Positions 1 to 64,000 of a stretch of 64,000 nt of DNA are shown here, piece by piece. The translations under genes and the position numbers were made by a program. This stretch comes from an uncultured Gammaproteobacteria bacterium. Lineage in GTDB: Bacteria > Patescibacteriota > Patescibacteriia > Magasanikbacterales > UBA922. Every line of letters starts with the position of its first letter. Positions within the stretch are counted from its first letter, which is position 1. The DNA is taken from NCBI GenBank assembly GCA_964519725.1, contig CAZFKS010000001.1, positions 119,270 through 183,269 on the forward strand, in the 5' to 3' direction. The notes beneath the pieces are model-generated. The model saw only the letters and a list, made by a program, of their open reading frames with translations. It had not been told where the DNA came from and did no database searches.

Positions 1-485
1 TACATATCTTTCATGACAAATTCCCGACCGCGCATAATGCCACTTTTGGCCCGAAGTTCATTGCGTAATTTGGTTTGGAATTGATACACACTGGCTGGTA
101 AGTCGCGGTAACTATTTACAAACTGCTGCATCATTTCCAAAATCGCTTCTTCATGACTCCAGCCAAAACCCACTTCAGTTTCGTCTTTTAACTTTGATTT
201 AAACCACACATCCACCACTTCATCGTCCCAGCGACCAGTCCCCTCCCACGTATCTTTGCGCTGTAAACTACTCATGATAATTTCTTGCCCTTGAATGGCA
301 TTCATTTCTTCGCGCACAATCCGTTTAATATTTTCCAGCACCCGGAGACCAAGCGTGGTGTACGCATAAACACCAGCCATAACTTTATACACAAAACCAG
401 CCTGAATCAGGAGCTGAGCATTTTTGGCGGCTTCGTCAGCTGGAACGGTTTTGCGAGTTTTAGTAAATAATTCAGATTGACGCAT
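1..485 (-). CDS. proS: prolyl-tRNA synthetase, N-terminal part (runs off window start)
   Basis: Minus-strand translation from ATG at 483-485 gives MRQSELFTKTRKTVPADEAAKNAQLLIQAGFV...FQTKLRNELRAKSGIMRGREFVMKD. This matches the ProRS N-terminus and class II motif 1. No stop before position 1. Confidence 0.7.
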   Translation of the reverse strand, partial: MRQSELFTKTRKTVPADEAAKNAQLLIQAGFVYKVMAGVYAYTTLGLRVLENIKRIVREEMNAIQGQEIIMSSLQRKDTWEGTGRWDDEVVDVWFKSKLKDETEVGFGWSHEEAILEMMQQFVNSYRDLPASVYQFQTKLRNELRAKSGIMRGREFVMKDM

Positions 486-488
486 ACG

Positions 489-896
489 TTACAGAAAATT
501 AGAATGATTGACCTTGCTCTTTGGCGACAGTGACCAGAACAAAGAAATAACTAGGATAAATAAAGTGAGTAAGAGTGAACCAGTCCAAACTGTCAGCCAC
601 TGTTGGCCAAGGAGAAATAAAGTCAGAGTCAAAAATCCAGCCACAATAAACGCTTCGCGGAAACTTTTGGAAACATAAGCAAAGAGCGGCAGGTCATTAT
701 TCCAGCGGCGCTGATAAATATAAAATAGTAATAATGAACCAGTACCACCAAGGGCCAAAAATAAACTAAAGTAAAAAAACGCAAACCCCCAGGCCCGGCC
801 AGTAGTTGGGTCAATATTAATAAGAGTCAAGCCCCAAGAGAGCCAACAAAGCATGGCCGAAAGAGCCATGGTAATAAGGTATTGCTTAATGGTCAT
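489..896 (-). CDS. hypothetical integral membrane protein (about 4 TM helices)
   Basis: 135-aa ORF with four long hydrophobic stretches. No recognisable motif. Confidence 0.4.
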   Translation of the reverse strand: MTIKQYLITMALSAMLCWLSWGLTLINIDPTTGRAWGFAFFYFSLFLALGGTGSLLLFYIYQRRWNNDLPLFAYVSKSFREAFIVAGFLTLTLFLLGQQWLTVWTGSLLLTLFILVISLFWSLSPKSKVNHSNFL

Positions 897-941
897 ACCT
901 GAGTATTGTACTCGCCTGAGGGGCGGTTGGCAAGAGGGTTT

Positions 942-1238
942 TTAGGCTAAATAGCGGATCCGATCCACTTCATTTTTGCCTAATTTTTCATTAATTTTAG
1001 CCACAATTGTGGTTTGATTGACCCGAATTTCCTGCGCCATGGCCGAACTAGCACAACTAACAGTCAAGGTCCGATTTTTCAAAAATAAAGGTTTGGCCTG
1101 AATACTAAGATCGCCAAACAATTCTTTAAACACCTGTTCAGACACTTCCACTACCCCAGCTGATTGCACTTGTTGGCTAAGCGGAGAATTTTTGCCCATT
1201 TTTTCTTTTAACGCGTCTCCGAGTGGAGTAAAAGTCAT
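942..1238 (-). CDS. DUF721/DciA-like protein
   Basis: 98 aa. PLGDAL...LKNRTLTVSCASSAMAQEIRVNQTTIVAKINEKLG...IRYL fits the DUF721 (DciA) family pattern. Confidence 0.55.
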   Translation of the reverse strand: MTFTPLGDALKEKMGKNSPLSQQVQSAGVVEVSEQVFKELFGDLSIQAKPLFLKNRTLTVSCASSAMAQEIRVNQTTIVAKINEKLGKNEVDRIRYLA

Positions 1239-1303
1239 AAAAGTTCATTACTTACAAAGTAGCACTTTTAAAAAAAGAGTGCAACTAAAATATACCAAGT
1301 TAG

Positions 1304-4264
1304 CTAAATTCTAAACTCACAAATAGAGCGGAAGTCACAGTGACTGCAGGCAAATTGATTTGGGGTGGCCGCAAAATCGCGCGCATAAATACGGTCAATC
1401 GTGTCCGAAATTTTTCCGCGTAGTTTATCAAGATCAGCCGGATCACCAATAAAACTGGCCTCAGAACCATTGCCTAGGTAGTAAAAAGTCAGCTTGCCAG
1501 TTGGACCAACGTGTCTAAATTCTGGCAAAGCTTCGGCTGCAATTTGGTAGATGAGGAGCTGCTCTTTATCTTCACTGGTTAGCTTTTCTTTTGGTTGTCC
1601 GGTTTTGTAGTCAATAATGTGGAGCGAGCCATCAGGGAGCTGATCCACCCGGTCCATCCGGCCGCGCACAGTGTAATTACCAATCTTAATTTTAAATGGC
1701 ATTTCGAGGCCGACTGGCTGGGTCCAGCGCCCGTCTTGGGCAGCGTAAAATTTTTTCAAAATGTCTTTCCCCTGCTCAAAAAATTTCGTTTGCTGTTGCT
1801 TGCTTTCATACCAATCAGGAATCCAGTGGTTTTGGTACATTTGCAAAAGTTCATCGAGAGTTGGAACTTTTAATTCACTGGTTGGATTTTCGGTTGGGGC
1901 TGGCACATCAAATAATGAGACTTGCGCCGCGCTATTTAATTCTTTCACACGCTGGTAAAAATCCTGCAAAGTCAGGTGAATACTTTGCCCAAAACTAAGA
2001 CTGGCTGAACTTTTGGTTGGCAATTTTAAAATGTGCGCCAGTTTATATTGATAAGGGCAAGTTTCGTACGATTTGATTTGCGAAAAGGAAAATATTGGCG
2101 GAACCTCATACACTGGCGGCGCTGTGTCTCTACCCTCGTTAGATTTAGGGGCATTCTTCCCCACTCCATCAATTATGGCGCGGACAGTGTTATTTTCTGG
2201 AGCCACCAGGCCAGCCTCAACAATAAAACGCGACACTTTTTTACTCCGCACCCCACCATAATTTTGCGCACTCAAAATAAACAAACGTTCTTTGGCGCGT
2301 GTGGCCGCCACGTAAAACAAGCGCCGTTCTTCTTGGTAATGCACATCACCAGTTGGCACAGATTCGTGAATTAATTCTGGCGGCACTTCAATTCCCTCAC
2401 CACGCCGACGCGTTGGAAAGCGCTCTTCAACTACATTTACCAAAAACACATATTTAAATTCCAAACCTTTAGAACTATGCACTGTCAAAATATTGACGCT
2501 GTCTGGCGTGTCTTCCACTGGATTCACTGCCCCGTCATCACCCGCTTCTTGCACGGCCCGAATATATTCAATGAGGTGGGCCACGTGCGCATCAGTGGTG
2601 TTGTCTTCAAAAGCCGCAATTTGATCAAAAAATTGTTTTAAATGGTGAATTTGACGAATAATGGTGCGGTCGCCAGCCAATTCACCTTTGGTTAAATATT
2701 CCAAATACCCACTGCTTTCTAAAAACGAATACAGGAGCGCGGTTGGTTTGGCGGTTTTGCTTTCATTGCAAGCCGCCTCAATTAAACTATGAAGTTTGGC
2801 TAGATGTCCGCGTCCGGTTTCAGTAATATTTTGGCACTCTGGGGCGCGGTGCAAAGCTTCAAAATAACTCCAAGATTTTTTGCGCGCTTCACTTATGAGC
2901 GCCTGAATATCTGTGGCGAGTAAATTAAAAATTGGTAAATGCAACAATCGGAAAATTGATAAATCATCGCGCGTTTGGTGCGCCGCGGTTAAGAGGGCCA
3001 GTGCATCCAGCACAATTGGTTGACGATACAAACCAGCCGCGGATAAAAATTCATACGGAATGCGCGCTGATTCTAGGGCCCGAATAAATGGCTCAGCGTG
3101 ATTATTCGCTCGGACCAAAATTGCAAAATCATCCCACGACGCGGTTTGATCACTTTGTTTTTGGGTGGTTAATAATTCTAGTAATCGGTGGACTTCGTCA
3201 TCGCCAGTGGCGACTTGTTCGTAACACACCGGAATTTGACCAGCTGGCATTTTTTCCCACTCGCGCGCCGCGATTAATTTTTTATTAATTTGCAAAACTG
3301 ACTCCAAGCGTTCTGGATTATTATTTTGAATCACAGTGTAGGCGGTGTCTAAAATTTCTTGGCGTGAGCGAAAATTTTCCGTGAGTACAATGTTGGTAAC
3401 ATTTTTAAAATCATCTTTGAAGCGCAAAATGTTCGAGACTGATGCACCGCGGAAAGCGTAAATCGATTGGTCATCATCCCCCACTACGGTCAGCTGTCCG
3501 CCGGCGGAAATTAATTGCACCAAAACATATTGGGCCCAATTTACGTCCTGAAACTCATCGACCAAAACAAATTTGTAGCGCTTGTTTAGGCGCTCTTTGA
3601 TGCGCGGCCGGTCTTGCAAAAGTTTGACACTGTAATACATCAAGTCACCAAAATCCAGACCACCAGCATCCAGCACTAATTTATTGTAGGCATAGTAGGC
3701 ATTGGCTAGTTCGGTGAGCCGCGATTTTTCGTCTACATTATCGTCGCCACTATCATGCGCGGTATTTTCGGCCAATTCCAAATATTTTTCTGGGGCAATT
3801 AATTCGTCTTTGCACTTGGAGAAATGTGCAAGCAAATCATGAATATATTTGCCTGGGTTCCCAAGTGGGCGGTAATAATCAAGCCCAAGGTCAAAAATAT
3901 TTTTGCGGACTAGTAACCAACTTTCAGTTTCAGTTAAAATTTTAAAATTGCGCGACAAACCAATTTCTGTGCCACACTCGCGCAGTAGTCGCTCAGCAAA
4001 GGCGTGAAAAGTAGAAACCGCCAAATCTAAATAACCAGAATTTAAACGCTCGTCCACGCGCGCAACCAGTTCGTCGGCCGCTTTGTCAGTAAAAGTTAAG
4101 GCCAAAATTTCTTCTGGTTTGGCCAGACCTTGTTCAATTAGGTAAGCAATTTTCTCGGTCAAGACCGTAGTCTTCCCTGTCCCAGCCCCAGCTACAATCA
4201 AAAGCGGACCAGTTACATGTTCCACGGCCGCGCGCTGGGTTTTGGTTAGATTAGCCATAGTCAC
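1304..4264 (-). CDS. UvrD/PcrA-family helicase fused to a C-terminal PD-(D/E)XK (Cas4/AddB-like, Cys-cluster) nuclease; AddA-like helicase-nuclease
   Basis: Walker A AGAGTGKT near the N-terminus, UvrD helicase motifs (VDEFQD, TVHSSKGLEF). C-terminal part has CPYQYK...CSHCDFRSIC cysteines typical of Fe-S RecB-family nucleases. Confidence 0.85.
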   Translation of the reverse strand: MTMANLTKTQRAAVEHVTGPLLIVAGAGTGKTTVLTEKIAYLIEQGLAKPEEILALTFTDKAADELVARVDERLNSGYLDLAVSTFHAFAERLLRECGTEIGLSRNFKILTETESWLLVRKNIFDLGLDYYRPLGNPGKYIHDLLAHFSKCKDELIAPEKYLELAENTAHDSGDDNVDEKSRLTELANAYYAYNKLVLDAGGLDFGDLMYYSVKLLQDRPRIKERLNKRYKFVLVDEFQDVNWAQYVLVQLISAGGQLTVVGDDDQSIYAFRGASVSNILRFKDDFKNVTNIVLTENFRSRQEILDTAYTVIQNNNPERLESVLQINKKLIAAREWEKMPAGQIPVCYEQVATGDDEVHRLLELLTTQKQSDQTASWDDFAILVRANNHAEPFIRALESARIPYEFLSAAGLYRQPIVLDALALLTAAHQTRDDLSIFRLLHLPIFNLLATDIQALISEARKKSWSYFEALHRAPECQNITETGRGHLAKLHSLIEAACNESKTAKPTALLYSFLESSGYLEYLTKGELAGDRTIIRQIHHLKQFFDQIAAFEDNTTDAHVAHLIEYIRAVQEAGDDGAVNPVEDTPDSVNILTVHSSKGLEFKYVFLVNVVEERFPTRRRGEGIEVPPELIHESVPTGDVHYQEERRLFYVAATRAKERLFILSAQNYGGVRSKKVSRFIVEAGLVAPENNTVRAIIDGVGKNAPKSNEGRDTAPPVYEVPPIFSFSQIKSYETCPYQYKLAHILKLPTKSSASLSFGQSIHLTLQDFYQRVKELNSAAQVSLFDVPAPTENPTSELKVPTLDELLQMYQNHWIPDWYESKQQQTKFFEQGKDILKKFYAAQDGRWTQPVGLEMPFKIKIGNYTVRGRMDRVDQLPDGSLHIIDYKTGQPKEKLTSEDKEQLLIYQIAAEALPEFRHVGPTGKLTFYYLGNGSEASFIGDPADLDKLRGKISDTIDRIYARDFAATPNQFACSHCDFRSICEFRI

Positions 4265-4287
4265 CTTAGAATACCAATAAATTTTAA

Positions 4288-4318
4288 ATAAAAAAAGACC
4301 CGCTCTTGCGAGCGAGTC
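4288..4318 (-). terminator. Rho-independent terminator downstream of the RRM gene
   Basis: 9-bp stem with one mismatch (gacccgctc/gagcgagtc), loop ttgc. On the minus strand it is followed by a 7-T run. Confidence 0.5.
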
Positions 4319-4339
4319 CTTTGAATTCCAAACTAGAAA

Positions 4340-4618
4340 CTAGTTGCGGAAATCACGGCGAGGTGGGCGGTCTTCCTTTGGGCGAGCCATGCTCACGCGA
4401 AGTGGGCGACCGTCGAGGTCCTTACCGTCGAGCATATCAATGGCTTTCTGAGCTTCTTCTTCAGTAGACATGTCTACGAAAGCGAAACCACGAGAACGAC
4501 CAGTGAATTTGTCCATAACAATCTTAGCTGAAACTACAGTACCGGCAGCAGCAAAAGCAGCTGAAAGACTTTCGTCAGTTGATTGGTATGAGACGTTGCC
4601 GACATATAAAGTCTGCAT
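4340..4618 (-). CDS. RRM-type RNA-binding protein
   Basis: RNP2 LYVGNV and RNP1 RGFAFVDM motifs. 92 aa with a Gly/Arg/Pro-rich tail. Confidence 0.85.
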   Translation of the reverse strand: MQTLYVGNVSYQSTDESLSAAFAAAGTVVSAKIVMDKFTGRSRGFAFVDMSTEEEAQKAIDMLDGKDLDGRPLRVSMARPKEDRPPRRDFRN

Positions 4619-4702
4619 AACGTGTACCTTATAACAAATAACTTATACCCGCCCCGACCTGTGAAAATTTACCGTGTAACCGGGAAATGGACGATTAGAC
4701 AG

Positions 4703-4731
4703 AGTATAACACAGCTGACGGGTTTTGTCAA
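4703..4731 (-). promoter_or_regulatory. sigma70-like promoter (TTGACA-17-TATACT) for the RRM gene, leaving an about 90-nt 5' UTR
   Basis: Minus strand reads ttgaca aaacccgtcagctgtgt tatact. Exact -35 hexamer, 17-nt spacer. Confidence 0.4.
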
Positions 4732-4762
4732 CCGCGCATGGATTCGGAAGAAATGGCTAAAA

Positions 4763-5236
4763 TTAGCCCATTTTACTGATTGTGTGAGTCAGAATTTTAC
4801 CCTCATCACCCAAAGTAAACTCGGCGTCAATTTTTTCCCCAGCTAAAACGCGCGGCAGCCAGATTGCATCATCGCGCCACATATTTTCGTAAGGGATTTC
4901 AGTGACCTTATACCAGACAGGCTGCATTTCACTGGTTTCAACCGGTGTACCTGTCCATTCTTCAGCAAAATAAGTAAACACCTGCTGATTCCAGTCTGGG
5001 TCAGGCGTGTAATTAATAGTTATCACCCCAACTTTGGTCAGGGTTAACACTTTAACCCCAATTTCCTCTTCTGCCTCACGAATGGCCGCCGCCTCTGGGG
5101 TCTCGCCAGGCTCGATTTTACCACCAACACCATTCCATTTCCCCATTCCAAAACTACGTTTCTTCATTCCCAAACATAATTCAGTGACACGGCCGTTGTC
5201 TTTTTTTACTAGAAATAACAGGGTGACTTGTTTCAT
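4763..5236 (-). CDS. NUDIX hydrolase (MutT-like)
   Basis: Nudix box GGKIEPGETPEAAAIREAEEEIGV. Confidence 0.85.
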   Translation of the reverse strand: MKQVTLLFLVKKDNGRVTELCLGMKKRSFGMGKWNGVGGKIEPGETPEAAAIREAEEEIGVKVLTLTKVGVITINYTPDPDWNQQVFTYFAEEWTGTPVETSEMQPVWYKVTEIPYENMWRDDAIWLPRVLAGEKIDAEFTLGDEGKILTHTISKMG

Positions 5237-5481
5237 ACAGTACCTTGAATTAAAGCTAATTTTTCAACTCGTGACAATTTTTTAATTTTTGCTTCAGCTT
5301 TTTGCGCCGTAGAACGCGTCCGATATTTTTTAAAATATTTTAATTCTACTGGCCGCCGCGAGCGGGTGTATTTGGCGCCACGATTACTCGAATTATGTTC
5401 CGCAATTCGGCGCTCAACATTAGTTGCAATCCCAGTGTAAAGAGTATTGTCTGCACACCGAGTGATGTACACAAAGTACAT
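5233..5481 (-). CDS. GIY-YIG nuclease-domain protein (UPF0213-like)
   Basis: MYFVYITRCADNTLYTGIATNVERRIAEHN is a classic GIY-YIG N-terminus. 82 aa. 4-bp overlap with the NUDIX gene. Confidence 0.8.
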   Translation of the reverse strand: MYFVYITRCADNTLYTGIATNVERRIAEHNSSNRGAKYTRSRRPVELKYFKKYRTRSTAQKAEAKIKKLSRVEKLALIQGTV

Positions 5482-5484
5482 ATT

Positions 5485-5973
5485 TTAGTTTAAACGAACA
5501 ATGCTAAAGTTAAGGTAGGTTGCGAAACAAACCCACAATAAATATGGGACAAGTAGATACGCCGCTTTACGCGATACACCCCAAAATAAAACAATATTCA
5601 AGGCAATCGCGAGCATTAGCATAATAATTTCGAGTAGTGCTAGCTCTGGACTGCGTAGGCCAAAGAAAATAACTGACCACAAACTATTTAAAACTAATTG
5701 GGCAGCGAACGCAATTAGAGCAAGACGCTTAGTCCGGCGTGACCAGGGCAAAATTGTCCACTGTTTCCAGACCAAATATAAACTAACCCCCATGAGCAGA
5801 TACAAAATTGTCCAGGTCGGTCCAAATAATCCTTCTGGCGGGACCAGAATTCCGGTATTCAAAGTGCGGTACCAGGTTGATAGTGAATCAGTTACAAAAA
5901 CTGCACCGAGCAGGCCAGCCAGTTGCGGGAGGGCAAGAGAAATCAAAAGTTTGGCAGGGTTCGTGAGTTTCAT
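5485..5973 (-). CDS. tspO: TspO/MBR family membrane protein
   Basis: 162 aa, 5 TM helices, Trp-rich (WYRTL, PPEGLFGPTWTILYLLMG, LWVCF) as in TspO. Confidence 0.7.
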   Translation of the reverse strand: MKLTNPAKLLISLALPQLAGLLGAVFVTDSLSTWYRTLNTGILVPPEGLFGPTWTILYLLMGVSLYLVWKQWTILPWSRRTKRLALIAFAAQLVLNSLWSVIFFGLRSPELALLEIIMLMLAIALNIVLFWGVSRKAAYLLVPYLLWVCFATYLNFSIVRLN

Positions 5974-6025
5974 AAGTATAGATTTAGGTGTAGTATATCA
6001 CTTACCTGACCAATTAACACTTACA

Positions 6026-6319
6026 ATGATACTCAATATGACTGACCCAAATTTAGCCGAAGCCTTAACCCAAAACCCCCTTTTGATTGATGTGCGTACC
6101 ACTGAAGAATTTGCCGAGGGTTCTGTGCCGGGCGCGATTAATATTCCATCACATTTAATTCCCTTGCGTTTGGCCGAAATTCCCAAAGACCGGCCAGTGG
6201 TAGTATTTTGCCAAAGCGGCAGTCGCAGCGGCCTGACCAAACAATTTTTACTCCGAGAAGGCCACACCAATTGCGTGAATGGCGGGGCAATGGCCAATGT
6301 TTTAAACGAACTCCAATAA
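6026..6319 (+). CDS. single-domain rhodanese (sulfurtransferase)
   Basis: LIDVRTTEEFAEGSVPGAINIP...VVVFCQSGSRS active-site loop. Start taken at internal ATG 6026 (MILNMTDPN); the upstream part of the table ORF overlaps tspO antisense. Confidence 0.85.
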   Translation: MILNMTDPNLAEALTQNPLLIDVRTTEEFAEGSVPGAINIPSHLIPLRLAEIPKDRPVVVFCQSGSRSGLTKQFLLREGHTNCVNGGAMANVLNELQ

Positions 6320-6586
6320 AACTTTGATTGTTTCGCCCTCAAAAATATCTTCGGCTTTACGCACGCCGGCTTTAACAGGTAACAAATATGCCCCTTCTTT
6401 GCTTGGGAAAATTGAGGTTTCCCAGGTGGTTTTGCCAATCGTGGCTTTGACGCGCACCGATCCCCAACCTTTTTTGGGGCGCGGCATGGCTTTAATTTTG
6501 GTCGTGGTTTTCTCATCAATGGTTACAAAATACCAAGCTCCGCTTTCGGCGGGGTATTTCCACAGTTTAGTGTTTAAAGTAAACAT
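6302..6586 (-). CDS. DUF1905 domain protein
   Basis: GSVRVKATIGKTTWETSIFPSKEGAYLLPVKAGVRKAEDIFEGETIKVLLE matches the DUF1905 pattern. 2-nt gap to the upstream DUF2075 gene. Confidence 0.55.
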   Translation of the reverse strand: MFTLNTKLWKYPAESGAWYFVTIDEKTTTKIKAMPRPKKGWGSVRVKATIGKTTWETSIFPSKEGAYLLPVKAGVRKAEDIFEGETIKVLLEFV

Positions 6587-6588
6587 AC

Positions 6589-8430
6589 TTAACCCACATG
6601 GTCTTTAAAATATTTTTCCGCTTCTTTATCCATAAAGTATACATAACAGCCTTTCATTCCGCGGGTCATGAGGGTGCGATAGGTATTTTTAATAATGGCA
6701 TTGGCTTTTTTAGTAGCTGCATCAGGGTCGATCTTGTGCAAAGTTTTAAAACCTTTAAGTGAGGTGTCAGTTTTGGCGCGGCCCTCTGGTACGCCAATTA
6801 CTTGGCCATTTCTCACAATTAAATCAGGACCAACAATTACGCCAATGTAATCAATTTCCAGGCCTTGGGCTGAATGAATGCAACCAACATCCTCCACTGA
6901 GGTTGGTGAAATAATCCAGGTATTGCGTTCACTATTTAAATTCCAGCGCATAGTAAAATTATGTTCTCGAATTTTAATATCCAGCAAATCTGGATTTTTC
7001 TCACTAATCCAATCCCAACACCGACCCGCTACAATCCGCGCTTTATTTCGTTCTTTATTTTTCTCGCGAATCAACTCTTGTAATTCTTGTGGTGAGTCAA
7101 CCACGCGAAAATCAAAGTCACCCGTTAATTGTGTGCCAGTATTTTTAATTTGCAAAGTATTGTCGAGCCAATCCAAAAAATTATCTGAGCCACCACACCG
7201 AAATTGAGAATTTAATTCTAAATAATGAATCCGCGCGCCGGCATTGGCCGCGCAGTGTTCAATTTCCACTTGACTACCAAAGTCATTCCAGGTCACTTTT
7301 TGGTCTTCATCTAAGAAAAATATAGAGCATTTGGCAGCCTGAATAATTTCGCGTACCTGATTACCGCCTTTTTTGCCATACATGCCAGTGCGTTCGTTCA
7401 GGCGGTGGGCTTCGTCTACAATCAAGGCTTCAAAAGTATTTGGCGCGATATTTTGGTAAGCACCAGAACCAGAAAAGAGTGCGCAAAATTCTTTAAAAGT
7501 CATTTTGTCCTTGAGCATGTGCTCATATACGGCGCGCGGCGCCGCGTTTTTGGTTACATATTGCGCGGCTTTCTGGGTACGGATTAGATTGATAAGTAAA
7601 TTAATCGCGACCACTGACTTCCCTGTCCCAGGCCCACCTTTAACAATTACCACCTGTTTATCTTTTGGTTTATTTACTAATTCCAAAATCGTTTCAAAAA
7701 CCACTTTTTGGTCATCAATCATGGTAAATTCTTCTTCGTTGTAAAGCGCGGCGGGCATTTGTTCGGCCACGCTGTGTGAGGGCTTAATCGCGCTTTGTTC
7801 AATTTTTTCTAAAATATCAGCAGCGCCAAATTGTAAGCGCTCGGCAATAAATTTTCTAAAAATATTTTCTTCACCTTTAAAAAATAAAGGTGCTTGATCC
7901 ACATATTCTTTATAAAAAATATTATCAATCACGCCATCCCGTTCATAATTGTGCAAATACACGCACGGCGTGACCACAATATTTTCCTGATGAATAACTT
8001 CAGTAAATCCGCGCAGTAAATTAGCATATACCAAAGCCTGATATGACGGATGAGCCACTTCCCTCTCAGTCGCACCCACAAAAGCTTTAATAACTCCGTC
8101 TTTTATAGTCATTTCAGCCGAGGTCCATTGCTTAAGCTCAATAATAACCACTTGATCTTTTTTCTCTTTATTTAGACCATACAAAATCACATCAATGCGT
8201 TTTCCTGTTGGCCGAACTTGATACTCAATCCCAATTTCCATATCACCCGGAATTTCTGGGGTATTCAAAACCTTACCCAGTGCTCCGAGCGATTGCTTCC
8301 ACGACTCCACTTCCCGTGCTCCACCGCCTCGGCCGAAATTCGCTTTCACCTTAGCCAAAACAATCGCCTCAATACGATTATTTTGTAGGTTCTCTAGAAA
8401 TTTAGTTTTGGTAGTGAGGTGGGAGATCAT
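6589..8430 (-). CDS. DUF2075-family (Schlafen-like) ATPase with an N-terminal nuclease-like domain
   Basis: Walker A VKGGPGTGKSV, Walker B LIVDEAHRL. N-terminal IDVILYG...VVIIELKQW resembles a restriction-endonuclease-like core. Last large gene of the hsd operon. Confidence 0.65.
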   Translation of the reverse strand: MISHLTTKTKFLENLQNNRIEAIVLAKVKANFGRGGGAREVESWKQSLGALGKVLNTPEIPGDMEIGIEYQVRPTGKRIDVILYGLNKEKKDQVVIIELKQWTSAEMTIKDGVIKAFVGATEREVAHPSYQALVYANLLRGFTEVIHQENIVVTPCVYLHNYERDGVIDNIFYKEYVDQAPLFFKGEENIFRKFIAERLQFGAADILEKIEQSAIKPSHSVAEQMPAALYNEEEFTMIDDQKVVFETILELVNKPKDKQVVIVKGGPGTGKSVVAINLLINLIRTQKAAQYVTKNAAPRAVYEHMLKDKMTFKEFCALFSGSGAYQNIAPNTFEALIVDEAHRLNERTGMYGKKGGNQVREIIQAAKCSIFFLDEDQKVTWNDFGSQVEIEHCAANAGARIHYLELNSQFRCGGSDNFLDWLDNTLQIKNTGTQLTGDFDFRVVDSPQELQELIREKNKERNKARIVAGRCWDWISEKNPDLLDIKIREHNFTMRWNLNSERNTWIISPTSVEDVGCIHSAQGLEIDYIGVIVGPDLIVRNGQVIGVPEGRAKTDTSLKGFKTLHKIDPDAATKKANAIIKNTYRTLMTRGMKGCYVYFMDKEAEKYFKDHVG

Positions 8431-8438
8431 TTTAAAAT

Positions 8439-8990
8439 TTACCTTGAAATAGTATCAAAATTTTGCAATTCTTTTCTTATATCAGCATACTTAGGCATGG
8501 CTCTAGCAACCAATTCCCAAAATTTCTTAGAATGATTTAATTCTTTTAAATGACATAGCTCATGCACGACAATATAATCCACCAAATAATCTGGCAAAAA
8601 CAAAATTTTATAATTAAAATTAAGATTCTTTTGTCCGGAACAACTCCCCCATTTAGTACTCTGTTGCTTAATACTAATGCGGTTATAAGAAAAATTATAC
8701 AATTCATTATAATGTACAACTCTTTCCTTAATTAATTTCCTAGCACGTTTAGCACAGGCATGATAATTTGTTTGTGGAAAATCCCTAGAGATTTCCTTCT
8801 TTTCTTTTTTTTGGAAAAACAAAATTTTAGACTTGATCCATTCGGCTTTTTCAGTGATGTATTTTTCCACCCCAGACAAATCAAATCCTTTTGGTACAAC
8901 CACTGAAACTCGAGCATCACAATTCACAACGATTCTTAGTCGCCGTGCTCGTTCACTTTCTTTAACCGAGTAAGCAATGCCGTGAGACAT
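8439..8990 (-). CDS. DUF45/YgjP (COG1451, WLM/M48-like) zinc metallohydrolase
   Basis: HExxH motif VVHELCHLKELNH. This family is a well-known neighbour of type I hsdR genes. Confidence 0.75.
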   Translation of the reverse strand: MSHGIAYSVKESERARRLRIVVNCDARVSVVVPKGFDLSGVEKYITEKAEWIKSKILFFQKKEKKEISRDFPQTNYHACAKRARKLIKERVVHYNELYNFSYNRISIKQQSTKWGSCSGQKNLNFNYKILFLPDYLVDYIVVHELCHLKELNHSKKFWELVARAMPKYADIRKELQNFDTISR

Positions 8991-8991
8991 G

Positions 8992-11931
8992 TTAAAACTT
9001 TTTAATGATTACATCGACTAAGCGATTGAGTAATTGATTTCGTTCAATGTCTTTGGTTAGGTTACCAAAATCTTTCCAAATTAATTCCTGCAAGGTTTGC
9101 TTGGTATTTTTAACAAACACATCTCGTTTTGATGACTCTTGCCAACCAGCATCAAGATCAGCTTCAACTCGAATCCGAACTTCTTTTACAAATTTTTGAA
9201 TCTCCTCGCCCTTTGTATCTTTTACAAACTCCTGTGAGATAACATACAGAGCATATTCTTTTAGATCAAGGCCTAATTCCTTAGCCTCTTCAGCTTTGGT
9301 TTTAATATCACTCATCAATTCCTCATAGCGACGAATTCTTTCGGCCAAATCAATCTGGTTTTGTTCAAATTGACGACGAATTGAAGTGAGACGCTCACTA
9401 AATTTAACAAACACGGGATTTTCATCCAAATTGATTGAAATTTCTTGTTTAAGCATCTTCTCCAAATTGAGCGCTTTTTCTTCTTCATCCATTCCCTTAA
9501 GTCGTTCAAGTGTATACAAATCATTCACACGCAACTCACGGAAATTTTTAGTAATTCCCTCGTAATCAATGATATTACTTTTTTGAATCAGAGCGCGAAC
9601 TTTTTCGCCATACTCTTCAAGAAGATACTTATCATCTTCACTCCGAAATTCCTTCAAAAAGGCCAAATAAAAACCGGTCACCCATTCAAATGGTCTAATT
9701 GATGGTTTCAAAAATGGATCCGGAGACAGAAACTCAAACAAACTCTTTAATTTTAAGTATTTCTCCACAAAGTATTTTTGCTTGTCCTGATTGTCAATAA
9801 AAATTTTCAAACAACGGCGTAAATTATCCATTGATGGGTCCTCAATATTTACACCAGTAAATATTTTCATGACATCATTCAACACATCGGTAAACAGATC
9901 TTTGATTCTGGCAATATCAATCATGGCTGAATCAATTATCTCTTCGTCAAAATCGAGCGCATCGTACAAATTTCGGGTAATTCCGTAATAATCAATAATC
10001 TTCCCGGCTTCTTTGTTTTTATATACCCGGTTAGTACGGGCAATGGCTTGCAAAAGATTATGGTCACGTAAAGGTTTATCCAAATACATGACTTGTTCAA
10101 TTGGTGCATCAAAACCAGTGAGCAACATGTCGCAAACCAATAAGAATTTAAGCGGTGACTTTGGGTCTTTGAATTGCTCAATAATCTGTTCACGTTCCCG
10201 TTTACTGGTGTTATAGACTTTCAAATCATCGGCATCACTATTTGGATCTCCAGGTGAATACACCACTGCCGACCATTCAGCTGGAACTAATTTATCCAGC
10301 AGTGTTTTATAAGCAGCCACGGCTTCACGATCATAGGCCACAATCTGAGCCTTAAAGCCGTTTGGTTCCACATACAGCTTGTAATGTTCCACAATATCTC
10401 GCGCCACTGCTTCCATCCGCTTGGGTAATTTTACCAAAGCTGCTTTTTTACCATATTTCTTTACCAATTCAGTTTTTTGTTTATCCGATAAATCACCAGC
10501 AATCTCTTCAAACTGTTCATCCAACTTAGTTTCATCAATCGAAAATTTAGACAGCCGCGCTTCATAGGTCATGGGAATAGTCGCGCCATCTTCAATTGCC
10601 TGTTGAATTGAATAGTAGTCTAAATAACGTTGACCTTCCCCTTCATAATTGCGGAAGGTATTGGTGTGCGCTTTATCCACAGGCGTACCAGTAAAGCCAA
10701 AGAAAAAGGCTTTCTTGAACGCATTACGCATGTTAATCCCCGATACCCCCTCGTCGCCTCGGTGTGCCTCATCGGACAGAACAATCACATTTTCATCTAA
10801 ATTTTCTACTTTGTCACCCAATTCAGAAAACTTTTGAATAGTGGTAATAAAAATCCCTTTTTCTGGTGACTGAATTTTTTCTTCTAAATCCTTGCGAGAA
10901 GTCACGCGGATAATATTCTTTCCACCGGCATTGATGAAGGTTTCAAAAATTTGGTCATCCAAATCTACCCGGTCAACCAAAATAAATACCTTAGGATTGG
11001 CTAATTCTTTATTAAAGCGCAATTTCCAGGCCGTAAAGTACATGGTCAAGGTCTTTCCTGACCCTTGGGTATGCCAAATTAAACCTTGGTGTTTTTCTTT
11101 TTTAACTACCCGGTCAACGATCTTATTAGTGGCCCGCATTTGCTGGTAACGGGCAATTTTCTTTACCACTCGCTCTTTTTCTTTTTCAAACAGAATAAAG
11201 TTTTGAATAATATCCAAGAAGTTATTCTTTGAAAGTAAAGAAATAAGGGTAACATCTAAACTAGCATCGTCTACATAATGACCTTTCCCTATCATAGACT
11301 TGGCTAGGTCATCATCACGCCACTGTAAAAAGTACTGCTTTGGTGCACCAGTCGCTCCGTAGACAGTTTTAAGGCCATCAGTGGCAATATTAAAGCAGTT
11401 AGGGATAAATAATTTACGAGCCACTTTTTCGTAACGCTTAATCTGATCAATCCCATTCTCAAAACTAACACCTTCCGAAGCAGTCGGACTTTTAGCTTCA
11501 ATATCTACTAATGGAATACCATTTAAAAAAATCAAAATATCCGGCCGAATATTTTCCGTATCACCTTCAAAATAAAATTGGTTAGTAACCACAAACTGAT
11601 TATTTTCAGGATTATCAAAATCAACTAATTTGTAATCTTGAAAATCACCAGTACTTGGATTTCGCAAATTAATCCCTTCACGCAAAGCTTTTAAAAATTC
11701 CTCATTAGAGTCAATCTTTTTAACCTCGCGAATAACATTACTAACCTCACTCACAGTTACCCCTGGATTAAGCCCCGCAATCGCCCGCTCCAAAAACGGA
11801 ACAATAATATACTCAACCTCAAGGTCGCGTAACTTAGCAAATTCCTCTGGCTTAATATACTCAAAACCAAGCTTATCCTTAATAAACTTAATAATGTAAT
11901 TTTCAATTGTGACTTGTTCGTTGAATTTCAT
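8992..11931 (-). CDS. hsdR: type I restriction enzyme R subunit
   Basis: 979 aa. N-terminal nuclease core (RPDILIF...DIEAKSP), helicase motif I HTQGSGKTLTM, DEAH box SDEAHR, motif VI QAIARTNR. Confidence 0.9.
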   Translation of the reverse strand: MKFNEQVTIENYIIKFIKDKLGFEYIKPEEFAKLRDLEVEYIIVPFLERAIAGLNPGVTVSEVSNVIREVKKIDSNEEFLKALREGINLRNPSTGDFQDYKLVDFDNPENNQFVVTNQFYFEGDTENIRPDILIFLNGIPLVDIEAKSPTASEGVSFENGIDQIKRYEKVARKLFIPNCFNIATDGLKTVYGATGAPKQYFLQWRDDDLAKSMIGKGHYVDDASLDVTLISLLSKNNFLDIIQNFILFEKEKERVVKKIARYQQMRATNKIVDRVVKKEKHQGLIWHTQGSGKTLTMYFTAWKLRFNKELANPKVFILVDRVDLDDQIFETFINAGGKNIIRVTSRKDLEEKIQSPEKGIFITTIQKFSELGDKVENLDENVIVLSDEAHRGDEGVSGINMRNAFKKAFFFGFTGTPVDKAHTNTFRNYEGEGQRYLDYYSIQQAIEDGATIPMTYEARLSKFSIDETKLDEQFEEIAGDLSDKQKTELVKKYGKKAALVKLPKRMEAVARDIVEHYKLYVEPNGFKAQIVAYDREAVAAYKTLLDKLVPAEWSAVVYSPGDPNSDADDLKVYNTSKREREQIIEQFKDPKSPLKFLLVCDMLLTGFDAPIEQVMYLDKPLRDHNLLQAIARTNRVYKNKEAGKIIDYYGITRNLYDALDFDEEIIDSAMIDIARIKDLFTDVLNDVMKIFTGVNIEDPSMDNLRRCLKIFIDNQDKQKYFVEKYLKLKSLFEFLSPDPFLKPSIRPFEWVTGFYLAFLKEFRSEDDKYLLEEYGEKVRALIQKSNIIDYEGITKNFRELRVNDLYTLERLKGMDEEEKALNLEKMLKQEISINLDENPVFVKFSERLTSIRRQFEQNQIDLAERIRRYEELMSDIKTKAEEAKELGLDLKEYALYVISQEFVKDTKGEEIQKFVKEVRIRVEADLDAGWQESSKRDVFVKNTKQTLQELIWKDFGNLTKDIERNQLLNRLVDVIIKKF

Positions 11932-11938
11932 ATATTTA

Positions 11939-12991
11939 TTAAAATGAAATTTCGCTTAGATTAATTTCTTCAATGGGCTTAATTTTTTCCTCGAGATTCT
12001 TAATTTCTAATTCGACATCAGTCTCCTCCCCTTCTTTTTGAATCGTTGCTCTGATAATTGCCCAAGTTTCAGGGTCAAAAAGTTCAGGTTTTGGTAATAA
12101 ATGCTCTCTATAAAAAGAGTTTGTATCTTGATCGTTAATTACCCAACGTACTTGGCTGTTTTCTAACAATGCATTTGCAAGTCCTTTAATTTGGGAGTCA
12201 TTAAAACTACTATACTTTGAAAGCTTACTCACTAAATCATGCGTAGTTAAAAAATTTGGACTATTGATCAATCCTTGCACTAAACTATCTTTTTCTTGCT
12301 CAACTCTCAGCTGAATTTTAATATCATGCTCAGAAAAAAATCTAGTGAGACTTTTATAAAAAAATATTTCATTCTCTGGATGAACTTTTTTCCACTCTTC
12401 CACTAAATAATCCTTAGCAAGATTTTCATCAATGGGATGCGAGTAATCTCCGTCCTTACTCAAAAGGATAAATTCTCCTTCTCCTTCGACTTCAGCCAAC
12501 AGTGCTTCCCAATTAATCTCATCACCGTAACTCCTATCCTTTTTACCTGGTGGTCGCCCCAGCCGATGTCTTTTTATAGATTGAGGTAAATATGCATCTG
12601 ATTCAATAATTTTACTCTCAGAAATAAGATCTTGAATTACCTTATCTGCCTTTAAAGTATGTTTTTGGATATCATTCCACAACTTTTTACTCAATTGTGC
12701 TTTTAGCTTGTCTAGAATATTTTGAGCACGCTTTATGTCAGTATATTCGTCATAGTGTTTACAGAATGGAGGCATTGTTAAAGTTGGTTTTGATTTAGCA
12801 AATTCCCCATAAGCCACTTTAAGTCTTACTTCACGATTTCGTTTAACCTCATCACAGACTTGGGAGGTAAGGAAAAGCTTAATTTCTCCAGACTTAATAA
12901 AATCAACTAATTTTGCAAGTTGAGTCAAATCTTCATCGTGAAAATCGTAAAAGTTGAGAAAAATATTTGAATCTATAAATAGTAATTTCAT
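11939..12991 (-). CDS. hypothetical protein with N-terminal PIN-like predicted nuclease fold, embedded between hsdS and hsdR
   Basis: LLFIDSNIF (acidic residue on beta-1), QVCDEV helix, LLSKDGD are spaced as the conserved PIN acidic positions. C-terminal about 170 aa unassigned. 4-bp overlap with hsdS. Confidence 0.35.
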   Translation of the reverse strand: MKLLFIDSNIFLNFYDFHDEDLTQLAKLVDFIKSGEIKLFLTSQVCDEVKRNREVRLKVAYGEFAKSKPTLTMPPFCKHYDEYTDIKRAQNILDKLKAQLSKKLWNDIQKHTLKADKVIQDLISESKIIESDAYLPQSIKRHRLGRPPGKKDRSYGDEINWEALLAEVEGEGEFILLSKDGDYSHPIDENLAKDYLVEEWKKVHPENEIFFYKSLTRFFSEHDIKIQLRVEQEKDSLVQGLINSPNFLTTHDLVSKLSKYSSFNDSQIKGLANALLENSQVRWVINDQDTNSFYREHLLPKPELFDPETWAIIRATIQKEGEETDVELEIKNLEEKIKPIEEINLSEISF

Positions 12992-14226
12992 ACTTGTTTT
13001 TTTCCACTCAGCAAATCTTGCATCAAGCCATTTTTGAGTAAAGTAAGTTTTGTTTTTAATTTTTTATTTACCGAAATTTTTTCATCAACAGCGGAAATAA
13101 TTTCTGCAATTTTTTCCTGCTCTTTCTTTTGTGGCAGGACAATTAAAAGTGGATTAAGTTTTTCCAAATTAATATTTTTTTGAGCGGATTGGGTAGAAAT
13201 ACTGTTAAGATACTCTTTTTGAGTTCTTAAATAATATTCCAAAAAAATCGGATTAATTTTTTCTTTACAAGAAATGCCCACCAAGCTATCAGGAAAGCAC
13301 GAATCAAACTCTAATATTCCAGTATCGCCAATGTTCGCGGCAATTGTAATAACGATAGTGCCTTTTTTAAACAATTTACTCACAGATAGACCTTTTTCGT
13401 TAAGTGTTTGGGTGTACTTTTTTATTCTTCCGTCTGAGCTGATAACATCACCAGTCTGTATAAATGGAATTTCCCCTCCATAAAATTCTGGTGCATTTCT
13501 CGGTCTATGAGAAAACTTACCCCGCTCCACAAGTGCAACGTCAGAAAGTCTTACGATATTCCACTCTTCCGGAATTTGTCCGATTTCTGTTTCCTTAAAT
13601 TTAGTATGCCCAATCCCATTTGTAAAAAGCTGCATCATTAGCCCGTGCTTGAGTTTTTCCGCAGATTTAATCACTTCATGCGTTTTAGTAATATCTTCAT
13701 CCACCGTCCTCAAAATCCCAGCAATCTTTTGTTGTTCTTTGATTGGGGGTAGTAAAACTTCTATACTTTCAACTTGGCTGGAGCTTATATTTTTTTGAGC
13801 CGCACCAATAAAATACTTCTCAAGTTTTGATATAAAATCTTTGTACAAAAATACTTGAAATGTAAAATCAGGATCTAAATCCTTATCTTTAAAGACAACA
13901 CGTCCTACGCGTTGATTTAAAATTGCTGGAAGATATTTCTTGTCAATTCGCGCTACTTTACCAAGTTCGCCAGTCATGCCCATCAAGATATCATTTTCTC
14001 TTAAGTGTACAGATTCATTGTTAGCATACCCATCTTCAGATATATACACAAAATCATTAGCCACAAAGTCTCCTTTGCCAACATTACCAATACGCACAAG
14101 CGGAATACCATCATTTACATAATTTGACGCGTTAAACGCATTGCCTCCTTGAAGCTTTATATGCCTTCCAATCGGAAGTAATTCCCACCCCTTAGGGATA
14201 TTTTGCTGTATCATGTTGGTTTTCAT
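12988..14226 (-). CDS. hsdS: type I restriction-modification specificity subunit (two target-recognition domains)
   Basis: 412 aa. Repeated TRD plus conserved spacer helices (LLPPIKEQQKIAGIL... and VLPQKKEQEKIAEII...) typical of HsdS. Confidence 0.85.
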   Translation of the reverse strand: MKTNMIQQNIPKGWELLPIGRHIKLQGGNAFNASNYVNDGIPLVRIGNVGKGDFVANDFVYISEDGYANNESVHLRENDILMGMTGELGKVARIDKKYLPAILNQRVGRVVFKDKDLDPDFTFQVFLYKDFISKLEKYFIGAAQKNISSSQVESIEVLLPPIKEQQKIAGILRTVDEDITKTHEVIKSAEKLKHGLMMQLFTNGIGHTKFKETEIGQIPEEWNIVRLSDVALVERGKFSHRPRNAPEFYGGEIPFIQTGDVISSDGRIKKYTQTLNEKGLSVSKLFKKGTIVITIAANIGDTGILEFDSCFPDSLVGISCKEKINPIFLEYYLRTQKEYLNSISTQSAQKNINLEKLNPLLIVLPQKKEQEKIAEIISAVDEKISVNKKLKTKLTLLKNGLMQDLLSGKKQV

Positions 14227-15128
14227 ACTATGTTATTTGAAACCCATTTAATTGAACCAGCAATAGAAGCGTTCAAAACTTGTAGACAAATTTTTGCAGT
14301 ATGAATATCTGGTGAAAATTTTGAAATACTTTGTTCGTAAGGATGGATATAATTGCGAAAATCTCGCAGAGCGTGTCCAAATTTCTTTACATCCAATCCA
14401 ATCACGCCGAGTTCGTGAGCCACGTCAATAAGACCAGCAAGCTTCCAATCAGGTAACGGTAAAACTTTTCCAGTTTTGTCTTTCGGACTTGCATTAGCTG
14501 ATTGAAATTTTTGAGGATGTTTTACTGCGATACCAAATAAAATTCCTTCCAGCGTACTGCCAGCCATAATAACAGAAGATAAAGGCGACTTGTATTGTAG
14601 ACATTGGCGAGATTCTAGAATACGCTCTTTTAATATACTCTCTATTGCCGCATCAAGACCGAGCTTGGAAATGTCATTTTCATCAAAATCTTTTTTTAAA
14701 AACTCTTCTTCAGAATCAATTGATGTATTTTTTGTATCTATTATTGGGCCGACAGACTCCTTTAAATACTTTAGAATAGGGTCACGGCCTTGAAAAGCAA
14801 CACTCATGTTCTCCATAGACAAAATATCGTTCATCGCTTTTGCAGCCATCTCCAATTTAGCTCTATCTGCCTTGTACTCCCTTATATCAACAAGCCTCAA
14901 AATCACTTTTTCAAGGTCATTCAATGTTAATTGTTTGAGCAGTTCAAGTACCCACCATTTTCGAGTACTACCATCATGGGTCACATTTATATTTATATTT
15001 TGAAAAAAACGAGTTAAATAACCTGAAGATCTATATTCCGGGTACTTTTGCGCCACATCTCCACAAATAAAATCAGCAAGGGCATCAAGTGTCGCGGGAT
15101 CTAATTTATTTTTTAAAAATACCGCCAT
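14223..15128 (-). CDS. hypothetical protein, HEPN-like (Rx6H motif) Abi/DUF4145-type candidate embedded between hsdM and hsdS
   Basis: C-terminal HALRDFRNYIHPYEQ contains an R-x6-H motif in a helical context. The position equals that of known HEPN/Abi insertions in type I R-M operons. Otherwise no strong motif. Confidence 0.3.
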   Translation of the reverse strand: MAVFLKNKLDPATLDALADFICGDVAQKYPEYRSSGYLTRFFQNININVTHDGSTRKWWVLELLKQLTLNDLEKVILRLVDIREYKADRAKLEMAAKAMNDILSMENMSVAFQGRDPILKYLKESVGPIIDTKNTSIDSEEEFLKKDFDENDISKLGLDAAIESILKERILESRQCLQYKSPLSSVIMAGSTLEGILFGIAVKHPQKFQSANASPKDKTGKVLPLPDWKLAGLIDVAHELGVIGLDVKKFGHALRDFRNYIHPYEQSISKFSPDIHTAKICLQVLNASIAGSIKWVSNNIV

Positions 15129-15129
15129 A

Positions 15130-16821
15130 CTAATATTTCAATTCCTTGAGATATTCGTCCACCTTTTTATCAATAATATCCCGCTCTTTTTCAATTTCCT
15201 TTACCTGAGCCCACACGGTTTTTACATCAATGTTTTCTTCTTCATCAGCATTTTCCACATAGCGACGAACATTGAGGTTGTATTCGTTTTCTGCTAATTC
15301 TTTGGTGTCAATAACGCGGGCGTATTTTTCGATATCACGGTAATTTTCAAAGGCGGAGACAATTTTTTCAATATCAACCTTACGCAAACGGTTTTGATTT
15401 TTTCCTTCTTCGTAATCTTGTTCGGCGTCAACAATGAGGATTTTATTTTTGTGATCGACTGGCTTATTTTTGTTAAAAATTACAATTGCAGCCGGAATAC
15501 CTGTTCCGTAAAAAAGTTTAGCTGGGAGTGCGATGATGGCTTCAATTAAGTCATTTTTAATGAGTTGTTCACGAATACGGCCTTCGGCCCCGCCACGAAA
15601 AAGCACGCCATGAGGAAGTACAATGCCAGCGCGACCATTTTCATTCATTGATTTAACTAAATGCATGACAAAGGCATAGTCCGCATTTTTGGCTGGCGGC
15701 ATTTCATATCCAGCGGCTCGTTTATAACTATCTGATTTAAATTTTTCGTAAGCGTAGTCCTTAATCGAGTACGGTGGATTACTAATGCAGATGTCGAATG
15801 TTTTGAGTGTACCATCTGGGTTGAGGAACTTCGGGTCAGCCAGTGTGTCCCCGCGTTGAATGTCCGCACTATCCAGTCCATGCAAGAACATGTTGATTTT
15901 GGCAATGGCGTAGGTGCCAATATTAATTTCTTGTCCGTAGAGGTAAAGTGAACGGGCCTTTTTTTCACCAGCTTCATTCTTTAAATGGTGATATGCTTCC
16001 AACAAAAAACCACCTGAACCAGCGGCCATGTCGTAAATATGGTCTTTCTCATGTGGCTTTAAAATATTAATAATTACACGTTCAACTTCGCGCGGTGTGT
16101 AGAAACTACCACCTTTTTTACCACCATCAGCAGCAAATTGTTGGATGAGGTATTCATAAGCATCACCTAAAAGGTCGGTACTAATGTAGTTGTCGCCAAA
16201 ATTATGCTTGGAAAAATGATTGATTAGTTTTTGCAAAATTTCATTGGGAAATTTGTCTTTATTGGCAAAATCCAGATCGTCAAAAATACGGTCCAGTTTT
16301 GGACTATTGGCAGTAGTGAGGTCATCAAAAATAGTATTGAGTTTTTGGCCAATACCTTCGGCTTGCTGTTGAATGACTTCCCAACGACAATGACTCGGGA
16401 CTTGAAAACGATGGTTATAATCAGCCCGAGCCACTTCTTCATCATGATATTCTTCTAGGACTTTTTTATATTCTTCGTCCCACACATCACTAATGCGCTT
16501 GTAAAAAAGAAGACCGAAAATATATTTTTTGTAATCAGCACTATCAATGCGGTCGCGCAAAATATCCGCACTGCTCCACAAAAATTGCTTGAGTTGAGTG
16601 AGGTTCATTTTTCCCTCGTCGTTGGTCAGCGAGCTGCCCAAGTCTTTGACAATACTTTTGTCATTGGCGATTCGTTCAATATCCTCGGGCTTATATTTAC
16701 GGTCTTTGCGAGGACCAACCCGTAAAGGGGTTATGAGCCCTTTTTTCTCCCAGTTGCGGAGAGTGTCTTGATGAATGCCAAAAATGGTTGAGACTTCGCT
16801 AATACTGAGTAGATTGGCCAT
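15130..16821 (-). CDS. hsdM: type I restriction-modification N6-adenine DNA methyltransferase M subunit with N-terminal MerR-type HTH extension
   Basis: NPPY motif ISNPPYS, SAM motif DMAAGSGGFL, HsdM N-domain (LWSSADILR). First about 50 aa LSISEVSTIFGIHQDTLRNWEKKGLITP is an HTH_17/MerR-like helix-turn-helix. Confidence 0.9.
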   Translation of the reverse strand: MANLLSISEVSTIFGIHQDTLRNWEKKGLITPLRVGPRKDRKYKPEDIERIANDKSIVKDLGSSLTNDEGKMNLTQLKQFLWSSADILRDRIDSADYKKYIFGLLFYKRISDVWDEEYKKVLEEYHDEEVARADYNHRFQVPSHCRWEVIQQQAEGIGQKLNTIFDDLTTANSPKLDRIFDDLDFANKDKFPNEILQKLINHFSKHNFGDNYISTDLLGDAYEYLIQQFAADGGKKGGSFYTPREVERVIINILKPHEKDHIYDMAAGSGGFLLEAYHHLKNEAGEKKARSLYLYGQEINIGTYAIAKINMFLHGLDSADIQRGDTLADPKFLNPDGTLKTFDICISNPPYSIKDYAYEKFKSDSYKRAAGYEMPPAKNADYAFVMHLVKSMNENGRAGIVLPHGVLFRGGAEGRIREQLIKNDLIEAIIALPAKLFYGTGIPAAIVIFNKNKPVDHKNKILIVDAEQDYEEGKNQNRLRKVDIEKIVSAFENYRDIEKYARVIDTKELAENEYNLNVRRYVENADEEENIDVKTVWAQVKEIEKERDIIDKKVDEYLKELKY

Positions 16822-16936
16822 AATTTTGTAGGTTTATGGCCCTAGGATAACACGATATTATAAAAGAATCAAGTTTGTATAAATTTTCATAGGATTTCAT
16901 AGGTTATTGCTACCCCTATCCAAACCATATATAATA

Positions 16937-16966
16937 AAAAACCGTCTTTTAAGCGGTTTTTTGGGA
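16937..16966. terminator. bidirectional-looking hairpin terminator between the DUF1295 gene and the hsd operon promoter region
   Basis: aaaaaaccg-tcttttaag-cggtttttt. 5-bp GC-containing stem flanked by an A-run and a T-run. Confidence 0.4.
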
Positions 16967-17183
16967 TAATTTGCGGTTGTACTCTTTTACCATTTTTCTT
17001 TGGTCCCTGTTGGCCCTACGGGCCGCTTCCTCAAATAATTTAATCTTCTCCAATTCCGAGGCAGTTCTAAAAAACTCCCCAGCCGAGGAATACTGTTGAG
17101 TAGATTTTTTATGATTAAAATTTTGTATATTAGTTGCTTTTATTCACTGTAATAACAACTATTAAGTTGCACTTTTGGGAAAT

Positions 17184-17951
17184 CTATTTCTTTGGCCACC
17201 ACGGCACAAACTTACTCACCCTCTTGGCATACGCCTGGTACGCCGGGTCGGCCGCATATTTCTTTTCGAGCATGGGCACCCCAGAGACAAACAAAATTAA
17301 GCCAGTAATCGTTAGCGGCCCAACTATTCCGTACCAGCCGCCTGGCCCACCAAGACTAATCAGCCAAATCCCCCACCACATGGTCACTTCGCCAAAATAA
17401 TTAGGGTGGCGGGTATAGGCCCACAGCCCTTGATCCATCACTTTGCCTTTATTGGCCGGATTAGCCAAAAAATCTTTCAGTTCTTTGTCGCCGCGCGCTT
17501 CAAAATAAAAACCTAGTAACCACACGAGCAATCCCACGGCATCCAGCCACCCAAGCGCCGGCTGCCCTGCCCTACTTGCCACCACCGTAATGGGCGCAAT
17601 TACCAACAACAATAAAAATCCTTGCAAAATATATACTTGCGCATACGACCGCAGATAAAACCATTTGCCCCACTCATCACGCCACTGTTTGTAGCGAAAA
17701 TCTTCAGTCTTGCCTTTATTGCGACGATAAATATGATAAGACAATCTCGTGCCCCACACCAACACCAGTGCGGCCAGCAATATTTCGCGCGCGTTTGTCC
17801 CCGCCTGCACCACATAATACGCACACAGCGCAATATACCCCAAACCCCAAGCAATATCGGCCACATCATTGCGTTTTTTGACCAGTGAAATAAAAAACCA
17901 GGCTGAGCAGTATATAAAGATAAGCAGACCGCTGGCAATAAATATATTCAT
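17184..17951 (-). CDS. DUF1295 / 3-oxo-5-alpha-steroid 4-dehydrogenase-like (isoprenylcysteine methyltransferase fold) membrane protein
   Basis: 255 aa polytopic. C-terminal signature [17 protein letters not shown]. Confidence 0.8.
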
Positions 17952-18041
17952 AAATTAATCATTTTATTATAATATATCATACCTAGACGCCTTTCCCAAT
18001 CTTTGTTACACTAATTAAACCTTACTTAATAATCTACGTAT

Positions 18042-18569
18042 ATGCGCCTCTCGATTGTTTTGGCCGCTGCCCTCCTCTTGGTTGGAGCTGGTTGCGATGA
18101 TGTATCTAAATTAGACCCAGAAACTGGTGAAACTAAACCAGAAGTGTCAGAAAACACCACCGTGAATACCCCTGAAATTAAAACTGACGACAGTAATAAA
18201 CGCGAAGATGACACACGTAAAGATGACCGTGAAGAAAGTGACGATGGTGATGAAAATACTACTGCGACCCAACCAACCGTCAAACCAACTGAAACCAAAC
18301 CAGTCGTTACTGCACCAACCGAAACCACTGGTCCAAAAACATATACCATGGCCGAAGTCCAAGCGGCCGCCGCGGCTGGCAAATGTTTAACAGTCATTAA
18401 TGGCGGTGTGTACGACCTCACTAATTTTACTAACAAACACCCAGGTGGTGCCGCTGCCATTAAAAGTCTTTGCGGCATCAATGGCACCGCTAAATTCCAA
18501 GCCATGCATGGTGGCGATCCAAAACCAGAAAAAGTATTAGCTGGTTTTTACCAAGGCGCCCTGAAATAA
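18042..18569 (+). CDS. secreted protein (signal peptide with Cys, possible lipoprotein) carrying an acidic low-complexity linker and a C-terminal cytochrome b5-like heme-binding domain
   Basis: N-terminus MRLSIVLAAALLLVGAGC. D/E/T/P-rich linker. C-terminus YTMAEVQ...NKHPGGAAAI...FQAMHGG has the HPGG motif and a second His as in cytochrome b5. Confidence 0.65.
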   Translation: MRLSIVLAAALLLVGAGCDDVSKLDPETGETKPEVSENTTVNTPEIKTDDSNKREDDTRKDDREESDDGDENTTATQPTVKPTETKPVVTAPTETTGPKTYTMAEVQAAAAAGKCLTVINGGVYDLTNFTNKHPGGAAAIKSLCGINGTAKFQAMHGGDPKPEKVLAGFYQGALK

Positions 18570-18574
18570 TAATT

Positions 18575-19909
18575 TCAGACTCTTCCCTGCAACCAATGCG
18601 AAACCCGCGCATCCATTTTAATATGTCCGGGGACTAAACGGCGTTTTAAAGTGAGCCCCGCGAGTGAGGTACAGCGCGATAGCGCCACATATAATTGACC
18701 AGGCGCAAACGTACCACGTCCAATATCCAAAATCACTTTGTCAAAAGTTTTTCCCTGCGCTTTGTGAATGGTCACGGCCCAGGCCAACTTCAGCGGGTAC
18801 TGGGTGAATGAGCCGATCGTTTCGGTATCAATTGCACCGCGACCGGGGTCAAAGCGGAACTCAAACATGTCCCAGGTGTGCGGAAAAATATCCACGGTTT
18901 CGCCAGTTTGTAGTTCTACCCAAATTGGCGCGGGGTGACCAGCCTCAACCACACCAATATCCACTACTGTTCCAACCGTACCATTAACCCAACGACCACC
19001 GCGATCATTGTTCATAAGCATGACTTGGGCCCCGATTTTTAGGGCCAAGAATTCTTCGGTCGGACACGCTTTGGTATCAAACTTACCTTCAGTTTCACCT
19101 TCAAATAAAAATTCTTTTCCTTGTAGTGCCTTTAAATGGGACTCATTTATTTCACTAGCCATGGCATTGGTAGTGACTAAATGAATCGCTTTGGCCGTTG
19201 GGTCACCTAACCAATCCGGGTCATACTGTTTATTAAGCCGCACCCAGTGTTCTGGTTTCGTGGTGTTTTCGCGTACCGCGTTTAAAAGGCCAATAAATTC
19301 CGCATCATTTTGGCGATAAATTTTTTCTAATTCAATTACTTGAAAGCGAAATTGTTCACCTAAATTAAATAATTGCGCGGGCGGTGAAATTACGTGCGCT
19401 GAGAAAAAATATGGCGTCGTGTAATGTTCAGCAAAAATTGCCAAGTCACTACTTGGCACAATTGGCGGCAATTGGTACAGGTCACCAATAAAAATCATTT
19501 GCACCCCACCAAATGGCTGGTATTTATCTGGCCCAAACCGACGCAAAAAAGTGTCCACACAATCAAGTAGGTCAGCCCGCACCATGGAAATTTCATCAAT
19601 CACCAAAGTTTCCAATTTTTTATACAAATCCAAATCTTCTGGTGGTTTAAGTTTGCGCACTTTACTAACCGTAATATCTGGTTTAAAACCAAAAAATGAG
19701 TGGATAGTTTGTCCACCAACATTTACCGCGGCCACGCCAGTGGGGGCTAAAATGGCCTTTTTCTTTTTGGTGTTTTCGCGCCAATGCGTGAGCAAGGTTG
19801 ATTTTCCAGTGCCTGCCCGCCCAGTTAAAAAAACACTTTGGCTCGTGTTTTCAATTAAGTCTAGTGCGGCAGTAAACCCGGGGTTTAAATCAAGATTTAT
19901 TTTGGCCAT
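18575..19909 (-). CDS. Pif1/RecD-family (AAA_30) helicase
   Basis: Walker A TGRAGTGKST, Walker B LVIDEISM, motif VI-like TIHKAQGKTFDKV. 444 aa. Confidence 0.75.
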   Translation of the reverse strand: MAKINLDLNPGFTAALDLIENTSQSVFLTGRAGTGKSTLLTHWRENTKKKKAILAPTGVAAVNVGGQTIHSFFGFKPDITVSKVRKLKPPEDLDLYKKLETLVIDEISMVRADLLDCVDTFLRRFGPDKYQPFGGVQMIFIGDLYQLPPIVPSSDLAIFAEHYTTPYFFSAHVISPPAQLFNLGEQFRFQVIELEKIYRQNDAEFIGLLNAVRENTTKPEHWVRLNKQYDPDWLGDPTAKAIHLVTTNAMASEINESHLKALQGKEFLFEGETEGKFDTKACPTEEFLALKIGAQVMLMNNDRGGRWVNGTVGTVVDIGVVEAGHPAPIWVELQTGETVDIFPHTWDMFEFRFDPGRGAIDTETIGSFTQYPLKLAWAVTIHKAQGKTFDKVILDIGRGTFAPGQLYVALSRCTSLAGLTLKRRLVPGHIKMDARVSHWLQGRV

Positions 19910-19911
19910 AT

Positions 19912-21060
19912 TTATTTTAATTTTTGCAGGGCCGCATCAACAAATCCAAACCCAAGGGTATTAAGCGCCACTTCATTGGTTTCAATCATAATAATATCTT
20001 TGCTGAAAAAATCTCGCTCCCAATCAATCTGTTCACGAGCGTTTGGTTCAATTGGGCCAGGATAATGTCGTTTTGACTCAAAATAATAATACACATTTAA
20101 ATCCTGATACAGTTTCACAGAATTTTGCACTTCAGAAATAGTCCAAACAAAACTATCACCAATGGCGGCCACAGTTGGTCTAAACGCATCTTTGGGGCCA
20201 GTGGTTTTAAGCAGTGGGTGTGGGGTTGCGCCATTAGTCACTGTGTTATCCCACAAATTCATGAGGTCAGCGAGGTCACGATCAGTTCCAATTGGTTCAT
20301 TATCCACGACAGGTGGATCACACACCAAGTGCACCAGTGGTTTTTGTAGTTTTTGTTCCATGGCCTGCATGATTTTTTCTTGCACAATGCACGCAGCGTA
20401 ATAATTCCAGTGCGTGCCACCATGCGCAAACAGTAAATTTGGATTAGTTTTCTTTTCGGTCAGTAAAATTTCCGTACCGTCAATAACCGTAATTCCAGCC
20501 TGTTTTAACAAGGGTTTAATGCGTTCATAATCCGTCGCTGGTGTGCCTGGTTGTTTAACTGCAAACTGCCCAGGCAAATATTCTGGGTACACACTCGCCT
20601 TACTTGGAGCTAGCACAACAATAAGTGGGACACCGCGCGCCGCGAGCTTGGTTTGCAAAGCCACCAGGTCAGTCACTTCATTTTTGAGTAAGGCATAGGG
20701 CGCGGCGTTGCGACCATGATAATGATTAATATACCCTTTTTCATAGAGCATATTATTTTGACCATACACAATTTTAACATTGCCCCCAGCAGAAATTTCG
20801 CGGAACAAATTGAAATTAAGTTGGTTCACGGTTTTAATAAGTGCCCCACGAAAACCTAGGTGCTGATTCCACCACTGTTCTAATTGGGTCTGAAACTCCC
20901 CTGTTTTCCAGGTGTTGAGAGAAAATTTTGGCCGTGAAATTTCCACCACTGTGCCGGCTAATTTTTCTTCTGGCGCAAATTTAAACAATAGTTGTGCGGA
21001 CGGTAGGACGCAAGCCAGGAAGAAAATTAAGAGAAAAATAACATTAAACGCGCGTTTCAT
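19912..21060 (-). CDS. AlgX/AlgJ/DltD-like (SGNH-type) partner of the MBOAT O-acyltransferase
   Basis: N-terminal TM anchor then a 350-aa extracytoplasmic domain. Immediately downstream (2-nt gap) of the MBOAT gene, as in alginate/teichoic-acid O-acylation pairs. Confidence 0.5.
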   Translation of the reverse strand: MKRAFNVIFLLIFFLACVLPSAQLLFKFAPEEKLAGTVVEISRPKFSLNTWKTGEFQTQLEQWWNQHLGFRGALIKTVNQLNFNLFREISAGGNVKIVYGQNNMLYEKGYINHYHGRNAAPYALLKNEVTDLVALQTKLAARGVPLIVVLAPSKASVYPEYLPGQFAVKQPGTPATDYERIKPLLKQAGITVIDGTEILLTEKKTNPNLLFAHGGTHWNYYAACIVQEKIMQAMEQKLQKPLVHLVCDPPVVDNEPIGTDRDLADLMNLWDNTVTNGATPHPLLKTTGPKDAFRPTVAAIGDSFVWTISEVQNSVKLYQDLNVYYYFESKRHYPGPIEPNAREQIDWERDFFSKDIIMIETNEVALNTLGFGFVDAALQKLK

Positions 21061-21061
21061 A

Positions 21062-22498
21062 CTAGAACCGGAAGTAAATAAACGGATTAAACTCAGCGTT
21101 TACTAAATATAAAATCGCGAGCCCCGCAATAATCAGGGCACAGACTGAACTCACAAAAATCGTACCAGTTTTATGGAGTCGCGCTTCGCCCGAACACATC
21201 AGTTCGTCCCAGGCAGAAAAAGCCGGTAAAAAACTGAGCACCAAAGCCACAATTAACGTAATGTATGTACGTGCATTAATCACATCAGCAAAAAAGAGCG
21301 CGCCAGGTACAGGTGTATGCGCGTGCCCAAACATGACACCAATAAATTGCACGGCGCCAGTAATTGTTTCACTCCGGAAAAACACCCAACCAATTTGCAC
21401 CAGTAAAAAGGTCGCTAGGATATTAATAAATTTTGGTACACGCTTGGTAAGTTTAGCCAGGCCCGCTTTATCAAGCACAATAAATAAACCGTGATACAAA
21501 CCCCAGACCAAAAAAGTCCAGTTAGCGCCGTGCCAAATTCCAGACAAGGCAAAAACAATGACCAAATTTAAGTACGCACGCCAGGCGGCCACCCGATTGC
21601 CCCCGAGCGGAATGTACACGTATTCGCGCATAAAGCGCGACAGTGAAATGTGCCAACGCCGCCAAAAATCCGTAAAATTCTGGGCAATATACGGGTGGTC
21701 AAAATTTTCCATCCACTTAAACCCAAGCATCCGGCCAAGGCCAATGGCCATATCAGAATAACCAGAAAAATCAAAAAATAATTGGAGGGTGTAACACAAA
21801 ATTCCCAGCCAGGCAAAACTTGGTTGCAAGGCATAATTTGGTAAGCCAAAAATACTGTCAGCCACCACCCCAAGTGGATTGGCGAGCAAAACTTTTTTAC
21901 CCAGACCAAAACAAAAGCGCCGCAACCCATACCCAATTTCTGTGAGTGATAGCCGCCGGGTGTGGAGCTGATCAGCCACATCATGGTACCGGATAATTGG
22001 CCCGGCAATTAATTGCGGGAAAATTAAAATGTATAGCAAAAATTCACCCAGATTTTTGGCTGGTTTGGCAGTACCGCGGTACACATCAACCGTGTAACTA
22101 ATTTTATGAAAGGTAAAAAAGGAAATTCCAATTGGCAAAACGACTTTGGTCCAGGCTAGCGCCGCAATTCCAAAATACTGCAGACCAGCGTTAAATTGCT
22201 CAACAAAAAAATTCGCGTATTTGAAATACCCGAGCAAAACTAAATTTAAAACCAGAGACGCAATTAAGAGCCCCTTACGCTTTGAATGATTTTTTGCCTG
22301 ATCAATCCCCTGACTTAAGACAAAATCTAAAACACAACTAACCAAAAGTACCGCCGCAAAAGTCGGCGCACCCCAGCAGTAAAACAAAAGGCTCCCAGCC
22401 AAGGCCACCGCATTCCGAAACCGAGCCGGGGTCAGATAATAGATGACAAAAAAAGCCGGGAAAAACCCAAATAAAAACAGAAGTGAACTAAATACCAT
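21062..22498 (-). CDS. MBOAT-family membrane-bound O-acyltransferase (AlgI/DltB-like)
   Basis: 478 aa polytopic. N-terminus FFPAFFVIYY...LLFYCWGAP and a conserved His region (WHISLSRFMREYVYIPLGGNR) typical of MBOAT. Confidence 0.85.
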   Translation of the reverse strand: MVFSSLLFLFGFFPAFFVIYYLTPARFRNAVALAGSLLFYCWGAPTFAAVLLVSCVLDFVLSQGIDQAKNHSKRKGLLIASLVLNLVLLGYFKYANFFVEQFNAGLQYFGIAALAWTKVVLPIGISFFTFHKISYTVDVYRGTAKPAKNLGEFLLYILIFPQLIAGPIIRYHDVADQLHTRRLSLTEIGYGLRRFCFGLGKKVLLANPLGVVADSIFGLPNYALQPSFAWLGILCYTLQLFFDFSGYSDMAIGLGRMLGFKWMENFDHPYIAQNFTDFWRRWHISLSRFMREYVYIPLGGNRVAAWRAYLNLVIVFALSGIWHGANWTFLVWGLYHGLFIVLDKAGLAKLTKRVPKFINILATFLLVQIGWVFFRSETITGAVQFIGVMFGHAHTPVPGALFFADVINARTYITLIVALVLSFLPAFSAWDELMCSGEARLHKTGTIFVSSVCALIIAGLAILYLVNAEFNPFIYFRF

Positions 22499-22521
22499 AG
22501 GTGGTATTTAGTATACCAAAT

Positions 22522-24312
22522 TTAGCCTTTCCGACCAGCGCGCACGCGGTCAGATTCTTTGAGGTATTGTTTACGGAGACGGACGCTTTCTGGAGTAATT
22601 TCCAAGTATTCATCCTCGGCCATAATTTCAAGGCCGCGTTCCAAAGTCAGATCAAGTGGTGGGATCAGGAGAAGAGCGTCATCAGTACCAGAAGCGCGCA
22701 TGTTGGTGAGTTGTTTACCCTTAATTGGGTTAACCACCATGTCTTGGCCTTTACTAACATTACCAATGACCATACCTTCGTACACTTCAGTATTCGCCCC
22801 AATGTACAAAGTACCACGGTCTTGGAGGTTAAAGAGTGAGTAACCAAGCGCTTTACCAGTTTCCATTGAAACCATTGAGCCAACATCACGTTTTTCAATC
22901 TCACCAGCAAATGGACGGAAATCAAGCACGCGTGAGCACAAAATCCCTTCACCGCGAGTGTCCATCACAAATTGGCCGCGGTAACCCAGTAAACCACGAG
23001 TTGGGATTTCAAAAATCATCCGAGTTTGACCATCAGCTTGGCGCATGTCTACCATGCGGCCTTTGCGTTTACCTAATTTTTCAATCACGGTTCCAGCAAA
23101 TTCATCAGGCACATCAACGGTGGCTTCTTCGTATGGTTCAGATTTTACCCCATCAATGTCTTTGATAATTACTTGTGGTTGTGAAACTTGAATTTCAAAA
23201 CCTTCGCGGCGCATGTTTTCGAGTAAAATCGCAACGTGGAGTTCGCCGCGACCAAAAACTTTATAGTGATCAGACTCAGAAAAATCAATTTTTAAACCCA
23301 CGTTAACTTCCAGTTCTTTTTCCAAACGTTCGCGGATCTGACTGTTAGTTACAAACTTACCTTCTTGACCAGCAAATGGTGAAGAGTTCACCAAAAAGTT
23401 CAAAGAAATAGTTGGTTCATCAACCCGGATGGCTGGGAGTGGTTCTTGGTCAGCGTTATTACAAATAGTTTCCCCAATATCAATGTCAGCGACCCCAGCA
23501 ATCATGGCAATATCACCGGCACTGGCCTCGGTATCTTCGATCCGTTCCATGCCTTTGAAAGTAAAAATTTTGGTAATTGAACCAGGACGAGTTTCACCAG
23601 TTGGTTTTTTAACAATTACTTTGTCACCAACTCTAATGGTCCCTTCGTACACCCGACCAACTGCTAAGCGGCCAACATAATTGTCATAACCCAAATTAAA
23701 CGGCTGCATTCGGAATGGTGCTGTCACATTGTTTGGTGCTGGTGGAACCAGTTTCAAAACCGTATCAAGAAGTGGAGTCAGGTCTTTAGCTTCGTCTTCC
23801 ATTTTAAGTTTAGCCACACCTTGACGCCCAATTGCGTACACAGTAGTGAAATCAAGCTGGGCATCATTGGCGCCGAGATCCATGAAGAGTTCTAACACTT
23901 GATCATGAGCGCGAACAACGTCAGCGGCCGGCTTATCGATTTTATTCAAAACCACAATTGGCTTAAGGCCAAGTTCAAGAGATTTTTTCAAAACAAATTT
24001 GGTTTGTGGCATTGGACCTTCCTGGGCATCCACAATCAAAAGCACTGAGTCAATTGACCGAAGCACGCGCTCAACTTCAGAACCAAAATCCGCGTGACCT
24101 GGGGTGTCCACAATGTTAATTTTTGTGTCTTTATAATAGACACTAGCATTTTTCGAGTAAATCGTAATACCACGCTCCCGTTCCAGGGCGTTTGAGTCCA
24201 TTGAGGCTTGAGACTCTTCTGACACCATCCCGGTTTGGCGCATAATCGCGTCAGTCAGGGTGGTTTTACCATGGTCTACGTGGGCAATAATCGCAATATT
24301 TCGGATTTCCAT
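22522..24312 (-). CDS. typA: translational GTPase TypA/BipA
   Basis: [29 protein letters not shown]-motifs. 596 aa with EF-G-like domains. Confidence 0.9.
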
Positions 24313-24377
24313 AGGAAGATAAGAATGCGCGGATTATACGCATTTTTAGCCATTTTGTCAATGGTTTGATCTACCTC

Positions 24378-24680
24378 CTAGGAATGGACCCGCATGTGCT
24401 CCTTAACCAGGCTCATTTCCCGTTGAAATTCCTCTTTGGTGACCATAGTATTGGCCATTTCCCCAACCGCCTCAAAGAGGTCAGAGACATTGGTTTTGAT
24501 CTCGGACATTTCCTGTTTTAACGCCCGGATGTCCCTTCTAAATTCTTTACTCTCTTGCTTTAGGCCGGTAGTTTCCCCTTTCACCCCAGCCATATCTTGC
24601 TTTAAAATTGAGATGTCCTTTTTCATCTCCAAAAAATCACTTTGCATTTGAATTAAAATTTGCAAAATTTGTGCCTCCAT
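24378..24680 (-). CDS. hypothetical coiled-coil protein with internal heptad-like repeats
   Basis: 100 aa. Repeated LKQDM/LKQEM segments. No enzymatic motif. Confidence 0.35.
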   Translation of the reverse strand: MEAQILQILIQMQSDFLEMKKDISILKQDMAGVKGETTGLKQESKEFRRDIRALKQEMSEIKTNVSDLFEAVGEMANTMVTKEEFQREMSLVKEHMRVHS

Positions 24681-24806
24681 ATTTTTTATTTAAAAATAAT
24701 TGCGCCCTATATTTAAATTACAAGAAAATAATTGTTCAGTCAAAGTTGGCTAAACAAAGATGAAAAAACCACTTATCCAGGGGTCGTGTGTAAAAACTGT
24801 GGAAAT

Positions 24807-25463
24807 TTAAACTGTGAATGGTACGTTATTTTCTACTGCAACCAACCGTATTCCATCAGGTGAAAGTAGCGCGTCAGCATTTTTGTAATACGAACCAGGA
24901 AATTTCAACATCCTATCGTGGACTGGAAAATATTGACTTGGTTTTACAGCCTTGGCAAAGTCTACTGTCTCAGCCAATTTTGCCCACGGCGCGCAAATTG
25001 GCAGGGCCAAAATTTCAATTGGTCTGTTGGGCAGCGCAAAAGAATCACCAGGGTAATACAATTTATCCGCAAAAATAAAACCCGTGTTTGGAATATCACT
25101 TTTAGCATAACCCGGATAAATGGGCGCGTGTTTTTCTCCAACGGCTTCCACTGAAATATCTTTAACCTGAATTATTCCACTCGAAAATTCCGTCCAATTA
25201 ATCTTATTTTCAGTCAGCCCTTTCCCCACTCCTGAATTAGTGTAAATTTTCATCGTCGGATTATTTTGCACGAGGCCTTTAATTTTTTCTAGGTCAGTGT
25301 GGTCTTGATGTTCATGCGACAAAAACAGAGCATCAATATTTTTGAGCTCTGAAAGATCTTCTGACCAACTGCCTGGGTCAACTAATAATCTCACACCCTG
25401 CTTTTCTATCAAAAGACAAGAGTGACCTAATTTTGTGATTTGCATATCTATTATATATACCAC
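24807..25463 (-). CDS. MBL-fold metallo-hydrolase
   Basis: HxHxDH motif LFLSHEHQDHTD plus downstream His/Asp residues. Confidence 0.8.
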   Translation of the reverse strand: MVYIIDMQITKLGHSCLLIEKQGVRLLVDPGSWSEDLSELKNIDALFLSHEHQDHTDLEKIKGLVQNNPTMKIYTNSGVGKGLTENKINWTEFSSGIIQVKDISVEAVGEKHAPIYPGYAKSDIPNTGFIFADKLYYPGDSFALPNRPIEILALPICAPWAKLAETVDFAKAVKPSQYFPVHDRMLKFPGSYYKNADALLSPDGIRLVAVENNVPFTV

Positions 25464-25508
25464 TCTTTAAACTAAGTGGCAATGTGTGTATAAACCTCAA
25501 AATAGCCC

Positions 25509-25536
25509 TTGCATTATCAATTTCAAGTCTTATAAT
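25509..25536 (+). promoter_or_regulatory. sigma70-like promoter (TTGCAT-16-TATAAT) for the SET-domain gene
   Basis: ttgcat tatcaatttcaagtct tataat, 14 nt upstream of ATG 25551. Confidence 0.45.
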
Positions 25537-25550
25537 AATGTCGTCTGCGT

Positions 25551-26099
25551 ATGAATTACCACCCGTCAATTCAATTAAAGGAGACTGTTTTTGGAAAAAG
25601 CATTTTCACCAGTTCTGACCTACGTCCTGGGACTTTTTTGATTGAAATGACTGGTCAAACTTTTCGCCTAGAAGATATTCCCCCTCTTAGCGAACGCCAG
25701 ATTATGGATCACTATATTCAGTGTTCAGATGATCTCTTTCTTGGCCCCTCTGGTTTATTTGACGATTATTTTAACCACTCTTGCGACCCAAACGCTGGTC
25801 TTTTTTTTAATAATGGCCGAATTTTGGTTAAAACCATAAAACGTGTGCCAGCTAATACAGAAATTTGTTTTGATTACTCCACCGTCATGACCATTGACCC
25901 TCTTGTCATGCAGTGCTCATGTCGATCAAAACTTTGCCGAGGTGAGGTTTTACATTTTCGCACCTTACCAGAACGAACCCGCAATCGCTATATCGCACTT
26001 GGTATTGTGCCGCAATTTTCCATTGCGTCATGTGCTGTTTCAAATAAAAAAGTCAGCCAAAAAATATCACTTTTTCAGCCGACTTTAGTGACTGCCTAG
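25551..26099 (+). CDS. SET-domain protein (putative protein-lysine methyltransferase) with post-SET Cys cluster
   Basis: NHSCDPN and ICFDY SET signature motifs. Post-SET C-x-C-x4-C (CSCRSKLC). Confidence 0.8.
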   Translation: MNYHPSIQLKETVFGKSIFTSSDLRPGTFLIEMTGQTFRLEDIPPLSERQIMDHYIQCSDDLFLGPSGLFDDYFNHSCDPNAGLFFNNGRILVKTIKRVPANTEICFDYSTVMTIDPLVMQCSCRSKLCRGEVLHFRTLPERTRNRYIALGIVPQFSIASCAVSNKKVSQKISLFQPTLVTA

Positions 26100-26100
26100 T

Positions 26101-27852
26101 TTAGATTTTTTCAGAAATAAAACCACCAACTTGTAATTCCCACAATTTGCGGTACAGGCCGCCGTTTTTGGTAATTAATTCTGCGTGCGAGCCAGTTTCT
26201 TGTACCTCACCATTATCCACGACAATAATGCGATCCATACGCATAATGGTTGACAGGCGGTGGGCAATCACAACAACAGTTTTACCGGCCATTAATTTAT
26301 CCAGGGCATCTTGAATCATGCGTTCAGATTCTGAGTCGAGACTTGAGGTTGCTTCATCGAGTAGTAAAATTGGCGCGTTGCGCAAAATCGCGCGCGCAAT
26401 GGCCACGCGTTGGCGCTCACCACCAGACAATTTTACCCCGCGCTCGCCCACCAAAGTATTGTACTTGTCAGGCAAAGATTCAATAAATTCATGACAATGG
26501 GCACGCTTGGCCGCTTCAACCACCTCGGCTTCAGTGGCCTCTGGTCGCGCGTAGCGAATATTATCGAGGAGTGACCGGTGAAATAAGACTGGATCTTGCG
26601 GCACATAACTCATTGTTTGCCACAAACTTTCTTGCGTAATTGTTTTAATGTCTTGGCCACCAATTTTTACCGCCCCTGACAGCGTGTCATATTGGCGCAT
26701 AATTAATTTGAGGAGGGTCGATTTTCCAGCGCCACTTGGACCAACTAGAGCCACACGCTCCCCGGCTTTAATTTCCAAACTTAGACCATGAATAAGTGGT
26801 TTTACTTTGTCATAACCAAAGCGCACATTTTCCCACTCAATCGTGGCCGGCGCAGTTTGCCAGTCTTTGGCATTTTTCGCATCCTGAATTGCGTGCGGAG
26901 TTTCGAGAATCTCGGTCATTTCATTGGCATAGGCCATGTCCGTGTACGTGTCACGAATCAACCGACCCAGGTCCCAAATGCGGAGGAATAAAGTCAGCAA
27001 ATACGCCTGGATCAACGCAAAGTCACCCAGAGTGATTAAACCTTTTTTCCATAACACCAAAGCCGCACCCATTAATCCAATTTCGAGCGCGTGCATTAAA
27101 ATTGCTTGACCAGCATCAAACCAACCATCTAGATTATAGGCTCGCCATTGGGCCTTACTTACCTCTTCATTACCGTTGGCATAATCAGCCACTTCCCGAC
27201 CATAACCATTGAAAAATTTAAGGGCTGATTGGTTGGTAATAGTGTCAGCTAAACGCGCTGTTTGTTTGGATTCTTTTTCACTACGGTCTAAATCAAGTGG
27301 CATTTTCTTGCGAATCAACCAATAATTTAAAGTACCAAAAATCACAAACCACACTGACATGATCAGTGGTAAATACCAACTGCGAGTAGCTAAGATTACC
27401 AAGATAAAAACAATCGTAATTAAAATTTGCGAAAAATTCCAAATTACACGGTCAGAAATATTAGCAAAAGCACCCACATAACGATTCACCCGCTTAACCA
27501 GTGCCCCCACAAAATTACTATTGAAAAAATTTACTGAGTGTTTATGCAAATACTGAAAACAAAAATTATCAATATCGGCTAATAATTTTGGCTGAAGCTT
27601 AATCCAAATAAAGGCCGCTGTGCGCCACAATACCCAGTCGAGTAAATAAAAGAGGCCAGTCAGGGCTAAAATCTGAAACAAAGCCCGCATCTCGAGACCA
27701 GTATTCAGGCCATCAAATAAACGCTTGTAGTAGAGGGGTGGTACTAAGTTTACAAAATTAGCCACCACCGCGGTTACAATCACAACAAAAACCAGCTTCC
27801 GCTTTTTGGCAAAGCACCAGTAAGTTTTGAGGGTAGTTTTTGTGTAATTCAT
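26101..27852 (-). CDS. ABC transporter, fused permease/ATP-binding (MsbA-like exporter, no peptidase domain)
   Basis: Six N-terminal TM helices. Walker A GPSGAGKST, signature LSGGERQRVAIARA, Walker B LLLDEATS. Confidence 0.9.
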   Translation of the reverse strand: MNYTKTTLKTYWCFAKKRKLVFVVIVTAVVANFVNLVPPLYYKRLFDGLNTGLEMRALFQILALTGLFYLLDWVLWRTAAFIWIKLQPKLLADIDNFCFQYLHKHSVNFFNSNFVGALVKRVNRYVGAFANISDRVIWNFSQILITIVFILVILATRSWYLPLIMSVWFVIFGTLNYWLIRKKMPLDLDRSEKESKQTARLADTITNQSALKFFNGYGREVADYANGNEEVSKAQWRAYNLDGWFDAGQAILMHALEIGLMGAALVLWKKGLITLGDFALIQAYLLTLFLRIWDLGRLIRDTYTDMAYANEMTEILETPHAIQDAKNAKDWQTAPATIEWENVRFGYDKVKPLIHGLSLEIKAGERVALVGPSGAGKSTLLKLIMRQYDTLSGAVKIGGQDIKTITQESLWQTMSYVPQDPVLFHRSLLDNIRYARPEATEAEVVEAAKRAHCHEFIESLPDKYNTLVGERGVKLSGGERQRVAIARAILRNAPILLLDEATSSLDSESERMIQDALDKLMAGKTVVVIAHRLSTIMRMDRIIVVDNGEVQETGSHAELITKNGGLYRKLWELQVGGFISEKI

Positions 27853-27865
27853 ATTTTAGATAAAA

Positions 27866-27888
27866 AAACCGCAGGTTGACTGCGGTTT
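27866..27888 (-). terminator. Rho-independent terminator between the Cys-rich micro-ORF and the ABC transporter gene
   Basis: Perfect 9-bp stem aaaccgcag/ctgcggttt with loop gttga. A 7-T run follows on the minus strand. Confidence 0.5.
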
Positions 27889-27893
27889 AAGGT

Positions 27894-28016
27894 TTATTCA
27901 TCGTCTGAGCCAAAGCCATCGTAGCTCATTTTGCAGCCACAACAGGACTCACAGGTGTTGCAGTCAGGGCACACCATGTCTTCGATCACTGATTTTGTGC
28001 AATTATCGCAGTTCAT
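27894..28016 (-). CDS. 40-aa Cys-rich micro-protein (8 Cys; mini zinc-ribbon/metal-binding-like), not in the ORF table (<60 aa)
   Basis: Minus-strand ATG 28014-28016 to TAA 27894-27896 gives MNCDNCTKSVIEDMVCPDCNTCESCCGCKMSYDGFGSDDE. It has its own consensus promoter and a terminator on each side. Confidence 0.45.
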   Translation of the reverse strand: MNCDNCTKSVIEDMVCPDCNTCESCCGCKMSYDGFGSDDE

Positions 28017-28028
28017 AAGGGTTTATTT

Positions 28029-28057
28029 AGTGCGCGGATTATACCAGCCAAACCCCA
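28029..28057 (-). promoter_or_regulatory. perfect consensus sigma70 promoter TTGACA-17-TATAAT driving the Cys-rich micro-ORF
   Basis: Minus strand reads ttgaca ttttggggtttggctgg tataat, with the ATG 13 nt downstream. Confidence 0.5.
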
Positions 28058-28084
28058 AAATGTCAATAAGCCTTCGGGGCAATA

Positions 28085-28116
28085 ATAAAAAACTCGGTCT
28101 ATAGCCGAGTTTTTTA
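28085..28116 (-). terminator. Rho-independent terminator ending the ATP synthase operon (after atpC)
   Basis: aaaaaactcgg-tctatag-ccgagtttttt. GC stem flanked by A and T runs. Confidence 0.55.
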
Positions 28117-28119
28117 TTA

Positions 28120-28551
28120 TTAATTTTGAATTTTGCCAATATCGCGGTACTTTTTACCAACCCTGAGACGTGCCAATTCTTTTTCCATTTTGGCAATAAT
28201 CAGGGCGTATTCCTCTTCTTCCAAGGTTTGTTTTTGACTCATGAGTTCCACGGCGCGGGCGCGGGCCGCTTCGGCGCGAGCGACATCAATGTGTTCAGCC
28301 CGTTCAGCAGTTTCAGCGAGCACATACACCACACTGTTTGGGCGAATTTCCACTACCCCGCCAGACACAGCCAGGTCAGTTTCTACTCCGCCTTTTTTTA
28401 CCCGAAGTTCACCAGCTTCAACCAGTGAAACCAATGGTACATGGTGTGGCAACACAGTGATTTCACCGGTAGTAGTAGGAATACTAACCGAGTCAGCCGT
28501 ACTATCGTAGGCAACTCCGTCAGGGGTAACAATTTTTACAGTTAATTCCAT
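28120..28551 (-). CDS. atpC: F0F1 ATP synthase subunit epsilon
   Basis: 143 aa. Position after atpD. N-terminal beta-sandwich plus C-terminal helices (LEEEEYALIIAKMEKELARL). Confidence 0.85.
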   Translation of the reverse strand: MELTVKIVTPDGVAYDSTADSVSIPTTTGEITVLPHHVPLVSLVEAGELRVKKGGVETDLAVSGGVVEIRPNSVVYVLAETAERAEHIDVARAEAARARAVELMSQKQTLEEEEYALIIAKMEKELARLRVGKKYRDIGKIQN

Positions 28552-28560
28552 AGAGGAATA

Positions 28561-29955
<1,395 letters not shown>

Positions 29956-29966
29956 TTAATTACAAA

Positions 29967-30878
29967 TTATTCCAGAGCCATCGCACCACCAGCAATTTCC
30001 GCAATTTCTTGCGTGATTGCAGCTTGACGAGCTTTGTTAAATTCTAAGGTTAATATCTTAATCATGTCACCGGCAGCAGAACTGGCATTTTTCATCGCCA
30101 CCATCCGCGCACTATGTTCACTGGCAGCCGATTCCAAAATGGCTTGGAATACTTGCACTTCAACGAGTCGTGGCAAAATACTTTCCGTCACTGCTTCAGG
30201 ACCTGGTTCAAATTCATATTCTGTTCGCAAATCAACCACTGGTGTAGGGCCATCATACACATCCCCAAGTAAAGCCTCCACATCCTCGGTGGTTACTGGG
30301 AGTAATTGACGAATACGTACTTCTTGGCGCAAACTAGAAACAAAGTCAGTGTAAATTACAAACACTTTGTCATATTTTTTTTCCAAAAATCCCGTGCGGG
30401 CCAGACCAGTAATTGGTGAAATATCAGCAAAACTTGGTTGCACTGGTAATTCGTCAAAAGCCGCAATTAAATTGTAACCATGTTTTTTAACAAACGCGGC
30501 ACTCTTGCGACCAACCCCAATCACATCGACATTTGTTTTGGCCACACCAATTTTTTCAGCAAGGAGTTTGTGAGCTTTTTTGAAAACATTAGAGTTAAAA
30601 CTGCCGCAAAGGCCCCGGTTTGAACTAATCAAAACCACCAGAACATTCTCCACCTTGCGCACTTCAGTGAGCGGAGTTTCTACATTTTCCATTTTGCTTA
30701 AGCGAAGCAAAAGATCGCGTGCCAAAGTCGCGTAAAGGCGGGTAGCAAGCGTGGCTTGCACGGCTTTACGCATTTTGGCAGCCGAGACCATTTCCATGGC
30801 CTTGGTCATTTTTTTGGTATTCTTGACCGACTTGATCCGCTGCTTAATTGCTTTGGTATTAATGGCCATATTAGGCAA
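29967..30878 (-). CDS. atpG: F0F1 ATP synthase subunit gamma
   Basis: 303 aa. N-terminal [25 protein letters not shown] and C-terminal [18 protein letters not shown] are gamma-subunit signatures. Confidence 0.9.
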
Positions 30879-32361
30879 AAAATTCGGTGGCGGCTTCTTT
30901 TAACGCATTCTCAGTTTCGCCGCTCCAATCACCACCAGCAATTTTATCCATTAATTGGATTTTACTGTTGTTTAGGAAAGCAACAAAAGCGTTTTGTTTA
31001 GTTTGGATTTCTTCCATAACAACTTTATCAAAGAAACCATTGTTGGCCGCGTAAATAACGGCAACTTGTTCGGCCACACTCATTGGCGCGTACTGTGGTT
31101 GTTTCAAAAGTTCAGTCACACGGCGACCACGTTCAATTTGTTTTTTAGTTTCTGGATCAAGGTCACTTGAGAATTGTGAGAAGGCTTCTAATTCACGGAA
31201 TTGAGCGAGTGCGAGTTTGAGTGAACCAGCCACTTTTTTCATTGGTTTAATTTGGGCTGAACCACCAACCCGTGACACTGACAAACCAACGTTTAAAGCA
31301 GGACGAATACCACGGAAGAATAAATCAGTTTCAAGGAAAATTTGACCGTCAGTAATTGAGATCACATTAGTTGGAATGTAAGCCGAAATATCACCAGCTT
31401 GAGTTTCAATAATTGGCAGCGCAGTAATTGAACCACCACCATTTTCTTTGTTCAAATTGCAAGCGCGTTCGAGTAAACGGGAGTGGAGATAAAACACGTC
31501 CCCTGGGTAAGCTTCACGTCCTGGTGGGCGGCGTAACAAGAGTGACATTTCGCGGTAAGCCCAAGCTTGCTTGGTCAAATCATCGTACACAATCAAAACA
31601 TCTTTGCCTTTGTCAGCAAAATATTCAGCCATGGTTACACCAGAGTATGGGGCCAAGTATGAAAGCGGAGCTGGTTCAGACGCGCCGGCCACAACCACAA
31701 TGGTGTAGTCCATGGCACCAGCTTCTTTTAATTTATTTACAACCCGAGCGACTTTTGATTCTTTTTGACCAACTGCCACATACACACAAACCACATTCTG
31801 GCCTTTTTGGTTAATGATCGCATCAATTGCCACTGCGGTTTTACCCGTTTGGCGGTCACCAATAATAAGCTCACGTTGCCCACGACCAACTGGAATGAGT
31901 GCATCAATCGCTTTAATACCAGTTTGCATTGGCCGGTTAACCGGTTCACGAGTCATTACGCCCGGTGCCACGCGTTCAATTGGGTAAAATTTATCAGCTT
32001 TAATCGCCGCACCACCATCAACCGGTTCACCCAGTGGATTTACCACGCGACCAATCAGTCCATCAGCTACTGGCACAGACATAATGCGGCCAGTACGCTT
32101 AACAGTATCCCCTTCTTTAATTTGTTTAAAATCACCCAGAATAATTGCACCAACAGTTTCTTCTTCAAGGTTAAGGGCTACCCCCATGGTGCCATTACCA
32201 AAATCAAGCATTTCTTGGGCCTGACATTTTGATAAGCCAGTCATGCGGGCAATACCATCACCAACTTCAATAACCGTGCCGATTTCTTGTACTTCAGCGG
32301 TTGGAGCAAATTGATCTAAATTTTTCTTCAGCGAGTTTAGTACAGTATCAGTGTAAGACAT
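30871..32361 (-). CDS. atpA: F0F1 ATP synthase subunit alpha
   Basis: [14 protein letters not shown]-loop, [46 protein letters not shown]. Confidence 0.95.
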
Positions 32362-32362
32362 A

Positions 32363-32776
32363 TTATTTAGCTAAGGATTTTTCTAATTGTTGTAATTGAC
32401 CTTTGAGTGACGCATCGTATTCATGCGAACTGGTTTTAATTTTCAGTCCGCCGAGTAAGTCTGGATTAGTGGTCACTTTGATTTGTGCTCTGCTTCCCAG
32501 AATTTTTTCTACTGCTTGCTGCACAATTTTTTCTGGTAATTCGCGCGCTGTCGTTACTTCAGCGGTTATAATTCCCTCTTGTCGGTTGGCGTATTCTTCA
32601 AATTCTTTCATGATCGCTGGCAATTTTTTGAGCGCGTGCTTGTCTTCTAAAAATCGGAGAAATTCTCTGGTCACCGCGTTCACATCTTTTGCTTCGCGCG
32701 TTAGATTGTATAGTATTTTGGCGTAGTGCCGCGGTAAAAGTTTTGGCATATTATTCCATTGACTTAACCGTATCAC
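32363..32776 (-). CDS. atpH: F0F1 ATP synthase subunit delta (OSCP)
   Basis: 137 aa helical protein between atpF and atpA. Short version of delta. Confidence 0.7.
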
Positions 32777-33335
32777 TAATTAATTTTTGGTCAGATTTAT
32801 CATCCATTTTGGTACGCAAAATTTTCTCAGTCGCACCAGTGACTAGGCCAGCGAGCTCAGCGCGCACTTCAGCCATCATGGTTTCACGTTCAGTAGCCAA
32901 TTGTTTTTTCCCAGCCAAAACTAAACTTTCAATTTCAGCTTTAGTTGTTTCTTTCATTTTATTTTTGTACTCCTCAGCATCAGCTTTGGCTGTGGCTAAA
33001 ACTTCGTTCGCGTCAGCCTTCGCTTTAGCAATCGCTGCATCGTATTCTTCTTTACTTTTGGTTACTTGTGACGCAATGATTTCGGCACGATCAAGTGATT
33101 CATCGATAATCTTTTTGCGTTCATCCATTTTTTTAGTGAGTGGTTTCAAAATTAAAAACCACACAATCGCGGCCACGAGTGCAAAGTTAAATAATTGCCA
33201 GCCAAACATTGAAGCATTTAAACCGAGCGATGCAATTACACTTTCATCAGCTGGCGCAGCTTCGTGACCAGTTGTTTCGTGACCAACATTTTCTTGGGCC
33301 ACTGTTGTTTCCATGATTTCGTGACTTTCAATCAT
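32751..33335 (-). CDS. atpF: F0F1 ATP synthase subunit b
   Basis: N-terminal TM helix then long charged coiled coil (ILKPLTKKMDERKKIIDESLDRAE...). Operon position. Confidence 0.75.
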   Translation of the reverse strand: MIESHEIMETTVAQENVGHETTGHEAAPADESVIASLGLNASMFGWQLFNFALVAAIVWFLILKPLTKKMDERKKIIDESLDRAEIIASQVTKSKEEYDAAIAKAKADANEVLATAKADAEEYKNKMKETTKAEIESLVLAGKKQLATERETMMAEVRAELAGLVTGATEKILRTKMDDKSDQKLISDTVKSME

Positions 33336-33391
33336 ATATTCATTAAATAAATCAATGAATGATCTGAACGATGGTTCAGATCATGATCAAT

Positions 33392-33616
33392 TTACTTGAG
33401 AGTAAATACTACTACGAGTGAGTAGATCGCAATCGCTTCAGCGAAAGCAGCGCCAAGAAGCATTGGCACGAAAACTTTTCCGCCGGCTTCTGGGTTGCGG
33501 CCAATGGCTTCCATGGCCTTTGAAACAATTTTACCAATGGCAAAAGCTGGAGCTACGCCACCAAGGGCCATAGTTGCCGCTTTCATCATGATCACGACTG
33601 ATTCATGTTCCATCAT
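33392..33616 (-). CDS. atpE: F0F1 ATP synthase subunit c
   Basis: 74-aa two-helix hairpin, GRNPEAGG loop, essential carboxylate in helix 2 (FAEAIAIY). Confidence 0.85.
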   Translation of the reverse strand: MMEHESVVIMMKAATMALGGVAPAFAIGKIVSKAMEAIGRNPEAGGKVFVPMLLGAAFAEAIAIYSLVVVFTLK

Positions 33617-33752
33617 ATAGATGTGTTTAGTGTTTGGGTCGAGGGATCTTTTGGGGAAAAGTTTTTAACCTCGCCTTCACACGTGAATTAAAGTCCAGAA
33701 TTATTTTCTGGTTAACCCTGCCTTTTGCAAAGCAAGGATTACCAACCAATAA

Positions 33753-34535
33753 TTAGTGTTCAGCTCCGTGCGGCGCTTCACTGGCCAAAGTTAAATATAC
33801 CAAGGTTAACATTGCAAAAACTGAAGCTTGAATTAATCCAACCAAAAGTTCCAGCATCATAAACGGAGTTGGTACGAGCGCAATTGCCAGCGCGCTAATC
33901 ACTGAAATTAAAACTTCACCCGCAAAAATATTTCCAAACAACCGTAATGAAAGGGACAGCATTTTAGCAAATTCACTAATGATTTCTAGTAAACCAACCG
34001 CAAATTCCACAACGGCGCTAAAGATTCCGATCGGCCCTTTTTTTACACTCATTACCAATTGTTTAAGCTGCACAAATTTTCCGAGGTGTGTAAACACACC
34101 AATTGCTGCAAAGGCATAAAGGTGTGAGGCAAACACCGCGACTATGGCCATGGCCGCAGTTAAATTTAAATCAGTATTAGCTGGACGAAGCAGCATGCTG
34201 TGACCAACTGTAATACTTCCTGTTCCTGGTAAAAGTCCAAGCCAGTTAGACAACAAAATAAAAAAGAAGATAGAACCTACCAGCGGAAAAAAGCGCCGCG
34301 TTTTTGTTCTATCTCCAGTCACTTGGTCAAAATAACCAAATAAAATTTCAATAATGTGCTCAAAGCCGTTTTGGAATTTACCTGGCCGCAGTTTGGCACT
34401 GCGTGAAACCACCATTCCAATAATCAGGAAAATAATAATTGCCAGCCAACTGTTAATCATGGTGTTGGTCACAGTAACTGGACCAAGGTGGAACAGGGCT
34501 TCAGGTGCAAGAGTCGGAATGTGAATTTCAGCCAT
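33753..34535 (-). CDS. atpB: F0F1 ATP synthase subunit a
   Basis: LSLSLRLFGNIFAGEVL with the conserved Arg. 260 aa polytopic. Confidence 0.9.
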   Translation of the reverse strand: MAEIHIPTLAPEALFHLGPVTVTNTMINSWLAIIIFLIIGMVVSRSAKLRPGKFQNGFEHIIEILFGYFDQVTGDRTKTRRFFPLVGSIFFFILLSNWLGLLPGTGSITVGHSMLLRPANTDLNLTAAMAIVAVFASHLYAFAAIGVFTHLGKFVQLKQLVMSVKKGPIGIFSAVVEFAVGLLEIISEFAKMLSLSLRLFGNIFAGEVLISVISALAIALVPTPFMMLELLVGLIQASVFAMLTLVYLTLASEAPHGAEH

Positions 34536-34536
34536 A

Positions 34537-34863
34537 TTAATTGTGATCTTTATTCTTTTCGTTTCTTTTTTCGGTGTCAGCCAAAGTATTTAACTCGGAA
34601 AATTCTTTTCCGTATTGTTTGGCTTTTTTGTAGATCATTTTTCCAGAGACCAGGGCCGCTAGAATGAATGATCCAATCGTGAACTTGTAGCCTGTGCCAT
34701 ATTTTCCGTCGAGCCATTGACCTAGAATGACGAAAGCGACCACCGGAACCGCAATGGCGGCCCCAAAGTCCCCCACGACCCGCATGGCCATCATGGCGTA
34801 CTTCCGGTCAGTTTCTGAGGAAAATAGAGGCATAGCTTTTAAAGTGACGCCGATATGATACAA
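34537..34863 (-). CDS. AtpZ/AtpI-like small membrane protein preceding atpB
   Basis: 108 aa, two TM helices. Position first in the atp operon, 1-nt gap to atpB. Confidence 0.45.
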   Translation of the reverse strand: MYHIGVTLKAMPLFSSETDRKYAMMAMRVVGDFGAAIAVPVVAFVILGQWLDGKYGTGYKFTIGSFILAALVSGKMIYKKAKQYGKEFSELNTLADTEKRNEKNKDHN

Positions 34864-34883
34864 GAAAATAAAGCTTCCGTCAA
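34855..34883 (-). promoter_or_regulatory. sigma70-like promoter (TTGACG-17-TATCAT) of the ATP synthase operon
   Basis: Minus strand reads ttgacg gaagctttattttcttg tatcat, just upstream of the atpZ-like start. Confidence 0.4.
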
Positions 34884-34960
34884 TCTTTTTTTGTATAAGT
34901 CCCCAAAAGCTCAGTAAATCGCTTCAAAAGGCTCTATTGAGCCAAAATACTGAACTTTTG

Positions 34961-35473
34961 CTAAAAACTCAAAAGCACGGCGCCAAAGAAATAACCCACC
35001 AGCAAAGTAGTAATTGCCCAGGTAAACGCACTCAAAATATTCCACCAAAAAAAATCTTTATATTTCATTTTGGTTAGTCCCGCGATAAACGGGACAATGG
35101 AACGTAAGGGGCCAATAAAACGGGCCAGGAAAACACTTTTAGTACCATGTGCTGCAAAAAATTTTTCACCCTTTTGCAAATGACTAGGTTTAAAAAATTT
35201 ATTGGTTGGTTTGAATAAACCAGTTGAACGTGTGCCAAAATAAAAACTCAAATTATCACCAATAATTGCACCAAGAGTTACAAACCAAATCAAATCTACC
35301 AAATCAAAAGTGCGTTCAGCAGCCAAAAATCCCGCTAACAAAACTAAAGGTGTGCCTGGTACGACGAGCCCAAGCAAACTAGCTGACTCAAACGCAAAAA
35401 TACAAACCATAACCCAGTAACCCCAAAAACCAAGGTTCTGCAAATCAGGTAAAATAGTTTGTAAATAATCCAT
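34961..35473 (-). CDS. DedA/SNARE-associated (TVP38/TMEM64) family membrane protein
   Basis: 170 aa. FESASLLGLVVPG and GPLRSIVPFIAG motifs of the DedA family. 1-nt gap after the P-type ATPase gene. Confidence 0.8.
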   Translation of the reverse strand: MDYLQTILPDLQNLGFWGYWVMVCIFAFESASLLGLVVPGTPLVLLAGFLAAERTFDLVDLIWFVTLGAIIGDNLSFYFGTRSTGLFKPTNKFFKPSHLQKGEKFFAAHGTKSVFLARFIGPLRSIVPFIAGLTKMKYKDFFWWNILSAFTWAITTLLVGYFFGAVLLSF

Positions 35474-35474
35474 A

Positions 35475-38048
35475 TTATTTAGTGTGAGTAGCTAATTCGC
35501 TTTTATTACTAAACCAGTAATAACCACGTTTCACAATTTCCGTAATGAAAAAGTATAGGACCGCGATTACCAGAACAGCAATATAATCTTGTTTTGTCGG
35601 TAAAGTAAATTTGAAAATTTCACGCATGGTTGGAATAAGAGGTAAGGCCAAAGTTACGATCATGGCTGTAATAGTTAGCCAAATAATAGTAAGTGATGGA
35701 CGTTTGGCCTGCCAGCTCCAACCGCGCGCGCGAATTGAGAATAAAAATAATAATTCAGTCACAATACTACCCATGAACCAATTGGTTTGTAGACCCATTG
35801 GCCCTTGACCTTTGAAATAGGCAAAGTAAATAAAATCAAACAGTGAACTAACTAAACCAAGGGTGGTGGCAATGAGCGCAATTTCTTTGATGTCATATTG
35901 TTTTGGTTTTTTAATCGCAGCACCATCCACCCGATCAGTCGCAATCGCAATCATTGGAAAATCAGAGAGTAAATTAAGCAACAAAATTTGAAGCGGCAAC
36001 ATTGGTAAAAAATCAATCAAAAGTGAGGCCACTGCAACGGCGTAAAAATTTCCCAGGTTTGAAGCCAGCGTAGATTTAATGTACGTCAGGGTATTTACAA
36101 ACACTACGCGGCCCTCACGAATACCATCAATGATCACATTTAAACTTTTTTGTAAAAGCACCACGTCCGCAGCTTCACGCGCGACGTCCGAAGCTTCAGC
36201 CACAACGAGTCCAACTTGCGCAATTTTGAGTGCTGGCGCATCATTAATCCCCTCACCCAAAAATCCGACTTGGTGTTTAGTTTGGAGCAGTTGGATGATC
36301 CGATATTTTTCACTTGGATTGACACGCGCAAATACAGCAGTGTTTTCAGCGGCGCGGAGTTGATCAGATTCTGGTAATTTGAGTAAATCCGCGGCTGTTA
36401 AAACCTGATTACTTTCAGTCACCAAACCAACTTCACGGCCAATCGCTTCAGCTACTTCGGCGCCATCACCAGTAATAATTTTAACCGCTACGCCTAGGGC
36501 CTTAGCTTCTGCAATTGCCGCTTTACTAGTTGGTTTTAGTGGATCAACAAATGAAATTAAACCAATTCCTTCAACCCCGTCTTCGGCTTTCACTAAATCC
36601 GCACTATCAGTTTTCTTGGCTTTTTTGGCTGCCACCATAATTACGCGCCGGCCTTTTTTCCCTTCCGCTTCTAGCCAAGCGAGCGCGGTTTTGTCCGTAG
36701 TTTTAATGTCTGATAAAGCCGCCACTTCAGCAAAGGCACCGCGCACAATTAATTTAGTTTGTGTACTCGTGGCACACAAAACTACATTGCGACGCCGGGC
36801 TGGATCAAAGGGTAAATCCGCCAGCATGGAACAAGCACTTAATTTTTGTTTGTCAGTTTTAGATAATTCTTTAGCCAGTGCAATATCAAACGAGTTGTTC
36901 GCTTCTTTGCCAGTTTCGTGCAAAAATGGCGCTGCTTCAGCGGCCGTTAAAATTACCTCGGCTTTTTTGTACGCACCAAATGGCAGAACTTCAGCCACGG
37001 TCAATTCATTTTGCGTAATCGTTCCAGTTTTATCTGAACACAAAATTTCAATCCCACCCAAATCTTCAATGGCTGACAAACGTTTCACGACCACTTTTTT
37101 CTTGGCTAAATGCAAAGCTCCGCGGGACAAAGAAAAAGTTGTCACCACTGGCAAAGCTTCGGGAATCACACTAATCGCGAGCGCAATTGAGAAAATAATT
37201 AGTTCAATTAAATCACTGCGGCTAGCCGATTTAATGGTCACATTGGCAATAAAAACTAATAGCAAGGTGCCAAAAATTAAACGCAAAATAAAGGTACTTA
37301 GACTTTTAATGCCTTTTTCAAAACCACTTTCGCGCACCGTGTCAGCGGCTAAGTGCGCAATACTACCCATCACTGAATTAGCACCAGTCGCTACCACTAC
37401 CGCCGTCGCCTTGCCTTCGACAATGGTTGTACCAGAAAAAACCACATTTGTGCCATCGTACACATCAGTTGGTTTTTTGACTGACTCAATTGTTTTGTTC
37501 ACTGGTACTGATTCACCAGTTAACACAGTTTCATTAACGGTTAAACCCGCAGTAGAAATTACGCGCGCGTCTGCTGGAACAATATCACCAGTTTGTAAAA
37601 TTAAAATATCACCCGGTACTAAATCAGTGCTTGGTACCAAGGTTTCTTTGCCTGCCCGAATGGTGCGCGCTTTAGCCACTACCAGTGAACTCAAAGTGGC
37701 GAGCATTTTTTCTGACCGAAATTCTTGAATAAACCCAAGAACAACATTAATTACAATAAACAAAACAATCATGCACGCATCGATCTTTTCCCCAAACATT
37801 AGTGACAGCGGGACTGTAGCGAGCAAAATATAAATAAACGGCGACGCAAATTGCCGCCAAAGCACATGGTACCAGCGTACTTTTTGTTTTCCTAATTCAT
37901 TTAAACCAAATTTGGTTTGACGCGTTTTAATTTCAGTTTCAGACAAACCAGTTTCAGTGACATTTAAATTATGCAAAACTTCTTCCGCACTCACATGACT
38001 ATATTCCAACCACTTCGCCGTGGTGTTTGGCAAAGTATTTTTTTTCAT
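35475..38048 (-). CDS. cation-transporting P-type ATPase (P2-type, Ca2+/Mg2+-like)
   Basis: Phosphorylation site CSDKTGTITQN, PEALP (PEGL-type) motif, hinge GDGINDAPALK, 10 TM helices, N-terminal cation-ATPase domain. Confidence 0.9.
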   Translation of the reverse strand: MKKNTLPNTTAKWLEYSHVSAEEVLHNLNVTETGLSETEIKTRQTKFGLNELGKQKVRWYHVLWRQFASPFIYILLATVPLSLMFGEKIDACMIVLFIVINVVLGFIQEFRSEKMLATLSSLVVAKARTIRAGKETLVPSTDLVPGDILILQTGDIVPADARVISTAGLTVNETVLTGESVPVNKTIESVKKPTDVYDGTNVVFSGTTIVEGKATAVVVATGANSVMGSIAHLAADTVRESGFEKGIKSLSTFILRLIFGTLLLVFIANVTIKSASRSDLIELIIFSIALAISVIPEALPVVTTFSLSRGALHLAKKKVVVKRLSAIEDLGGIEILCSDKTGTITQNELTVAEVLPFGAYKKAEVILTAAEAAPFLHETGKEANNSFDIALAKELSKTDKQKLSACSMLADLPFDPARRRNVVLCATSTQTKLIVRGAFAEVAALSDIKTTDKTALAWLEAEGKKGRRVIMVAAKKAKKTDSADLVKAEDGVEGIGLISFVDPLKPTSKAAIAEAKALGVAVKIITGDGAEVAEAIGREVGLVTESNQVLTAADLLKLPESDQLRAAENTAVFARVNPSEKYRIIQLLQTKHQVGFLGEGINDAPALKIAQVGLVVAEASDVAREAADVVLLQKSLNVIIDGIREGRVVFVNTLTYIKSTLASNLGNFYAVAVASLLIDFLPMLPLQILLLNLLSDFPMIAIATDRVDGAAIKKPKQYDIKEIALIATTLGLVSSLFDFIYFAYFKGQGPMGLQTNWFMGSIVTELLFLFSIRARGWSWQAKRPSLTIIWLTITAMIVTLALPLIPTMREIFKFTLPTKQDYIAVLVIAVLYFFITEIVKRGYYWFSNKSELATHTK

Positions 38049-38049
38049 A

Positions 38050-38799
38050 CTAAACTAATTTGGCCAACAGAAAAATTAACGTTGACCAGGCCAAGAACGC
38101 ACTCAGTGGCACGCGGTCTAATTTTTCTTGACGTTTTACAAGAGCACATAAAATGGAATACAAGGCAGCGCCAACATAAGCCACGGCTGTGCCAAGCACA
38201 ATTGCATTCCAGCCAATTAAAGCGCCACTGAGCGCTCCAACCCACATATCTTCAGAACTCACCCAGCGCCCGCGCGAGAGTACATATTGCCACAAGAAAA
38301 AACCAGCCGCCACCAGTGCACCAGTGCCACTAGCCGAAAAATTTGGCAACCAACTAGTCTGCAGACTTAGTAATCCAACTAAAACCAAACCAGTAGCCCA
38401 AATCAAGGGTACTGGAATTTCTTGCCAAAAAAAATCGTTCATGACAATGGTGACTAGGCACGCACTAACTACAAAAAATCCAAGCAGTGACCACCAATTC
38501 AATTGCGGCTGGTGGTAAAAAACTCCGGCCCAAATTGAGCCAATTAACACTTCAGCCAGCAGCGAATAGTAAGGTGCATCATGGCCACACTTTTGACATT
38601 TACCGCGTACGATAAAAAACCCTAACACTGGAATCAGGGCCACGGCTGACAGTTGTTTACCACAGTGGTCACACACTGAACGTTGACCAAGTGATTTATT
38701 TTTGTTTGCCTTACTCTGACGCCACGCAAAACACAACAACAGGGACGCTGCAATTGCACCAAAAGCAAATAAAGCCGCACTAATTAAACCGAGCGGCAT
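38050..38799 (-). CDS. pilD: type IV prepilin leader peptidase (A24 family) with N-terminal tetra-Cys domain
   Basis: CDHCGKQL...CQKCGH zinc-binding N-domain followed by polytopic membrane domain. Adjacent to the pilin gene. Confidence 0.75.
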   Translation of the reverse strand: MPLGLISAALFAFGAIAASLLLCFAWRQSKANKNKSLGQRSVCDHCGKQLSAVALIPVLGFFIVRGKCQKCGHDAPYYSLLAEVLIGSIWAGVFYHQPQLNWWSLLGFFVVSACLVTIVMNDFFWQEIPVPLIWATGLVLVGLLSLQTSWLPNFSASGTGALVAAGFFLWQYVLSRGRWVSSEDMWVGALSGALIGWNAIVLGTAVAYVGAALYSILCALVKRQEKLDRVPLSAFLAWSTLIFLLAKLV

Positions 38800-38806
38800 A
38801 AAAAAT

Positions 38807-39247
38807 TTATTGACCGTTTTTAATTACAAATGGATCAACGGCAATTGGTCCGGCTGCGAGTGTATCAGTACCAGCTTCTAAAGTTGCTAAAATTTTGAAT
38901 GTTTTTCCGTCGGTTGAAACATACACATAAGTGCCAGAGCCTGGATCATGTGGAATTACAGGCATGAGCGGTTCTGTACAACCCAGCGGGCCAAAACCAG
39001 TCGCGTTCAAACACACCGCATTACCAACTCCCAGCGGAACACCACCGGGCTGCGTGGTTGGGTAGCTATTGCGCTTGTTGAAATAACTTTCGAGTGCAAA
39101 CCGAACCTGAGTCATGTCTGACAAACGAATCGCATCATTAGCTTTTTTACGCGCTGAGCCAAGCGCAATCACCGCCAGGGTGGACAGTAATGCGATCACA
39201 GCAATAACAACGAGTAATTCAATCAGGGTAAAGCCTTTGCGATTCAT
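38807..39247 (-). CDS. type IV pilin / pseudopilin (prepilin-type N-terminal methylation domain)
   Basis: MNRKGFTLIELLVVIAVIALL class III signal peptide with Glu+5. Confidence 0.85.
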   Translation of the reverse strand: MNRKGFTLIELLVVIAVIALLSTLAVIALGSARKKANDAIRLSDMTQVRFALESYFNKRNSYPTTQPGGVPLGVGNAVCLNATGFGPLGCTEPLMPVIPHDPGSGTYVYVSTDGKTFKILATLEAGTDTLAAGPIAVDPFVIKNGQ

Positions 39248-39255
39248 AAAAATAA

Positions 39256-39651
39256 TTAATGTTTCAAAACTTTTTTAACTTCAGCCACAGTAGCTGAAGG
39301 TCGACAGTGGGCTTTAATTAAGTACGAAGCAGCCCCAAGTTCAAGCCCCTTTTCTACATCTTCTTTTTGCCCCAAATTAGTTAGTAAAATCACGGGAATG
39401 TGCGCAGTACTTTTATCTTTTTTTAATTCTTGCAACACTGCAAAACCATCCAGGTGCGGGAGCAAAATATCGAGCAAAATAATATCTGGTTTTTTCTTGC
39501 GCGCAGCCTCGAGACCGTCTTCACCATTTTCAGCCACTGAAACTTTAAAATCTTCTTGTTCAAATTTCGTGCGGTAGATTGACGCTAAAAAAGTGTCGTC
39601 TTCTACTAGCAAAAGGTGGGTGCTACTCGCCATATAGATACAGTATACCAA
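39256..39651 (-). CDS. single-domain response regulator (CheY/PilH-like receiver)
   Basis: LLVEDD, phospho-acceptor Asp in DIILLDILLP, conserved Thr (LLTNL) and Lys. 131 aa. Confidence 0.85.
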   Translation of the reverse strand: MVYCIYMASSTHLLLVEDDTFLASIYRTKFEQEDFKVSVAENGEDGLEAARKKKPDIILLDILLPHLDGFAVLQELKKDKSTAHIPVILLTNLGQKEDVEKGLELGAASYLIKAHCRPSATVAEVKKVLKH

Positions 39652-39672
39652 AGTGGGAAAATTTAGCTACAG

Positions 39673-40791
39673 TTAAAAATTTCTCAGGGCCAGGCCAATG
39701 GAAACCGCCATCCGGGGCGCCAGGTCATGGAGGAGAGGTTTGAGGCCATCCTGGTACAAAACCCGGGCCCACGGGTCACCAACAAACACCCGGACTGGAA
39801 ATTGGGTTTTTAAGTATTCAACCACTGGCGGAAATTGAGCCGCCCCACCAGTTAAAATAATTTTTTCTGGTTTGCGATTTTCATTGCCAGTCTGGCTCAG
39901 GTACAAATCAAAGTGGTACTGAATTTCTTTGGCCAGTGGTTCCAGGAATCTAATAAATGGTTCAGACGTAACTAACGCACTTGAAATATTGGAGACATCG
40001 TGCTTGAGTAATTGGGCCTGTTTCAAATTAACCCCAAGTCTCTCGGCAATCACCGAATCTAAAATTGAACCACCCAATTGCAAACTCCGCTGAGTCATTG
40101 GCAAGCCTTTATCAATGAGGGAAAAATTGGTGCGTTCAGCGCCAATGTCAACCACCATGGTCAAGGCCTCATCTTTACCAACCAGTGACCGGGCCAAAGC
40201 AAAGGCTTCAGTTTCTAATTCTTGTAAACTTAAACCAGCTTGTTGAAAAATACGGGTGTAAAACATGACCATGTTTTTTGGCGCGGCTGTGACCAGTAAA
40301 CGGATATAATGTTTTTTTAATTCTTCACTAAGCGGCACTGGCTGATACACAATTTGCATGTCATCCAAAGATTGAGGCAAAACTTTAGCTACCTCAGCGC
40401 GGACCAACTTATCAATTTCTTTTTCTGGAACTTGAGGCAAATTAATAATGGTGTGAAAAACATGAGACACCGGCAAACTAGAGGCAGCGCGCTGGCCCAC
40501 AACCTTAGCTTTTTTAATTAAATCCTTAAGAAGCAAACCGTAGTGATCAGCCCGTTCCGCACTAAATTCATCGGCTTCGGATAGAACTGATTTTTTGGAC
40601 ATGGTTTTTCCAGTTGGACTGAGGGGCGCGGTTTCAGTTGCTGTCGCGTGAATCGCAATTTTTTCTTCAGCAATGCCATAAGTCCACAGCTGTGGGCGCG
40701 CTTTGGTTCGACGAAGTTCAACTAATTTAATTCCCTCTGCGCCAATATCAACGCCAATGTATGATTCAATTTTATTTCCAAATAGTCCCAT
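39673..40791 (-). CDS. pilM: type IV pilus assembly protein PilM (actin-like ATPase fold)
   Basis: GVDIGAEGIKLVEL N-terminal phosphate-1 motif, internal VVDIGAERTNFSLI. 372 aa. Pilus gene context. Confidence 0.7.
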   Translation of the reverse strand: MGLFGNKIESYIGVDIGAEGIKLVELRRTKARPQLWTYGIAEEKIAIHATATETAPLSPTGKTMSKKSVLSEADEFSAERADHYGLLLKDLIKKAKVVGQRAASSLPVSHVFHTIINLPQVPEKEIDKLVRAEVAKVLPQSLDDMQIVYQPVPLSEELKKHYIRLLVTAAPKNMVMFYTRIFQQAGLSLQELETEAFALARSLVGKDEALTMVVDIGAERTNFSLIDKGLPMTQRSLQLGGSILDSVIAERLGVNLKQAQLLKHDVSNISSALVTSEPFIRFLEPLAKEIQYHFDLYLSQTGNENRKPEKIILTGGAAQFPPVVEYLKTQFPVRVFVGDPWARVLYQDGLKPLLHDLAPRMAVSIGLALRNF

Positions 40792-40821
40792 AACAATGAT
40801 TTGGCTAAGTATACCACAAAC

Positions 40822-42033
40822 TTACTCGCGACGGCGAAATAGTAACCACAAAAAGAGGACAAGTATAATTCCTCCTCCAGCTAAAACTGGAATTTTGTGG
40901 GCCAGGAAAAAATTTTGTGCTTGGAGTGAAAAACTTTCAGCGGGGATCAGCGGGGCTTTATCTTTTCCATCTGGTGTGCCATCTAAGTCAGTGTCTTCGG
41001 CTAGCGGATCAGTCCCCTTCACGGTTTCATCATGGTCAGAAATACCATCGTTGTCTGTGTCTGGAGTGCGTGGACTGGTACCAATTTTTTGTTCTTCAGT
41101 ATCAGGTAAATGATCATTATCATCGTCCAGATCAGCGTTATCCCCAGTTCCATCTTTGTCTGAGTCTTTATTTTCCTTTGGATCAAGCGGTAATTCATCC
41201 GCCCCATCATTCACACCATCGCCATCAGTATCAGCTTTGAGCGGATCAGTACCCTTGGCTTTTTCCGCCTCATCAGTCACACCATCATTATCATCATCAG
41301 GGTCAGTGTTGTCCCCAATTTTATCACCATCAATATCTTTTTGTTCTTTGGGATCAATTGGAAATAAATCATCTTTATCATTTACCCCATCACCGTCAGT
41401 GTCAGTCGCCATTGGGTTGGTTTTATTGTCTAATTCAGTGTTATCTGGAATGCCATCACCATCGGTGTCAGCTTTTTTTGGGTCAGTACCTAATTCTTTT
41501 TCGCGGTCATCAGTTAGACCGTCATTATCATCATCAGGGTCAGTGTTGTCACCAATTTTGTCATGGTCAGAATCAGCTTCAATGGTAAATTTTGATGGAG
41601 TTTGGGAAGATTGAATTTGATTGTCAGGTAGCACTTGTTTGTCGCCATTCGCTTGCAAACCAACCACACTAGTTAACCGCGCTGTCAAAGATAATTCACC
41701 CGCGGGCAAGGTATATTCGGCGGCCACTTGTTTAGCTTGCTCAAATAAAATTTTTTCAAATGGCACCTCAGCAATGACCTGATCATTATTATAAAACACC
41801 ACCTTCCCCGACACTGACGCAAAATCATTATTTACAATTACCGTGTAGAGTTTTACCACTTCTCCTTCCACCGCATTAGTTTTTGACAACCGTACAATTT
41901 GGTTAACAGCAAAATCAAACGCTGCCCAAGTTGTGACTGGGGCAAAAAATAATACTAAAGTACTCAATCCGACCAAATACTTAAGGCGTTTCATACTGGA
42001 GCTGACTAGGCGAAAGTGAAAATAGTATATCAC
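40822..42033 (-). CDS. secreted Ca-binding repeat protein (about 9 thrombospondin type-3-like DxDxDG repeats) with C-terminal hydrophobic anchor and RRRE tail
   Basis: Signal peptide. N-terminal about 150-aa beta-rich domain. Repeats DTDGDGV(N/P)D, DIDGDKIGDNTDPDDDNDG. C-terminus LAGGGIILVLFLWLLFRRRE. Confidence 0.7.
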   Translation of the reverse strand: MIYYFHFRLVSSSMKRLKYLVGLSTLVLFFAPVTTWAAFDFAVNQIVRLSKTNAVEGEVVKLYTVIVNNDFASVSGKVVFYNNDQVIAEVPFEKILFEQAKQVAAEYTLPAGELSLTARLTSVVGLQANGDKQVLPDNQIQSSQTPSKFTIEADSDHDKIGDNTDPDDDNDGLTDDREKELGTDPKKADTDGDGIPDNTELDNKTNPMATDTDGDGVNDKDDLFPIDPKEQKDIDGDKIGDNTDPDDDNDGVTDEAEKAKGTDPLKADTDGDGVNDGADELPLDPKENKDSDKDGTGDNADLDDDNDHLPDTEEQKIGTSPRTPDTDNDGISDHDETVKGTDPLAEDTDLDGTPDGKDKAPLIPAESFSLQAQNFFLAHKIPVLAGGGIILVLFLWLLFRRRE

Positions 42034-42925
42034 CTTGCTGGTCAGTCCGTAAAACCTGACAATTATGGCGTTCGAGGCGTTTTAAAACCCGCGGCGCGGG
42101 GTGACCATAGGCATTATCTTTGCCCACTGAAATTAAACAATATTTAGGCGCGACCGCATTTAAAAATAAATCACTCGACGAGGTTAAACTACCATGATGC
42201 CCAACTTTGAGCAGCTCAGCCTCCAGTCCACCACCCAGTTTACTGACTAAATAATTTTCCAGCGGCGCCTCAGTATCGCCAGTCAGCAAAATATCATTGG
42301 TTCCAGCTGAAAGTTTCACGACCATGGATGTGTCATTGCTTTCCACCACATTGGTTTTAGGAATGCGCGGGTCGCGGGCCACATCATGGTCAGGGTACAA
42401 AATCGTGGTAGTCACGCCTGCAATTACAAAATTTTGGGCAGTGGTAATTTTTTCCACAACCGAACCACTGGCTTCAGCCTCATGCACCTTGTTCATAAAT
42501 GAAGTCCAGAGTGGCCCACTATTTTTTTCATAGCCAGTAAGGAAAATTTTTTTGACTGTGTAACGAGAAAGCACATCAATACACCCAGCGTAGTGATCAG
42601 AGTCAGGGTGAGTGACAATTAAATAGTCGAGAGTGCGGTCATTCCAGTGCCGCACCCGTGACAAAGCTGACAACACCACCGCGTCACGCGCACAATCAAC
42701 GAGTAGCTCTTCGCCATTTGGAAAAACTACCAAGGTCGCATCACCTTGGCCAACATCCAAAAAATACACTTGAGCTGGTTTGTCTTGAGTACTAGTATCC
42801 CCCACCTTAATATCCTCTATTTTAGGCCGGGCAAATGTAACCGTAATTATTTTTTTGGATTCCAAAAACCTGACTATTCCGATTAGCAATAACAAAACTA
42901 GCAAAATACTAAGTAGCTTTTTCAT
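41981..42925 (-). CDS. standalone MBL-fold hydrolase of the ComEC C-terminal (Lactamase_B) type, signal-anchored
   Basis: VYFLDVGQGDATLVVFPNGEELLVDCARD and LIVTHPDSDHYAG, HHGS motifs as in ComEC/Rec2 C-terminal domains. Confidence 0.75.
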   Translation of the reverse strand: MKKLLSILLVLLLLIGIVRFLESKKIITVTFARPKIEDIKVGDTSTQDKPAQVYFLDVGQGDATLVVFPNGEELLVDCARDAVVLSALSRVRHWNDRTLDYLIVTHPDSDHYAGCIDVLSRYTVKKIFLTGYEKNSGPLWTSFMNKVHEAEASGSVVEKITTAQNFVIAGVTTTILYPDHDVARDPRIPKTNVVESNDTSMVVKLSAGTNDILLTGDTEAPLENYLVSKLGGGLEAELLKVGHHGSLTSSSDLFLNAVAPKYCLISVGKDNAYGHPAPRVLKRLERHNCQVLRTDQQGDILFSLSPSQLQYETP

Positions 42926-42931
42926 ACCTCC

Positions 42932-43546
42932 TTATTTAGTGGCGCAAATAATTTGGTTTACCCAAACGCCATTTTCTGAAATTATTTTTTCTTCAACTCC
43001 AAACGCCAGGTCTTCGAGCAGCTCTTTGATTGCTTCTTTCCGGTGATAAAATGACTCAACCACAATTGGTCCAACCTTAGTTTCCACCACTGGCGGGTCA
43101 GTTTGGTTAATATTAGTTACTAAAAATTTTCCCCCATCTTTGAGCACCCGATACACTTCATCAAAAAAGCGGCGCGGATTTTTTAGGTGAACAATCAAAA
43201 ATGCAGCGGTAATAATATCAAAAGAGTTATCGGGAAATGGCAAGGCTTCAGCCTCACCAACCACAGTTTTGATATGTTTATTTTTTCGGTTTAAAACCTT
43301 TAACATTTCCTCTGACACATCCAGGGCCGTTACTTCTGCTCCAACTTGGACTAATAAAATGGATAACCGGCCAGTTCCCGCCCCAACATCAAGCACACTT
43401 TTGCCTTTTAAATCACCCAGAATTGGTAAAACTGCGTTTTTTTCAAAACTATTTAAGTACGGTATTTTTTTATCATAAGCACTACTGGCTAAATCATAAC
43501 CAGTCACTGAGTCAAGCACTTTGACTTTACTTTTTCCCATACACAA
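42932..43546 (-). CDS. class I SAM-dependent methyltransferase
   Basis: Motif I VLDVGAGTGRLS, motif post-I LDVSEEM. 204 aa. Confidence 0.8.
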   Translation of the reverse strand: MCMGKSKVKVLDSVTGYDLASSAYDKKIPYLNSFEKNAVLPILGDLKGKSVLDVGAGTGRLSILLVQVGAEVTALDVSEEMLKVLNRKNKHIKTVVGEAEALPFPDNSFDIITAAFLIVHLKNPRRFFDEVYRVLKDGGKFLVTNINQTDPPVVETKVGPIVVESFYHRKEAIKELLEDLAFGVEEKIISENGVWVNQIICATK

Positions 43547-44120
43547 TCAGTGGGATCACGGCACTAATAACGGCAAAATATAACATTGCCTTGATCGTAG
43601 CCGACAGAGTTGAGAAATTACTACTACTTCCAGTTAGTTCAATATTTTTACCACTCACCGCGGCTGTTAAAATATTTTTCACAATCTCACGGTCAGTTTC
43701 GGTCAGAACAGAAATTACGAGGGGCACTTTTTTACCGGAATTTAAAGTGACCAGAGCCAGTAAACGCGGTACTCTCACTGTCACCCCATTTTGGGCCACA
43801 GTTCGGAGACTATTGGTAATCTCATAACTCTTAATTTCTTTAAGTGGGATTTTAGTCGACCAAACAATTTGATGTTGGACAATTTCAGCATTATTAACAC
43901 TAACCACTCCGTGAGCACGGACTCGACCCACAATTAAACCAGTTACCACCACGAGCAAGAACCACAGGGCCAATTTACTCATTTGAGAACTAGGATTTTT
44001 TAAAAATTCAATCAGCCAACTACCGCCCAGTAAGAATACTGCGAAAGTAAATAGCAAAGCAACGCTAATCACCAAAATATTATGGTACTCACTGCGAGTG
44101 TCAAAGATGAGGCCGGGCAT
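43527..44120 (-). CDS. hypothetical membrane protein (two N-terminal TM helices; possible bacterial PH/DUF304-like domain)
   Basis: 197 aa. 20-nt overlaps with both neighbours. No catalytic motif. Confidence 0.35.
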   Translation of the reverse strand: MPGLIFDTRSEYHNILVISVALLFTFAVFLLGGSWLIEFLKNPSSQMSKLALWFLLVVVTGLIVGRVRAHGVVSVNNAEIVQHQIVWSTKIPLKEIKSYEITNSLRTVAQNGVTVRVPRLLALVTLNSGKKVPLVISVLTETDREIVKNILTAAVSGKNIELTGSSSNFSTLSATIKAMLYFAVISAVIPLIVYGKK

Positions 44121-45603
44121 AGGCTTTTTTAAAAATGAGGTAGAGTAAAATTAAGTAGCTCGTGATTAATAGGGGCAAGGAAAATGAAACTGCGGGCGCG
44201 GCCCAACTAATTCCCCCAAACCATGAAACTACGCTAATAACATACCACATTCCCGCCCACCCAATCCAGGCCAGGGCCTGACCCACGTAAATATGGATTA
44301 AACTGCCAAGGAGGGCAGCAAAACCAGTGGCCATTAAAATTGGGATCACCCACAACACCGCAATGTTCACAAAAATAGTGAGTAGGGCAAGCCGACCAAA
44401 CTGAAATAAAATTAAGGGCAAAGTTGCAATCGTCGCAGCTGTGGTTGAAATAGTATTTTCCCTGAGACCAAATTTTTCTGGAAGCCAATTTAAGTAAGTT
44501 TCCAAAATTGGATTTAAATATACCAAACCCAAAGTGGCCAAAAATGAAAGTTGGAATCCAGCATCATACAGTAGCACCAATGGATTTTGTACTGTCATAA
44601 TCACAGCCGTGAGGAGTAACACCGGTCCAATTCGACTGACGCGCCCAACTTGTTTGGCCAAAAGCACAATAAAGCCCATAATTCCCGCCCGCATCACAGA
44701 AGCAGATGCGCCGGTAAAAATCACAAACACAAAAATATACAAACCAACCACATAAAAAGCGTGCCGCCGATTAATGCGGCAGTAATAACAGATTGATAAG
44801 AGTAAAGTCGCAATCACGGAAATATTAAATCCTGATACGGCCACAATGTGCGCGACTCCGGTTTTACTGAACAAATCATTGAGTGGCCCCAGTCCACCGC
44901 GATATCCGTAAAGTAATCCAGCCATAAAACTGGCATAGGGTTCTGGCCAGAGTGCTTCTAAGCGCAGCGCTAATTGATTTTTAAAAGCTAAAATATAGCT
45001 CATGACTGGGTTAGCTCCTCCACTGCCAATTTTAGTGAGGATTGGTTTTTGGCAGAGTGCAAAAATGTCTTGCCTGGCCAAAGCCAAGTCATACCGAAAC
45101 ACTTTTCCATTCACTTCATCAACAATTGGTTCTGGTTTTTTAATAGTGCAAGTAACCTTAAGAACATCGCCGTAATTAAACCGTGGATACCGATCAAAAA
45201 CCGCTAAAATATTACCCTCAATTTCACCTGGCCCAGCCCGGGCCTCGACGCTACTTGCGTCTAGCACATATCGCACTGAATCCAAGCGCACATCAGGTTC
45301 AGCGTTTACGGTTCCAATCAATTGAATATTTTGGTTATTAAACGCCTCAATTCTTCCAGTCTCACTAACTGGAAAGACTAATCCATAGCGATAAATTCCT
45401 AAACCAAAACTAGTAACGATTAATACTATGAATTTAATTTCTAGTTTTTTAATAAAAAATAAAATTAAAACAGACACCAAAACGGCAGATAAAATCCAAT
45501 TGGTTTTTCGAATGTCACTAATTGAGGCAACTATAGTGCCAATCAAAAAACTAAAAGAATAGATTGCAAAACGCCAGCTTTTTGAGGTTATTTTGTTTAT
45601 CAT
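44101..45603 (-). CDS. comEC: ComEC/Rec2 membrane channel part (DUF4131 + Competence domain), lacking the MBL domain
   Basis: 500 aa polytopic. Competence-domain motif KTGVAHIVAVSGFNISVIA. Confidence 0.8.
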   Translation of the reverse strand: MINKITSKSWRFAIYSFSFLIGTIVASISDIRKTNWILSAVLVSVLILFFIKKLEIKFIVLIVTSFGLGIYRYGLVFPVSETGRIEAFNNQNIQLIGTVNAEPDVRLDSVRYVLDASSVEARAGPGEIEGNILAVFDRYPRFNYGDVLKVTCTIKKPEPIVDEVNGKVFRYDLALARQDIFALCQKPILTKIGSGGANPVMSYILAFKNQLALRLEALWPEPYASFMAGLLYGYRGGLGPLNDLFSKTGVAHIVAVSGFNISVIATLLLSICYYCRINRRHAFYVVGLYIFVFVIFTGASASVMRAGIMGFIVLLAKQVGRVSRIGPVLLLTAVIMTVQNPLVLLYDAGFQLSFLATLGLVYLNPILETYLNWLPEKFGLRENTISTTAATIATLPLILFQFGRLALLTIFVNIAVLWVIPILMATGFAALLGSLIHIYVGQALAWIGWAGMWYVISVVSWFGGISWAAPAVSFSLPLLITSYLILLYLIFKKAYARPHL

Positions 45604-45620
45604 ATCTTGGCTGTAATATA

Positions 45621-45648
45621 TTGACTTTTATCTGGAATCTGCTATACT
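45621..45648 (+). promoter_or_regulatory. sigma70-like promoter with extended -10 (TTGACT-16-TGcTATACT) on the plus strand with no plus-strand gene downstream
   Basis: ttgact tttatctggaatctgc tatact. Predicted TSS about 45654. Confidence 0.4.
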
Positions 45649-45653
45649 GAATA

Positions 45654-45720
45654 ATGAAGTTCATCCTTCTGCCTGTGGCAGTCGAGATTCCTCACCCTCC
45701 GGTGAGGTTATTTTTTTATT
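45654..45720 (+). ncRNA. candidate about 65-nt sRNA (or leaderless 22-codon micro-ORF MKFILLPVAVEIPHPPVRLFFY) ending in an intrinsic terminator, convergent with the MazF-like gene
   Basis: Promoter at 45621-45648. Internal hairpin ctgcc-tgt-ggcag. Terminal hairpin cctcacc-ctcc-ggtgagg followed by ttatttttttatt. Confidence 0.3.
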
Positions 45721-46106
45721 AGAGTACACAGTAATTGCTTTAAATTTTCAGTCGTCTCTCTGCTAACAAATGAGAGTTTTCTTTTTAATCTTTTTCCATC
45801 AAGATACCGCGCTTGTGCTAGACAAGCGTACTGAACTCGCCCTCTGTCATCATGAAACCGTGCGTAATAATCTCCGAACTTCTCAGACGTAGTTAATGGG
45901 ATCACTAAGCAAGCGTCACCGTACACTTTTTGGATAATCAAAATCGGACGAAGAAATTCAGAACCCTTACCATCTAACTCAGTCGCTACATTTAAACCTA
46001 AATGTGCCCACCAAATTTGTCCAATTTTAAATTTTGGACAACCTTCGAAAGAGTTTACGGTTTTCTTTTTTTCATTCCATTCATTGAAATTTTTATAATT
46101 TTCCAT
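45708..46106 (-). CDS. MazF/PemK-like (Kid-fold) putative toxin, no adjacent antitoxin gene
   Basis: From internal ATG (MENYK...). FKIGQIWWAHLGLNVATELDGKGSEFLRPILIIQKVYGDACLVIPLTTS matches the MazF/PemK core (G.I...G.E..g.RP.lii....v.PlTt). The table ORF start upstream is a TTG overlapping leuS. Confidence 0.45.
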   Translation of the reverse strand: MENYKNFNEWNEKKKTVNSFEGCPKFKIGQIWWAHLGLNVATELDGKGSEFLRPILIIQKVYGDACLVIPLTTSEKFGDYYARFHDDRGRVQYACLAQARYLDGKRLKRKLSFVSRETTENLKQLLCTLIKK

Positions 46107-46176
46107 AGCAAAAAACACAGATCTAATCTGTATTTTCTTCCCTCCTTTAGAGAAGAAATATAGTAATTTTATTGTA

Positions 46177-46214
46177 AAACAAAACACTGCTCGATTCAAG
46201 CAGTGTTTTTTATT
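46177..46214. terminator. strong bidirectional hairpin terminator between leuS and the MazF-like gene
   Basis: Perfect 11-bp stem aaaacactgct/agcagtgtttt with 7-nt loop, flanked by an A-run and a T-run. Confidence 0.55.
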
Positions 46215-46248
46215 TTGTGTGTAAAAACTGTGCGCAAGCTGTGAACAA

Positions 46249-49245
46249 TCACACAACAATTGAAATCAAACGGCCTGGAACATAAATAAATTTCTTTGGT
46301 TCTTTACCTTCCAACCATTTTTGCACACCTTCATTTTCTAAAGCTAATTTTTTAATATCAGCTTCGGCAATGTCTGGTGATACTGTTAATTCAGCGCGAA
46401 CTTTACCATTAATTTGAATGGCGATTATCACTTCACTATCTTTGGCGAGTTCAGCATCATAAACCGGCCAAGTCGATTTAGAAACAGAATTTCCATCACC
46501 AAATTGGGCCCATAATTCTTCACCAATGTGCGGGGCAAACACTGACAACAATTTAATTAAAATTTGGTAATCAGTTTTTGCAATTTTTTCCTCAACACTC
46601 ATCGCGTTCGCCAGTTCCATTAATTTCGCCACCGAGGTATTGAAGCTCATGTTCTGAATATCATCAGTGACTTTTTTGATTGTTTGGTGAAGCTGAGTAA
46701 CCACTTTTTTATTGGTCGCCGCACTATCACTCACCTTTTCCTGTAAATTCCAAACCTTATCCAGGAACCGACGCACACCAACTAATCCATTGGTATCCCA
46801 TTCCACAGCTTGGTCAAATGGACCCATAAACATAATATAAGTGCGAAGCGCGTCTGCACCGTACAGTTCAACCATTTCATCTGGGTTCACCACGTTTCCC
46901 TTTGACTTACTCATCTTTTCACCGCCCTTGGCCAAAATCATGCCGTGACTGGTGCGTTTTTTGTATGGTTCGAGAGTTGGGACCACGCCAATGTCATACA
47001 AGAATTGATTCCAAAAACGGGAATACAACAAGTGTAAAACCGTGTGCTCCATTCCCCCATTGTACCAATCCACTTGATTCCAATAGCGTAAATTTGGATT
47101 AATCTTTTCAACCCACTCAGACAAGAAAGCAATTTTTTCTTGATTACTTTGGCCGTCTGACTCGTTTTTCTCAGTGTATTCGTAATGTGCCAAATTATAT
47201 TCTGGTGAAATAGTGCGGAAAGTAAAGCCCCACAAATTTCCCAAACACACTTCTGGTAAATCGCGAGCTTGCATTGGTTGTTTGGCACCTTGGTAAGTCA
47301 AACTATACATTTCGCCGTTCTCTTTCCAAACCGGAACAATTTCTACACGCACTCCATCTTTTTCGTACAGATCATTTTGGTTAAATGATTGAGTTAACCT
47401 ATAGCCTTGCTCCACCAAATAACTCGCAATCGCCGCCTTATCATCATTCCAAGCGACTAAACAAACCGTGCGCAATGGTGTCCACAAATTGCGGTTCAAG
47501 CCGTTCAAAAGTAAACGATTCCCAGTCCAAACTTTAATTCCCTTTTTCTCTAAATCTTGATATACCTGTTTAAAAGTAGCAAAATAAGCTTTATCTTTTT
47601 CGGTCGGTTCAATCGCTGGACGGAATTTAAAACCATCGGTACGGAATAAATCTTTCGCATTCTGCGGATCCATGTAGCGGAGGAAGTACCAACTTGACCC
47701 AGCCCAGTTAGGCATGGTGTCAGTTTCGCGGCGTGCCGGACCACCACACTTTGGACAAGTAGTTTTAACCCACTCAGTCATGGCCGCGATTGGCGACTCG
47801 CCAGTATCAGTTGGTAAATATTTTTCCACTTTTGGTAATTCGAGTGGTAATTCACTTTCTGGAAGTGGAATCCAACCATTACAATTTTCACAAAAAACCA
47901 AAGGAATCGGCTCACCCCAATACCGCTGACGCGAAAAGACCCAGTCACGGAGTTTGTACTGCACTTTGCGGTTACCAATTTTATTTTCTTCTAGCCAAGC
48001 AACCATTTTAGCTTTGGCCTCAACGGTTTCTAAGCCATTCAAAAAATCTGAATTAACAGCGAACCCAGCAGAAGTGAAGGCTTCAGTGGCAATATCACCA
48101 CCGGCAACCACTTCTACTTTTGGCAAATGATATTTACTCGCAAATTCAAAGTCGCGCTCATCATGCGCTGGTACCGCCATAATCGCGCCCGTACCATAAC
48201 CACCCAGGACATAATCAGCCACAAACATTGGAATTTGTTCGCCTGTAACCGGATTAATGGCTTTAACACCACGGAGTTCCACACCGGTCTTTTCTTTATC
48301 AAGCGCACTGCGCTCAATATCAGTTTTTTGTTTAGCAGCGTTAACATAAGCCAACACTTCGGCTTTGTTTTCCAAAACATCATGATTTTGATCAGTCGCC
48401 AAAGTCACCCACAAATGTTCAGGGGCAAGCACCAAATAGGTGGCACCAAACAGCGTGTCTGGACGCGTAGTAAATACAGTCAATTTTGCTTTTTCACCAT
48501 TTGGTCCACGACGATCATTATCAGCCGGATTTTTGGTAAAAAATAATTCAAAATTAATTTCTGCACCCTCACTCCGCCCAATCCAATTTTCCTGTTGAAT
48601 TTTGGCGCGAGAAATATAATCAACTTCATTTAAACCCGCGAGAAGTTTGTCAGCGTATTTGGTGATCGCGAGCATCCATTGTTCTTTATTCCGTTTTTCT
48701 ACTGGATTGCCACAACGCTCACAACAGCCATCAACCACTTCTTCATTAGCTAGACCAATTTTATCTTTTGGACACCAATTAATTGGCTGGTTGGCTTTGT
48801 AGGCCAAACCTTGTTTGTAAAGCTGCAAAAAAATCCACTGTGTCCATTTATAATATTCAGGTTCACTAGTAGTCACCGCGCGCGACCAATCAAAACCAAA
48901 CCCCAGCGCTTTTAATTGACGCGTAAAGTTCGCAATATTTTCAGCCGTAATTTCCGCTGGTGGCCGACCAGTTTTAATGGCAAAATTTTCAGTTGGCAGT
49001 CCAAACGAGTCAAACCCAATTGGATACAAAACATTTTTTCCTTCCATCCGTTTTTGGCGTGTAATTACATCCATGGCAGTGTAAGACCGCGGGTGTCCAA
49101 CGTGTAAACCAGCCCCACTTGGGTAAGGGAACTCAATCAGACCAAAAAATTTTTCTTTGGCCGGATCAGTTTCCACGCGAAAAGTCTGGTTATCTTCCCA
49201 GAATTTTTGCCACTTTGGTTCAATGGATTTTGGGTCGTACTTCAT
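46249..49245 (-). CDS. leuS: leucyl-tRNA synthetase (long form with extra insertion before the catalytic-core return)
   Basis: HIGH motif PYPSGAGLHVGHP, KMSKS motif KMSKSKGN, CP1 editing domain. 998 aa. Confidence 0.95.
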   Translation of the reverse strand: MKYDPKSIEPKWQKFWEDNQTFRVETDPAKEKFFGLIEFPYPSGAGLHVGHPRSYTAMDVITRQKRMEGKNVLYPIGFDSFGLPTENFAIKTGRPPAEITAENIANFTRQLKALGFGFDWSRAVTTSEPEYYKWTQWIFLQLYKQGLAYKANQPINWCPKDKIGLANEEVVDGCCERCGNPVEKRNKEQWMLAITKYADKLLAGLNEVDYISRAKIQQENWIGRSEGAEINFELFFTKNPADNDRRGPNGEKAKLTVFTTRPDTLFGATYLVLAPEHLWVTLATDQNHDVLENKAEVLAYVNAAKQKTDIERSALDKEKTGVELRGVKAINPVTGEQIPMFVADYVLGGYGTGAIMAVPAHDERDFEFASKYHLPKVEVVAGGDIATEAFTSAGFAVNSDFLNGLETVEAKAKMVAWLEENKIGNRKVQYKLRDWVFSRQRYWGEPIPLVFCENCNGWIPLPESELPLELPKVEKYLPTDTGESPIAAMTEWVKTTCPKCGGPARRETDTMPNWAGSSWYFLRYMDPQNAKDLFRTDGFKFRPAIEPTEKDKAYFATFKQVYQDLEKKGIKVWTGNRLLLNGLNRNLWTPLRTVCLVAWNDDKAAIASYLVEQGYRLTQSFNQNDLYEKDGVRVEIVPVWKENGEMYSLTYQGAKQPMQARDLPEVCLGNLWGFTFRTISPEYNLAHYEYTEKNESDGQSNQEKIAFLSEWVEKINPNLRYWNQVDWYNGGMEHTVLHLLYSRFWNQFLYDIGVVPTLEPYKKRTSHGMILAKGGEKMSKSKGNVVNPDEMVELYGADALRTYIMFMGPFDQAVEWDTNGLVGVRRFLDKVWNLQEKVSDSAATNKKVVTQLHQTIKKVTDDIQNMSFNTSVAKLMELANAMSVEEKIAKTDYQILIKLLSVFAPHIGEELWAQFGDGNSVSKSTWPVYDAELAKDSEVIIAIQINGKVRAELTVSPDIAEADIKKLALENEGVQKWLEGKEPKKFIYVPGRLISIVV

Positions 49246-49246
49246 A

Positions 49247-50005
49247 TTAATTTAAAAACGCCATTAATTGCTGATGAATTTTAGGAGTAGCAATCACAAT
49301 ATCTTCCATGCTTCTTTCCCATTCTTGACCAAAACTATTGGTTACCAGGGCGCCAGCTTCACGCGCTAGCAAAACTGGAGCTAAATAATCGTGAACTTTA
49401 CCAACATTGGTTATATAAAATTCCAAATTGCCACTTCCCACCAAAACTGCGGTATACATGCAGGCAAAATTACGAATTCTCGCTTCACTATCATACAATT
49501 TTTTCCAAAGCAATGAAATCTCTTCACCATTTTTAAATTTTGAGCTAGAACTAACTGAACCAACCGAGGCTTTTAGTTCTGCGTGATCAGAAATTTTAAG
49601 CGGAGAACCATTGCAAAATGCGCCTTTACCTTTTTCAGCCCAATAAAATGAATCATCTAGCGGAAAATACATCGCCGCGTAGATTGTTTCGCCATTTTTA
49701 TTAACGGCAATGAGTGAACCCCAAATTGGAATGTGATTAGCAAAATTCCAGGTCCCATCAATTGGATCAATTACCCACTCGTATTCTGCCCCTGGATTAA
49801 TATCATCAACCATTTCTTCACTGTGAATATGGTGGTCAGGAAAATTTTCGTGAATTTTGGCAACTAAAAATTCACTCACAGCTACATCTGCGCTGGTCAA
49901 AAGGTCCAAACGGTCAGTTTTATTCGAAACCGTGAAATTTTGGGTATAAAAATCCAGGGCAATTTTCCCCGCTTCACGACTGATCTGTTCAATAAATTCC
50001 TTCAT
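49247..50005 (-). CDS. inositol monophosphatase family protein
   Basis: WVIDPIDGTWNFANHIPIW and D-rich metal site. 252 aa. 1-nt gap to leuS. Confidence 0.85.
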   Translation of the reverse strand: MKEFIEQISREAGKIALDFYTQNFTVSNKTDRLDLLTSADVAVSEFLVAKIHENFPDHHIHSEEMVDDINPGAEYEWVIDPIDGTWNFANHIPIWGSLIAVNKNGETIYAAMYFPLDDSFYWAEKGKGAFCNGSPLKISDHAELKASVGSVSSSSKFKNGEEISLLWKKLYDSEARIRNFACMYTAVLVGSGNLEFYITNVGKVHDYLAPVLLAREAGALVTNSFGQEWERSMEDIVIATPKIHQQLMAFLN

Positions 50006-50075
50006 ATATAAAGCCCATCTTACGCTCTACCAAGCAAAAAAGCAAGCCTTGGCTTGCTTTTTAATGGCGCTCATT

Positions 50076-51332
50076 TTAGACCAATCCTCGGGCTTTCATG
50101 CCAGCGTCCACTCGGGTCAAAGCCGACACAAACGCGGCAGTCCGCATATCTACGTTATATTTTTCCTTGGCCGCCCAAACTTCGCCAAAGGCGGTGACCA
50201 TAATTTTGTTTAATTTTTGCATCACCTCTTCATCAGTCCAATAATAATTACTGGTGTTTTGCACTTGTTCAAAATAACTTACGGTCACGCCGCCGCTGTT
50301 GGCCAAAATATCTGGCACTACCACTACATTATTTTTGAACAAGATTTCATCCGCTTCTGGCGTGGTTGGACCGTTAGCTAATTCTACAATCATTTTCGCT
50401 TTAACCCGACCAGCATTTTCCGCAGTGATTTGATTTTCTAAAGCGGCTGGGACCAAAATGTCCACTTCCATTTCCAAAAGCTGTTCATTAGTAATTTCGT
50501 AAAAATTTAACGAATCCTCTGATGCATAGGTAAACAAGCTTCCTTTATTTTCCTTATGCTCACTCAAATACTTTGGATTAAGCGAACCGACTGTAGTTCG
50601 TACACCACCTTGTGAATCTGTCGCAGCCACAATTTTGAAGCCTGCGGCGTGTAAGAGTTCAGCCATATGAGCACCAGCATTACCATATCCTTGAATGGCG
50701 ACTGTGGTTTCACTAGGGGTAAGGCCCATTTTTTTAACTGCCTCAAGGAGCACAAACACACCACCTTGCGCAGTCGCTTTATCGCGTCCACGTGAACCAC
50801 CCAGCGCCAGTGGCTTACCAGTAATCATACCCGGCGCTTTTTCGCCCACTAATTTTTCGTATTCATCCAGCATCCAGCTCATAATCTGGCCATTAGTATA
50901 CACGTCTGGCGCTGGAACATCTTGCGTTGGACCAACATATTTGTACAAAGCGCGAATATACCCACGTGACAATCGTTCTAACTCCCCTTCTGACAATTCT
51001 TTTGGATTAACAATAATTCCACCCTTACCACCACCAAGTGGTAAACCAGCCACTGCACATTTCATAGTCATCCAAAATGACAGTGCTTTAACTTCGTCTT
51101 CAGTTACATTCCAGTGATAGCGAATTCCACCTTTAAATGGTCCCAGCGCATCATTATATTGACTGCGGTAACCAGTAAATACTTTAATTTCACCACTGTC
51201 CATTTTAACGGGAATCGATACGGTAAGGAGCCGTTTTGGCGCTGACAAAATGGCTTTGGTTTCAGTATTTAAATTCATGACTCCAGCCGCTTTTTCCAGC
51301 TGTGCCATGGCGTTTTGAAAAGGATTATTCAT
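50076..51332 (-). CDS. gdh: Glu/Leu/Phe/Val-family amino-acid dehydrogenase (glutamate dehydrogenase-like)
   Basis: Catalytic LPLGGGKGG, NAD(P) Rossmann GYGNAGAHMAELL. 418 aa. Confidence 0.9.
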   Translation of the reverse strand: MNNPFQNAMAQLEKAAGVMNLNTETKAILSAPKRLLTVSIPVKMDSGEIKVFTGYRSQYNDALGPFKGGIRYHWNVTEDEVKALSFWMTMKCAVAGLPLGGGKGGIIVNPKELSEGELERLSRGYIRALYKYVGPTQDVPAPDVYTNGQIMSWMLDEYEKLVGEKAPGMITGKPLALGGSRGRDKATAQGGVFVLLEAVKKMGLTPSETTVAIQGYGNAGAHMAELLHAAGFKIVAATDSQGGVRTTVGSLNPKYLSEHKENKGSLFTYASEDSLNFYEITNEQLLEMEVDILVPAALENQITAENAGRVKAKMIVELANGPTTPEADEILFKNNVVVVPDILANSGGVTVSYFEQVQNTSNYYWTDEEVMQKLNKIMVTAFGEVWAAKEKYNVDMRTAAFVSALTRVDAGMKARGLV

Positions 51333-51413
51333 ATGTTTTTAATATACAACAAGTGTACTCTCGCCAAAAAAATAGTCAAGGAAAAGTTTACGTGGTACGA
51401 TAAGCCCACCACT

Positions 51414-51644
51414 ATGATAAAAATCTATCGTTTTAAAGTTATTCCCCGTAGTCAAACCAATGAAATTTTGGGTAAACAAATTGACGGCACCATAAAAGTA
51501 AAACTAAAGGCACCGCCCGTGGACGGCGCAGCTAACGAGGCACTGATTGACTTGCTGTCAGAAGAGTGGGATATTCCTAAAAACAAAATAAAAATTAAAA
51601 GCGGCCATACTGGCCGCTTAAAAATAATTACCATTGAAGATTAG
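51414..51644 (+). CDS. DUF167 (YggU/UPF0235) family protein
   Basis: From internal ATG (MIKIYRF). KVKLKAPPVDGAANEALIDLLSEEWDIPKNKIKIKSGHTGRLKII matches the DUF167 pattern. 4-nt convergent overlap with trxA. Confidence 0.55.
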   Translation: MIKIYRFKVIPRSQTNEILGKQIDGTIKVKLKAPPVDGAANEALIDLLSEEWDIPKNKIKIKSGHTGRLKIITIED

Positions 51645-51964
51645 AGGTGTTTTTCTACACCAGCGCGCAATTTTTCTTTAGGCATGCCACCGACCATAGT
51701 TTCAACGGCTTGGCCATTTTTAAATACAATAAAGGTTGGAATACTCATTACGCGATAATTACCAGGGACAGTAGTATTTTCATCAACGTTCATTTTGACT
51801 ACTTTAATTTTACTCATGTCCCACTCGCCAACCAATTCTTCGAGCAGTGGATTCATCATTTGGCAAGGACCACACCATGGTGCCCAAAAATCTACCAAAA
51901 CTGGCACTGAAGAATTTAAAACTTCTGCTTGAAAATTTGCGTCAGTGACGATTTGTTCAGCCAT
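51641..51964 (-). CDS. trxA: thioredoxin
   Basis: WAPWCGPCQ active site. 107 aa. Confidence 0.9.
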   Translation of the reverse strand: MAEQIVTDANFQAEVLNSSVPVLVDFWAPWCGPCQMMNPLLEELVGEWDMSKIKVVKMNVDENTTVPGNYRVMSIPTFIVFKNGQAVETMVGGMPKEKLRAGVEKHL

Positions 51965-51978
51965 ATGATATAAAATTA

Positions 51979-54009
51979 TTATTTAACAAATTCAATTTTG
52001 CGAACCCGAATTTCTTCGTGGAAAATCTCCAATTTATCGCCCACTTCAATTTTTTCTTTAGTGCCAATTTGCACCCCGCACTCAGTACCCTCAAAAGCAT
52101 CCTTGACTTCTTGTTGACCAATTTTTACGGCCATGACTGTGCCAGTAGCAATGAGGAGTCCATCCCGTTTAATACGTACTGACTCACCTTTCAAAACTTT
52201 TCCGTTGGTAACTACACCACCAATAATGGTTGATTGTTTATCTTTGCGGAACAGCGCCAGCACGTTCATGTTACCCAACTCAGTAATAATATGTTCTTTG
52301 GTGAGCATTTTTTCGAGCTCCACTTTTACCCAATCAATTAAATCGTAAATCACTGAGTAATTAGTGAAGGTAATATTTTTATTGCGGAGCATTTGGTCAG
52401 CCAAAGGGGTTGGACGCACGTTAAAGCCAATTACTGTCGCACCACCAGTTTCTGCCTTACTAACATCATTTTCGGTAATGTTTCCCAGACCCTTACCGAT
52501 TACTTTTACCCCAACTTCTTCATGTTTAATTTTGGCCAGTGAAGCAATGATTGCTTCCAGTGAACCAAGTACGTCAGTTTTAATCACCAAATTCAAAGTC
52601 TTTTTCGCAGTTTCGTCCTCCATGGTTTGACCTTCAATCAGCGTGGTGCGTTCAGCTCCAGTTTGTTCAGAGCGTTTTTGCTTCACGTCAATTTCTGTGG
52701 CCGTATCAGCGCGGCTAACATCTAGAACATCACCGATTTCTGGTGCGACTTTAAAACCAATAATTTGCACTGGCATTGATGGCGAAGCTGCTTCAATTAA
52801 TTCGCCACGGTAATTTTTCATGGCGCGTACTTTACCGTAAATTTCATTATTTACCACGAGCTTGTCATTATTGTGCAAAGTTCCAGACTGCACCAAAACC
52901 GTTGCCACTGGCCCCATGCCTTTATTAACGTGTGATTCAATAATGGTCCCAACGGCTGGTAAATCTGGATCAGCTTTAATTTTATCCTCATTAACATCAG
53001 CGAGTAACAAAAGTACATCGAGTAATTTATCAATATTAACATTATTTTTGGCGGAAATTCCTACCACTGGCACATCGCCGCCCCATTCTTCTGGAATAAT
53101 TCCACGTTGTGACAAATCATTTTTTACGCGGTCTAAATCAGCGGCTTCTTTATCAATTTTGTTGATCGCGACCACAAATGGCAATTTAGCCGCGCGAATA
53201 ATATTAATCGCTTCTTCAGTTTGCGGTTTAACACTGTCATCAGCCGCCACCACCAAAATCGCCATGTCAGCGACTTTAGCACCACGACTGCGCATCATGG
53301 AAAAAGCTTCGTGACCCGGAGTATCAATGAAAGAAATAGCACGCTGCGCTTTAGTTTTTGGATCAGTCCAAACAGTTTGGTACGCGCCAATGTGCTGAGT
53401 AATTCCACCCGCTTCTTTGGCCACAACATTGGCCGAACGAATGGTGTCGAGCAATTTTGTTTTACCATGGTCAACGTGACCCATCACTACCACTACTGGC
53501 GGACGAGTAACACCTTCACCACGTGCCAAAGCTTCTTCCAAATTTTGCACGCGGCTCGCTTCTTTGGCCACATCGGCTTGACTAGCTTCACCACCTTCAC
53601 GAGTCACACCAAAACCAAGTTCTTCAGCAATAATTCCAGCCGTATCAAAGTCAATGTTCTGATTTTGGTTGGCCAAAATTCCATTTTTCATCAGTTCCAT
53701 GATCACCTGTGTGGTCGGCAATTTCATGCGTTCAGCAAAATCGCGCACGGTAATAAGTGCTGGCAAGGTAACAGTTTGACCAGATTCTTTACGGAGAGCA
53801 CGTTCTTTTTTCTTGGCTTCCTCTTGTTCCCGTGCTTTCTTTTCTTCTAAATCACGTCGAATAAAGCGCCACTTGCGGGTAATCTGTTCGGCCACCCGAT
53901 CATCAATTTTTACCGCCTTAGCACCCACGTCAAAACCATAGGCAGGTAAAACTTCCAATAAATCCTTGGTATTGATCCGGAGTTGGCGGGCTAGTTCAGA
54001 GACATTCAT
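51979..54009 (-). CDS. infB: translation initiation factor IF-2
   Basis: GHVDHGKTKLLD, DTPGHEAF, NKIDK G-domain. Conserved C-terminal domains. 676 aa. Confidence 0.95.
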   Translation of the reverse strand: MNVSELARQLRINTKDLLEVLPAYGFDVGAKAVKIDDRVAEQITRKWRFIRRDLEEKKAREQEEAKKKERALRKESGQTVTLPALITVRDFAERMKLPTTQVIMELMKNGILANQNQNIDFDTAGIIAEELGFGVTREGGEASQADVAKEASRVQNLEEALARGEGVTRPPVVVVMGHVDHGKTKLLDTIRSANVVAKEAGGITQHIGAYQTVWTDPKTKAQRAISFIDTPGHEAFSMMRSRGAKVADMAILVVAADDSVKPQTEEAINIIRAAKLPFVVAINKIDKEAADLDRVKNDLSQRGIIPEEWGGDVPVVGISAKNNVNIDKLLDVLLLLADVNEDKIKADPDLPAVGTIIESHVNKGMGPVATVLVQSGTLHNNDKLVVNNEIYGKVRAMKNYRGELIEAASPSMPVQIIGFKVAPEIGDVLDVSRADTATEIDVKQKRSEQTGAERTTLIEGQTMEDETAKKTLNLVIKTDVLGSLEAIIASLAKIKHEEVGVKVIGKGLGNITENDVSKAETGGATVIGFNVRPTPLADQMLRNKNITFTNYSVIYDLIDWVKVELEKMLTKEHIITELGNMNVLALFRKDKQSTIIGGVVTNGKVLKGESVRIKRDGLLIATGTVMAVKIGQQEVKDAFEGTECGVQIGTKEKIEVGDKLEIFHEEIRVRKIEFVK

Positions 54010-54095
54010 AGTGAGCGCACTATACGCGATTTAGAGTAATTAGTCAATTAAATCAGAAAAACCCCAAGCCAGGGGTTTTTCTAGAAAAAAGCTTT

Positions 54096-54626
54096 TTATT
54101 TAGCGAATTTCTCAGCGTAGAGCTGCTGAGAACGAGAAACAGCGGCTTTGGCGTCGGACACGCCTTTAAAACCACCCACAGTTACCACTTTCTCTTGAAT
54201 AACTTTGTAAGTTTCAAAAAAGTGTTTAATCACTTTTAGAGTGTGCGGATTAACGTCATCCAAGTCTTTAACCTCTTTCCAACGTGGGTCAGATACTGGC
54301 ACGGCAATAATTTTGTCATCAGCGTCACCACTATCAATCATATTCATAATGGCCACTGGACGGACATTAACCAAAATACCAACTGGTAGTGGCTCGGTTG
54401 TCAGTACAATCACATCGAGAGCATCACCATCATCCCACAAAGTTTGTGGCACAAATCCATAGTCAAATGGATAAGTTTGACCAGAATGCATGACGCGATC
54501 CAAGGCAATTAAACCAGTTTCTTTGTCAATTTCGTATTTATTTAAAGAATTGCGAGGAATTTCAATAATGGTATTTAATTCATCCGGGACATTTTTGCCC
54601 GCGGAAACATCGTGCCAAAGGTTCAT
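54096..54626 (-). CDS. ppa: inorganic pyrophosphatase (family I)
   Basis: NKYEIDKETG, DGDALDV, conserved Asp cluster. 176 aa. Confidence 0.9.
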   Translation of the reverse strand: MNLWHDVSAGKNVPDELNTIIEIPRNSLNKYEIDKETGLIALDRVMHSGQTYPFDYGFVPQTLWDDGDALDVIVLTTEPLPVGILVNVRPVAIMNMIDSGDADDKIIAVPVSDPRWKEVKDLDDVNPHTLKVIKHFFETYKVIQEKVVTVGGFKGVSDAKAAVSRSQQLYAEKFAK

Positions 54627-54776
54627 AAATAATAGTTATTAATGCCCTTAAACTATCAGGTTTAGTAGGAAAATGCAAGTACTATTCAATTTGACACCAA
54701 CCTCTTAATATGCTATTCTTCTGAATAAGAAAGACCTCGGCCGTGGCTTAAACCCCACACTTAGCGGAGGGCTTTT

Positions 54777-55190
54777 TTATTTTTCAGGAAAAATAGAAAC
54801 TAACCATTTTTCTCGATTTTTTAACTCTTCCTTGATTTGTACAAAGAAAACATCACCCTTCTTACTTTTACCAGTAAACCGATAGAGCGTTTCTGAAGTA
54901 TTGCTAGACTTTACCTGGATAACAGGCTTCACCATACTTTTTTCAATCAAATCAATACCGCAAGCGAAAAATCGCACCCGTCTAATCCGGTCACGCCAGT
55001 TTGGCTTACCAAATAAATGATTCCAAAATAAAGGTAGAAATATTTTTTCCTTATTAAAATATTGCGACCGCACATATGGTCGCCTTTTAGTTCGCTTTCT
55101 AATTATATTGTAGTGAGTTAAAGCCTGTTTGTGCACTTCTTTAAAAGAAGAACCGCCAAAAGGCTTTACCTTGGTGTAGTAAAAAGACAT
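54777..55190 (-). CDS. hypothetical highly basic protein
   Basis: 137 aa, Lys/Arg-rich (RKRTKRRPYVRSQYF). No recognisable motif. Confidence 0.3.
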   Translation of the reverse strand: MSFYYTKVKPFGGSSFKEVHKQALTHYNIIRKRTKRRPYVRSQYFNKEKIFLPLFWNHLFGKPNWRDRIRRVRFFACGIDLIEKSMVKPVIQVKSSNTSETLYRFTGKSKKGDVFFVQIKEELKNREKWLVSIFPEK

Positions 55191-55247
55191 ATCCCTCCCT
55201 GAAGAATTATCTTGATACCCTTATTTTACCGCAAAATCAACACAAAG

Positions 55248-56123
55248 TCAATCTTCTTTCTTTCCCAAAATCACATAACCCTGCGACTCAATCACACGGC
55301 CAAGAGTGTACATTTCCAGCAAACAATAAAATTCTGCTACTGCGAGTGAATATGGTTTGGTTTTCAATTTTAATTGGTATAACCAGCGATTTAAAGTGCG
55401 CAAAATTTTAAACCGCGGCGCAGTTTTTTGTAAAACTGGATAGAGCTCGTCCGGATGCACTAAAAATTTTGCCCAGACCGCCGAATACATTCTTTTCACT
55501 GTAAAACCCGCGCCCTCAAGTAGGGCTCGCAACTCTTTTTTGGAATACAAAGAAATGTGATACTCAGCGTGCGGATCCAAATTCACACCACGGCGCTGCA
55601 AATAATTACGGATAAATGCGTGCTTCCCCAATTTTGACTCACTAAACATGGCCAGTCTACCTCCTGGTTTTAGGACCCGATTTAATTCCTTGAGCCAGGC
55701 CGGAACATTGGCTACATGACCAAGCACATCAGAGGTATGAATCGCATCAAAATAATTATCTGGAAATGGTAAATGAATCCCATCGTAAAGCTCCACGTAC
55801 GCATCCACTCCATACTCTTTGAACCGTTCAGTCGCAATATCAACCTCAAGCTGAACCACGTCTAAACCTACGGCTTCCTGAATTTTTGGGAACAAACTTT
55901 TAAGCTCAATTAGTGCCGACCCAGTCCCAGCCCCAGCATCCAAAACCCTGGCCCCTTTGGGTAGGCTGCTTTTCATATATCGATACAGGGAAAACTTTTT
56001 TGGGTAAAAAAGCAGTTTAACCCAGGATTTTAGGCCGGGCCGGGTCACGGCTGGCCGGGCATCCCAGACCTCTGCCCCCTCACTATCCTTGATCCCCCAC
56101 CCCTTTGTTTGACTCATTTCCAT
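55248..56123 (-). CDS. class I SAM-dependent methyltransferase
   Basis: Motif I VLDAGAGTGSALIEL. 291 aa. Confidence 0.75.
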   Translation of the reverse strand: MEMSQTKGWGIKDSEGAEVWDARPAVTRPGLKSWVKLLFYPKKFSLYRYMKSSLPKGARVLDAGAGTGSALIELKSLFPKIQEAVGLDVVQLEVDIATERFKEYGVDAYVELYDGIHLPFPDNYFDAIHTSDVLGHVANVPAWLKELNRVLKPGGRLAMFSESKLGKHAFIRNYLQRRGVNLDPHAEYHISLYSKKELRALLEGAGFTVKRMYSAVWAKFLVHPDELYPVLQKTAPRFKILRTLNRWLYQLKLKTKPYSLAVAEFYCLLEMYTLGRVIESQGYVILGKKED

Positions 56124-56126
56124 AGA

Positions 56127-56155
56127 TTGACATTTTAAGACATTTCTAGTATACT
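56127..56155 (+). promoter_or_regulatory. sigma70-like promoter TTGACA-17-TATACT about 190 nt upstream of rny (long leader) and divergent from the methyltransferase gene
   Basis: ttgaca ttttaagacatttctag tatact. Confidence 0.4.
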
Positions 56156-56345
56156 CTAACTGTAAATATTTTAAATCATTGGCAGAACTTTCTGGTACTG
56201 ATAGCCAGCGAATTGATTGACTTTGGCTGAATCATGCGATTTTTCTTGACTTTCCGCAAATCGCTTAGAGCGTCTTTCACCTCTACTTAAGACCAAGAGA
56301 GCTTTTTCGCTTGTCTAGTGCCAGGACTGCCGTATTCCTGTTTTT

Positions 56346-57872
56346 ATGTCTATTGTATTAATCCTCAGTCTCCTCATTGGCGGGGCACTGGTGGGCGTCC
56401 TCATCGGTTATTTGGTGAGACAACAAATTGCCCAATCAAAAGCCAATTCAGCCGAAGTGCGGGCGGAAAAAATCTTAGCCGAAGCCAAAAATAAAGAACA
56501 AGAAGTTCTGCTTCAAGCCAAGGAAAAAGCCATCAAAGTCATTGATGATGCCAAAAAAGAAGAAGAAACCCGGCGTCAAGAACTCAAGCAAATTCAACAG
56601 CGTTTAGAACAACGCGAAACTTTGTTTGACCAAAAATTAATGGATTTTGAAGAAAACAAAATTAAACTCGAACAAAAAGTGGAAGAAGTTAAACAAGTTA
56701 AACAAAAAATTGAAGAGATCAAAGCTGAAGCCGTTAAAAAACTGGAAACTATTTCTGGTTATTCAAAAGACCAGGCTGTTGAAGAAATTTTTAAACGCGT
56801 GGAACAAGACAGTAAGGCTGACCTGTTTACCCGGATTGGTAAATTAGAAAAAGACAATGGTGAACAGTTTGAAAATGAAGCCAAACGCATTGTCATTGAC
56901 TCAATGCAGCGCTGTGCCGCTAACCACGCCAATGAAAATACCGGTACGATTGTTAACTTACCAAGTGATGAAATGAAGGGCCGGATTATTGGTAAAGATG
57001 GCCGCAATATTAAAACAATTGAAAAATTAACTGGCTGTGAGGTGTTAATTGATGATACCCCTGACATGCTCGTGGTATCTGGTTTTTCATTAATTCGCCG
57101 CCGCGTCGCGCAACTGGCCATTGAAAAATTAATTAAAGATGGCCGCATTCAACCAGCCAAAATTGAAGAGTATGTAGAAATGGCCAAAAAAGAATTGGCC
57201 GTGGACATTAAAAAAGCTGGTGATGAAGCCGTGTATGAAATGGGTATTACCGGCCTTGATCCAAAATTAATTTCAATTATTGGTCGCCTCAAATACCGCA
57301 CTTCATATGGTCAAAACGTTTTGAACCACTGTACTGAGGTTGGTTATTTGGCTGGCATGATTGCCGAAGAACTTGGCATGGATCGCGCCGCAGCCCGTAA
57401 AGCTGGTTTTTTTCATGACATTGGTAAATCAATTGACCACGAAACTCAGGGTGCCCACACTGAGTTAGGTTACAAAATCCTCAAAAAATTTGGTCTTGAT
57501 GAAGACACAGCCCAAGCCGCACTCACCCACCACGATACTAATCCCCCATTACTTTTGACTAAGATCGTAATGGCGGCTGATGCGATTTCTGCCTCACGCA
57601 TTGGTGCGCGCCGCGACACTCACGAAGAATACATTGCTCGTTTGGAAGAATTAGAAAAAGTAGCGAGTGATTTCCCAGGGATTGATAAAGTGTACGCCAT
57701 TCAAGCTGGCCGCGAAGTTCGTGTTTTTGTTCGCCCAGATGAAATTGATGATTACGGCGCTTATAACTTGGCCAAAGACATTGCTCGCAAAATTGAACAA
57801 GAACTTACTTACCCAGGTGAAATTAAGGTCAACGTGATCCGTGAAAACCGGGTCATTGAATACGCCAAATAA
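56346..57872 (+). CDS. rny: ribonuclease Y
   Basis: N-terminal TM helix, long coiled coil, KH domain GRIIGKDGRNIKTIE, HD domain HHDIGK. 508 aa. Confidence 0.9.
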   Translation: MSIVLILSLLIGGALVGVLIGYLVRQQIAQSKANSAEVRAEKILAEAKNKEQEVLLQAKEKAIKVIDDAKKEEETRRQELKQIQQRLEQRETLFDQKLMDFEENKIKLEQKVEEVKQVKQKIEEIKAEAVKKLETISGYSKDQAVEEIFKRVEQDSKADLFTRIGKLEKDNGEQFENEAKRIVIDSMQRCAANHANENTGTIVNLPSDEMKGRIIGKDGRNIKTIEKLTGCEVLIDDTPDMLVVSGFSLIRRRVAQLAIEKLIKDGRIQPAKIEEYVEMAKKELAVDIKKAGDEAVYEMGITGLDPKLISIIGRLKYRTSYGQNVLNHCTEVGYLAGMIAEELGMDRAAARKAGFFHDIGKSIDHETQGAHTELGYKILKKFGLDEDTAQAALTHHDTNPPLLLTKIVMAADAISASRIGARRDTHEEYIARLEELEKVASDFPGIDKVYAIQAGREVRVFVRPDEIDDYGAYNLAKDIARKIEQELTYPGEIKVNVIRENRVIEYAK

Positions 57873-57880
57873 AGGCTCTA

Positions 57881-57909
57881 TTGACACAAAATTAGCCTTG
57901 AGGTATACT
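57881..57909 (+). promoter_or_regulatory. sigma70-like promoter TTGACA-17-TATACT for the HU gene
   Basis: ttgaca caaaattagccttgagg tatact, 30 nt upstream of ATG 57940. Confidence 0.45.
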
Positions 57910-57939
57910 CCGGGATGTAAATCTTTTTTCTAAACTGTT

Positions 57940-58242
57940 ATGAATAAAGCCATGCTGGCCGAACAAATCGCTCACAAGGTCGGTGTTTCTAAAAAAGAAG
58001 CTGAGGCTATGCTTGAAGCTTTAGTTGACATCACCATCAGTGAACTTAAAGCTAATAATGAAGTGACCATTTCTGGTTTTGGTGCGTTCAGTGCTAAAAC
58101 TCGCGCTGGTCGTGTTGGTGTGAATCCACAGAACCCAACTGAAAAAATTCAAATTCCACCAGTGACTGTACCAAAATTCAAAGCTGGTAAAAGTTTGAAA
58201 GATGCACTCAAAAGTAAAAGTGAAGTAAAACCACAAGCTTAA
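57940..58242 (+). CDS. hup: DNA-binding protein HU
   Basis: Beta-arm RAGRVGVNPQNPTEKIQIPP and N-terminal helices typical of HU/IHF. 100 aa. Confidence 0.9.
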   Translation: MNKAMLAEQIAHKVGVSKKEAEAMLEALVDITISELKANNEVTISGFGAFSAKTRAGRVGVNPQNPTEKIQIPPVTVPKFKAGKSLKDALKSKSEVKPQA

Positions 58243-58256
58243 AAATTTCTTCAATA

Positions 58257-58287
58257 AAAAATCCGGCTTAATGCCGGATTTTTTGTG
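58257..58287. terminator. bidirectional hairpin terminator between hup (+) and the tRNA pair (-)
   Basis: aaaaaatccggc-ttaat-gccggatttttt. Perfect 6-bp GC stem with A-run and T-run flanks. Confidence 0.55.
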
Positions 58288-58360
58288 TCAGAGGGGAGAG
58301 TCGAACTCCCGACCTGAGGGTTATGAATCCTCCGCTCTTACCAGACTGAGCTACTCTGAC
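58286..58360 (-). tRNA. tRNA-Met (anticodon CAT; elongator type, could alternatively be lysidine-modified tRNA-Ile2)
   Basis: Reverse complement folds as cloverleaf: acceptor GTCAGAG/CTCTGAC, D-stem GCTC/GAGC, anticodon loop TTCATAA, T-arm GGGAG-TTCGACT-CTCCC. Lacks the initiator features (3 GC pairs in anticodon stem, 1:72 mismatch). Confidence 0.8.
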
Positions 58361-58375
58361 ATATGAGCAACCTCG

Positions 58376-58447
58376 TAGCGCCAAGGAGAATTGAACTCCT
58401 GTTTGGTGGATGAGAACCACCTGTCCTAGCCACTAGACGATGACGCC
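58376..58447 (-). tRNA. tRNA-Glu (anticodon CTC)
   Basis: Reverse complement: acceptor GGCGTCA/TGGCGCT (two GU pairs), D-stem GTCT/GGAC, anticodon stem GGTGG/CCACC with loop TTCTCAT, T-arm AGGAG-TTCAATT-CTCCT, 4-nt variable loop. Confidence 0.65.
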
Positions 58448-58509
58448 CTAGTAATGGACAAAATTATACGCAAAACCCAAGAAAAAGTCAATCCACCAGG
58501 CAAACAAGC

Positions 58510-60285
58510 TTAGCGCGCTGGTGGCACCTGGAAATATTCCAGGAGAAACTTGGACAAATCCCCAAAGACGGGCGCTGCGGTGCTTTCAGCATAGGCTGGT
58601 TCTGGTTTTTCGTATTTTACGATCATGACGTATTTAGGGTCTTGAGCTGGGGCAAAGCCAATAAATGAGTGGTTGTAAGTTTTAGTATATCCACCTGGCC
58701 CAGCGATTTCCGCTGTTCCTGATTTACCAGCCACTTGGTATCCAGTCACCCGCGCGCGACCGCTGTAACCTTTATCAACGGTGGCTACCAAAATATTTCC
58801 AATTTGACCCGCCGCTTTACGATTTAAAACCGTGCCAATTGGTTTTGGTTTAGTCACTTCAATATGACCGTCAGCAAATTGTTTTTCTTTGATAATGTAT
58901 GGTTTCATCAGAGTACCACCATTAGCAATTACCGAAAAAGCTGTGGCTGCTTGTAGTGGTGTCACTGTTAAACCCTGACCAAATGACGCTGTGGCTGTGT
59001 AACAATCTAATTTATTGCCCTTATTTTGGGTGAGCGAATCAATGGTTCCACTCACTTCAGTATCTAATTCAATTCCAGTTTCTACACCAAAACCAAACCG
59101 TTTAACATATTGTAAAAATTTTTGTTTACCTAAACTTTCCACTACGTGTACCATCCCAGTGTTAATTGAATTTTGAATCACCCCGGTCATGGTCTGATCA
59201 CCAAATGCTTTATTGCCCGCATTTTGAATTGGATGCTGACAAATTCCATCGCGGCGGCCAGTGTCAAAAAATGGTGTGTTTGGCGTGACTGCACCCTCGT
59301 TCAAAGCCGCGGCCATGGTAATTGGTTTAAAAATTGACCCTGGTTCGTACGGTGTAAAAATCGCGGAATTATTAAAAATATTGGCGTCAGTAACTTTGTT
59401 ATATTCATTTGGATTAAAATCTGGCAGTGAACACATGGCTAAAATGGCCCCCGATTTTGGTTCCATAATTACGAGCGACGCACTCGTGGCTTTATAATCA
59501 ATCATCCCCTGCCGCAAACGTTCACAAGCCTTAAATTGAATGGTCCGATCAATGGTCAAAACCAAATCTGCACCATCTTCAGCCGGTTTTAAAAGACCCT
59601 TATTTGACTCAATCCAACTACCACTAGCTGAACGCAGCCCCTCAATAAAACCACCTGATCCAGCCAAATTTTTCTGCCAGTAGCCTTCAATTCCGTATCG
59701 GCCCAGTGCATTACCTTTATCATCTTTTCCCACAAACCCAATCACCGTGGCCGCCAAATTTCCCTCAGGATAATTGCGGTGCGGCTCGCGCACAAAATAA
59801 ATGCCTGGCAAATCTAGGGCTTTAATGGTTTCCATTTTGCGCTGGTCTAAACGCTGTTCAATTGGTTCGTACGGATCAGTCCGTTTATTTAGTTGTTTGG
59901 TAATAGTTTCGCGGCGCTCAGGCGCAAAAGTAAATTGTTTATCGAGCCCATCCAAAACTTGGCGCGCCATTTCTTCAGTTTTAATTTCGCGTGTGTCAGC
60001 GTACAGGGTGTACACATCATCATTAAGAGCAATTGGATAGGGCGTACCAGTGCGTGCATCTGACAAAAAAATTTGACCGCGTTTTGGTAGCAAAGTTGAA
60101 CTTGATTCATGCGTATTAGCCGCCAGTGCCGTGTAAAAACCATGTTCCAAAACCATGAGAAAAAATAACCGCGCAATAATAATTCCAATTCCGCCAAACA
60201 AAAACCAAGTGGCCACTTTAATGCGCTCCACTGAAGCAAAATCAGCACGAGGATTAGATAAACGGTTAGAGTAATTCACAGGCAA
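58510..60285 (-). CDS. penicillin-binding protein 2 / FtsI-type transpeptidase
   Basis: N-terminal TM anchor. SxxK GSIFKP, SxN, KTG motif AGKSGTAE. 591 aa. Confidence 0.85.
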   Translation of the reverse strand: MPVNYSNRLSNPRADFASVERIKVATWFLFGGIGIIIARLFFLMVLEHGFYTALAANTHESSSTLLPKRGQIFLSDARTGTPYPIALNDDVYTLYADTREIKTEEMARQVLDGLDKQFTFAPERRETITKQLNKRTDPYEPIEQRLDQRKMETIKALDLPGIYFVREPHRNYPEGNLAATVIGFVGKDDKGNALGRYGIEGYWQKNLAGSGGFIEGLRSASGSWIESNKGLLKPAEDGADLVLTIDRTIQFKACERLRQGMIDYKATSASLVIMEPKSGAILAMCSLPDFNPNEYNKVTDANIFNNSAIFTPYEPGSIFKPITMAAALNEGAVTPNTPFFDTGRRDGICQHPIQNAGNKAFGDQTMTGVIQNSINTGMVHVVESLGKQKFLQYVKRFGFGVETGIELDTEVSGTIDSLTQNKGNKLDCYTATASFGQGLTVTPLQAATAFSVIANGGTLMKPYIIKEKQFADGHIEVTKPKPIGTVLNRKAAGQIGNILVATVDKGYSGRARVTGYQVAGKSGTAEIAGPGGYTKTYNHSFIGFAPAQDPKYVMIVKYEKPEPAYAESTAAPVFGDLSKFLLEYFQVPPAR

Positions 60286-60310
60286 TAGGAGCTATAGTAT
60301 ACCACAAAAC

Positions 60311-60339
60311 TTGACGTGGATTTTAGCCAAGAGTAATAT
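60311..60339 (+). promoter_or_regulatory. sigma70-like promoter TTGACG-17-TAATAT upstream of a GC-rich structured island
   Basis: ttgacg tggattttagccaagag taatat. Confidence 0.35.
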
Positions 60340-60381
60340 ATATTCCTGTTGTCACACCCCCTAAGGGGGACAGGAGGTCAC

Positions 60382-60480
60382 ATGTGGGGCACGCTTAGCG
60401 TTCGAGAGAAAGTACTCGTAGTCACGGTTTCGCTGTTGGTCTTCGGACCCATGGCGATCGGACTGTCGATCCTCGGATGA
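60382..60480 (+). CDS. 32-aa hydrophobic micro-ORF with a strong Shine-Dalgarno (AGGAGG), inside a GC-rich hairpin-dense island
   Basis: ATG 60382 to TGA 60478-60480 gives MWGTLSVREKVLVVTVSLLVFGPMAIGLSILG. SD aggagg 4 nt upstream, partly inside a stem (cctgt...acagg). Followed by a 41-nt hairpin (60486-60526). Confidence 0.3.
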   Translation: MWGTLSVREKVLVVTVSLLVFGPMAIGLSILG

Positions 60481-60536
60481 ACAACCGTCCGCTGGCCCAG
60501 GGATTTCCCTGCGGCCGTGCGGACGGACCAAACAAA

Positions 60537-60848
60537 CTAGAGCTCTTGCTTAAGTTTTTCCCATTGTTTCACAATCAAGGAAACAATCAGTGAGACCGTG
60601 CTGGTCGCCAGACCAATCTCACGAGCATATTCTTTGGTAAATTGTTCAACTTTTTTCGCAAAATCTGATTTTTTCATTTTTTTCCAAGCCTCAGATTTCA
60701 GTAAATCTTTTTTAACCCGTTCGTAAACTACTGCCGCGTGACCAATCGCTTCGTCACGAACAGCTTTACCTTGTTTAGTTAAATTTAACCAAGCCAATCC
60801 AGCGCCAAGCAGGCCACCAAATAATAGACCACGTTTGAAATTTCCCAT
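60537..60848 (-). CDS. YtxH-like (DUF948) small membrane-anchored protein
   Basis: N-terminal Gly-zipper helix LLFGGLLGAGLAWL followed by charged helical region. 103 aa. Confidence 0.5.
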   Translation of the reverse strand: MGNFKRGLLFGGLLGAGLAWLNLTKQGKAVRDEAIGHAAVVYERVKKDLLKSEAWKKMKKSDFAKKVEQFTKEYAREIGLATSTVSLIVSLIVKQWEKLKQEL

Positions 60849-60858
60849 ATGAGTAGAG

Positions 60859-62055
60859 TTAAGATTTAGTTCCAGCTACTCTATTATATAGCGCCTCGAG
60901 CTTTTGGACAATTAATTCCCAGGCATACTCAGTCTCAGCCACAGCGCGAGCCGTAGTTTTCCAAGCCGCCCGGTCAACGCCTGGGCTAAAATATTCCAGC
61001 AGGGTTTCAGCCAAGTTTTGCGGGTCATTTGACTTGACCACAGTACCAGCCTTGGCCGCCACCATACGCACCCCTGGGAGATCACTCGCAATGACTGGCA
61101 CACCACTGGCATAGGCCTCGAGGAGCACCATACCAAAGGCCTCACCCTGCGTTGTAGACGGTAAAACTAATAAATCAGCACTTTGGTAATAGCGAGGTAA
61201 GTCAGCGTGTTCAACGCGACCCACAAATTTTACCAGACTTTCAATTCCCAAAATTTTTGCGCGTTCTTCATACTTGGCGCGCAGTTCCCCGTCCCCCACC
61301 AAAATCGCTTGCACTGGCTGACCAGCGACTTTAGCAATCGCCAGTGCTTCTAGCAAAACTGGAATGCCTTTGAAAAAATGCGCCGCATCCATTCCGCCCA
61401 CAAACAAAACCGTTGGTAAATCAGCTTGGAGTCCAATTTCAATGGTCAGGGCCAAACTTGGTTCACCTGGTTTAAACCGATTAATATCCACCCCGAACGG
61501 CAGTTCAACCCAGCGCGCTGATTTTTGCAAAAAATGATTCCGAGCATCACTTACTTTTACATAATCAAACGAACTGGCAATAATTAAATCCGCGACATCC
61601 AAAATTTTCGGCAAATAATATTTAGCGTACAATTTAAAAATCAAACCCTGCCAACCAGGCGCGCGCGTATCCATGTGGTACGTGATCACCAGTGGTTTGG
61701 TGGGATTTTTTAATTTCCATTTCCGTACCAATCCGGCCGTACCAAAAAATGGATAGTGTAAGTGGACTAAATCAAACCCATCAAGCTCTTTGGCCAAGCC
61801 TGATAACCGCGCCGCATTACCATATGTTACTGATGGTTCGAGTCGGCGCGCAAAATCAATCTGTTTTTGCAATTGCGGTGCGTGCGTTTCTTCTGGCACT
61901 TCAGACGCTGATTTTAATTCTTTTTCCTCGTAATAATCAGGTGTAAACACCACCACTTCGTGACGTTTAGTCAGCTCAGCCGCAGTTTCAAACACCACCG
62001 TGCCCATACCACTGTAATAAGGCGGATACCGACAAACGATGTGCGCAATTTTCAT
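60859..62055 (-). CDS. glycosyltransferase family 4 (GT-B)
   Basis: C-terminal EAFGMVLLEAYASGVPVIASD (E-x7-E-like GT4 motif). 398 aa. Confidence 0.85.
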   Translation of the reverse strand: MKIAHIVCRYPPYYSGMGTVVFETAAELTKRHEVVVFTPDYYEEKELKSASEVPEETHAPQLQKQIDFARRLEPSVTYGNAARLSGLAKELDGFDLVHLHYPFFGTAGLVRKWKLKNPTKPLVITYHMDTRAPGWQGLIFKLYAKYYLPKILDVADLIIASSFDYVKVSDARNHFLQKSARWVELPFGVDINRFKPGEPSLALTIEIGLQADLPTVLFVGGMDAAHFFKGIPVLLEALAIAKVAGQPVQAILVGDGELRAKYEERAKILGIESLVKFVGRVEHADLPRYYQSADLLVLPSTTQGEAFGMVLLEAYASGVPVIASDLPGVRMVAAKAGTVVKSNDPQNLAETLLEYFSPGVDRAAWKTTARAVAETEYAWELIVQKLEALYNRVAGTKS

Positions 62056-62930
62056 ATCTTTGTAGTTTTAGAAACAATATAATACACGCCAATGAGCAGG
62101 AAAATTATACCAAAAAATTGCTGATTTGAGATAGTTTCTAAACCGAGCGCAGTTAAGGTCAAAATACTAAACAAAGGAAAGGTCAGCCCAATTGGCACAG
62201 CCTGGCTAATGTCGAGACGTTTAATTCCATTAAACCAAAGCAGCTTACTAATCGCGAGACACAGACCACCAGCCGCCAGCAAGGTTGGCCAATAATTACT
62301 GACTGTTTCCGAATAATTTGCGCCTGGTGAAAAAATTAAAGACAAGACAAATAAAATTGGAACACCGAGCATTAACCGGCTCACCAGCACAGTTTCTGGA
62401 CTTAATTCTTTGAGTAATCGTTTCGAAATAATATTGCCAAATGGATATGAGGCCGTACTAAAAATAATTACAATATCGCCCCAAGAAAAATTATTAAAAC
62501 CCTTGAATAAAACTAAAAATGAACCAAGTAAAACCGAGGTAGTGCCAATCACTTTAGCTGAAGTAATTTTTTCTCCATAAAATCTGGCGACTGGAACCGT
62601 AAACAACAATTCAGACAATAACAACACTGAGGCATTTACCCCCGAAGTGAGGCGTGCACCTAAATAAAACAAAGTCATTGGCACCACCACGATCAAAAAC
62701 GCCGCGAGCAGTTGATCTTTATACAAATGCGTTTTTTTAAAACCACTAAAATCACCGCGCCAAGCAAAAACAACGAGTGCCGTGAGCAGAGCCACGCTGT
62801 GAGTCAGGGTGGCAATCACTAATCCAGGCGCGGTTTGCGTTACCCGCTGGATTAAAATCGGATGAAAAGACCACAGCCAAGTACCAAGCAAAATTACACT
62901 AGTACCGATTTTAGTATTTCGGTCGAGCAT
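62052..62930 (-). CDS. EamA/DMT-family transporter (10 TM helices)
   Basis: 292 aa, two repeated 5-TM halves. 4-bp overlap with the GT4 gene. Confidence 0.6.
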   Translation of the reverse strand: MLDRNTKIGTSVILLGTWLWSFHPILIQRVTQTAPGLVIATLTHSVALLTALVVFAWRGDFSGFKKTHLYKDQLLAAFLIVVVPMTLFYLGARLTSGVNASVLLLSELLFTVPVARFYGEKITSAKVIGTTSVLLGSFLVLFKGFNNFSWGDIVIIFSTASYPFGNIISKRLLKELSPETVLVSRLMLGVPILFVLSLIFSPGANYSETVSNYWPTLLAAGGLCLAISKLLWFNGIKRLDISQAVPIGLTFPLFSILTLTALGLETISNQQFFGIIFLLIGVYYIVSKTTKI

Positions 62931-62932
62931 AA

Positions 62933-63274
62933 TTATTTTTTCTCTAGCGCTTTACTGCGCACCACTTTGGTGAGGTCGCGCTGCAGAGCTTCTAGTTTTA
63001 CGGTGAGGCGGAAAATGGTCAGGAGCAAAAAAGCGAGCGCTGAGTAAATAATTAAATCCACCCCGCGTCCAATTCCCAAAATATCAGCGGCAGTTTGGGC
63101 GCTATTTGGGTACCACGCAATTACGACCATACCCAACCAAATAAGTAGCCACCACAATGTGCTGCGAAGACTCAGGAGTTTTTGTTCGCGGCGTTGCCAC
63201 ACTAAAAACGCCCCAGAAAAAGCAATGATGGTAAAAACAATTTTGAAAAACACCATATTATAAAAATTTACCAA
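62933..63274 (-). CDS. DUF2304-like small membrane protein (glycosyltransferase-associated)
   Basis: 113 aa with 3 TM helices and a charged C-terminal helix. Sits directly after the GT2 gene, as DUF2304 proteins typically do. Confidence 0.45.
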   Translation of the reverse strand: MVNFYNMVFFKIVFTIIAFSGAFLVWQRREQKLLSLRSTLWWLLIWLGMVVIAWYPNSAQTAADILGIGRGVDLIIYSALAFLLLTIFRLTVKLEALQRDLTKVVRSKALEKK

Positions 63275-63914
63275 ACAGTAAATCGCGAATAATTTTTACA
63301 CCACCACCCATTCCCTGTCCATACTCATGGTAGGTCACGGTAATTGGTAATTCGCGGTAATTTAATTTATGACGCGCAATTAATTGGGGAATTTCTGTGG
63401 CATGAGCCATACGATCTTGGTTTAATTTTAAAACTGACAGGGCACGCGCATTAAAAATTCGGAAACCATTGTGTGCGTCAGATAACCGGGCGGCGCCAAA
63501 TATTTTTTCAATGAACCGTGCCAGTGGCAAAATAATTTTACGTTTAAACCATGGCACAGTGCCAGTTGTTCCCAAAAAACGCGAGCCTAAAATAATATCC
63601 GCACCAGTTGTTTGCAATAGTTCAATACCTTTCTCCACATCCGCCACACTAAATTGCCCATCAGCATCAAAGTGCACTACTACTTGCGCCCCTTGTTCAC
63701 GCGCGTACTCGTGCCCAGTTTCTAGAGCCGCACCCTGTCCCCGATTTAATTCATGGACCAAAACCGTGGCCCCAGCTGCCTTGGCCACAGCCGCTGTTTC
63801 ATCACTAGACCCGTCGTCAACCACAACTACCTCAGTGACCACTGACAAAAGCCCAGTAATTACTGAGCTGACGCGCGCGGCTTCATTATAGGCTGGGACA
63901 ATGGCCAGAATCAT
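63258..63914 (-). CDS. glycosyltransferase family 2 (DPM1/GtrB-like polyprenyl-phosphate glycosyltransferase)
   Basis: ILAIVPAYNEA, VVVVDDGSSDET, DAD (FDADGQ) motifs. 218 aa. Confidence 0.85.
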   Translation of the reverse strand: MILAIVPAYNEAARVSSVITGLLSVVTEVVVVDDGSSDETAAVAKAAGATVLVHELNRGQGAALETGHEYAREQGAQVVVHFDADGQFSVADVEKGIELLQTTGADIILGSRFLGTTGTVPWFKRKIILPLARFIEKIFGAARLSDAHNGFRIFNARALSVLKLNQDRMAHATEIPQLIARHKLNYRELPITVTYHEYGQGMGGGVKIIRDLLFGKFL

Positions 63915-63926
63915 ATCCCAGAGAGC

Positions 63927-64000
63927 TTACAATAAGGCTTCTTTGTTGGCAACCGTGTAGTCAATGGCCCGCTGCAGCCCATCTTCCAGGCGTACCAGCG
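63927..64000 (-). CDS. 3' end of an unassigned gene (C-terminus ...LVRLEDGLQRAIDYTVANKEALL), runs off window end
   Basis: Open minus-strand frame ending at TAA 63927-63929. Only 24 codons visible, so function not assignable. Confidence 0.3.
   Translation of the reverse strand, partial: LVRLEDGLQRAIDYTVANKEALL

What the first reader, a model, noticed from the sequence alone, without database searches (positions are those of the whole stretch)
38050..45603. DNA-uptake island with a split ComEC
The ComEC channel (DUF4131 + Competence domain, 500 aa) and a signal-anchored ComEC-type MBL domain (314 aa) are separate genes. A membrane protein and a SAM methyltransferase lie between them. They are followed by a surface repeat protein, pilM, a receiver-only response regulator, a pilin, a prepilin peptidase, a P-type cation ATPase and DedA. 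The split ComEC architecture with intervening genes, and the tight linkage of a Ca/Mg-type pump to pilus genes, are unusual. They could reflect a lineage-specific DNA or nucleotide scavenging apparatus.
Basis: partly seen in the sequence, partly recalled or inferred. Interest (0 to 1): 0.5.

Follow-up and report, generated by a model that had tools for sequence, protein, structure and literature searches.

The report
Two-gene ComEC in a Patescibacterium
The DNA-import channel ComEC really is encoded here as two genes (channel, and a membrane-anchored nuclease), but this is the usual arrangement in this group of tiny bacteria, and the neighbouring pilus and ion-pump genes are mostly accidental neighbours.

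Summary
All nine genes at 38050-45603 (minus strand) have the stated domains. The 314-aa MBL protein is a ComEC C-terminal nuclease domain: it matches TIGR00361 positions 440-663 (E 4e-41), its six best PDB sequence matches are all ComEC, and its best fold match is the ComEC nuclease domain 9ic4. The seven residues shown by mutagenesis to matter are conserved.

The 500-aa protein and the MBL protein together tile a full-length ComEC. The break lies in the cytoplasmic loop before the last transmembrane helix (TM11). The MBL "signal anchor" aligns with that helix.

The split is not peculiar to this genome, which is Magasanikbacteria-like. In 39 of 45 Patescibacteria-type loci, a ~500-aa ComEC gene lies upstream, on the same strand, of a ~290-aa standalone MBL gene. 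In 13 loci the two are directly adjacent.

The intervening genes vary by lineage: methyltransferase, superoxide dismutase, NUDIX, RNase III. The pilus genes recur in 2 loci and the Mg-type ATPase in 1. Composition and flanking synteny show no island.

Best reading: a two-subunit ComEC, with co-function inferred. This is a modest new variant, because the absence of the fused form in CPR is already published.

The parts
44101..45603 (-). ComEC subunit 1 (500 aa): N-terminal TM helices, OB fold (DUF4131) and Competence channel domain. It ends in the cytoplasmic loop after the penultimate TM helix.
   Evidence: Pfam PF03772 148 bits and PF13567 46 bits. TIGR00361 positions 124-404. Residues 85-487 align to residues 80-485 of full-length ComEC 30bt_A. 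Junction alignment with fused ComECs.
41981..42925 (-). ComEC subunit 2 (314 aa): TM anchor (residues ~2-23, homologous to ComEC TM11), a low-confidence linker (~24-49) and the beta-lactamase-like nuclease domain (50-310).
   Evidence: TIGR00361 positions 440-663, E 3.6e-41. PDB 9ic4 at 8e-23; 30bt_A residues 534-791. AF2 pLDDT 92, helix 2-23. Foldseek top hit 9ic4. H106, D108, D110, H111, D217, H243 and S246 are conserved; they correspond to H598/D600/D602/H603/D700/H725/S728 of PMC12455585.
43527..44120 (-). 197-aa membrane protein lying between the two ComEC genes: two TM helices, a PH-like beta domain and a C-terminal TM. It is restricted to a narrow clade and its role is unknown.
42932..43546 (-). 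Class I SAM-dependent methyltransferase (Methyltransf_11/UbiE-like) inserted between the ComEC genes. It is probably not part of the machinery.
   Evidence: Pfam. Best PDB relatives are small-molecule and phosphoethanolamine methyltransferases. Found at this position only in L007-L009, L082 and L083. No DNA-methyltransferase family among the matches listed (NCBIfam best 25 of 69).
40822..41994 (-). Membrane-anchored surface protein with bacterial TSP3 (Ca-binding type) repeats. Its likely ATG at 41994 overlaps the MBL stop by 14 nt. It is a conserved downstream neighbour within Magasanikbacteria.
   Evidence: PF18884, 4 repeats. Signal peptide and C-terminal TM. Follows the MBL in L001, L002 and L006-L009.
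39673..40791 (-). PilM-like actin-fold pilus assembly protein (neighbour).
   Evidence: PF11104 117 bits. TIGR01175 126.9 bits against a cut-off of 133. Orthologues at this position only in L001 and L003.
39256..39651 (-). Receiver-only response regulator; the likely start is the ATG at 39633. It is a recurrent neighbour of the MBL gene in several ABY1-type lineages.
   Evidence: PF00072 86 bits. Lies just downstream of the MBL in L012, L016 and L041, and 1.5-2.1 kb downstream in L031 and L062, followed by Ndk in L016, L031, L041 and L062.
38807..39247 (-). Type IV pilin / pseudopilin (neighbour).
   Evidence: N_methyl motif KGFTLIELLVV. 80% identical to the L001 pilin and 61% to the L003 pilin.
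38050..38799 (-). Prepilin peptidase (PilD-like) with a divergent catalytic domain (neighbour).
   Evidence: A24_N_bact 60 bits; Peptidase_A24 18 bits, below the 26.5 cut-off. Both candidate catalytic Asp and the CxxC...CxxC motif are conserved with L001 and L003.
35475..38048 (-). MgtA-like P-type cation ATPase. It lies outside the stated coordinates and is judged an incidental neighbour.
   Evidence: TIGR01524 576.7 bits against a cut-off of 610.75. Adjacent to PilD only in L001; L003 has DNA ligase there.

Best explanation
The window comes from a Magasanikbacteria-like member of the Patescibacteria (CPR). Its ComEC is encoded as two polypeptides.

- Subunit 1 (500 aa) carries the N-terminal TM helices, the extracytoplasmic OB fold and the channel-forming Competence domain. 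It ends in the short cytoplasmic loop that separates TM10 from TM11 in full-length ComEC.
- Subunit 2 (314 aa) starts in that same loop. Its N-terminal helix is the counterpart of TM11. A ~25-residue flexible linker follows, and then the Mn-type beta-lactamase-like nuclease domain, which is therefore displayed outside the membrane as in fused ComEC.

Inferred mechanism:
1. The two subunits assemble in the membrane.
2. The nuclease sits at the channel mouth, positioned by the OB-fold loop.
3. The nuclease degrades the non-translocated DNA strand while the other strand passes through the channel.

The arrangement is ancestral and widespread in Patescibacteria. The genes between the two halves (here a PH-like membrane protein and a SAM methyltransferase) are later, lineage-specific insertions. 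The downstream TSP3 protein, PilM, response regulator, pilin and PilD are conserved only in close relatives. The Mg-type ATPase and DedA are ordinary neighbours in a very compact, single-strand genome.

Shown: homology, tiling, split point, conservation of catalytic residues, and synteny. Inferred: physical association and joint function in DNA uptake.
For: Homology and tiling.
- Subunit 1 matches TIGR00361 positions 124-404 and subunit 2 matches positions 440-663.
- Subunit 1 residues 85-487 align to residues 80-485 of cryo-EM ComEC 30bt_A. Subunit 2 residues 50-309 align to residues 534-791 of the same chain.

Split point.
- In an alignment with six fused ComECs, subunit 1 ends (KKAYARPHL) in the basic loop after the penultimate TM. 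Subunit 2's MKKLLSILLVLLLLIGIVRFL aligns with the last TM, which immediately precedes DVGQGD.
- The published structure places a short cytoplasmic helix between TM10 and TM11. It describes TM11 as peripheral and mobile, and the nuclease as tethered by a flexible linker and positioned by a small OB-loop interface (PMC13539106).

Structure and catalytic residues.
- The AF2 model has pLDDT 92, with helix 2-23 and a disordered stretch at 32-43. Its best fold match is the ComEC nuclease domain 9ic4.
- The equivalents of the mutationally essential H598/D600/D602/H603/D700/H725/S728 (PMC12455585) are present in the window protein. D110, H111, D217, H243, H244 and S246 are invariant in all 82 sequences compared, whereas H106 and D108 vary in a minority.

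Synteny.
- 39 of 45 CPR-type loci have ComEC upstream on the same strand, 33 of them within 2 kb.
- 13 loci have the two genes directly adjacent or overlapping, with gaps of -25 to +28 nt.
- The top 120 database relatives of the MBL are all 276-334 aa. Fused 690-860-aa forms appear only in non-CPR loci.
- Gene junctions in the window overlap or are at most 6 nt apart from ComEC to the TSP3 gene.
Against: - No direct evidence shows that the two proteins bind each other or that this organism takes up DNA.
- Six of 45 CPR-type loci have the MBL without ComEC nearby.
- Firmicutes carry standalone ComEC-type MBLs, in one case next to a complete fused ComEC (L054). Such MBLs can therefore act on their own.
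- In Southlakia epibionticum, the only genetically tested CPR, the 482-aa DC-type ComEC supports transformation. No MBL gene lies next to it, and the gene table names no ComEC-type MBL. A partner nuclease may therefore not be obligatory.
- The NJ tree has no support values.
- Labels on many MAG loci are unreliable.
- The locus sample was retrieved with patterns taken from this MBL family, so it is biased towards genomes that have the standalone gene.
Confidence: 0.65

Rival explanations
1. The 314-aa protein descends from ComEC but now works alone. It would be a membrane-anchored extracellular nuclease or phosphodiesterase that digests environmental or host DNA for nucleotide salvage. The 500-aa ComEC would import DNA without it. 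Adjacency would be only a relic of the ancestral fission.
For: - Standalone ComEC-type MBLs exist without a nearby ComEC in 6 CPR-type loci and in many Firmicutes loci. One sits beside a complete fused ComEC.
- Neighbours in some loci are nucleotide-metabolism genes: Ndk, NUDIX and NrdD/NrdG.
- The isolated ComEC nuclease domain is active in vitro (PMC8579336, PMC12455585).
- A CPR DC-type ComEC works in transformation with no adjacent MBL.
Against: - The anchor helix is retained as the homologue of ComEC TM11, rather than being replaced by a cleavable signal peptide.
- Same-strand linkage persists in 39 of 45 loci despite repeated insertions of unrelated genes.
- Start and stop codons overlap in the closest relatives.
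Confidence: 0.2
2. The whole block from ComEC to the P-type ATPase and DedA would be one co-regulated, lineage-specific DNA-uptake and scavenging apparatus. The pilus genes, response regulator and Mg/Ca pump would be functional parts.
For: - No gap exceeds 40 nt from ComEC to DedA.
- The same order, including the ATPase, is present in L001.
- Type IV pili are known partners of ComEC in DNA uptake (PMC10633639, PMC6744442).
Against: - The pilus genes follow the MBL in only 2 of the related loci, and the ATPase in 1. L003 has DNA ligase after PilD.
- No PilB, PilC, PilT, ComEA, DprA or ComF is present in the window.
- Short gaps are the genome norm (median 8 nt).
- Promoter and terminator scans are not above shuffled controls.
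- The ATP synthase operon and LeuRS/GDH flank the block, and composition is uniform.
Confidence: 0.1
3. The methyltransferase and the MBL would form a surface-modification pair: phosphocholine-type decoration and its esterase. The idea rests on the methyltransferase resembling phosphoethanolamine N-methyltransferases and the MBL fold resembling the pneumococcal phosphorylcholine esterase Pce.
For: The methyltransferase's best PDB matches are phosphoethanolamine N-methyltransferases, E 1.6e-19. Pce is the second-best fold match of the MBL model.
Against: - The MBL is far closer to ComEC domains (84 bits against 32 bits for Pce; 29% against 16% identity).
- Pce is the nearest non-ComEC neighbour of every ComEC nuclease domain (PMC12455585).
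- The methyltransferase is present in only a minority of loci.
- The methyltransferase match covers only the generic SAM-binding core.
Confidence: 0.03
4. The split is an artefact: a frameshift, an assembly error or a decaying pseudogene.
For: None found.
Against: - 1.2 kb containing two conserved genes separates the halves.
- The same split recurs in dozens of independent assemblies.
- Both ORFs are intact and have conserved functional residues.
Confidence: 0.01

Closest known systems
Full-length three-domain ComEC/Rec2 (e.g. Neomoorella carbonis cryo-EM structure 30bt; Bacillus subtilis ComEC; nuclease domain 9ic4)
   Same: It has the same three modules in the same order: OB fold, Competence channel and beta-lactamase-like nuclease. 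It has the same H-x-D-x-D-H motif and the other residues shown to matter by mutagenesis. The predicted topology is the same, with the nuclease outside the membrane, tethered through the last TM helix and a flexible linker.
   Different: The polypeptide is broken in the TM10-TM11 cytoplasmic loop. Here the two genes are separated by two other genes. The linker is ~20 residues longer than in the fused forms aligned. Neither half reaches the TIGR00361 equivalog cut-off.
DC-type ComEC (DUF4131 + Competence, no nuclease domain), e.g. Southlakia epibionticum SEML1_0777, required for natural transformation in Saccharibacteria
   Same: It is also a CPR organism. Size (482 aa against 500 aa) and domain content match subunit 1 (PMC10633639).
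   Different: In S. epibionticum the neighbours are YebC and tRNA-Lys, and the gene table names no ComEC-type MBL. Here, and in most Paceibacteria/ABY1-type loci, a ComEC-type nuclease gene accompanies the channel gene.
EndA of Streptococcus pneumoniae (membrane-bound nuclease acting in trans with ComEC)
   Same: It is the precedent for degradation of the non-transforming strand by a separately encoded, membrane-anchored nuclease (PMC8579336, PMC12455585).
   Different: As far as I know EndA is not an MBL-fold enzyme and does not derive from ComEC (not tested here). The protein here is the ComEC nuclease domain itself, including ComEC's own last TM helix.
Standalone ComEC-like MBL proteins of Firmicutes (e.g. 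loci L033, L054, L056, L063)
   Same: They belong to the same MBL subfamily and share the same invariant catalytic residues.
   Different: They form a separate clade in the NJ tree. They are not linked to a DC-type ComEC, and they can coexist with a fused ComEC.

Membership tests
ComEC/Rec2 DNA internalisation protein | Competence (channel) domain PF03772 | tested here: met
   148.4 bits against a cut-off of 23, covering residues 230-491 of the 500-aa protein.
ComEC/Rec2 DNA internalisation protein | N-terminal OB fold (DUF4131, PF13567) | tested here: met
   46.4 bits against a cut-off of 31.6, covering residues 36-182.
ComEC/Rec2 DNA internalisation protein | Beta-lactamase-like nuclease domain with H-x-D-x-D-H and the D700/H725/S728 equivalents | tested here: met
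   The domain is present, but on the separate 314-aa protein. It matches TIGR00361 positions 440-663. H106, D108, D110, H111, D217, H243 and S246 are all present. The best fold match is 9ic4.
ComEC/Rec2 DNA internalisation protein | All domains on one polypeptide that reaches the TIGR00361 equivalog cut-off (190 bits) | tested here: not met
   The two proteins score 40.6 and 141.1 bits. The two ORFs are separated by 1.2 kb.
ComEC/Rec2 DNA internalisation protein | Required for DNA uptake or transformation | not testable with these tools
   This needs genetics or uptake assays. The only CPR evidence is for a Saccharibacterium (PMC10633639).
Type IV pilus / competence pilus locus | Prepilin with a class III signal (N_methyl) | tested here: met
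   PF07963 33 bits and TIGR02532 30.8 bits; motif KGFTLIELLVV.
Type IV pilus / competence pilus locus | Prepilin peptidase with two catalytic Asp | tested here: inconclusive
   A24_N_bact scores 60 bits. Peptidase_A24 scores only 18.1 bits against a cut-off of 26.5. Both candidate Asp are conserved among the three orthologues.
Type IV pilus / competence pilus locus | Extension ATPase (PilB/ComGA) and platform protein (PilC/ComGB) in the locus | tested here: not met
   Neither was found among the ORFs scanned, which are nearly all ORFs of 100 aa or more in the 64-kb window.
MgtA-type Mg2+ P-type ATPase | Score above the TIGR01524 equivalog cut-off | tested here: inconclusive
   576.7 bits against a cut-off of 610.75. 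General P-type ATPase membership is clear (TIGR01494, 246.9 bits against 62.3).
Horizontally acquired genomic island | Deviant composition, mobility genes or tRNA border, and a break in synteny | tested here: not met
   GC is 0.40-0.45, the same as the flanks. tRNAs occur only at 58.3 kb. GDH-LeuRS-ComEC and the ATP synthase flanks are conserved in relatives.
Pce-type phosphorylcholine esterase | Closest similarity to Pce/CbpE rather than to other MBLs | tested here: not met
   Pce scores 32 bits against 84 bits for the ComEC domain. The fold-search E-value is 1e-16 for Pce against 9e-26 for the ComEC domain.

The most novel reading that the evidence does not exclude
In most Patescibacteria outside Saccharibacteria, and perhaps in other bacteria whose ComEC 'lacks' the C-terminal domain, the ComEC nuclease is a separately encoded, detachable subunit that keeps ComEC's own last TM helix as its anchor. 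This would answer, for a very large part of bacterial diversity, the open question of how the non-transforming strand is degraded when ComEC has no nuclease domain. It would also provide a natural split point for reconstituting and dissecting ComEC. A detachable nuclease might further let the cell switch between importing one strand (transformation) and digesting DNA for nucleotides.
Probability: 0.45. Interest if true: 0.55.

Novelty: new variant of a known kind. Interest (0 to 1): 0.38.

Why it matters
ComEC is the universal DNA-entry channel of natural transformation. Reviews and structural papers state that roughly half of ComEC proteins lack the nuclease domain, and that how the other strand is removed in those organisms is unknown (PMC8579336).

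This locus and 39 related ones show that in a large radiation of uncultured bacteria the nuclease is not missing. It is encoded next door as a separate, membrane-anchored protein, split off exactly at the mobile last helix.

That has three consequences:
- It gives a testable two-subunit model.
- It provides a natural design for split-protein experiments.
- It warns domain-based surveys, which count these genomes as 'nuclease-less', that they may be miscounting.

It does not support the idea of a special DNA-uptake island that includes an ion pump.

Tried and rejected
- Promoter and terminator scans of 33.5-50.5 kb found 37 promoter-like and 27 terminator-like sites, against 34 and 20 in shuffles. 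They give no usable operon boundaries. The hairpin at 45690-45707 has its T-run on the non-coding strand only.
- Rfam found only the two tRNAs.
- The 197-aa protein has no Pfam or NCBIfam family and no relative in the 80 GTDB loci, even at E 10. Its fold is only generically PH-like, which gives no function.
- The afdb50 fold library was unavailable.
- I considered co-folding the two ComEC halves. I did not attempt it, because the structure tool takes one chain, accepts only window or database sequences, and returns no coordinates or inter-domain error. Docking could not have been judged.
- I considered a DNA-methylation role for the methyltransferase and rejected it. The matches listed are to small-molecule and other non-DNA methyltransferase families.
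- I considered a functional role for the genes between the halves in general and rejected it. In other lineages the position holds superoxide dismutase on the opposite strand, NUDIX or RNase III.
- Four literature searches found no paper in the held library that describes a two-gene ComEC. That library is incomplete.

Full report
**What is in the window**

All genes of the finding lie on the minus strand. In the direction of transcription they are:

| Coordinates | Gene |
|---|---|
| 46249-49245 | LeuRS |
| 45708-46259 | PemK-like ORF |
| 44101-45603 | ComEC with DUF4131 + Competence, 500 aa |
| 43527-44120 | 197-aa membrane protein, no family |
| 42932-43546 | class I SAM methyltransferase |
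| 41981-42925 | 314-aa MBL protein |
| 40822-42033 | TSP3-repeat protein with signal peptide and C-terminal anchor (likely start 41994) |
| 39673-40791 | PilM |
| 39256-39651 | receiver-only response regulator |
| 38807-39247 | pilin |
| 38050-38799 | prepilin peptidase |
| 35475-38048 | MgtA-like P-type ATPase |
| 34961-35473 | DedA |
| below 34863 | F-type ATP synthase operon |

**Is the 314-aa protein a ComEC domain?**

Yes, on four lines of evidence.
- Its best NCBIfam match is the ComEC/Rec2 model, positions 440-663 of 663, at E 3.6e-41.
- Its six best matches among all PDB sequences are ComEC proteins or the isolated ComEC nuclease domain, 9ic4 at E 8e-23. Unrelated MBLs such as Pce score 32 bits or less.
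- An AlphaFold2 model (pLDDT 92) finds 9ic4 as the top structural match, with E 9e-26 and TM 0.85. Pce is second. That is the same order reported for the real ComEC domain (PMC12455585).
- The residues whose mutation abolishes nuclease activity and transformation are H598, D600, D602, H603, D700, H725 and S728. They correspond to H106, D108, D110, H111, D217, H243 and S246 here. Six catalytic-site residues (D110, H111, D217, H243, H244, S246) are invariant in all 82 sequences compared; H106 and D108 are substituted in a minority of them.

**Where exactly is the break?**

The 500-aa protein aligns to residues 80-485 of the 801-aa cryo-EM ComEC (30bt_A). The 314-aa protein aligns to residues 534-791 of the same chain.

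I aligned the concatenated pair with six fused ComECs from other phyla. The 500-aa protein stops in the short basic loop after the penultimate TM helix. The N-terminal helix of the 314-aa protein aligns with the last TM helix, which in fused proteins directly precedes the DVGQGD start of the nuclease domain.

The published structure fits this split point:
- It has 11 TM helices, with a short cytoplasmic helix between TM10 and TM11.
- It describes TM11 as peripheral and mobile.
- It describes the nuclease as tethered by a flexible linker and held by a small interface with an OB-fold loop.

The two genes therefore encode every element of ComEC, cut at a place where a cut preserves topology. The so-called signal anchor is ComEC's own TM11. 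This point is shown by alignment. Physical re-association of the halves is inferred.

**How unusual is it?**

It is not unusual for the lineage. The 120 best database relatives of the MBL are all 276-334 aa. Where they are named, they come from Candidatus Magasanikbacteria or other Patescibacteria. JGI already labels several of them 'competence protein ComEC'.

A scan of one genome per GTDB species returned 80 loci.
- Of 53 Patescibacteria-type loci, 45 have at least 3.3 kb of upstream sequence.
- In 39 of these a ~490-550-aa ComEC gene lies upstream on the same strand.
- In 33 it lies within 2 kb.
- In 13 loci the two genes abut or overlap, with gaps of -25 to +28 nt. These include the closest relatives L001, L002, L003, L005 and L006.

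Fused 690-860-aa proteins occur only in non-CPR loci: Dehalococcoidia, Ignavibacteria, Bacteroidetes and Gemmatimonadota.

[quoted passage not shown] I found no paper in the held library stating that the domain is encoded separately next to the channel gene.

Two caveats apply. Many MAG labels are unreliable. The sample was also retrieved with motifs from this very family.

**The genes in between**

In other lineages the space between the two halves holds unrelated genes:
- a Fe/Mn superoxide dismutase on the opposite strand (14 loci);
- a NUDIX hydrolase;
- RNase III.

The methyltransferase occupies this position in L007-L009 and in three Logan contigs. The 197-aa protein has only four relatives in 5.8 billion sequences, and those for which a contig was examined (L081-L083) lie at the same position. 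It has a strongly conserved core and a PH-like fold between TM helices.

These are best read as insertions into a conserved gene pair. A role for the PH-like protein cannot be excluded.

**The pilus genes, the regulator and the pump**

PilM, the response regulator, the pilin and PilD follow the MBL only in L001 and L003. The P-type ATPase follows only in L001. In L003 PilD is followed by NAD-dependent DNA ligase.

The TSP3 protein follows the MBL in six Magasanikbacteria-type loci. A receiver-only regulator lies just downstream of the MBL in L012, L016 and L041 and 1.5-2.1 kb downstream in L031 and L062; in L016, L031, L041 and L062 it is followed by Ndk.

No PilB, PilC, PilT, ComEA, DprA or ComF is present in the 64-kb window.

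Gaps from ComEC to DedA never exceed 40 nt. This is not specific to the block, however. The whole window has a median same-strand gap of 8 nt, is 93% coding and has 54 of 61 genes on one strand. GC is uniform, and the GDH-LeuRS-ComEC flank is conserved in relatives.

There is thus no island, and the pump linkage is incidental.

**Function**

The best-supported model is a two-subunit ComEC, with the nuclease working at the mouth of the channel as in fused ComEC.

The main rival is that the MBL now works alone as a surface nuclease. Several observations favour it:
- Six CPR-type loci and many Firmicutes loci have the MBL without a linked channel gene.
- One Bacillota locus has a standalone MBL beside a complete fused ComEC.
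- The only genetically tested CPR bacterium uses a 482-aa DC-type ComEC for transformation. No MBL lies next to it, and that gene was dispensable for growth.

This last observation also weakens the nucleotide-scavenging reading.

**Verdict**

The finding is an ordinary lineage-typical architecture. One point is useful and, to my knowledge, undescribed: the ComEC nuclease of most Patescibacteria-type genomes sampled is a separately encoded subunit, split at the TM10-TM11 loop and usually linked to the channel gene.

Noticed in passing
window 6589-16821: A low-GC block (0.34-0.38, against ~0.43 elsewhere) carries defence-type genes. These are a Schlafen-like helicase, a YgjP-like metallopeptidase, type I restriction-modification genes HsdR/HsdS/HsdM (HsdM with an N-terminal MerR HTH), a PIN-domain protein and a 301-aa protein with no family. 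This block, not the ComEC region, looks like an acquired island.
   Followed up: partly
window 41981-42925 (residues C78 and C115): Two cysteines in the nuclease domain occur together only in the Magasanikbacteria-clade sequences (10 of 54 CPR-type sequences). Elsewhere these positions are G/A and L/F. This may be a lineage-specific disulfide in the extracytoplasmic domain.
   Followed up: partly
window 42926-42934: The methyltransferase stop codon TAA is followed directly by GGAGGT and then the MBL ATG. The Shine-Dalgarno-like motif therefore ends only 1 nt before the start codon, which is unusually close.
   Followed up: no
L013, L014, L017, L022, L023, L025, L037, L042, L046, L055, L061, L072, L073 (between ComEC and MBL); L011: A ~200-aa Fe/Mn superoxide dismutase gene on the opposite strand sits immediately upstream of the MBL in 14 Paceibacteria-type loci. 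It keeps this position in L011, where ComEC is 8 kb away.
   Followed up: partly
L016 10813-11871; L041 10818-11869; L062 5540-6725; L031 12066-13073: A receiver-only response regulator, 45-53% identical to the window's, followed by nucleoside diphosphate kinase, recurs just downstream of the MBL in several ABY1-type lineages.
   Followed up: partly
L054 2495-3187 and 4075-6495: A Bacillota MAG carries a 303-aa standalone ComEC-type MBL about 1 kb upstream of a complete fused 806-aa ComEC. Firmicutes standalone MBLs form their own clade in the NJ tree.
   Followed up: no
window 42932-43546 and 41981-42925: The methyltransferase's best solved relatives are phosphoethanolamine N-methyltransferases. 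The MBL's second-best fold neighbour is the phosphorylcholine esterase Pce. I judge this a coincidence of generic folds.
   Followed up: partly
window 45708-46259: A PemK/MazF-like toxin domain occupies residues 80-180 of an ORF that overlaps the end of leuS by 11 nt. No obvious antitoxin gene is present. A GC-rich hairpin (45690-45707) lies just after its stop.
   Followed up: no
window 25551-26099 (+ strand): A SET-domain protein is one of only seven plus-strand genes in the window.
   Followed up: no
L024 5250-8077: Anaerobic ribonucleotide reductase NrdD and its activase lie directly upstream of a standalone ComEC-type MBL that has no ComEC nearby.
   Followed up: no
L062 4830-5510: A type IV secretion system pilin (PF18895) lies between the MBL and the response regulator in a Falkowbacteria locus.
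   Followed up: no

Follow-up and report, generated by a model that had tools for sequence, protein, structure and literature searches.

MazF is a textbook type II toxin, and the type II arrangement calls for an adjacent, co-oriented gene for a protein antitoxin. The stretch of DNA analysed here (64,000 nt, hereafter the window) encodes a MazF-like protein beside which the listing of open reading frames (ORFs) contains no conserved partner of antitoxin size, which raises the question of what, if anything, controls it. Comparative sequence analysis and the analogy with a Campylobacter plasmid suggest an answer: a small RNA (sRNA) is predicted on the opposite strand, directed towards the 3' end of the toxin gene, and since this pairing was found again in more than 100 other genomes, the sRNA is very probably the missing antitoxin.

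The toxin and its family

45708-46106, minus strand: MazF/PemK-family endoribonuclease toxin gene (132 aa, starting MENYK)

The first-pass annotation had described a MazF-like ORF of about 132 aa from MENYK, and it was found at these positions. Judged from its sequence and a structural model, the product is a predicted endoribonuclease of the MazF/PemK fold with conserved catalytic Arg and Thr residues, and presumably toxic. Residues 29-129 match Pfam PF02452 (PemK_toxin; E=2.5e-7, 31.3 bits, above the cut-off of 23.1), and the PDB profile search (S. aureus MazF and B. subtilis EndoA, E ~1e-7) agrees with this assignment, as does the Foldseek comparison of the AlphaFold2 model (pLDDT 77) with the PDB, in which the best 50 matches are MazF, EndoA or MoxT throughout. 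In alignment A1, R53-P54 and P70-L71 are invariant and T72 nearly so; R53 is aligned with the RPV motif of S. aureus MazF in the PDB profile search. We take R53 and T72, from the RP and PLT motifs, to be the equivalents of the catalytic R29 and T52 of E. coli MazF. Outside the region alignable to solved MazF structures, an N-terminal helix carries the motif F7-x2-W10-N-E-K-K-K, which is specific to the toxin clade (FxxWNEKKK is invariant in A1). The C-terminus (...LIKK, followed by the stop codon) is kept across the window clade. NCBIfam and PADLOC returned no match for the toxin at E<=1. The clade is large (~1,800 clusters at 50% identity, E<=1e-10) and found mainly in Patescibacteria; plasmids of Campylobacter, Helicobacter and Nitratiruptor, and also prophages, carry further members.

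The comparison set comprised ~150 homologous loci, predominantly patescibacterial and set among unrelated genes, of which 118 are non-redundant. An all-against-all BLAST of ORFs of at least 35 aa located between -800 and +600 nt in these 118 loci yielded, as conserved neighbours, only shadows of the toxin gene. The absence of an antitoxin-sized partner claimed at first pass thus extends from the window to the family: the toxin is confirmed as solo in both, and an adjacent co-oriented gene for a protein antitoxin was found neither in the window nor in the 118 loci. The system has the same toxin fold and the same catalytic residues, Arg and Thr, as mazEF, pemIK and kis-kid, but it differs from them in the extra N-terminal helix and in that neither the window nor the family has a MazE-like gene. 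The label 'type II ... PemK/MazF family toxin', which NCBI gives to homologues, is probably wrong for this clade, and the database practice of calling every MazF homologue 'type II' probably amounts to a systematic mis-annotation of toxin-antitoxin (TA) type.

The convergent small RNA gene in the window

45621-45648, plus strand: sRNA promoter (TTGACT at 45621-45626, 16-nt spacer, TGc, TATACT at 45643-45648)
45656-45717, plus strand: sRNA unit of ~62 nt (13-nt single-stranded 5' end, two hairpins, U-tract)
45656-45668, plus strand: 5' single strand GAAGUUCAUCCUU, with the predicted start site at ~45654-45656
45669-45681, plus strand: hairpin A (stem CUGC/GCAG, variable loop), seen in the alignment of covariance model R3
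45682-45689, plus strand: linker UCGAGAUU, conserved in its GAGAUU portion
45690-45707, plus strand: hairpin B, the terminator stem (CCUCACC-CUCC-GGUGAGG), followed in the DNA by TTATTTTTTT
45708-45717, plus strand: U-tract of the sRNA terminator, UUAUUUUUUU, complementary to the toxin stop and Lys-Lys codons

The promoter proposed earlier on the opposite strand, TTGACT-16-TGcTATACT directed towards the toxin 3' end, is indeed present and scores 10/12, with an extended -10 TG in addition. The unit of ~65 nt ending in an intrinsic terminator was likewise recovered (at ~62 nt), with one correction: hairpin B, which had been placed over the toxin stop codon, stops one base short of it, and the U-tract is the overlapping part, so that the sRNA shares only ~10 nt with the toxin ORF. 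Taken alone, the window site is not above chance (promoter-like sites within the window: 3 observed, 4.0 +/- 2.1 expected; terminators: 2 observed, 0.7 +/- 1.0 expected), and its significance therefore rests on the comparison with other loci. Nor is the plus strand favoured in folding energy in the window (-19.8 vs -22.6 kcal/mol for the opposite strand).

Close relatives preserve the unit in sequence and in base pairing. GAAGUUCAUCCUU is identical in 5/5 window-clade sequences (the window, L001, L002, L161 and L162) and present also in L012, while its GAAGUU is common to L003, L007, L079, L081 and L163. In hairpin B of relatives an A-U pair is replaced by G-C in a compensatory manner (CCUCGCC/GGCGAGG), and L001 has a U-G pair whose counterpart on the toxin-sense strand would be a C-A mismatch; the window hairpin's CUCC loop is unconserved. 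Rfam reported only two tRNAs in the whole window, nothing credible in 45500-46300 at E<=10 and only tRNAs in 20 homologous loci. The unit represents a structured RNA family with strong covariation, uncurated and without an Rfam match. A match of covariance model R2 at window positions 4292-4340, considered as a second copy of the RNA, was rejected as an ordinary terminator after an RNA-binding-protein gene.

Conservation of the toxin-RNA pair

A convergent promoter just past the toxin stop codon was found in 97 of the 118 non-redundant loci, as compared with 0.9% of background windows, and the same promoter type on the sense strand in none of the 118. Among the 81 loci compared for structure, the start of hairpin A lies 12 nt downstream of the -10 box in 43, and its loop is UUCG in 50; the loop of hairpin B is GNRA in 42, and in 69 the RNA strand is the better-folding one of the two. 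Three covariance models were built from gapless seeds (A5, A7 and A8), the MAFFT alignments A2-A4 being structurally inconsistent. In the three alignments 98%, 96.5% and 99% of the cells are paired, with changes on both sides in 27, 128 and 24 cells, respectively; the 99% of model R3 covers both helices, in which 9/11 pairs changed on both sides. None of 500 shuffles reached the observed percentage of paired cells, number of both-side changed cells or covariation score, and the slid controls collapsed.

GGCUUCGGCC and a 5' motif ACAA(A/G)UGG are nearly invariant across lineages whose toxins are ~35-40% identical to the window toxin; the 5' motif varies with the toxin clade, being GAAGUU in that of the window. 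In the majority group a third hairpin, formed from the last toxin codons, is predicted to be a bidirectional terminator common to both transcripts; hairpins A and B, although situated outside this terminator overlap, are conserved best of all. The element occurs in different gene contexts (leuS-comEC, yceG-queA, murJ and others), and where the toxin gene is in tandem (three copies in L096, two in L042), each copy has its own RNA. At the level of sequence, the comparison confirms that the convergent promoter-terminator unit is a genuine and conserved sRNA gene, which accompanies the toxin from locus to locus. An RNA partner of this kind would explain the 'orphan' look of these toxins, and a whole clade of MazF appears to be under the control of a small RNA rather than of a protein.

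Upstream region of the toxin gene

46181-46209, between leuS and the toxin gene: terminator hairpin (11 pairs, A/T runs on either side)
46171-46199, minus strand: candidate weak toxin promoter (TTGAAT, 17-nt spacer, TACAAT; 9/12)
46110-46158, minus strand: toxin 5' leader with two hairpins

The perfect 11-bp hairpin terminator said to separate leuS (end at 46249) from the toxin gene was found as described, and it shows compensatory changes in relatives (CACTGC/GCAGTG to CACTAC/GTAGTG). TTGAA in its loop may serve the toxin promoter as -35 box; together with TACAGT or TACAAT as the -10 box it is kept in L002, L161 and L162, L001 having a weaker TACCTT. Of the two leader hairpins, the first (46134-46158, minus strand) sequesters GGAGGG, and the second (46117-46131, minus strand) is followed by U6 (46110-46115), 3 bases from the AUG. 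The latter looks like an attenuator on the basis of its sequence; relatives have a hairpin and U6 in the same leader position, with differing stem sequences. No Shine-Dalgarno sequence lies close to the toxin start codon in the window clade, and a Shine-Dalgarno-like 4-mer near the start was found in only 4 of 79 toxin genes.

A related pair on the Campylobacter jejuni plasmid pVir

The toxin homologue pVir0047 from plasmid pVir of C. jejuni 81-176 is 37% identical to the window toxin, has the N-terminal motif FDEWNEVKK and is also solo. An sRNA of 77 nt, CJpv3, was detected on pVir by Northern blotting (31119 to 31043, minus strand; PMC3656092, Table S12), and the start-site step height reported for it is 16164 vs 28 for the toxin mRNA, i.e. 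~580 times (PMC3656092, Table S5). CJpv3 is convergent on the toxin gene, has an extended -10 promoter and ends 5 nt after the stop codon of the MazF homologue; the same convergent geometry was found on a Nitratiruptor plasmid and in the CJIE4 prophage. Thus, transcription and abundance of the sRNA, which we predict for the window by analogy, are shown in the pVir homologue. The two systems have in common a homologous solo toxin with the N-terminal motif and a convergent multi-hairpin sRNA with an extended -10 promoter that ends at the stop codon. They differ in the host (a Campylobacterota plasmid vs a Patescibacteria chromosome) and in the RNA itself: CJpv3 folds into three hairpins and lacks a clear U-tract, model R3 gave no match to the pVir locus (L159) at E<=1, and the RNAs are unalike by eye.

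A type I system of pVir, cjrA/cjpT, is cited in which CjrA is the antitoxin and acts as an antisense RNA (Shen et al. 2016, Mol Microbiol 101:909). Probably cjpT corresponds to pVir0047 and cjrA to CJpv3; a full-text literature search found cjpT, pVir0047 and CJpv3 unmentioned in the body text of the papers searched. The comparison ties CJpv3, an unexplained, highly expressed plasmid sRNA of C. jejuni, to a conserved partner gene.

Possible mode of action

We infer both the neutralisation of the toxin and its mode, antisense or toxin binding, from these comparisons. Our preferred reading, to which we give about even chances, is that the plus-strand unit (45621-45717) acts as the RNA antitoxin of the solo MazF toxin primarily in cis, as an antisense RNA that would control the fate of the toxin mRNA in a type I-like manner. 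The near-consensus promoter would supply the sRNA in large excess over the toxin mRNA, and toxin expression would be kept low by the weak promoter, to which the window clade may add the attenuator-like leader and the lack of a nearby Shine-Dalgarno sequence. The two genes converge such that the sRNA terminator falls on the toxin stop codon, giving an sRNA that would be complementary to the toxin transcript at its 3' end; the window toxin appears to be without a terminator of its own, so that the entire sRNA would be complementary to the toxin 3' UTR. In the window, antisense pairing requires toxin transcripts that run past the stop codon, given the ORF overlap of ~10 nt.

Type I systems with convergent 3' overlap include par of pAD1 (Fst, RNA I/RNA II) and txpA/RatA and bsrG/SR4 of B. 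subtilis. The locus resembles them in its cis-encoded convergent sRNA, in a terminator that the two genes share, or that overlaps the 3' end of the toxin gene, with a true bidirectional one predicted in the majority group, and in the combination of a strong antitoxin promoter with weak toxin expression. It differs from them in that the RNA is conserved outside the overlap and shows no start-site pairing, and in the toxin: type I toxins are typically small hydrophobic peptides (SymE and RalR are exceptions), whereas the protein encoded here is a soluble 132-aa RNase of predicted MazF fold. Pairing of the sRNA with the Shine-Dalgarno or start site of the toxin mRNA was rejected, as the mean duplex energy of cognate pairs (-13.5) was on a par with that of non-cognate pairs (-13.4) and of shuffled RNAs (-13.1); by this measure the sRNA has no complementarity to the toxin translation start, which counts against antisense control and is compatible with an RNA that binds the toxin.

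A second possibility, to be taken seriously though we hold it only tentatively, is that the sRNA binds the RNase directly. In this type III-like alternative, the folded sRNA would attach to the MazF dimer and, as a pseudo-substrate or a mimic of the product, obstruct the groove for RNA; the conserved 5' single strand would lie in this groove, hairpin A would provide an anchor and the N-terminal Trp/Lys helix the docking site. The conservation of hairpins A and B outside the terminator overlap of the majority group fits protein binding better than pure antisense; the conservation of both sequence and structure beyond the toxin-mRNA overlap (GGCUUCGGCC and the 5' ACAA(A/G)UGG), the differences of the 5' motif among toxin clades and the invariant FxxWNEKKK helix beyond the region aligned to solved MazF structures point in the same direction. 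It is conceivable, if doubtful, that across the clade a structured RNA, encoded in single copy and binding to the toxin itself, has taken the place of the MazE protein; the 5' single strand, at or next to the start site, would then be an uncleavable product mimic in the substrate groove, and the FxxWNEKKK helix would be the docking site of the cUUCGg and GNRA hairpins.

Also in favour of toxin binding, type III toxins of the ToxN type have the Kid/MazF fold. Like ToxIN, CptIN and TenpIN, the pair described here would combine an RNA antitoxin (a role here predicted) with a Kid/MazF-related endoribonuclease toxin, and a further likeness is that promoter and toxin gene are separated, in the window clade, by a hairpin that resembles a terminator. 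In contrast to these systems, the RNA gene is single-copy, convergent and downstream, where they have an upstream repeat array on the same strand: Tandem Repeats Finder detected no tandem repeats in 45300-46500, hence the type III architecture is absent, and the direct repeats around the locus are chance-like two-copy families only. The toxin differs from ToxN/AbiQ as a bona fide member of the Pfam PemK/MazF family with no PADLOC match. Two further points speak against toxin binding: the terminator of the RNA in every case reaches the toxin stop codon, a feature that an RNA acting by protein binding alone could do without, and the C. jejuni system is classed as type I where it is cited. If toxin binding were true, the pair would represent a new architecture of protein-targeting RNA antitoxin that bridges type II MazF and type III ToxN, and the main TA form in Patescibacteria. 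A toxin with or without a 60-nt RNA offers a simple test case for the neutralisation of an RNase toxin by RNA.

It is improbable that the pair is not a TA module at all, i.e. that the MazF-like protein serves the cell as an RNase for housekeeping or defence, with the sRNA as its substrate, cofactor or guide, or as an unrelated trans-acting regulator that happens to be located there. Such a role would suit the very wide occurrence of the pair in the reduced genomes of Patescibacteria and the conserved RNA structure, and toxicity in the clade is putative; however, the variable gene context, the several or tandem copies of the module and the homologues on plasmids and prophages make up a patchy spread typical of selfish TA modules, which argues against a housekeeping gene, and on pVir an RNA antitoxin is reported, according to the citation given above.

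Still less credible is an insulator or terminator cassette that would shield the downstream comEC from toxin read-through and produce no functional RNA. Hairpin B with its U-tract does resemble ordinary terminators of this genome, as the cross-match of model R2 at 4292-4340 illustrates, but the terminator acts for the plus strand and not for that of the toxin, a cassette of this kind would need neither a near-consensus promoter at a fixed distance nor the conserved 5' sequence and strand-specific tetraloops, and the pVir RNA in the homologous position accumulates as a discrete 77-nt species.

Finally, we practically dismiss the leaderless hydrophobic peptide of 22 aa (MKFILLPVAVEIPHPPVRLFFY) as antitoxin or regulator: the ORF is real (45654-45722, plus strand) and its ATG lies approximately at the expected transcription start, but this ATG is replaced in the close relatives L001 (ATC), L162 (CTG) and L012 (TAG), other clades have no counterpart ORF, the stop codon lies downstream of the terminator U-tract, and the variation is that of compensatory base pairing and not codon-like. 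Of the two candidates proposed at first pass for the missing antitoxin, a cis-antisense RNA or a micro-protein, it is thus the RNA that stands, as a conserved sRNA gene with a predicted antitoxin role. The sRNA gene is flanked by a 15-nt direct repeat (at 45583 and 45703), which we regard as a chance occurrence because it is not conserved in relatives.

A solo MazF toxin and its weak expression signals

The window locus belongs to a large and uncurated family in which MazF toxins are paired with a convergent structured sRNA. Its elements, listed from leuS towards comEC, are:

46249-49245, minus strand: leuS, the upstream neighbour of the toxin gene, on the same strand
46181-46209: terminator hairpin of 11 pairs after leuS
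46134-46158, minus strand: leader hairpin 1, pairing UUUCUUCUC with GGGAAGAAA
46117-46131, minus strand: leader hairpin 2 and U6, three bases before the toxin AUG
45708-46106, minus strand: toxin ORF, 132 aa, N-terminus MENYK
45690-45707, followed by UUAUUUUUUU, plus strand: sRNA terminator (hairpin plus U-tract)
45621-45648, plus strand: sRNA promoter, TTGACT-16-TGcTATACT
44101-45603, minus strand: ComEC-like gene, the downstream neighbour, on the same strand as the toxin

The first-pass annotation had described a MazF-like ORF of about 132 aa, an 11-bp terminator hairpin separating it from leuS and the opposite-strand promoter, all of which were recovered. The PemK/MazF assignment holds as well: the protein matches Pfam PemK_toxin (E=2.5e-7, 31.3 bits, curated cut-off 23.1), in the PDB, a profile of the toxin and 13 relatives matched MazF of S. 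aureus and EndoA/YdcE of B. subtilis (~1e-7), and the top Foldseek matches of the AlphaFold2 model (pLDDT 77) are MazF-type structures only. R53 (conserved RP motif) and T72 (conserved PLT motif), which we take to be the counterparts of catalytic R29 and T52 of E. coli MazF, vary little or not at all in the family. The N-terminal helix F7-x2-W10-N-E-K-K-K is an invariant addition of this family, outside the region alignable to solved MazF structures.

Shine-Dalgarno-like 4-mers are scarce: within -20 to -4 of the toxin start, only 4 of 79 genes have one, and A-rich sequence precedes the start codons of many homologues. The window clade (the window and the homologous loci L001, L002, L012, L161 and L162) has a conserved weak toxin promoter, with the -35 box inside the leuS terminator loop. 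Leader hairpin 1 sequesters GGAGGG, the sole GGAGG of the toxin leader (46110-46170, minus strand). Leader hairpin 2 with its U6 looks like an attenuator; a hairpin plus U6 is kept at the same place in L001, L002, L161 and L162, with different stems.

A conserved convergent RNA element

No conserved protein-coding partner was found within -800/+600 nt of the toxin across the family loci, in agreement with the earlier remark that an antitoxin-sized neighbour is lacking. Genomic contexts of the relatives differ (leuS-mazF-comEC in L001, L002, L161 and L162; yceG-mazF-queA in L003-L006; the murJ neighbourhood in L007-L010; among others), and past the toxin stop there are always two hairpins with compensatory substitutions, followed by a short conserved motif and a toxin-facing promoter. 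Scans of species-representative genomes and metagenomes added 148 loci, almost throughout from Patescibacteria (Magasanikbacteria, Saccharibacteria, Paceibacterota, Gracilibacteria, Peribacteria and others), with a few from other phyla, including an alphaproteobacterial contig of 1.29 Mb. Among the 118 loci left once duplicates were removed, 97 carry TTGAC-N17-19-TAnnnT on the antisense strand within ~125 nt of the toxin stop, against 0/118 on the sense strand and 0.9% of random windows from the same loci. The window promoter alone is not above chance (3 promoter-like sites seen in the AT-rich stretch vs 4.0 expected). The distance from the -10 box to the first hairpin is 12 nt in 43/81 loci, the loops read as cUUCGg (50/81) and GNRA (42/81) on the antisense strand only, and this strand out-folds its complement in 69/81; the RNA element of L001 includes a U-G pair whose counterpart on the toxin strand would be the mismatch C-A. 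The window and 20 related loci gave no match to Rfam families.

Matches of three covariance models built from gapless seeds (R1, R2 and R3) are nearly all on the antisense strand, immediately downstream of toxin genes. In the corresponding alignments A6, A9 and A10, respectively 98%, 96.5% and 99% of cells are paired and 27, 128 and 24 cells are changed on both sides. Column shuffles reached the observed percentage paired, both-side changes or covariation score in 0/500 cases each, and displacing the partners by 1-3 columns lowers pairing to 33-62%. At E<=0.01, R1 and R2 matched the expected position in 58/99 loci, the remaining sub-types being covered by R3 and inspection by eye; R3 gives exactly one match in the window (45656-45717, 88 bits). 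Where toxins stand in tandem (three in L096, 481-2864; two in L042, 98-1601), each has an antisense RNA element of its own behind it. Four matches have no toxin directly upstream (L095 2943-2982, L106 561-604, L066 2904-2953, L072 4613-4659) and lie just upstream of a toxin gene or 1.2 kb away; modules since lost may have left them behind.

The window-clade sRNA comprises the 5' segment GAAGUUCAUCCUU, identical in 6/6 members, hairpin A (CUGC-N5-GCAG, with the loop free to vary), a linker nUGAGAUU (UCGAGAUU in the window), hairpin B (CCUCACC/GGUGAGG, in some relatives CCUCGCC/GGCGAGG) and the 3' end UUAUUUUUUU, whose Us complement the conserved ...KK-stop of the toxin. Of the proposal that the terminator hairpin overlaps the toxin stop, the plus-strand terminator is present and its U-tract overlaps the stop, while the hairpin does not. 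R2 cross-matches an ordinary terminator with a GCAA loop (4292-4340, minus strand) after a 92-aa RRM-like RNA-binding-protein gene (4340-4618, minus strand); hairpin B therefore resembles standard terminators of the window genome. In the majority group (most homologous loci, with another RNA sub-type) the order is ACAA(A/G)UGG, GGC-UUCG-GCC, UC, GCCCC-GCAA-GGGGC and a long third hairpin, which coincides with the last 8-10 toxin codons, is bordered by A and U runs and is a bidirectional terminator common to both convergent transcripts.

The leaderless 22-aa peptide suggested as an alternative product of the unit is contradicted by the missing ATG in close relatives, a stop codon past the terminator and substitutions that represent base-pair compensation.

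A 15-nt direct repeat, TGAGGTTATTTT(G/T)TT, flanks the sRNA gene (45583-45597 and 45703-45717), with one copy inside the first comEC codons; since L001 and L002 do not keep it, chance is its probable origin.

Homologues on plasmids and prophages

Translated searches of plasmid and phage collections revealed toxin homologues on Campylobacter, Helicobacter and Nitratiruptor plasmids and in CJIE4 prophages, annotated as "type II ... PemK/MazF family toxin". The homologue on C. jejuni 81-176 pVir (30634-31038, plus strand) is solo and the sole annotated toxin there. An sRNA beside it, CJpv3 (minus strand, 31119 to 31043, 77 nt, orientation ><>), is listed as "Detected on Northern blot" (Dugar et al. 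2013, PMC3656092, Table S12), and by these coordinates its 3' end lies 5 nt downstream of the toxin stop. Its start site has the top step height on pVir, 16164, vs 28 for the toxin start site at 30608 (Dugar et al. 2013, Table S5). The Nitratiruptor and CJIE4 homologues, like pVir, have a convergent extended -10 promoter plus hairpins. Papers citing Shen et al. 2016 describe a type I system on pVir in which the antisense RNA CjrA is the antitoxin; we infer that cjrA/cjpT is CJpv3/pVir0047. The PLSDB gene table leaves an 865-nt gap after the pVir toxin gene (NC_008770, 31038-31903) and is incomplete there, since pVir0048 (393 nt, start site 31257) is listed inside it by Dugar et al. 2013.

Function and mode of action

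The earlier reading of a MazF toxin with a convergent sRNA as its possible antitoxin stands, and we infer that the sRNA very likely has this function in the window organism, because the toxin has no other conserved partner, each toxin gene comes with one RNA copy, a strong sRNA promoter faces weak toxin expression signals, the module is found in mobile contexts, and an RNA antitoxin is, as the citing papers have it, already reported on pVir, which carries a toxin homologue. That it is an RNA antitoxin with antisense (type I-like) as its primary mode is, as a whole statement, an even call. Antisense action is favoured because RNA terminator and toxin stop codon always touch, the majority-group transcripts share a bidirectional terminator, and the citing literature labels the C. 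jejuni system type I; moreover, the window toxin is without a terminator of its own, so that the sRNA would find its full complement in read-through transcripts. Direct binding of the sRNA to the toxin protein (type III-like) is a less likely second mode. In its favour, the RNA parts conserved best in the majority group (the 5' strand, hairpin A and the linker) fall outside the toxin overlap, the 5' motif differs by toxin clade, the RNA does not pair with the toxin translation start, and the toxin, itself an enzyme that binds RNA, has a Trp/Lys helix specific to its clade. Membership of type III proper is opposed by the absence, at the toxin locus, of the canonical architecture with upstream tandem repeats. 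Among the known RNA-antitoxin systems the MazF-paired convergent sRNA form is new, and C. jejuni probably offers an experimental precedent for it.

Neighbouring genes

The leuS 3' flank (46215-46250) has CACAG-type pentamers with 11-nt phasing between stop codon and terminator, kept in the syntenic clade only (window, L001, L002, L161 and L162; four copies in L001). The 998-aa product of window leuS appears to contain an internal insertion, and the called leuS product of L002 (1-3853), 1444 aa long and matching NUDIX and hydrolase families of Pfam, is an unusual fusion. A 403-aa ORF (40822-42033, minus strand) is rich in repeated D-x-D-G-D / DDDNDG motifs, which look like calcium-binding repeats, and has hydrophobic segments at both termini.

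What the first reader, a model, noticed from the sequence alone, without database searches (positions are those of the whole stretch)
60286..60536. GC-rich, hairpin-dense 250-bp island with the only strong Shine-Dalgarno in the window, preceding a 32-aa hydrophobic micro-ORF
Between the divergent PBP2 and YtxH-like genes lies a segment much richer in GC than its flanks. It has a TTGACG-17-TAATAT promoter, multiple stable hairpins (ccccc-taa-ggggg, ggtc-ttcg-gacc UUCG tetraloop, gatcg...cgatc, 8-bp ccgtccgc/gcggacgg) and AGGAGG 4 nt before an ATG. The ATG opens MWGTLSVREKVLVVTVSLLVFGPMAIGLSILG, which has one TM helix. The SD is partly buried in a stem. This is the architecture of type I toxin mRNAs (Hok/TisB/Ldr-like). 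Alternatively the whole element is a structured ncRNA and the ORF is incidental.
Basis: seen in the sequence. Interest (0 to 1): 0.55.

Follow-up and report, generated by a model that had tools for sequence, protein, structure and literature searches.

The report
Unannotated small membrane-peptide gene, hairpin-rich mRNA
The GC-rich island is a real, never-annotated mini-gene in a Magasanikbacteria (CPR) genome that encodes a fast-evolving ~30-residue membrane peptide on an unusually folded mRNA; it looks like a type I toxin gene, but no antitoxin was found and close relatives do without it.

Summary

The island (60311-60526, + strand) is a self-contained transcription unit:
- promoter TTGACG-17-TAATAT
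- 5-bp GC hairpin abutting the SD
- AGGAGG, then ATG 4 nt later
- 32-codon ORF
- 17-bp 3' hairpin

Four syntenic relatives carry the same unit. In all five:
- The ORF stays open from an SD-proximal start. The peptides (27-39 aa) share W-x-E-L-N-x-x-Q-K, 11-12 hydrophobic residues, [G/A]-P-[M/A] and a hydrophobic tail.
- The 3' hairpin has five compensatory pairs, and its G·U pairs place it on the ORF strand.

Substitutions in the one unsaturated pair (L001/L030) look coding: 11/5/14 by codon position, pN/pS 0.40.

There is no Rfam, Pfam, NCBIfam or PADLOC membership, and the peptide is absent from 1.8 billion protein representatives.

The unit is accessory: two close relatives lack it. It also diverges far faster than its flanks and keeps GC3 at 0.58-0.78 in genomes of 42-44% GC (window host GC3 0.37).

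Best reading: a new small membrane-peptide gene on a structure-selected mRNA. Type I toxin remains a live but unproven sub-hypothesis, because no antisense promoter was found and SD occlusion is inconsistent.

The parts
60311..60339 (+). Sigma-70-type promoter of the small gene: -35 TTGACG (60311-60316), 17-nt spacer, -10 TAATAT (60334-60339). The inferred TSS is near 60346.
   Evidence: Found by the promoter scan. The same TTGACN-17-TANTAT site at the same relative position is the only promoter-like site lying inside the element in the four relatives; L022's scanned region also holds two weaker same-strand sites outside it. -35 TTGAC and most of the -10 are invariant in alignment A3.
60357..60369 (+). 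5' UTR hairpin CCCCC-UAA-GGGGG, ending 2 nt before the SD.
   Evidence: Read in the sequence. A 4-5 bp GC hairpin ends 0-2 nt before the SD in 5 of 5 elements, with different stem sequences: CCCCC/GGGGG, GCCC/GGGC, GGCC/GGCC, UGGCC/GGCCA and CGGCC/GGCCG. Each occurs in 0.06-1.5% of shuffles.
60372..60377 (+). Shine-Dalgarno AGGAGG, 4 nt before the ATG.
   Evidence: An SD-like purine block lies 4-7 nt before the start codon in all five elements.
60382..60480 (+). Small ORF of 32 codons plus TGA, giving MWGTLSVREKVLVVTVSLLVFGPMAIGLSILG. It has a polar N-terminus of about 10 aa followed by a C-terminal transmembrane-type helix of about 22 aa.
   Evidence: ORF. It is open in frame in 5 of 5 relatives, with a shared motif. 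L001 versus L030 gives differences by codon position of 11/5/14 and pN/pS of 0.40, with no stops in this frame only. GC3 is 0.667 against 0.37 for host genes.
60399..60479 (+). Long imperfect hairpin inside the ORF, running from 3 codons before the invariant Lys codon to the stop codon. Its apex is GGUC-UUCG-GACC at 60438-60449.
   Evidence: MFE folds. An analogous domain is present in 4 of 5 single-sequence folds. ORF-only z-scores are -1.5 to -2.3 in all five. There is no column-wise consensus on the codon alignment, so this part is only weakly supported.
60485..60526 (+). 3' UTR hairpin: invariant 8-bp base CCGUCCGC/GCGGACGG, an internal loop, a 9-bp variable upper stem and a GAUNNC-type loop. 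It starts 4 nt after the stop codon.
   Evidence: 17 pairs, 98.8% of cells paired, 5 pairs with changes on both sides, 0 of 500 shuffles reach the covariation score, and slid controls pair at 37-50%. Four G·U cells would be A·C mismatches on the other strand, which puts the function on the + strand RNA.
60296..60304 (-). Context: extended -10 (TGGTATACT on the - strand) of the PBP2 promoter, back-to-back with the small gene's -35.
   Evidence: Read in the sequence. The 'tatagtataccacaaaac' block is also kept in the element-less relative L023. The promoter role is inferred.
60537..60848 (-). Context: ytxH-like gene (103 aa), convergent with the small gene. Its stop codon lies 10 nt from the 3' hairpin.
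   Evidence: Homologues carry PF12732 YtxH.
58510..60285 (-). Context: PBP2/FtsI-type transpeptidase, transcribed divergently from the small gene. By comparison with relatives, the likely start is GTG at 60279.
   Evidence: PBP_dimer and Transpeptidase domains are recorded in relatives. N-termini are compared.

Best explanation
The island is a stand-alone, unannotated small gene. A near-consensus promoter drives a transcript of about 185 nt. In order, the transcript has a short GC hairpin directly before a strong SD, a 32-codon ORF and a 17-bp 3' hairpin. Relatives add a small GCGC-loop-GCGC-U7 terminator.

The ORF is translated into a peptide of about 30 residues. Its polar N-terminus (W-x-E-L-N-x-x-Q-K) is inferred to stay cytoplasmic, and its C-terminal 20-22 hydrophobic residues, with a [G/A]-P-[M/A] kink, are inferred to span the membrane.

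The RNA is independently selected for G+C-rich secondary structure. The 5' and 3' hairpins most likely protect the short mRNA from 5' and 3' exonucleolytic decay and define its 3' end; this role is inferred.

The gene is accessory. It was gained in one Magasanikbacteria subclade, lost at least twice, recombines between lineages and diverges much faster than its neighbours.

Shown: the anatomy, conservation of the frame, the coding-type substitution pattern, hairpin covariation and strand, the patchy distribution and the lack of known homologues. Inferred: transcription, translation, membrane insertion, the stabiliser role of the hairpins and the physiological role.
For: - Five syntenic copies share the same order of parts.
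- The ORF is open from an SD-proximal start in 5 of 5. K10 and P23 are invariant, and W-x-ELN-xx-QK is shared by several.
- L001 versus L030 gives codon-position differences of 11/5/14. In the ORF frame pS is 0.62 and pN 0.25 (Fisher p = 0.007). The other frames have stops or pN at or above pS.
- The 3' hairpin has 5 compensatory pairs, and its G·U pairs are compatible only with the ORF strand.
- The 5' hairpin is retained with different stems.
- Whole-transcript z-scores run from -2.6 to -5.3, and 0 of 200 shuffles match in any of the five.
- GC3 is 0.58-0.78 although synonymous sites are saturated, against a host GC3 of 0.37±0.05.
- The sense promoter is the only promoter-like site inside each element.
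- There is no Rfam match even at E up to 10.
Against: - Only five copies are available, and two of them are close relatives.
- There is no expression or translation data.
- The peptide is short and hydrophobic, so conservation of hydrophobicity is weak evidence on its own.
- Gene callers never reported the ORF.
- The stabiliser role of the hairpins is inferred from general knowledge of bacterial mRNA decay and was not tested.
- The invariance of the 8-bp hairpin base, while everything around it varies, is not explained by a pure stability role.
- The window copy lacks the U-tract terminator that the relatives have.
Confidence: 0.55

Rival explanations
1. It is a type I toxin gene. The peptide damages the membrane when made. 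The folded mRNA limits translation. An antisense RNA, most plausibly the convergent ytxH transcript running into or through the 3' hairpin or the whole element, pairs with the mRNA and triggers its decay, as in the 3'-overlapping Bacillus systems txpA/RatA and bsrG/SR4.
For: - The peptide is small, with a single hydrophobic helix.
- The mRNA is strongly structured, including the coding region.
- The SD is partly paired in 4 of 5 copies, with P(unpaired) 0.15-0.49.
- The distribution is patchy, with at least two losses among close relatives.
- Divergence is fast and the alleles are mosaic.
- The gene is embedded antisense between two co-directional genes that are only 54-70 nt apart in element-less relatives, so read-through antisense transcription is plausible.
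Against: - No promoter-like site was found on the antisense strand inside any of the five elements.
- The SD is open in L021 (P(unpaired) 0.78), and no conserved anti-SD was found.
- A near-consensus promoter plus AGGAGG suggests high constitutive expression.
- No toxin family in Pfam, NCBIfam or PADLOC matches.
- The 64-kb window and the related loci hold a single copy each.
- No literature precedent was found in Patescibacteria.
Confidence: 0.28
2. It is a structured regulatory RNA (an sRNA, or a dual-function sRNA like SR1 or RNAIII) whose main activity is at the RNA level. The ORF is then secondary or incidental.
For: - It is a stand-alone transcript of about 190 nt with its own promoter and terminator, and it is strongly folded.
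- The most conserved nucleotides are in the 3' hairpin base, not in the ORF.
- GC3 selection points to RNA-level constraint.
Against: - The reading frame, the SD spacing and the coding-type substitution pattern are all conserved.
- No conserved single-stranded seed is evident.
- No Rfam family matches.
- It is dispensable in close relatives.
Confidence: 0.12
3. It is a non-functional remnant of inserted foreign, higher-GC DNA, and its ORF and hairpins are fortuitous.
For: - GC is far above the host level.
- Presence and absence vary between close relatives.
Against: - The architecture is maintained across lineages whose synonymous sites are saturated.
- The hairpins show compensatory changes.
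- High GC3 has not decayed toward host composition.
- No similar DNA was found in phage or plasmid collections.
Confidence: 0.05

Closest known systems
Type I toxin mRNAs with 3'-overlapping antitoxins (Bacillus subtilis txpA/RatA, bsrG/SR4), and more generally Hok, Ldr, Ibs, ShoB and TisB
   Same: - A peptide under 40 aa dominated by one hydrophobic helix. Like Ibs and ShoB, it ends hydrophobic.
- Its own promoter and a highly structured mRNA, including the coding region.
- A strain-variable, intergenic location.
- A convergent neighbour whose transcript could overlap the 3' end.
   Different: - No dedicated antisense promoter was found.
- There is no consistent SD sequestration.
- There is no sequence membership in any known toxin family.
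- Only a single copy is seen.
- Toxicity is unknown.
Comparisons with the named systems rest on my own knowledge of them.
Non-toxic bacterial small membrane proteins encoded by sORFs (for example E. coli KdpF, CydX, AcrZ, MgtS, YohP)
   Same: - About 30 aa with a single transmembrane helix.
- Missed by annotation.
- Strong ribosome-binding site.
- Lies next to membrane or cell-envelope genes (PBP2, YtxH, glycosyltransferases).
   Different: - Those proteins are usually co-transcribed with, or conserved alongside, a partner complex. This one is antisense to its neighbours, dispensable in close relatives, evolves about 10-fold faster (dN) than its flanks, and sits on an mRNA selected for GC-rich structure.
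- The only family matches were sub-threshold: YniD at E = 0.016 for one peptide, and TatA.
Dual-function sRNAs (B. subtilis SR1/SR1P, S. aureus RNAIII/hld, E. coli SgrS/SgrT)
   Same: A compact, structured, independently transcribed RNA of about 200 nt that also carries a small ORF.
   Different: No conserved unpaired seed region or target is known, and there is no Rfam match.
TatA/TatE N-terminal helix
   Same: The window peptide's 'LLVFGP' resembles the TatA TM-hinge motif (Pfam PF02416 E = 0.017; NCBIfam NF011430 E = 0.0035; both far below their cut-offs).
   Different: There is no amphipathic helix after the hinge, the peptide is half the length, and the other four family members give no hit. 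I treat this as a chance resemblance between transmembrane helices.

Membership tests
Type I toxin-antitoxin system | Small (under about 60 aa) hydrophobic peptide with a predicted transmembrane helix | tested here: met
   The peptides are 27-39 aa with 20-22 consecutive hydrophobic residues. The helix call is made from the sequence; no dedicated TM predictor was run.
Type I toxin-antitoxin system | An antisense or partly complementary antitoxin RNA with its own promoter | tested here: not met
   The consensus promoter scan finds no antisense-strand site inside any of the five elements. The test has low sensitivity, and read-through from ytxH could still supply an antisense RNA.
Type I toxin-antitoxin system | An mRNA fold that keeps the ribosome-binding site inaccessible | tested here: inconclusive
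   Mean P(unpaired) of the SD is 0.33, 0.15, 0.49, 0.78 and 0.32 in the five transcripts. The partner of the SD differs between copies.
Type I toxin-antitoxin system | Toxicity of the peptide on overexpression | not testable with these tools
   This needs an inducible-expression experiment.
Known type I toxin sequence families (Hok, Ldr, Fst, Ibs, TisB and others, as held in Pfam, NCBIfam and PADLOC) | Profile match above the curated cut-off | tested here: not met
   No toxin family appears even at E up to 10.
sORF-encoded small membrane proteins (generic class) | Conserved reading frame with a coding-type substitution pattern | tested here: met
   The frame is open in 5 of 5 copies. Codon-position differences are 11/5/14, and pN/pS is 0.40 with no stops in frame +0 only.
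sORF-encoded small membrane proteins (generic class) | Ribosome-binding site at a functional distance from the start codon | tested here: met
   AGGAGG or a purine-rich SD lies 4-7 nt upstream of ATG or GTG in 5 of 5 copies.
sORF-encoded small membrane proteins (generic class) | Demonstrated translation and membrane localisation | not testable with these tools
   This needs Ribo-seq, tagging or mass spectrometry.
Any Rfam RNA family | Covariance-model match at or near the gathering score | tested here: not met
   The gathering-threshold scan of the window finds only two tRNAs elsewhere. The permissive scan of 60200-60620 gives only a chance miRNA-like hit on the hairpin (23 bits against a gathering score of 90) and one other chance hit.
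TatA/TatB/TatE | N-terminal TM helix, hinge and amphipathic helix, scoring above the cut-off | tested here: not met
   14.8 bits against a cut-off of 21 (Pfam), and 16.8 against 62 (NCBIfam). Only 1 of the 5 peptides hits, and there is no amphipathic helix.

The most novel reading that the evidence does not exclude
This is the first type I toxin-like module described in the Candidate Phyla Radiation. A hypervariable membrane-active peptide is carried on a structure-locked mRNA, inserted antisense between ytxH and PBP2. It is controlled not by a dedicated sRNA but by collision or duplex formation with the read-through cell-envelope operon transcript. Peptide production and PBP2 expression would then be reciprocally coupled.
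Probability: 0.15. Interest if true: 0.65.

Novelty: new member of a known kind. Interest (0 to 1): 0.4.

Why it matters
CPR/Patescibacteria genomes are tiny and poorly annotated, and their small proteome is essentially unexplored. This is a concrete, comparatively supported example of a gene that standard gene calling misses: it has no entry among 1.8 billion protein representatives.

It combines a coding constraint with an RNA-structure constraint, and it turns over rapidly next to the cell-wall synthesis genes. If the peptide proves membrane-toxic, it would extend type I toxin-antitoxin biology to the CPR. If it is benign, it is a lineage-specific membrane accessory factor.

Either way, it gives a defined target for metatranscriptomics and heterologous-expression tests: promoter, start codon, peptide and hairpins.

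Tried and rejected
1. Rfam, at gathering threshold on the whole window and permissively on 60200-60620, gave no relevant family. That rules out 6S, SRP, tmRNA, RNase P and known riboswitches or leaders. A core RNA is also unlikely because close relatives lack the element.

2. The metagenome DNA-pattern scan for the 3' hairpin (CCGTCCGCNNGCNCNNNGATN{10,16}GCGGNCG) was wasted. The hits were in contigs of about 50-78% GC, mostly 60-78%, and none resembled the element. The same pattern in viral contigs gave 6 chance hits. The pattern was too GC-biased, so true CPR copies may have been crowded out.

3. The peptide profile against 5.8 billion proteins gave no hit.

4. Pfam, NCBIfam and PADLOC gave only sub-threshold matches: TatA, DUF6814 and YniD. 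I rejected these as generic similarity between transmembrane helices.

5. blastn of the element against phage and plasmid collections gave no match, so there is no sign of a known mobile-element origin.

6. A search for more copies of the peptide family in the window and in all related loci, with an HMM and a regex, found only the syntenic copy in each.

7. A consensus structure for the ORF-internal hairpin was sought on a codon alignment. RNAalifold finds none, so that hairpin is reported only as a recurrent single-sequence feature.

8. A conserved anti-SD or 5'-3' long-range pairing was looked for. Only lineage-specific short pairings were seen.

9. A leader-peptide or attenuator reading is rejected, because there is no downstream gene on the + strand; the next + strand sequence is antisense to ytxH.

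Full report
**1. What is at the coordinates**

Reading 59800-61000 and listing ORFs shows a 251-nt gap between two genes that both lie on the minus strand. One is a PBP2/FtsI-type transpeptidase (58510-60285). The other is a 103-aa YtxH-like protein (60537-60848).

- a promoter-like site TTGACG-17-TAATAT at 60311-60339 on the + strand
- ccccc-taa-ggggg at 60357-60369
- AGGAGG at 60372-60377, 4 nt before the ATG at 60382
- a 32-codon ORF ending at 60480
- ggtc-ttcg-gacc at 60438-60449
- a long hairpin with the base CCGTCCGC/GCGGACGG at 60485-60526

The 150-nt windows centred here are the GC maximum of the whole 64-kb window (0.607, against mean 0.42, sd 0.056). The + strand RNA folds at -91.3 kcal/mol with z = -4.77, and none of 200 dinucleotide shuffles is as stable. 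The - strand gives z = -3.54.

AGGAGG occurs ten times in the window. It is placed before a start codon only here and at 55665(-).

**2. Known RNA families**

cmscan against Rfam 15 at gathering thresholds finds only two tRNAs, at 58286-58447. A permissive scan of 60200-60620 gives only a 23-bit miRNA-like hit on the hairpin (gathering score 90) and one other chance hit. No described RNA family accounts for the region.

**3. Relatives**

A PBP2-based scan of species-representative genomes places the window among Candidatus Magasanikbacteria of the CPR. The best hits are 74% and 73% identical. YtxH homologues and their contigs gave the comparative set.

The same element, in the same slot and orientation, is present in L001, L021, L022 and L030. 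In the other contigs:
- It is absent from L023 and L029, which have a 60-70 nt spacer. L029's YtxH is 93% identical to that of element-bearing L021.
- It is absent from L024-L026, which have a 54-nt spacer.
- In L027 and L028 the slot holds an antisense tRNA-Pro(CGG) gene with its own promoter. The sequence is cut off in L031.

On a YtxH tree the carriers and non-carriers interleave. The simplest history is one gain in a subclade followed by at least two losses. The element is therefore dispensable.

**4. Shared anatomy**

All five copies have the same parts in the same order:
- TTGACN-17-TANTAT
- a 4-5 bp GC hairpin ending 0-2 nt before a purine-rich SD
- a start codon 4-7 nt after the SD
- an ORF of 27-39 codons
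- a stop codon 4-7 nt before the CCGTCCGC hairpin
- in the four relatives only, a GCGC-loop-GCGC-T6/7 terminator 15-20 nt further on

The window copy lacks that terminator and abuts the ytxH stop codon instead.

The sense promoter is the only promoter-like site inside any of the elements, and none lies on the antisense strand.

**5. Is the ORF coding?**

The five peptides are:

| Copy | Peptide |
|---|---|
| window | MWGTLSVREKVLVVTVSLLVFGPMAIGLSILG |
| L030 | MWCELNVQQKAAAIYAFASAIAPMFMVIFA |
| L001 | (fM)RCKMNTQQKAVVILSLATAIGPMFIVLFT (GTG start) |
| L022 | MKELNSLEKTVLAVVLILVCGPMLLFI |
| L021 | MSVSFGETWSELNLGQKLALCCTCAFVALAPAVIGILFG |

They align with an invariant Lys and Pro and a common plan. 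That plan is a polar N-terminus (W-x-E-L-N-x-x-Q-K), 11-12 hydrophobic residues, [G/A]-P-[M/A], and 5-8 hydrophobic residues to the C-terminus.

L001 and L030 are the only pair not saturated at synonymous sites. Their 30 differences fall 11/5/14 on codon positions 1/2/3. In the ORF frame pS is 0.62 and pN 0.25 (ratio 0.40; Fisher p = 0.007) with no stop codons. The other sense frames give ratios of 0.91 and 1.53 and contain stops.

This is a modest but frame-specific coding signal. Together with the fixed SD-to-start geometry in 5 of 5 copies, it makes an incidental ORF unlikely.

The peptide has no match above any curated cut-off in Pfam, NCBIfam or PADLOC. The sub-threshold hits were TatA, DUF6814 and YniD. 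It has no relative among 5.8 billion clustered proteins or 1.84 billion representatives. It has evidently never been gene-called, including on an identical Logan contig.

**6. Is the RNA structure selected?**

Yes, independently of coding.

*3' hairpin.* It has 17 pairs with 98.8% of cells paired. Five pairs change on both sides, 0 of 500 shuffles reach the covariation score, and slid controls pair at only 37-50%. Four G·U cells in three pairs would be A·C mismatches on the other strand, so the hairpin acts in the + strand RNA, which is the small mRNA. Its 8-bp base is essentially invariant while the upper stem covaries.

*5' hairpin.* It keeps its position but not its sequence. Each version occurs in 0.06-1.5% of shuffles.

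*Whole transcripts.* z-scores are -4.8, -5.3, -2.6, -3.1 and -4.1.

*ORFs alone.* z-scores run from -1.5 to -2.3 in all five. In four of five, a long imperfect hairpin runs from just before the Lys codon to the stop codon. In three, a 4-bp stem with a UNCG tetraloop sits near codons 18-21. RNAalifold finds no column-wise consensus there.

*Composition.* GC3 of the ORF is 0.67 in the window and 0.58-0.78 in relatives. Host genes have 0.37±0.05, and only 0.3% of 33-codon host windows reach 0.667. Synonymous sites between lineages are saturated, so this G+C is being maintained rather than inherited from a recent transfer.

**7. Evolutionary behaviour**

L001 and L030 are 87-100% identical through PBP2, the promoter region, ytxH and the glycosyltransferase gene. 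Identity drops to 53-80% exactly over the transcribed element.

| Gene (L001 vs L030) | dN | dS |
|---|---|---|
| small ORF | 0.31 | 1.3 |
| flanks (PBP2 N-terminus, ytxH) | 0.02-0.03 | 0.37-0.39 |

L030's 3' hairpin interior is identical to that of L021, not to that of its near-twin L001. YtxH and PBP2 N-terminal identities also give conflicting relationships for L021. The element therefore sits at a recombination junction, and its alleles are exchanged between lineages.

**8. Mechanism**

*Most likely (about 0.55).* It is an accessory small gene. Its product is a single-pass membrane peptide, with an inferred N-in orientation from the Lys before the helix. Its short mRNA is protected and delimited by a 5' hairpin next to a strong RBS and by a very stable 3' hairpin. 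The role of the hairpins is inferred from general knowledge of 5'- and 3'-exonucleolytic mRNA decay in bacteria. An RNase Y gene lies at 56346-57872.

*Type I toxin reading (about 0.28).* This fits the peptide type, the structured mRNA, the patchiness, the fast evolution and the antisense embedding between genes that are probably co-transcribed where the element is absent. It lacks its defining partner, because no antisense promoter was found. SD occlusion is inconsistent, with P(unpaired) from 0.15 to 0.78. No toxin family matches. A full-text search found no paper combining 'type I toxin' and 'Patescibacteria'.

*RNA-centred (dual-function sRNA) reading (about 0.12).* This is kept alive by the invariant hairpin base.

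*Functionless remnant (about 0.05).* This is contradicted by the covariation and the maintained GC3.

**9. Verdict**

The finding is real and is more than a curiosity of composition. It is a new, unannotated family of a known kind: a small hydrophobic-peptide gene on a structured mRNA, in a lineage where such genes have not been described. Membership in the type I toxin-antitoxin class is not established.

Interest is moderate (0.4). It would rise if toxicity or antisense control were shown.

Limits of this analysis:
- Only five copies are available.
- There are no expression data.

Noticed in passing
L027 2813-2888 (-), L028 2813-2888 (-); cut off at the contig end in L031: In more distant Magasanikbacteria the same ytxH-PBP2 spacer holds a tRNA-Pro(CGG) gene. 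It is also antisense to the flanking genes and has its own TTGACT...TATAAT promoter and a hairpin-rich leader of about 100 nt. The slot seems to attract small, strongly transcribed antisense genes repeatedly.
   Followed up: partly
L001/L030/L021/L022 versus window: ytxH and the first 122 codons of PBP2: Relationships conflict between the two genes. YtxH of L021 is 86-88% identical to L001 and L030, but its PBP2 N-terminus is only 57-58% identical to theirs and 84% identical to L022. A recombination breakpoint therefore lies in or next to the element.
   Followed up: partly
window 60526-60545, compared with L001 1195-1215, L030, L021 and L022: All four relatives have a small GCGC-tetraloop-GCGC-T6/7 terminator between the big hairpin and the ytxH stop codon. 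The window copy lacks it, so the 17-bp hairpin lies 10 nt from the ytxH stop. Without a U-tract, that hairpin may have to serve both convergent transcripts.
   Followed up: no
window 60277-60304 (-): PBP2 appears to have its own extended -10 promoter (TGGTATACT), conserved in element-less relatives. By alignment with relatives (VNYS...), its start is probably GTG at 60279 rather than the TTG at 60285 listed mechanically. No SD is visible, and the 5' UTR is very short.
   Followed up: no
window 58286-58360 and 58376-58447 (-): Two tRNA genes lie directly downstream of PBP2 (Rfam 64.8 and 56.9 bits). The syntenic pair in L027 is tRNA-Glu(CTC) and tRNA-Met(CAT).
   Followed up: no
window 56346-57872 (+) and 57940-58242 (+): An RNase Y-like protein (N-terminal TM, KH and HD motifs by eye) and an HU-like DNA-binding protein lie convergent with the PBP2 operon. 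RNase Y is relevant to how hairpin-protected mRNAs would be degraded in this organism.
   Followed up: no
L159 (Logan SRR11567520 contig), equal to window 60294-63848: An independent assembly is 100% identical to the window over 3555 nt and breaks at 60294, inside the back-to-back promoter region. No gene was called for the micro-ORF there.
   Followed up: yes
window 60438-60449; the equivalent ORF positions in L001 and L030: A 4-bp stem capped by a UNCG tetraloop sits at about codons 18-21 of the ORF in three of the five copies: GGUC-UUCG-GACC, UCGC-UACG-GCGA and UCGC-UUCG-GCGA. The L001/L030 loop difference is also the Thr/Ser difference in the peptide.
   Followed up: partly
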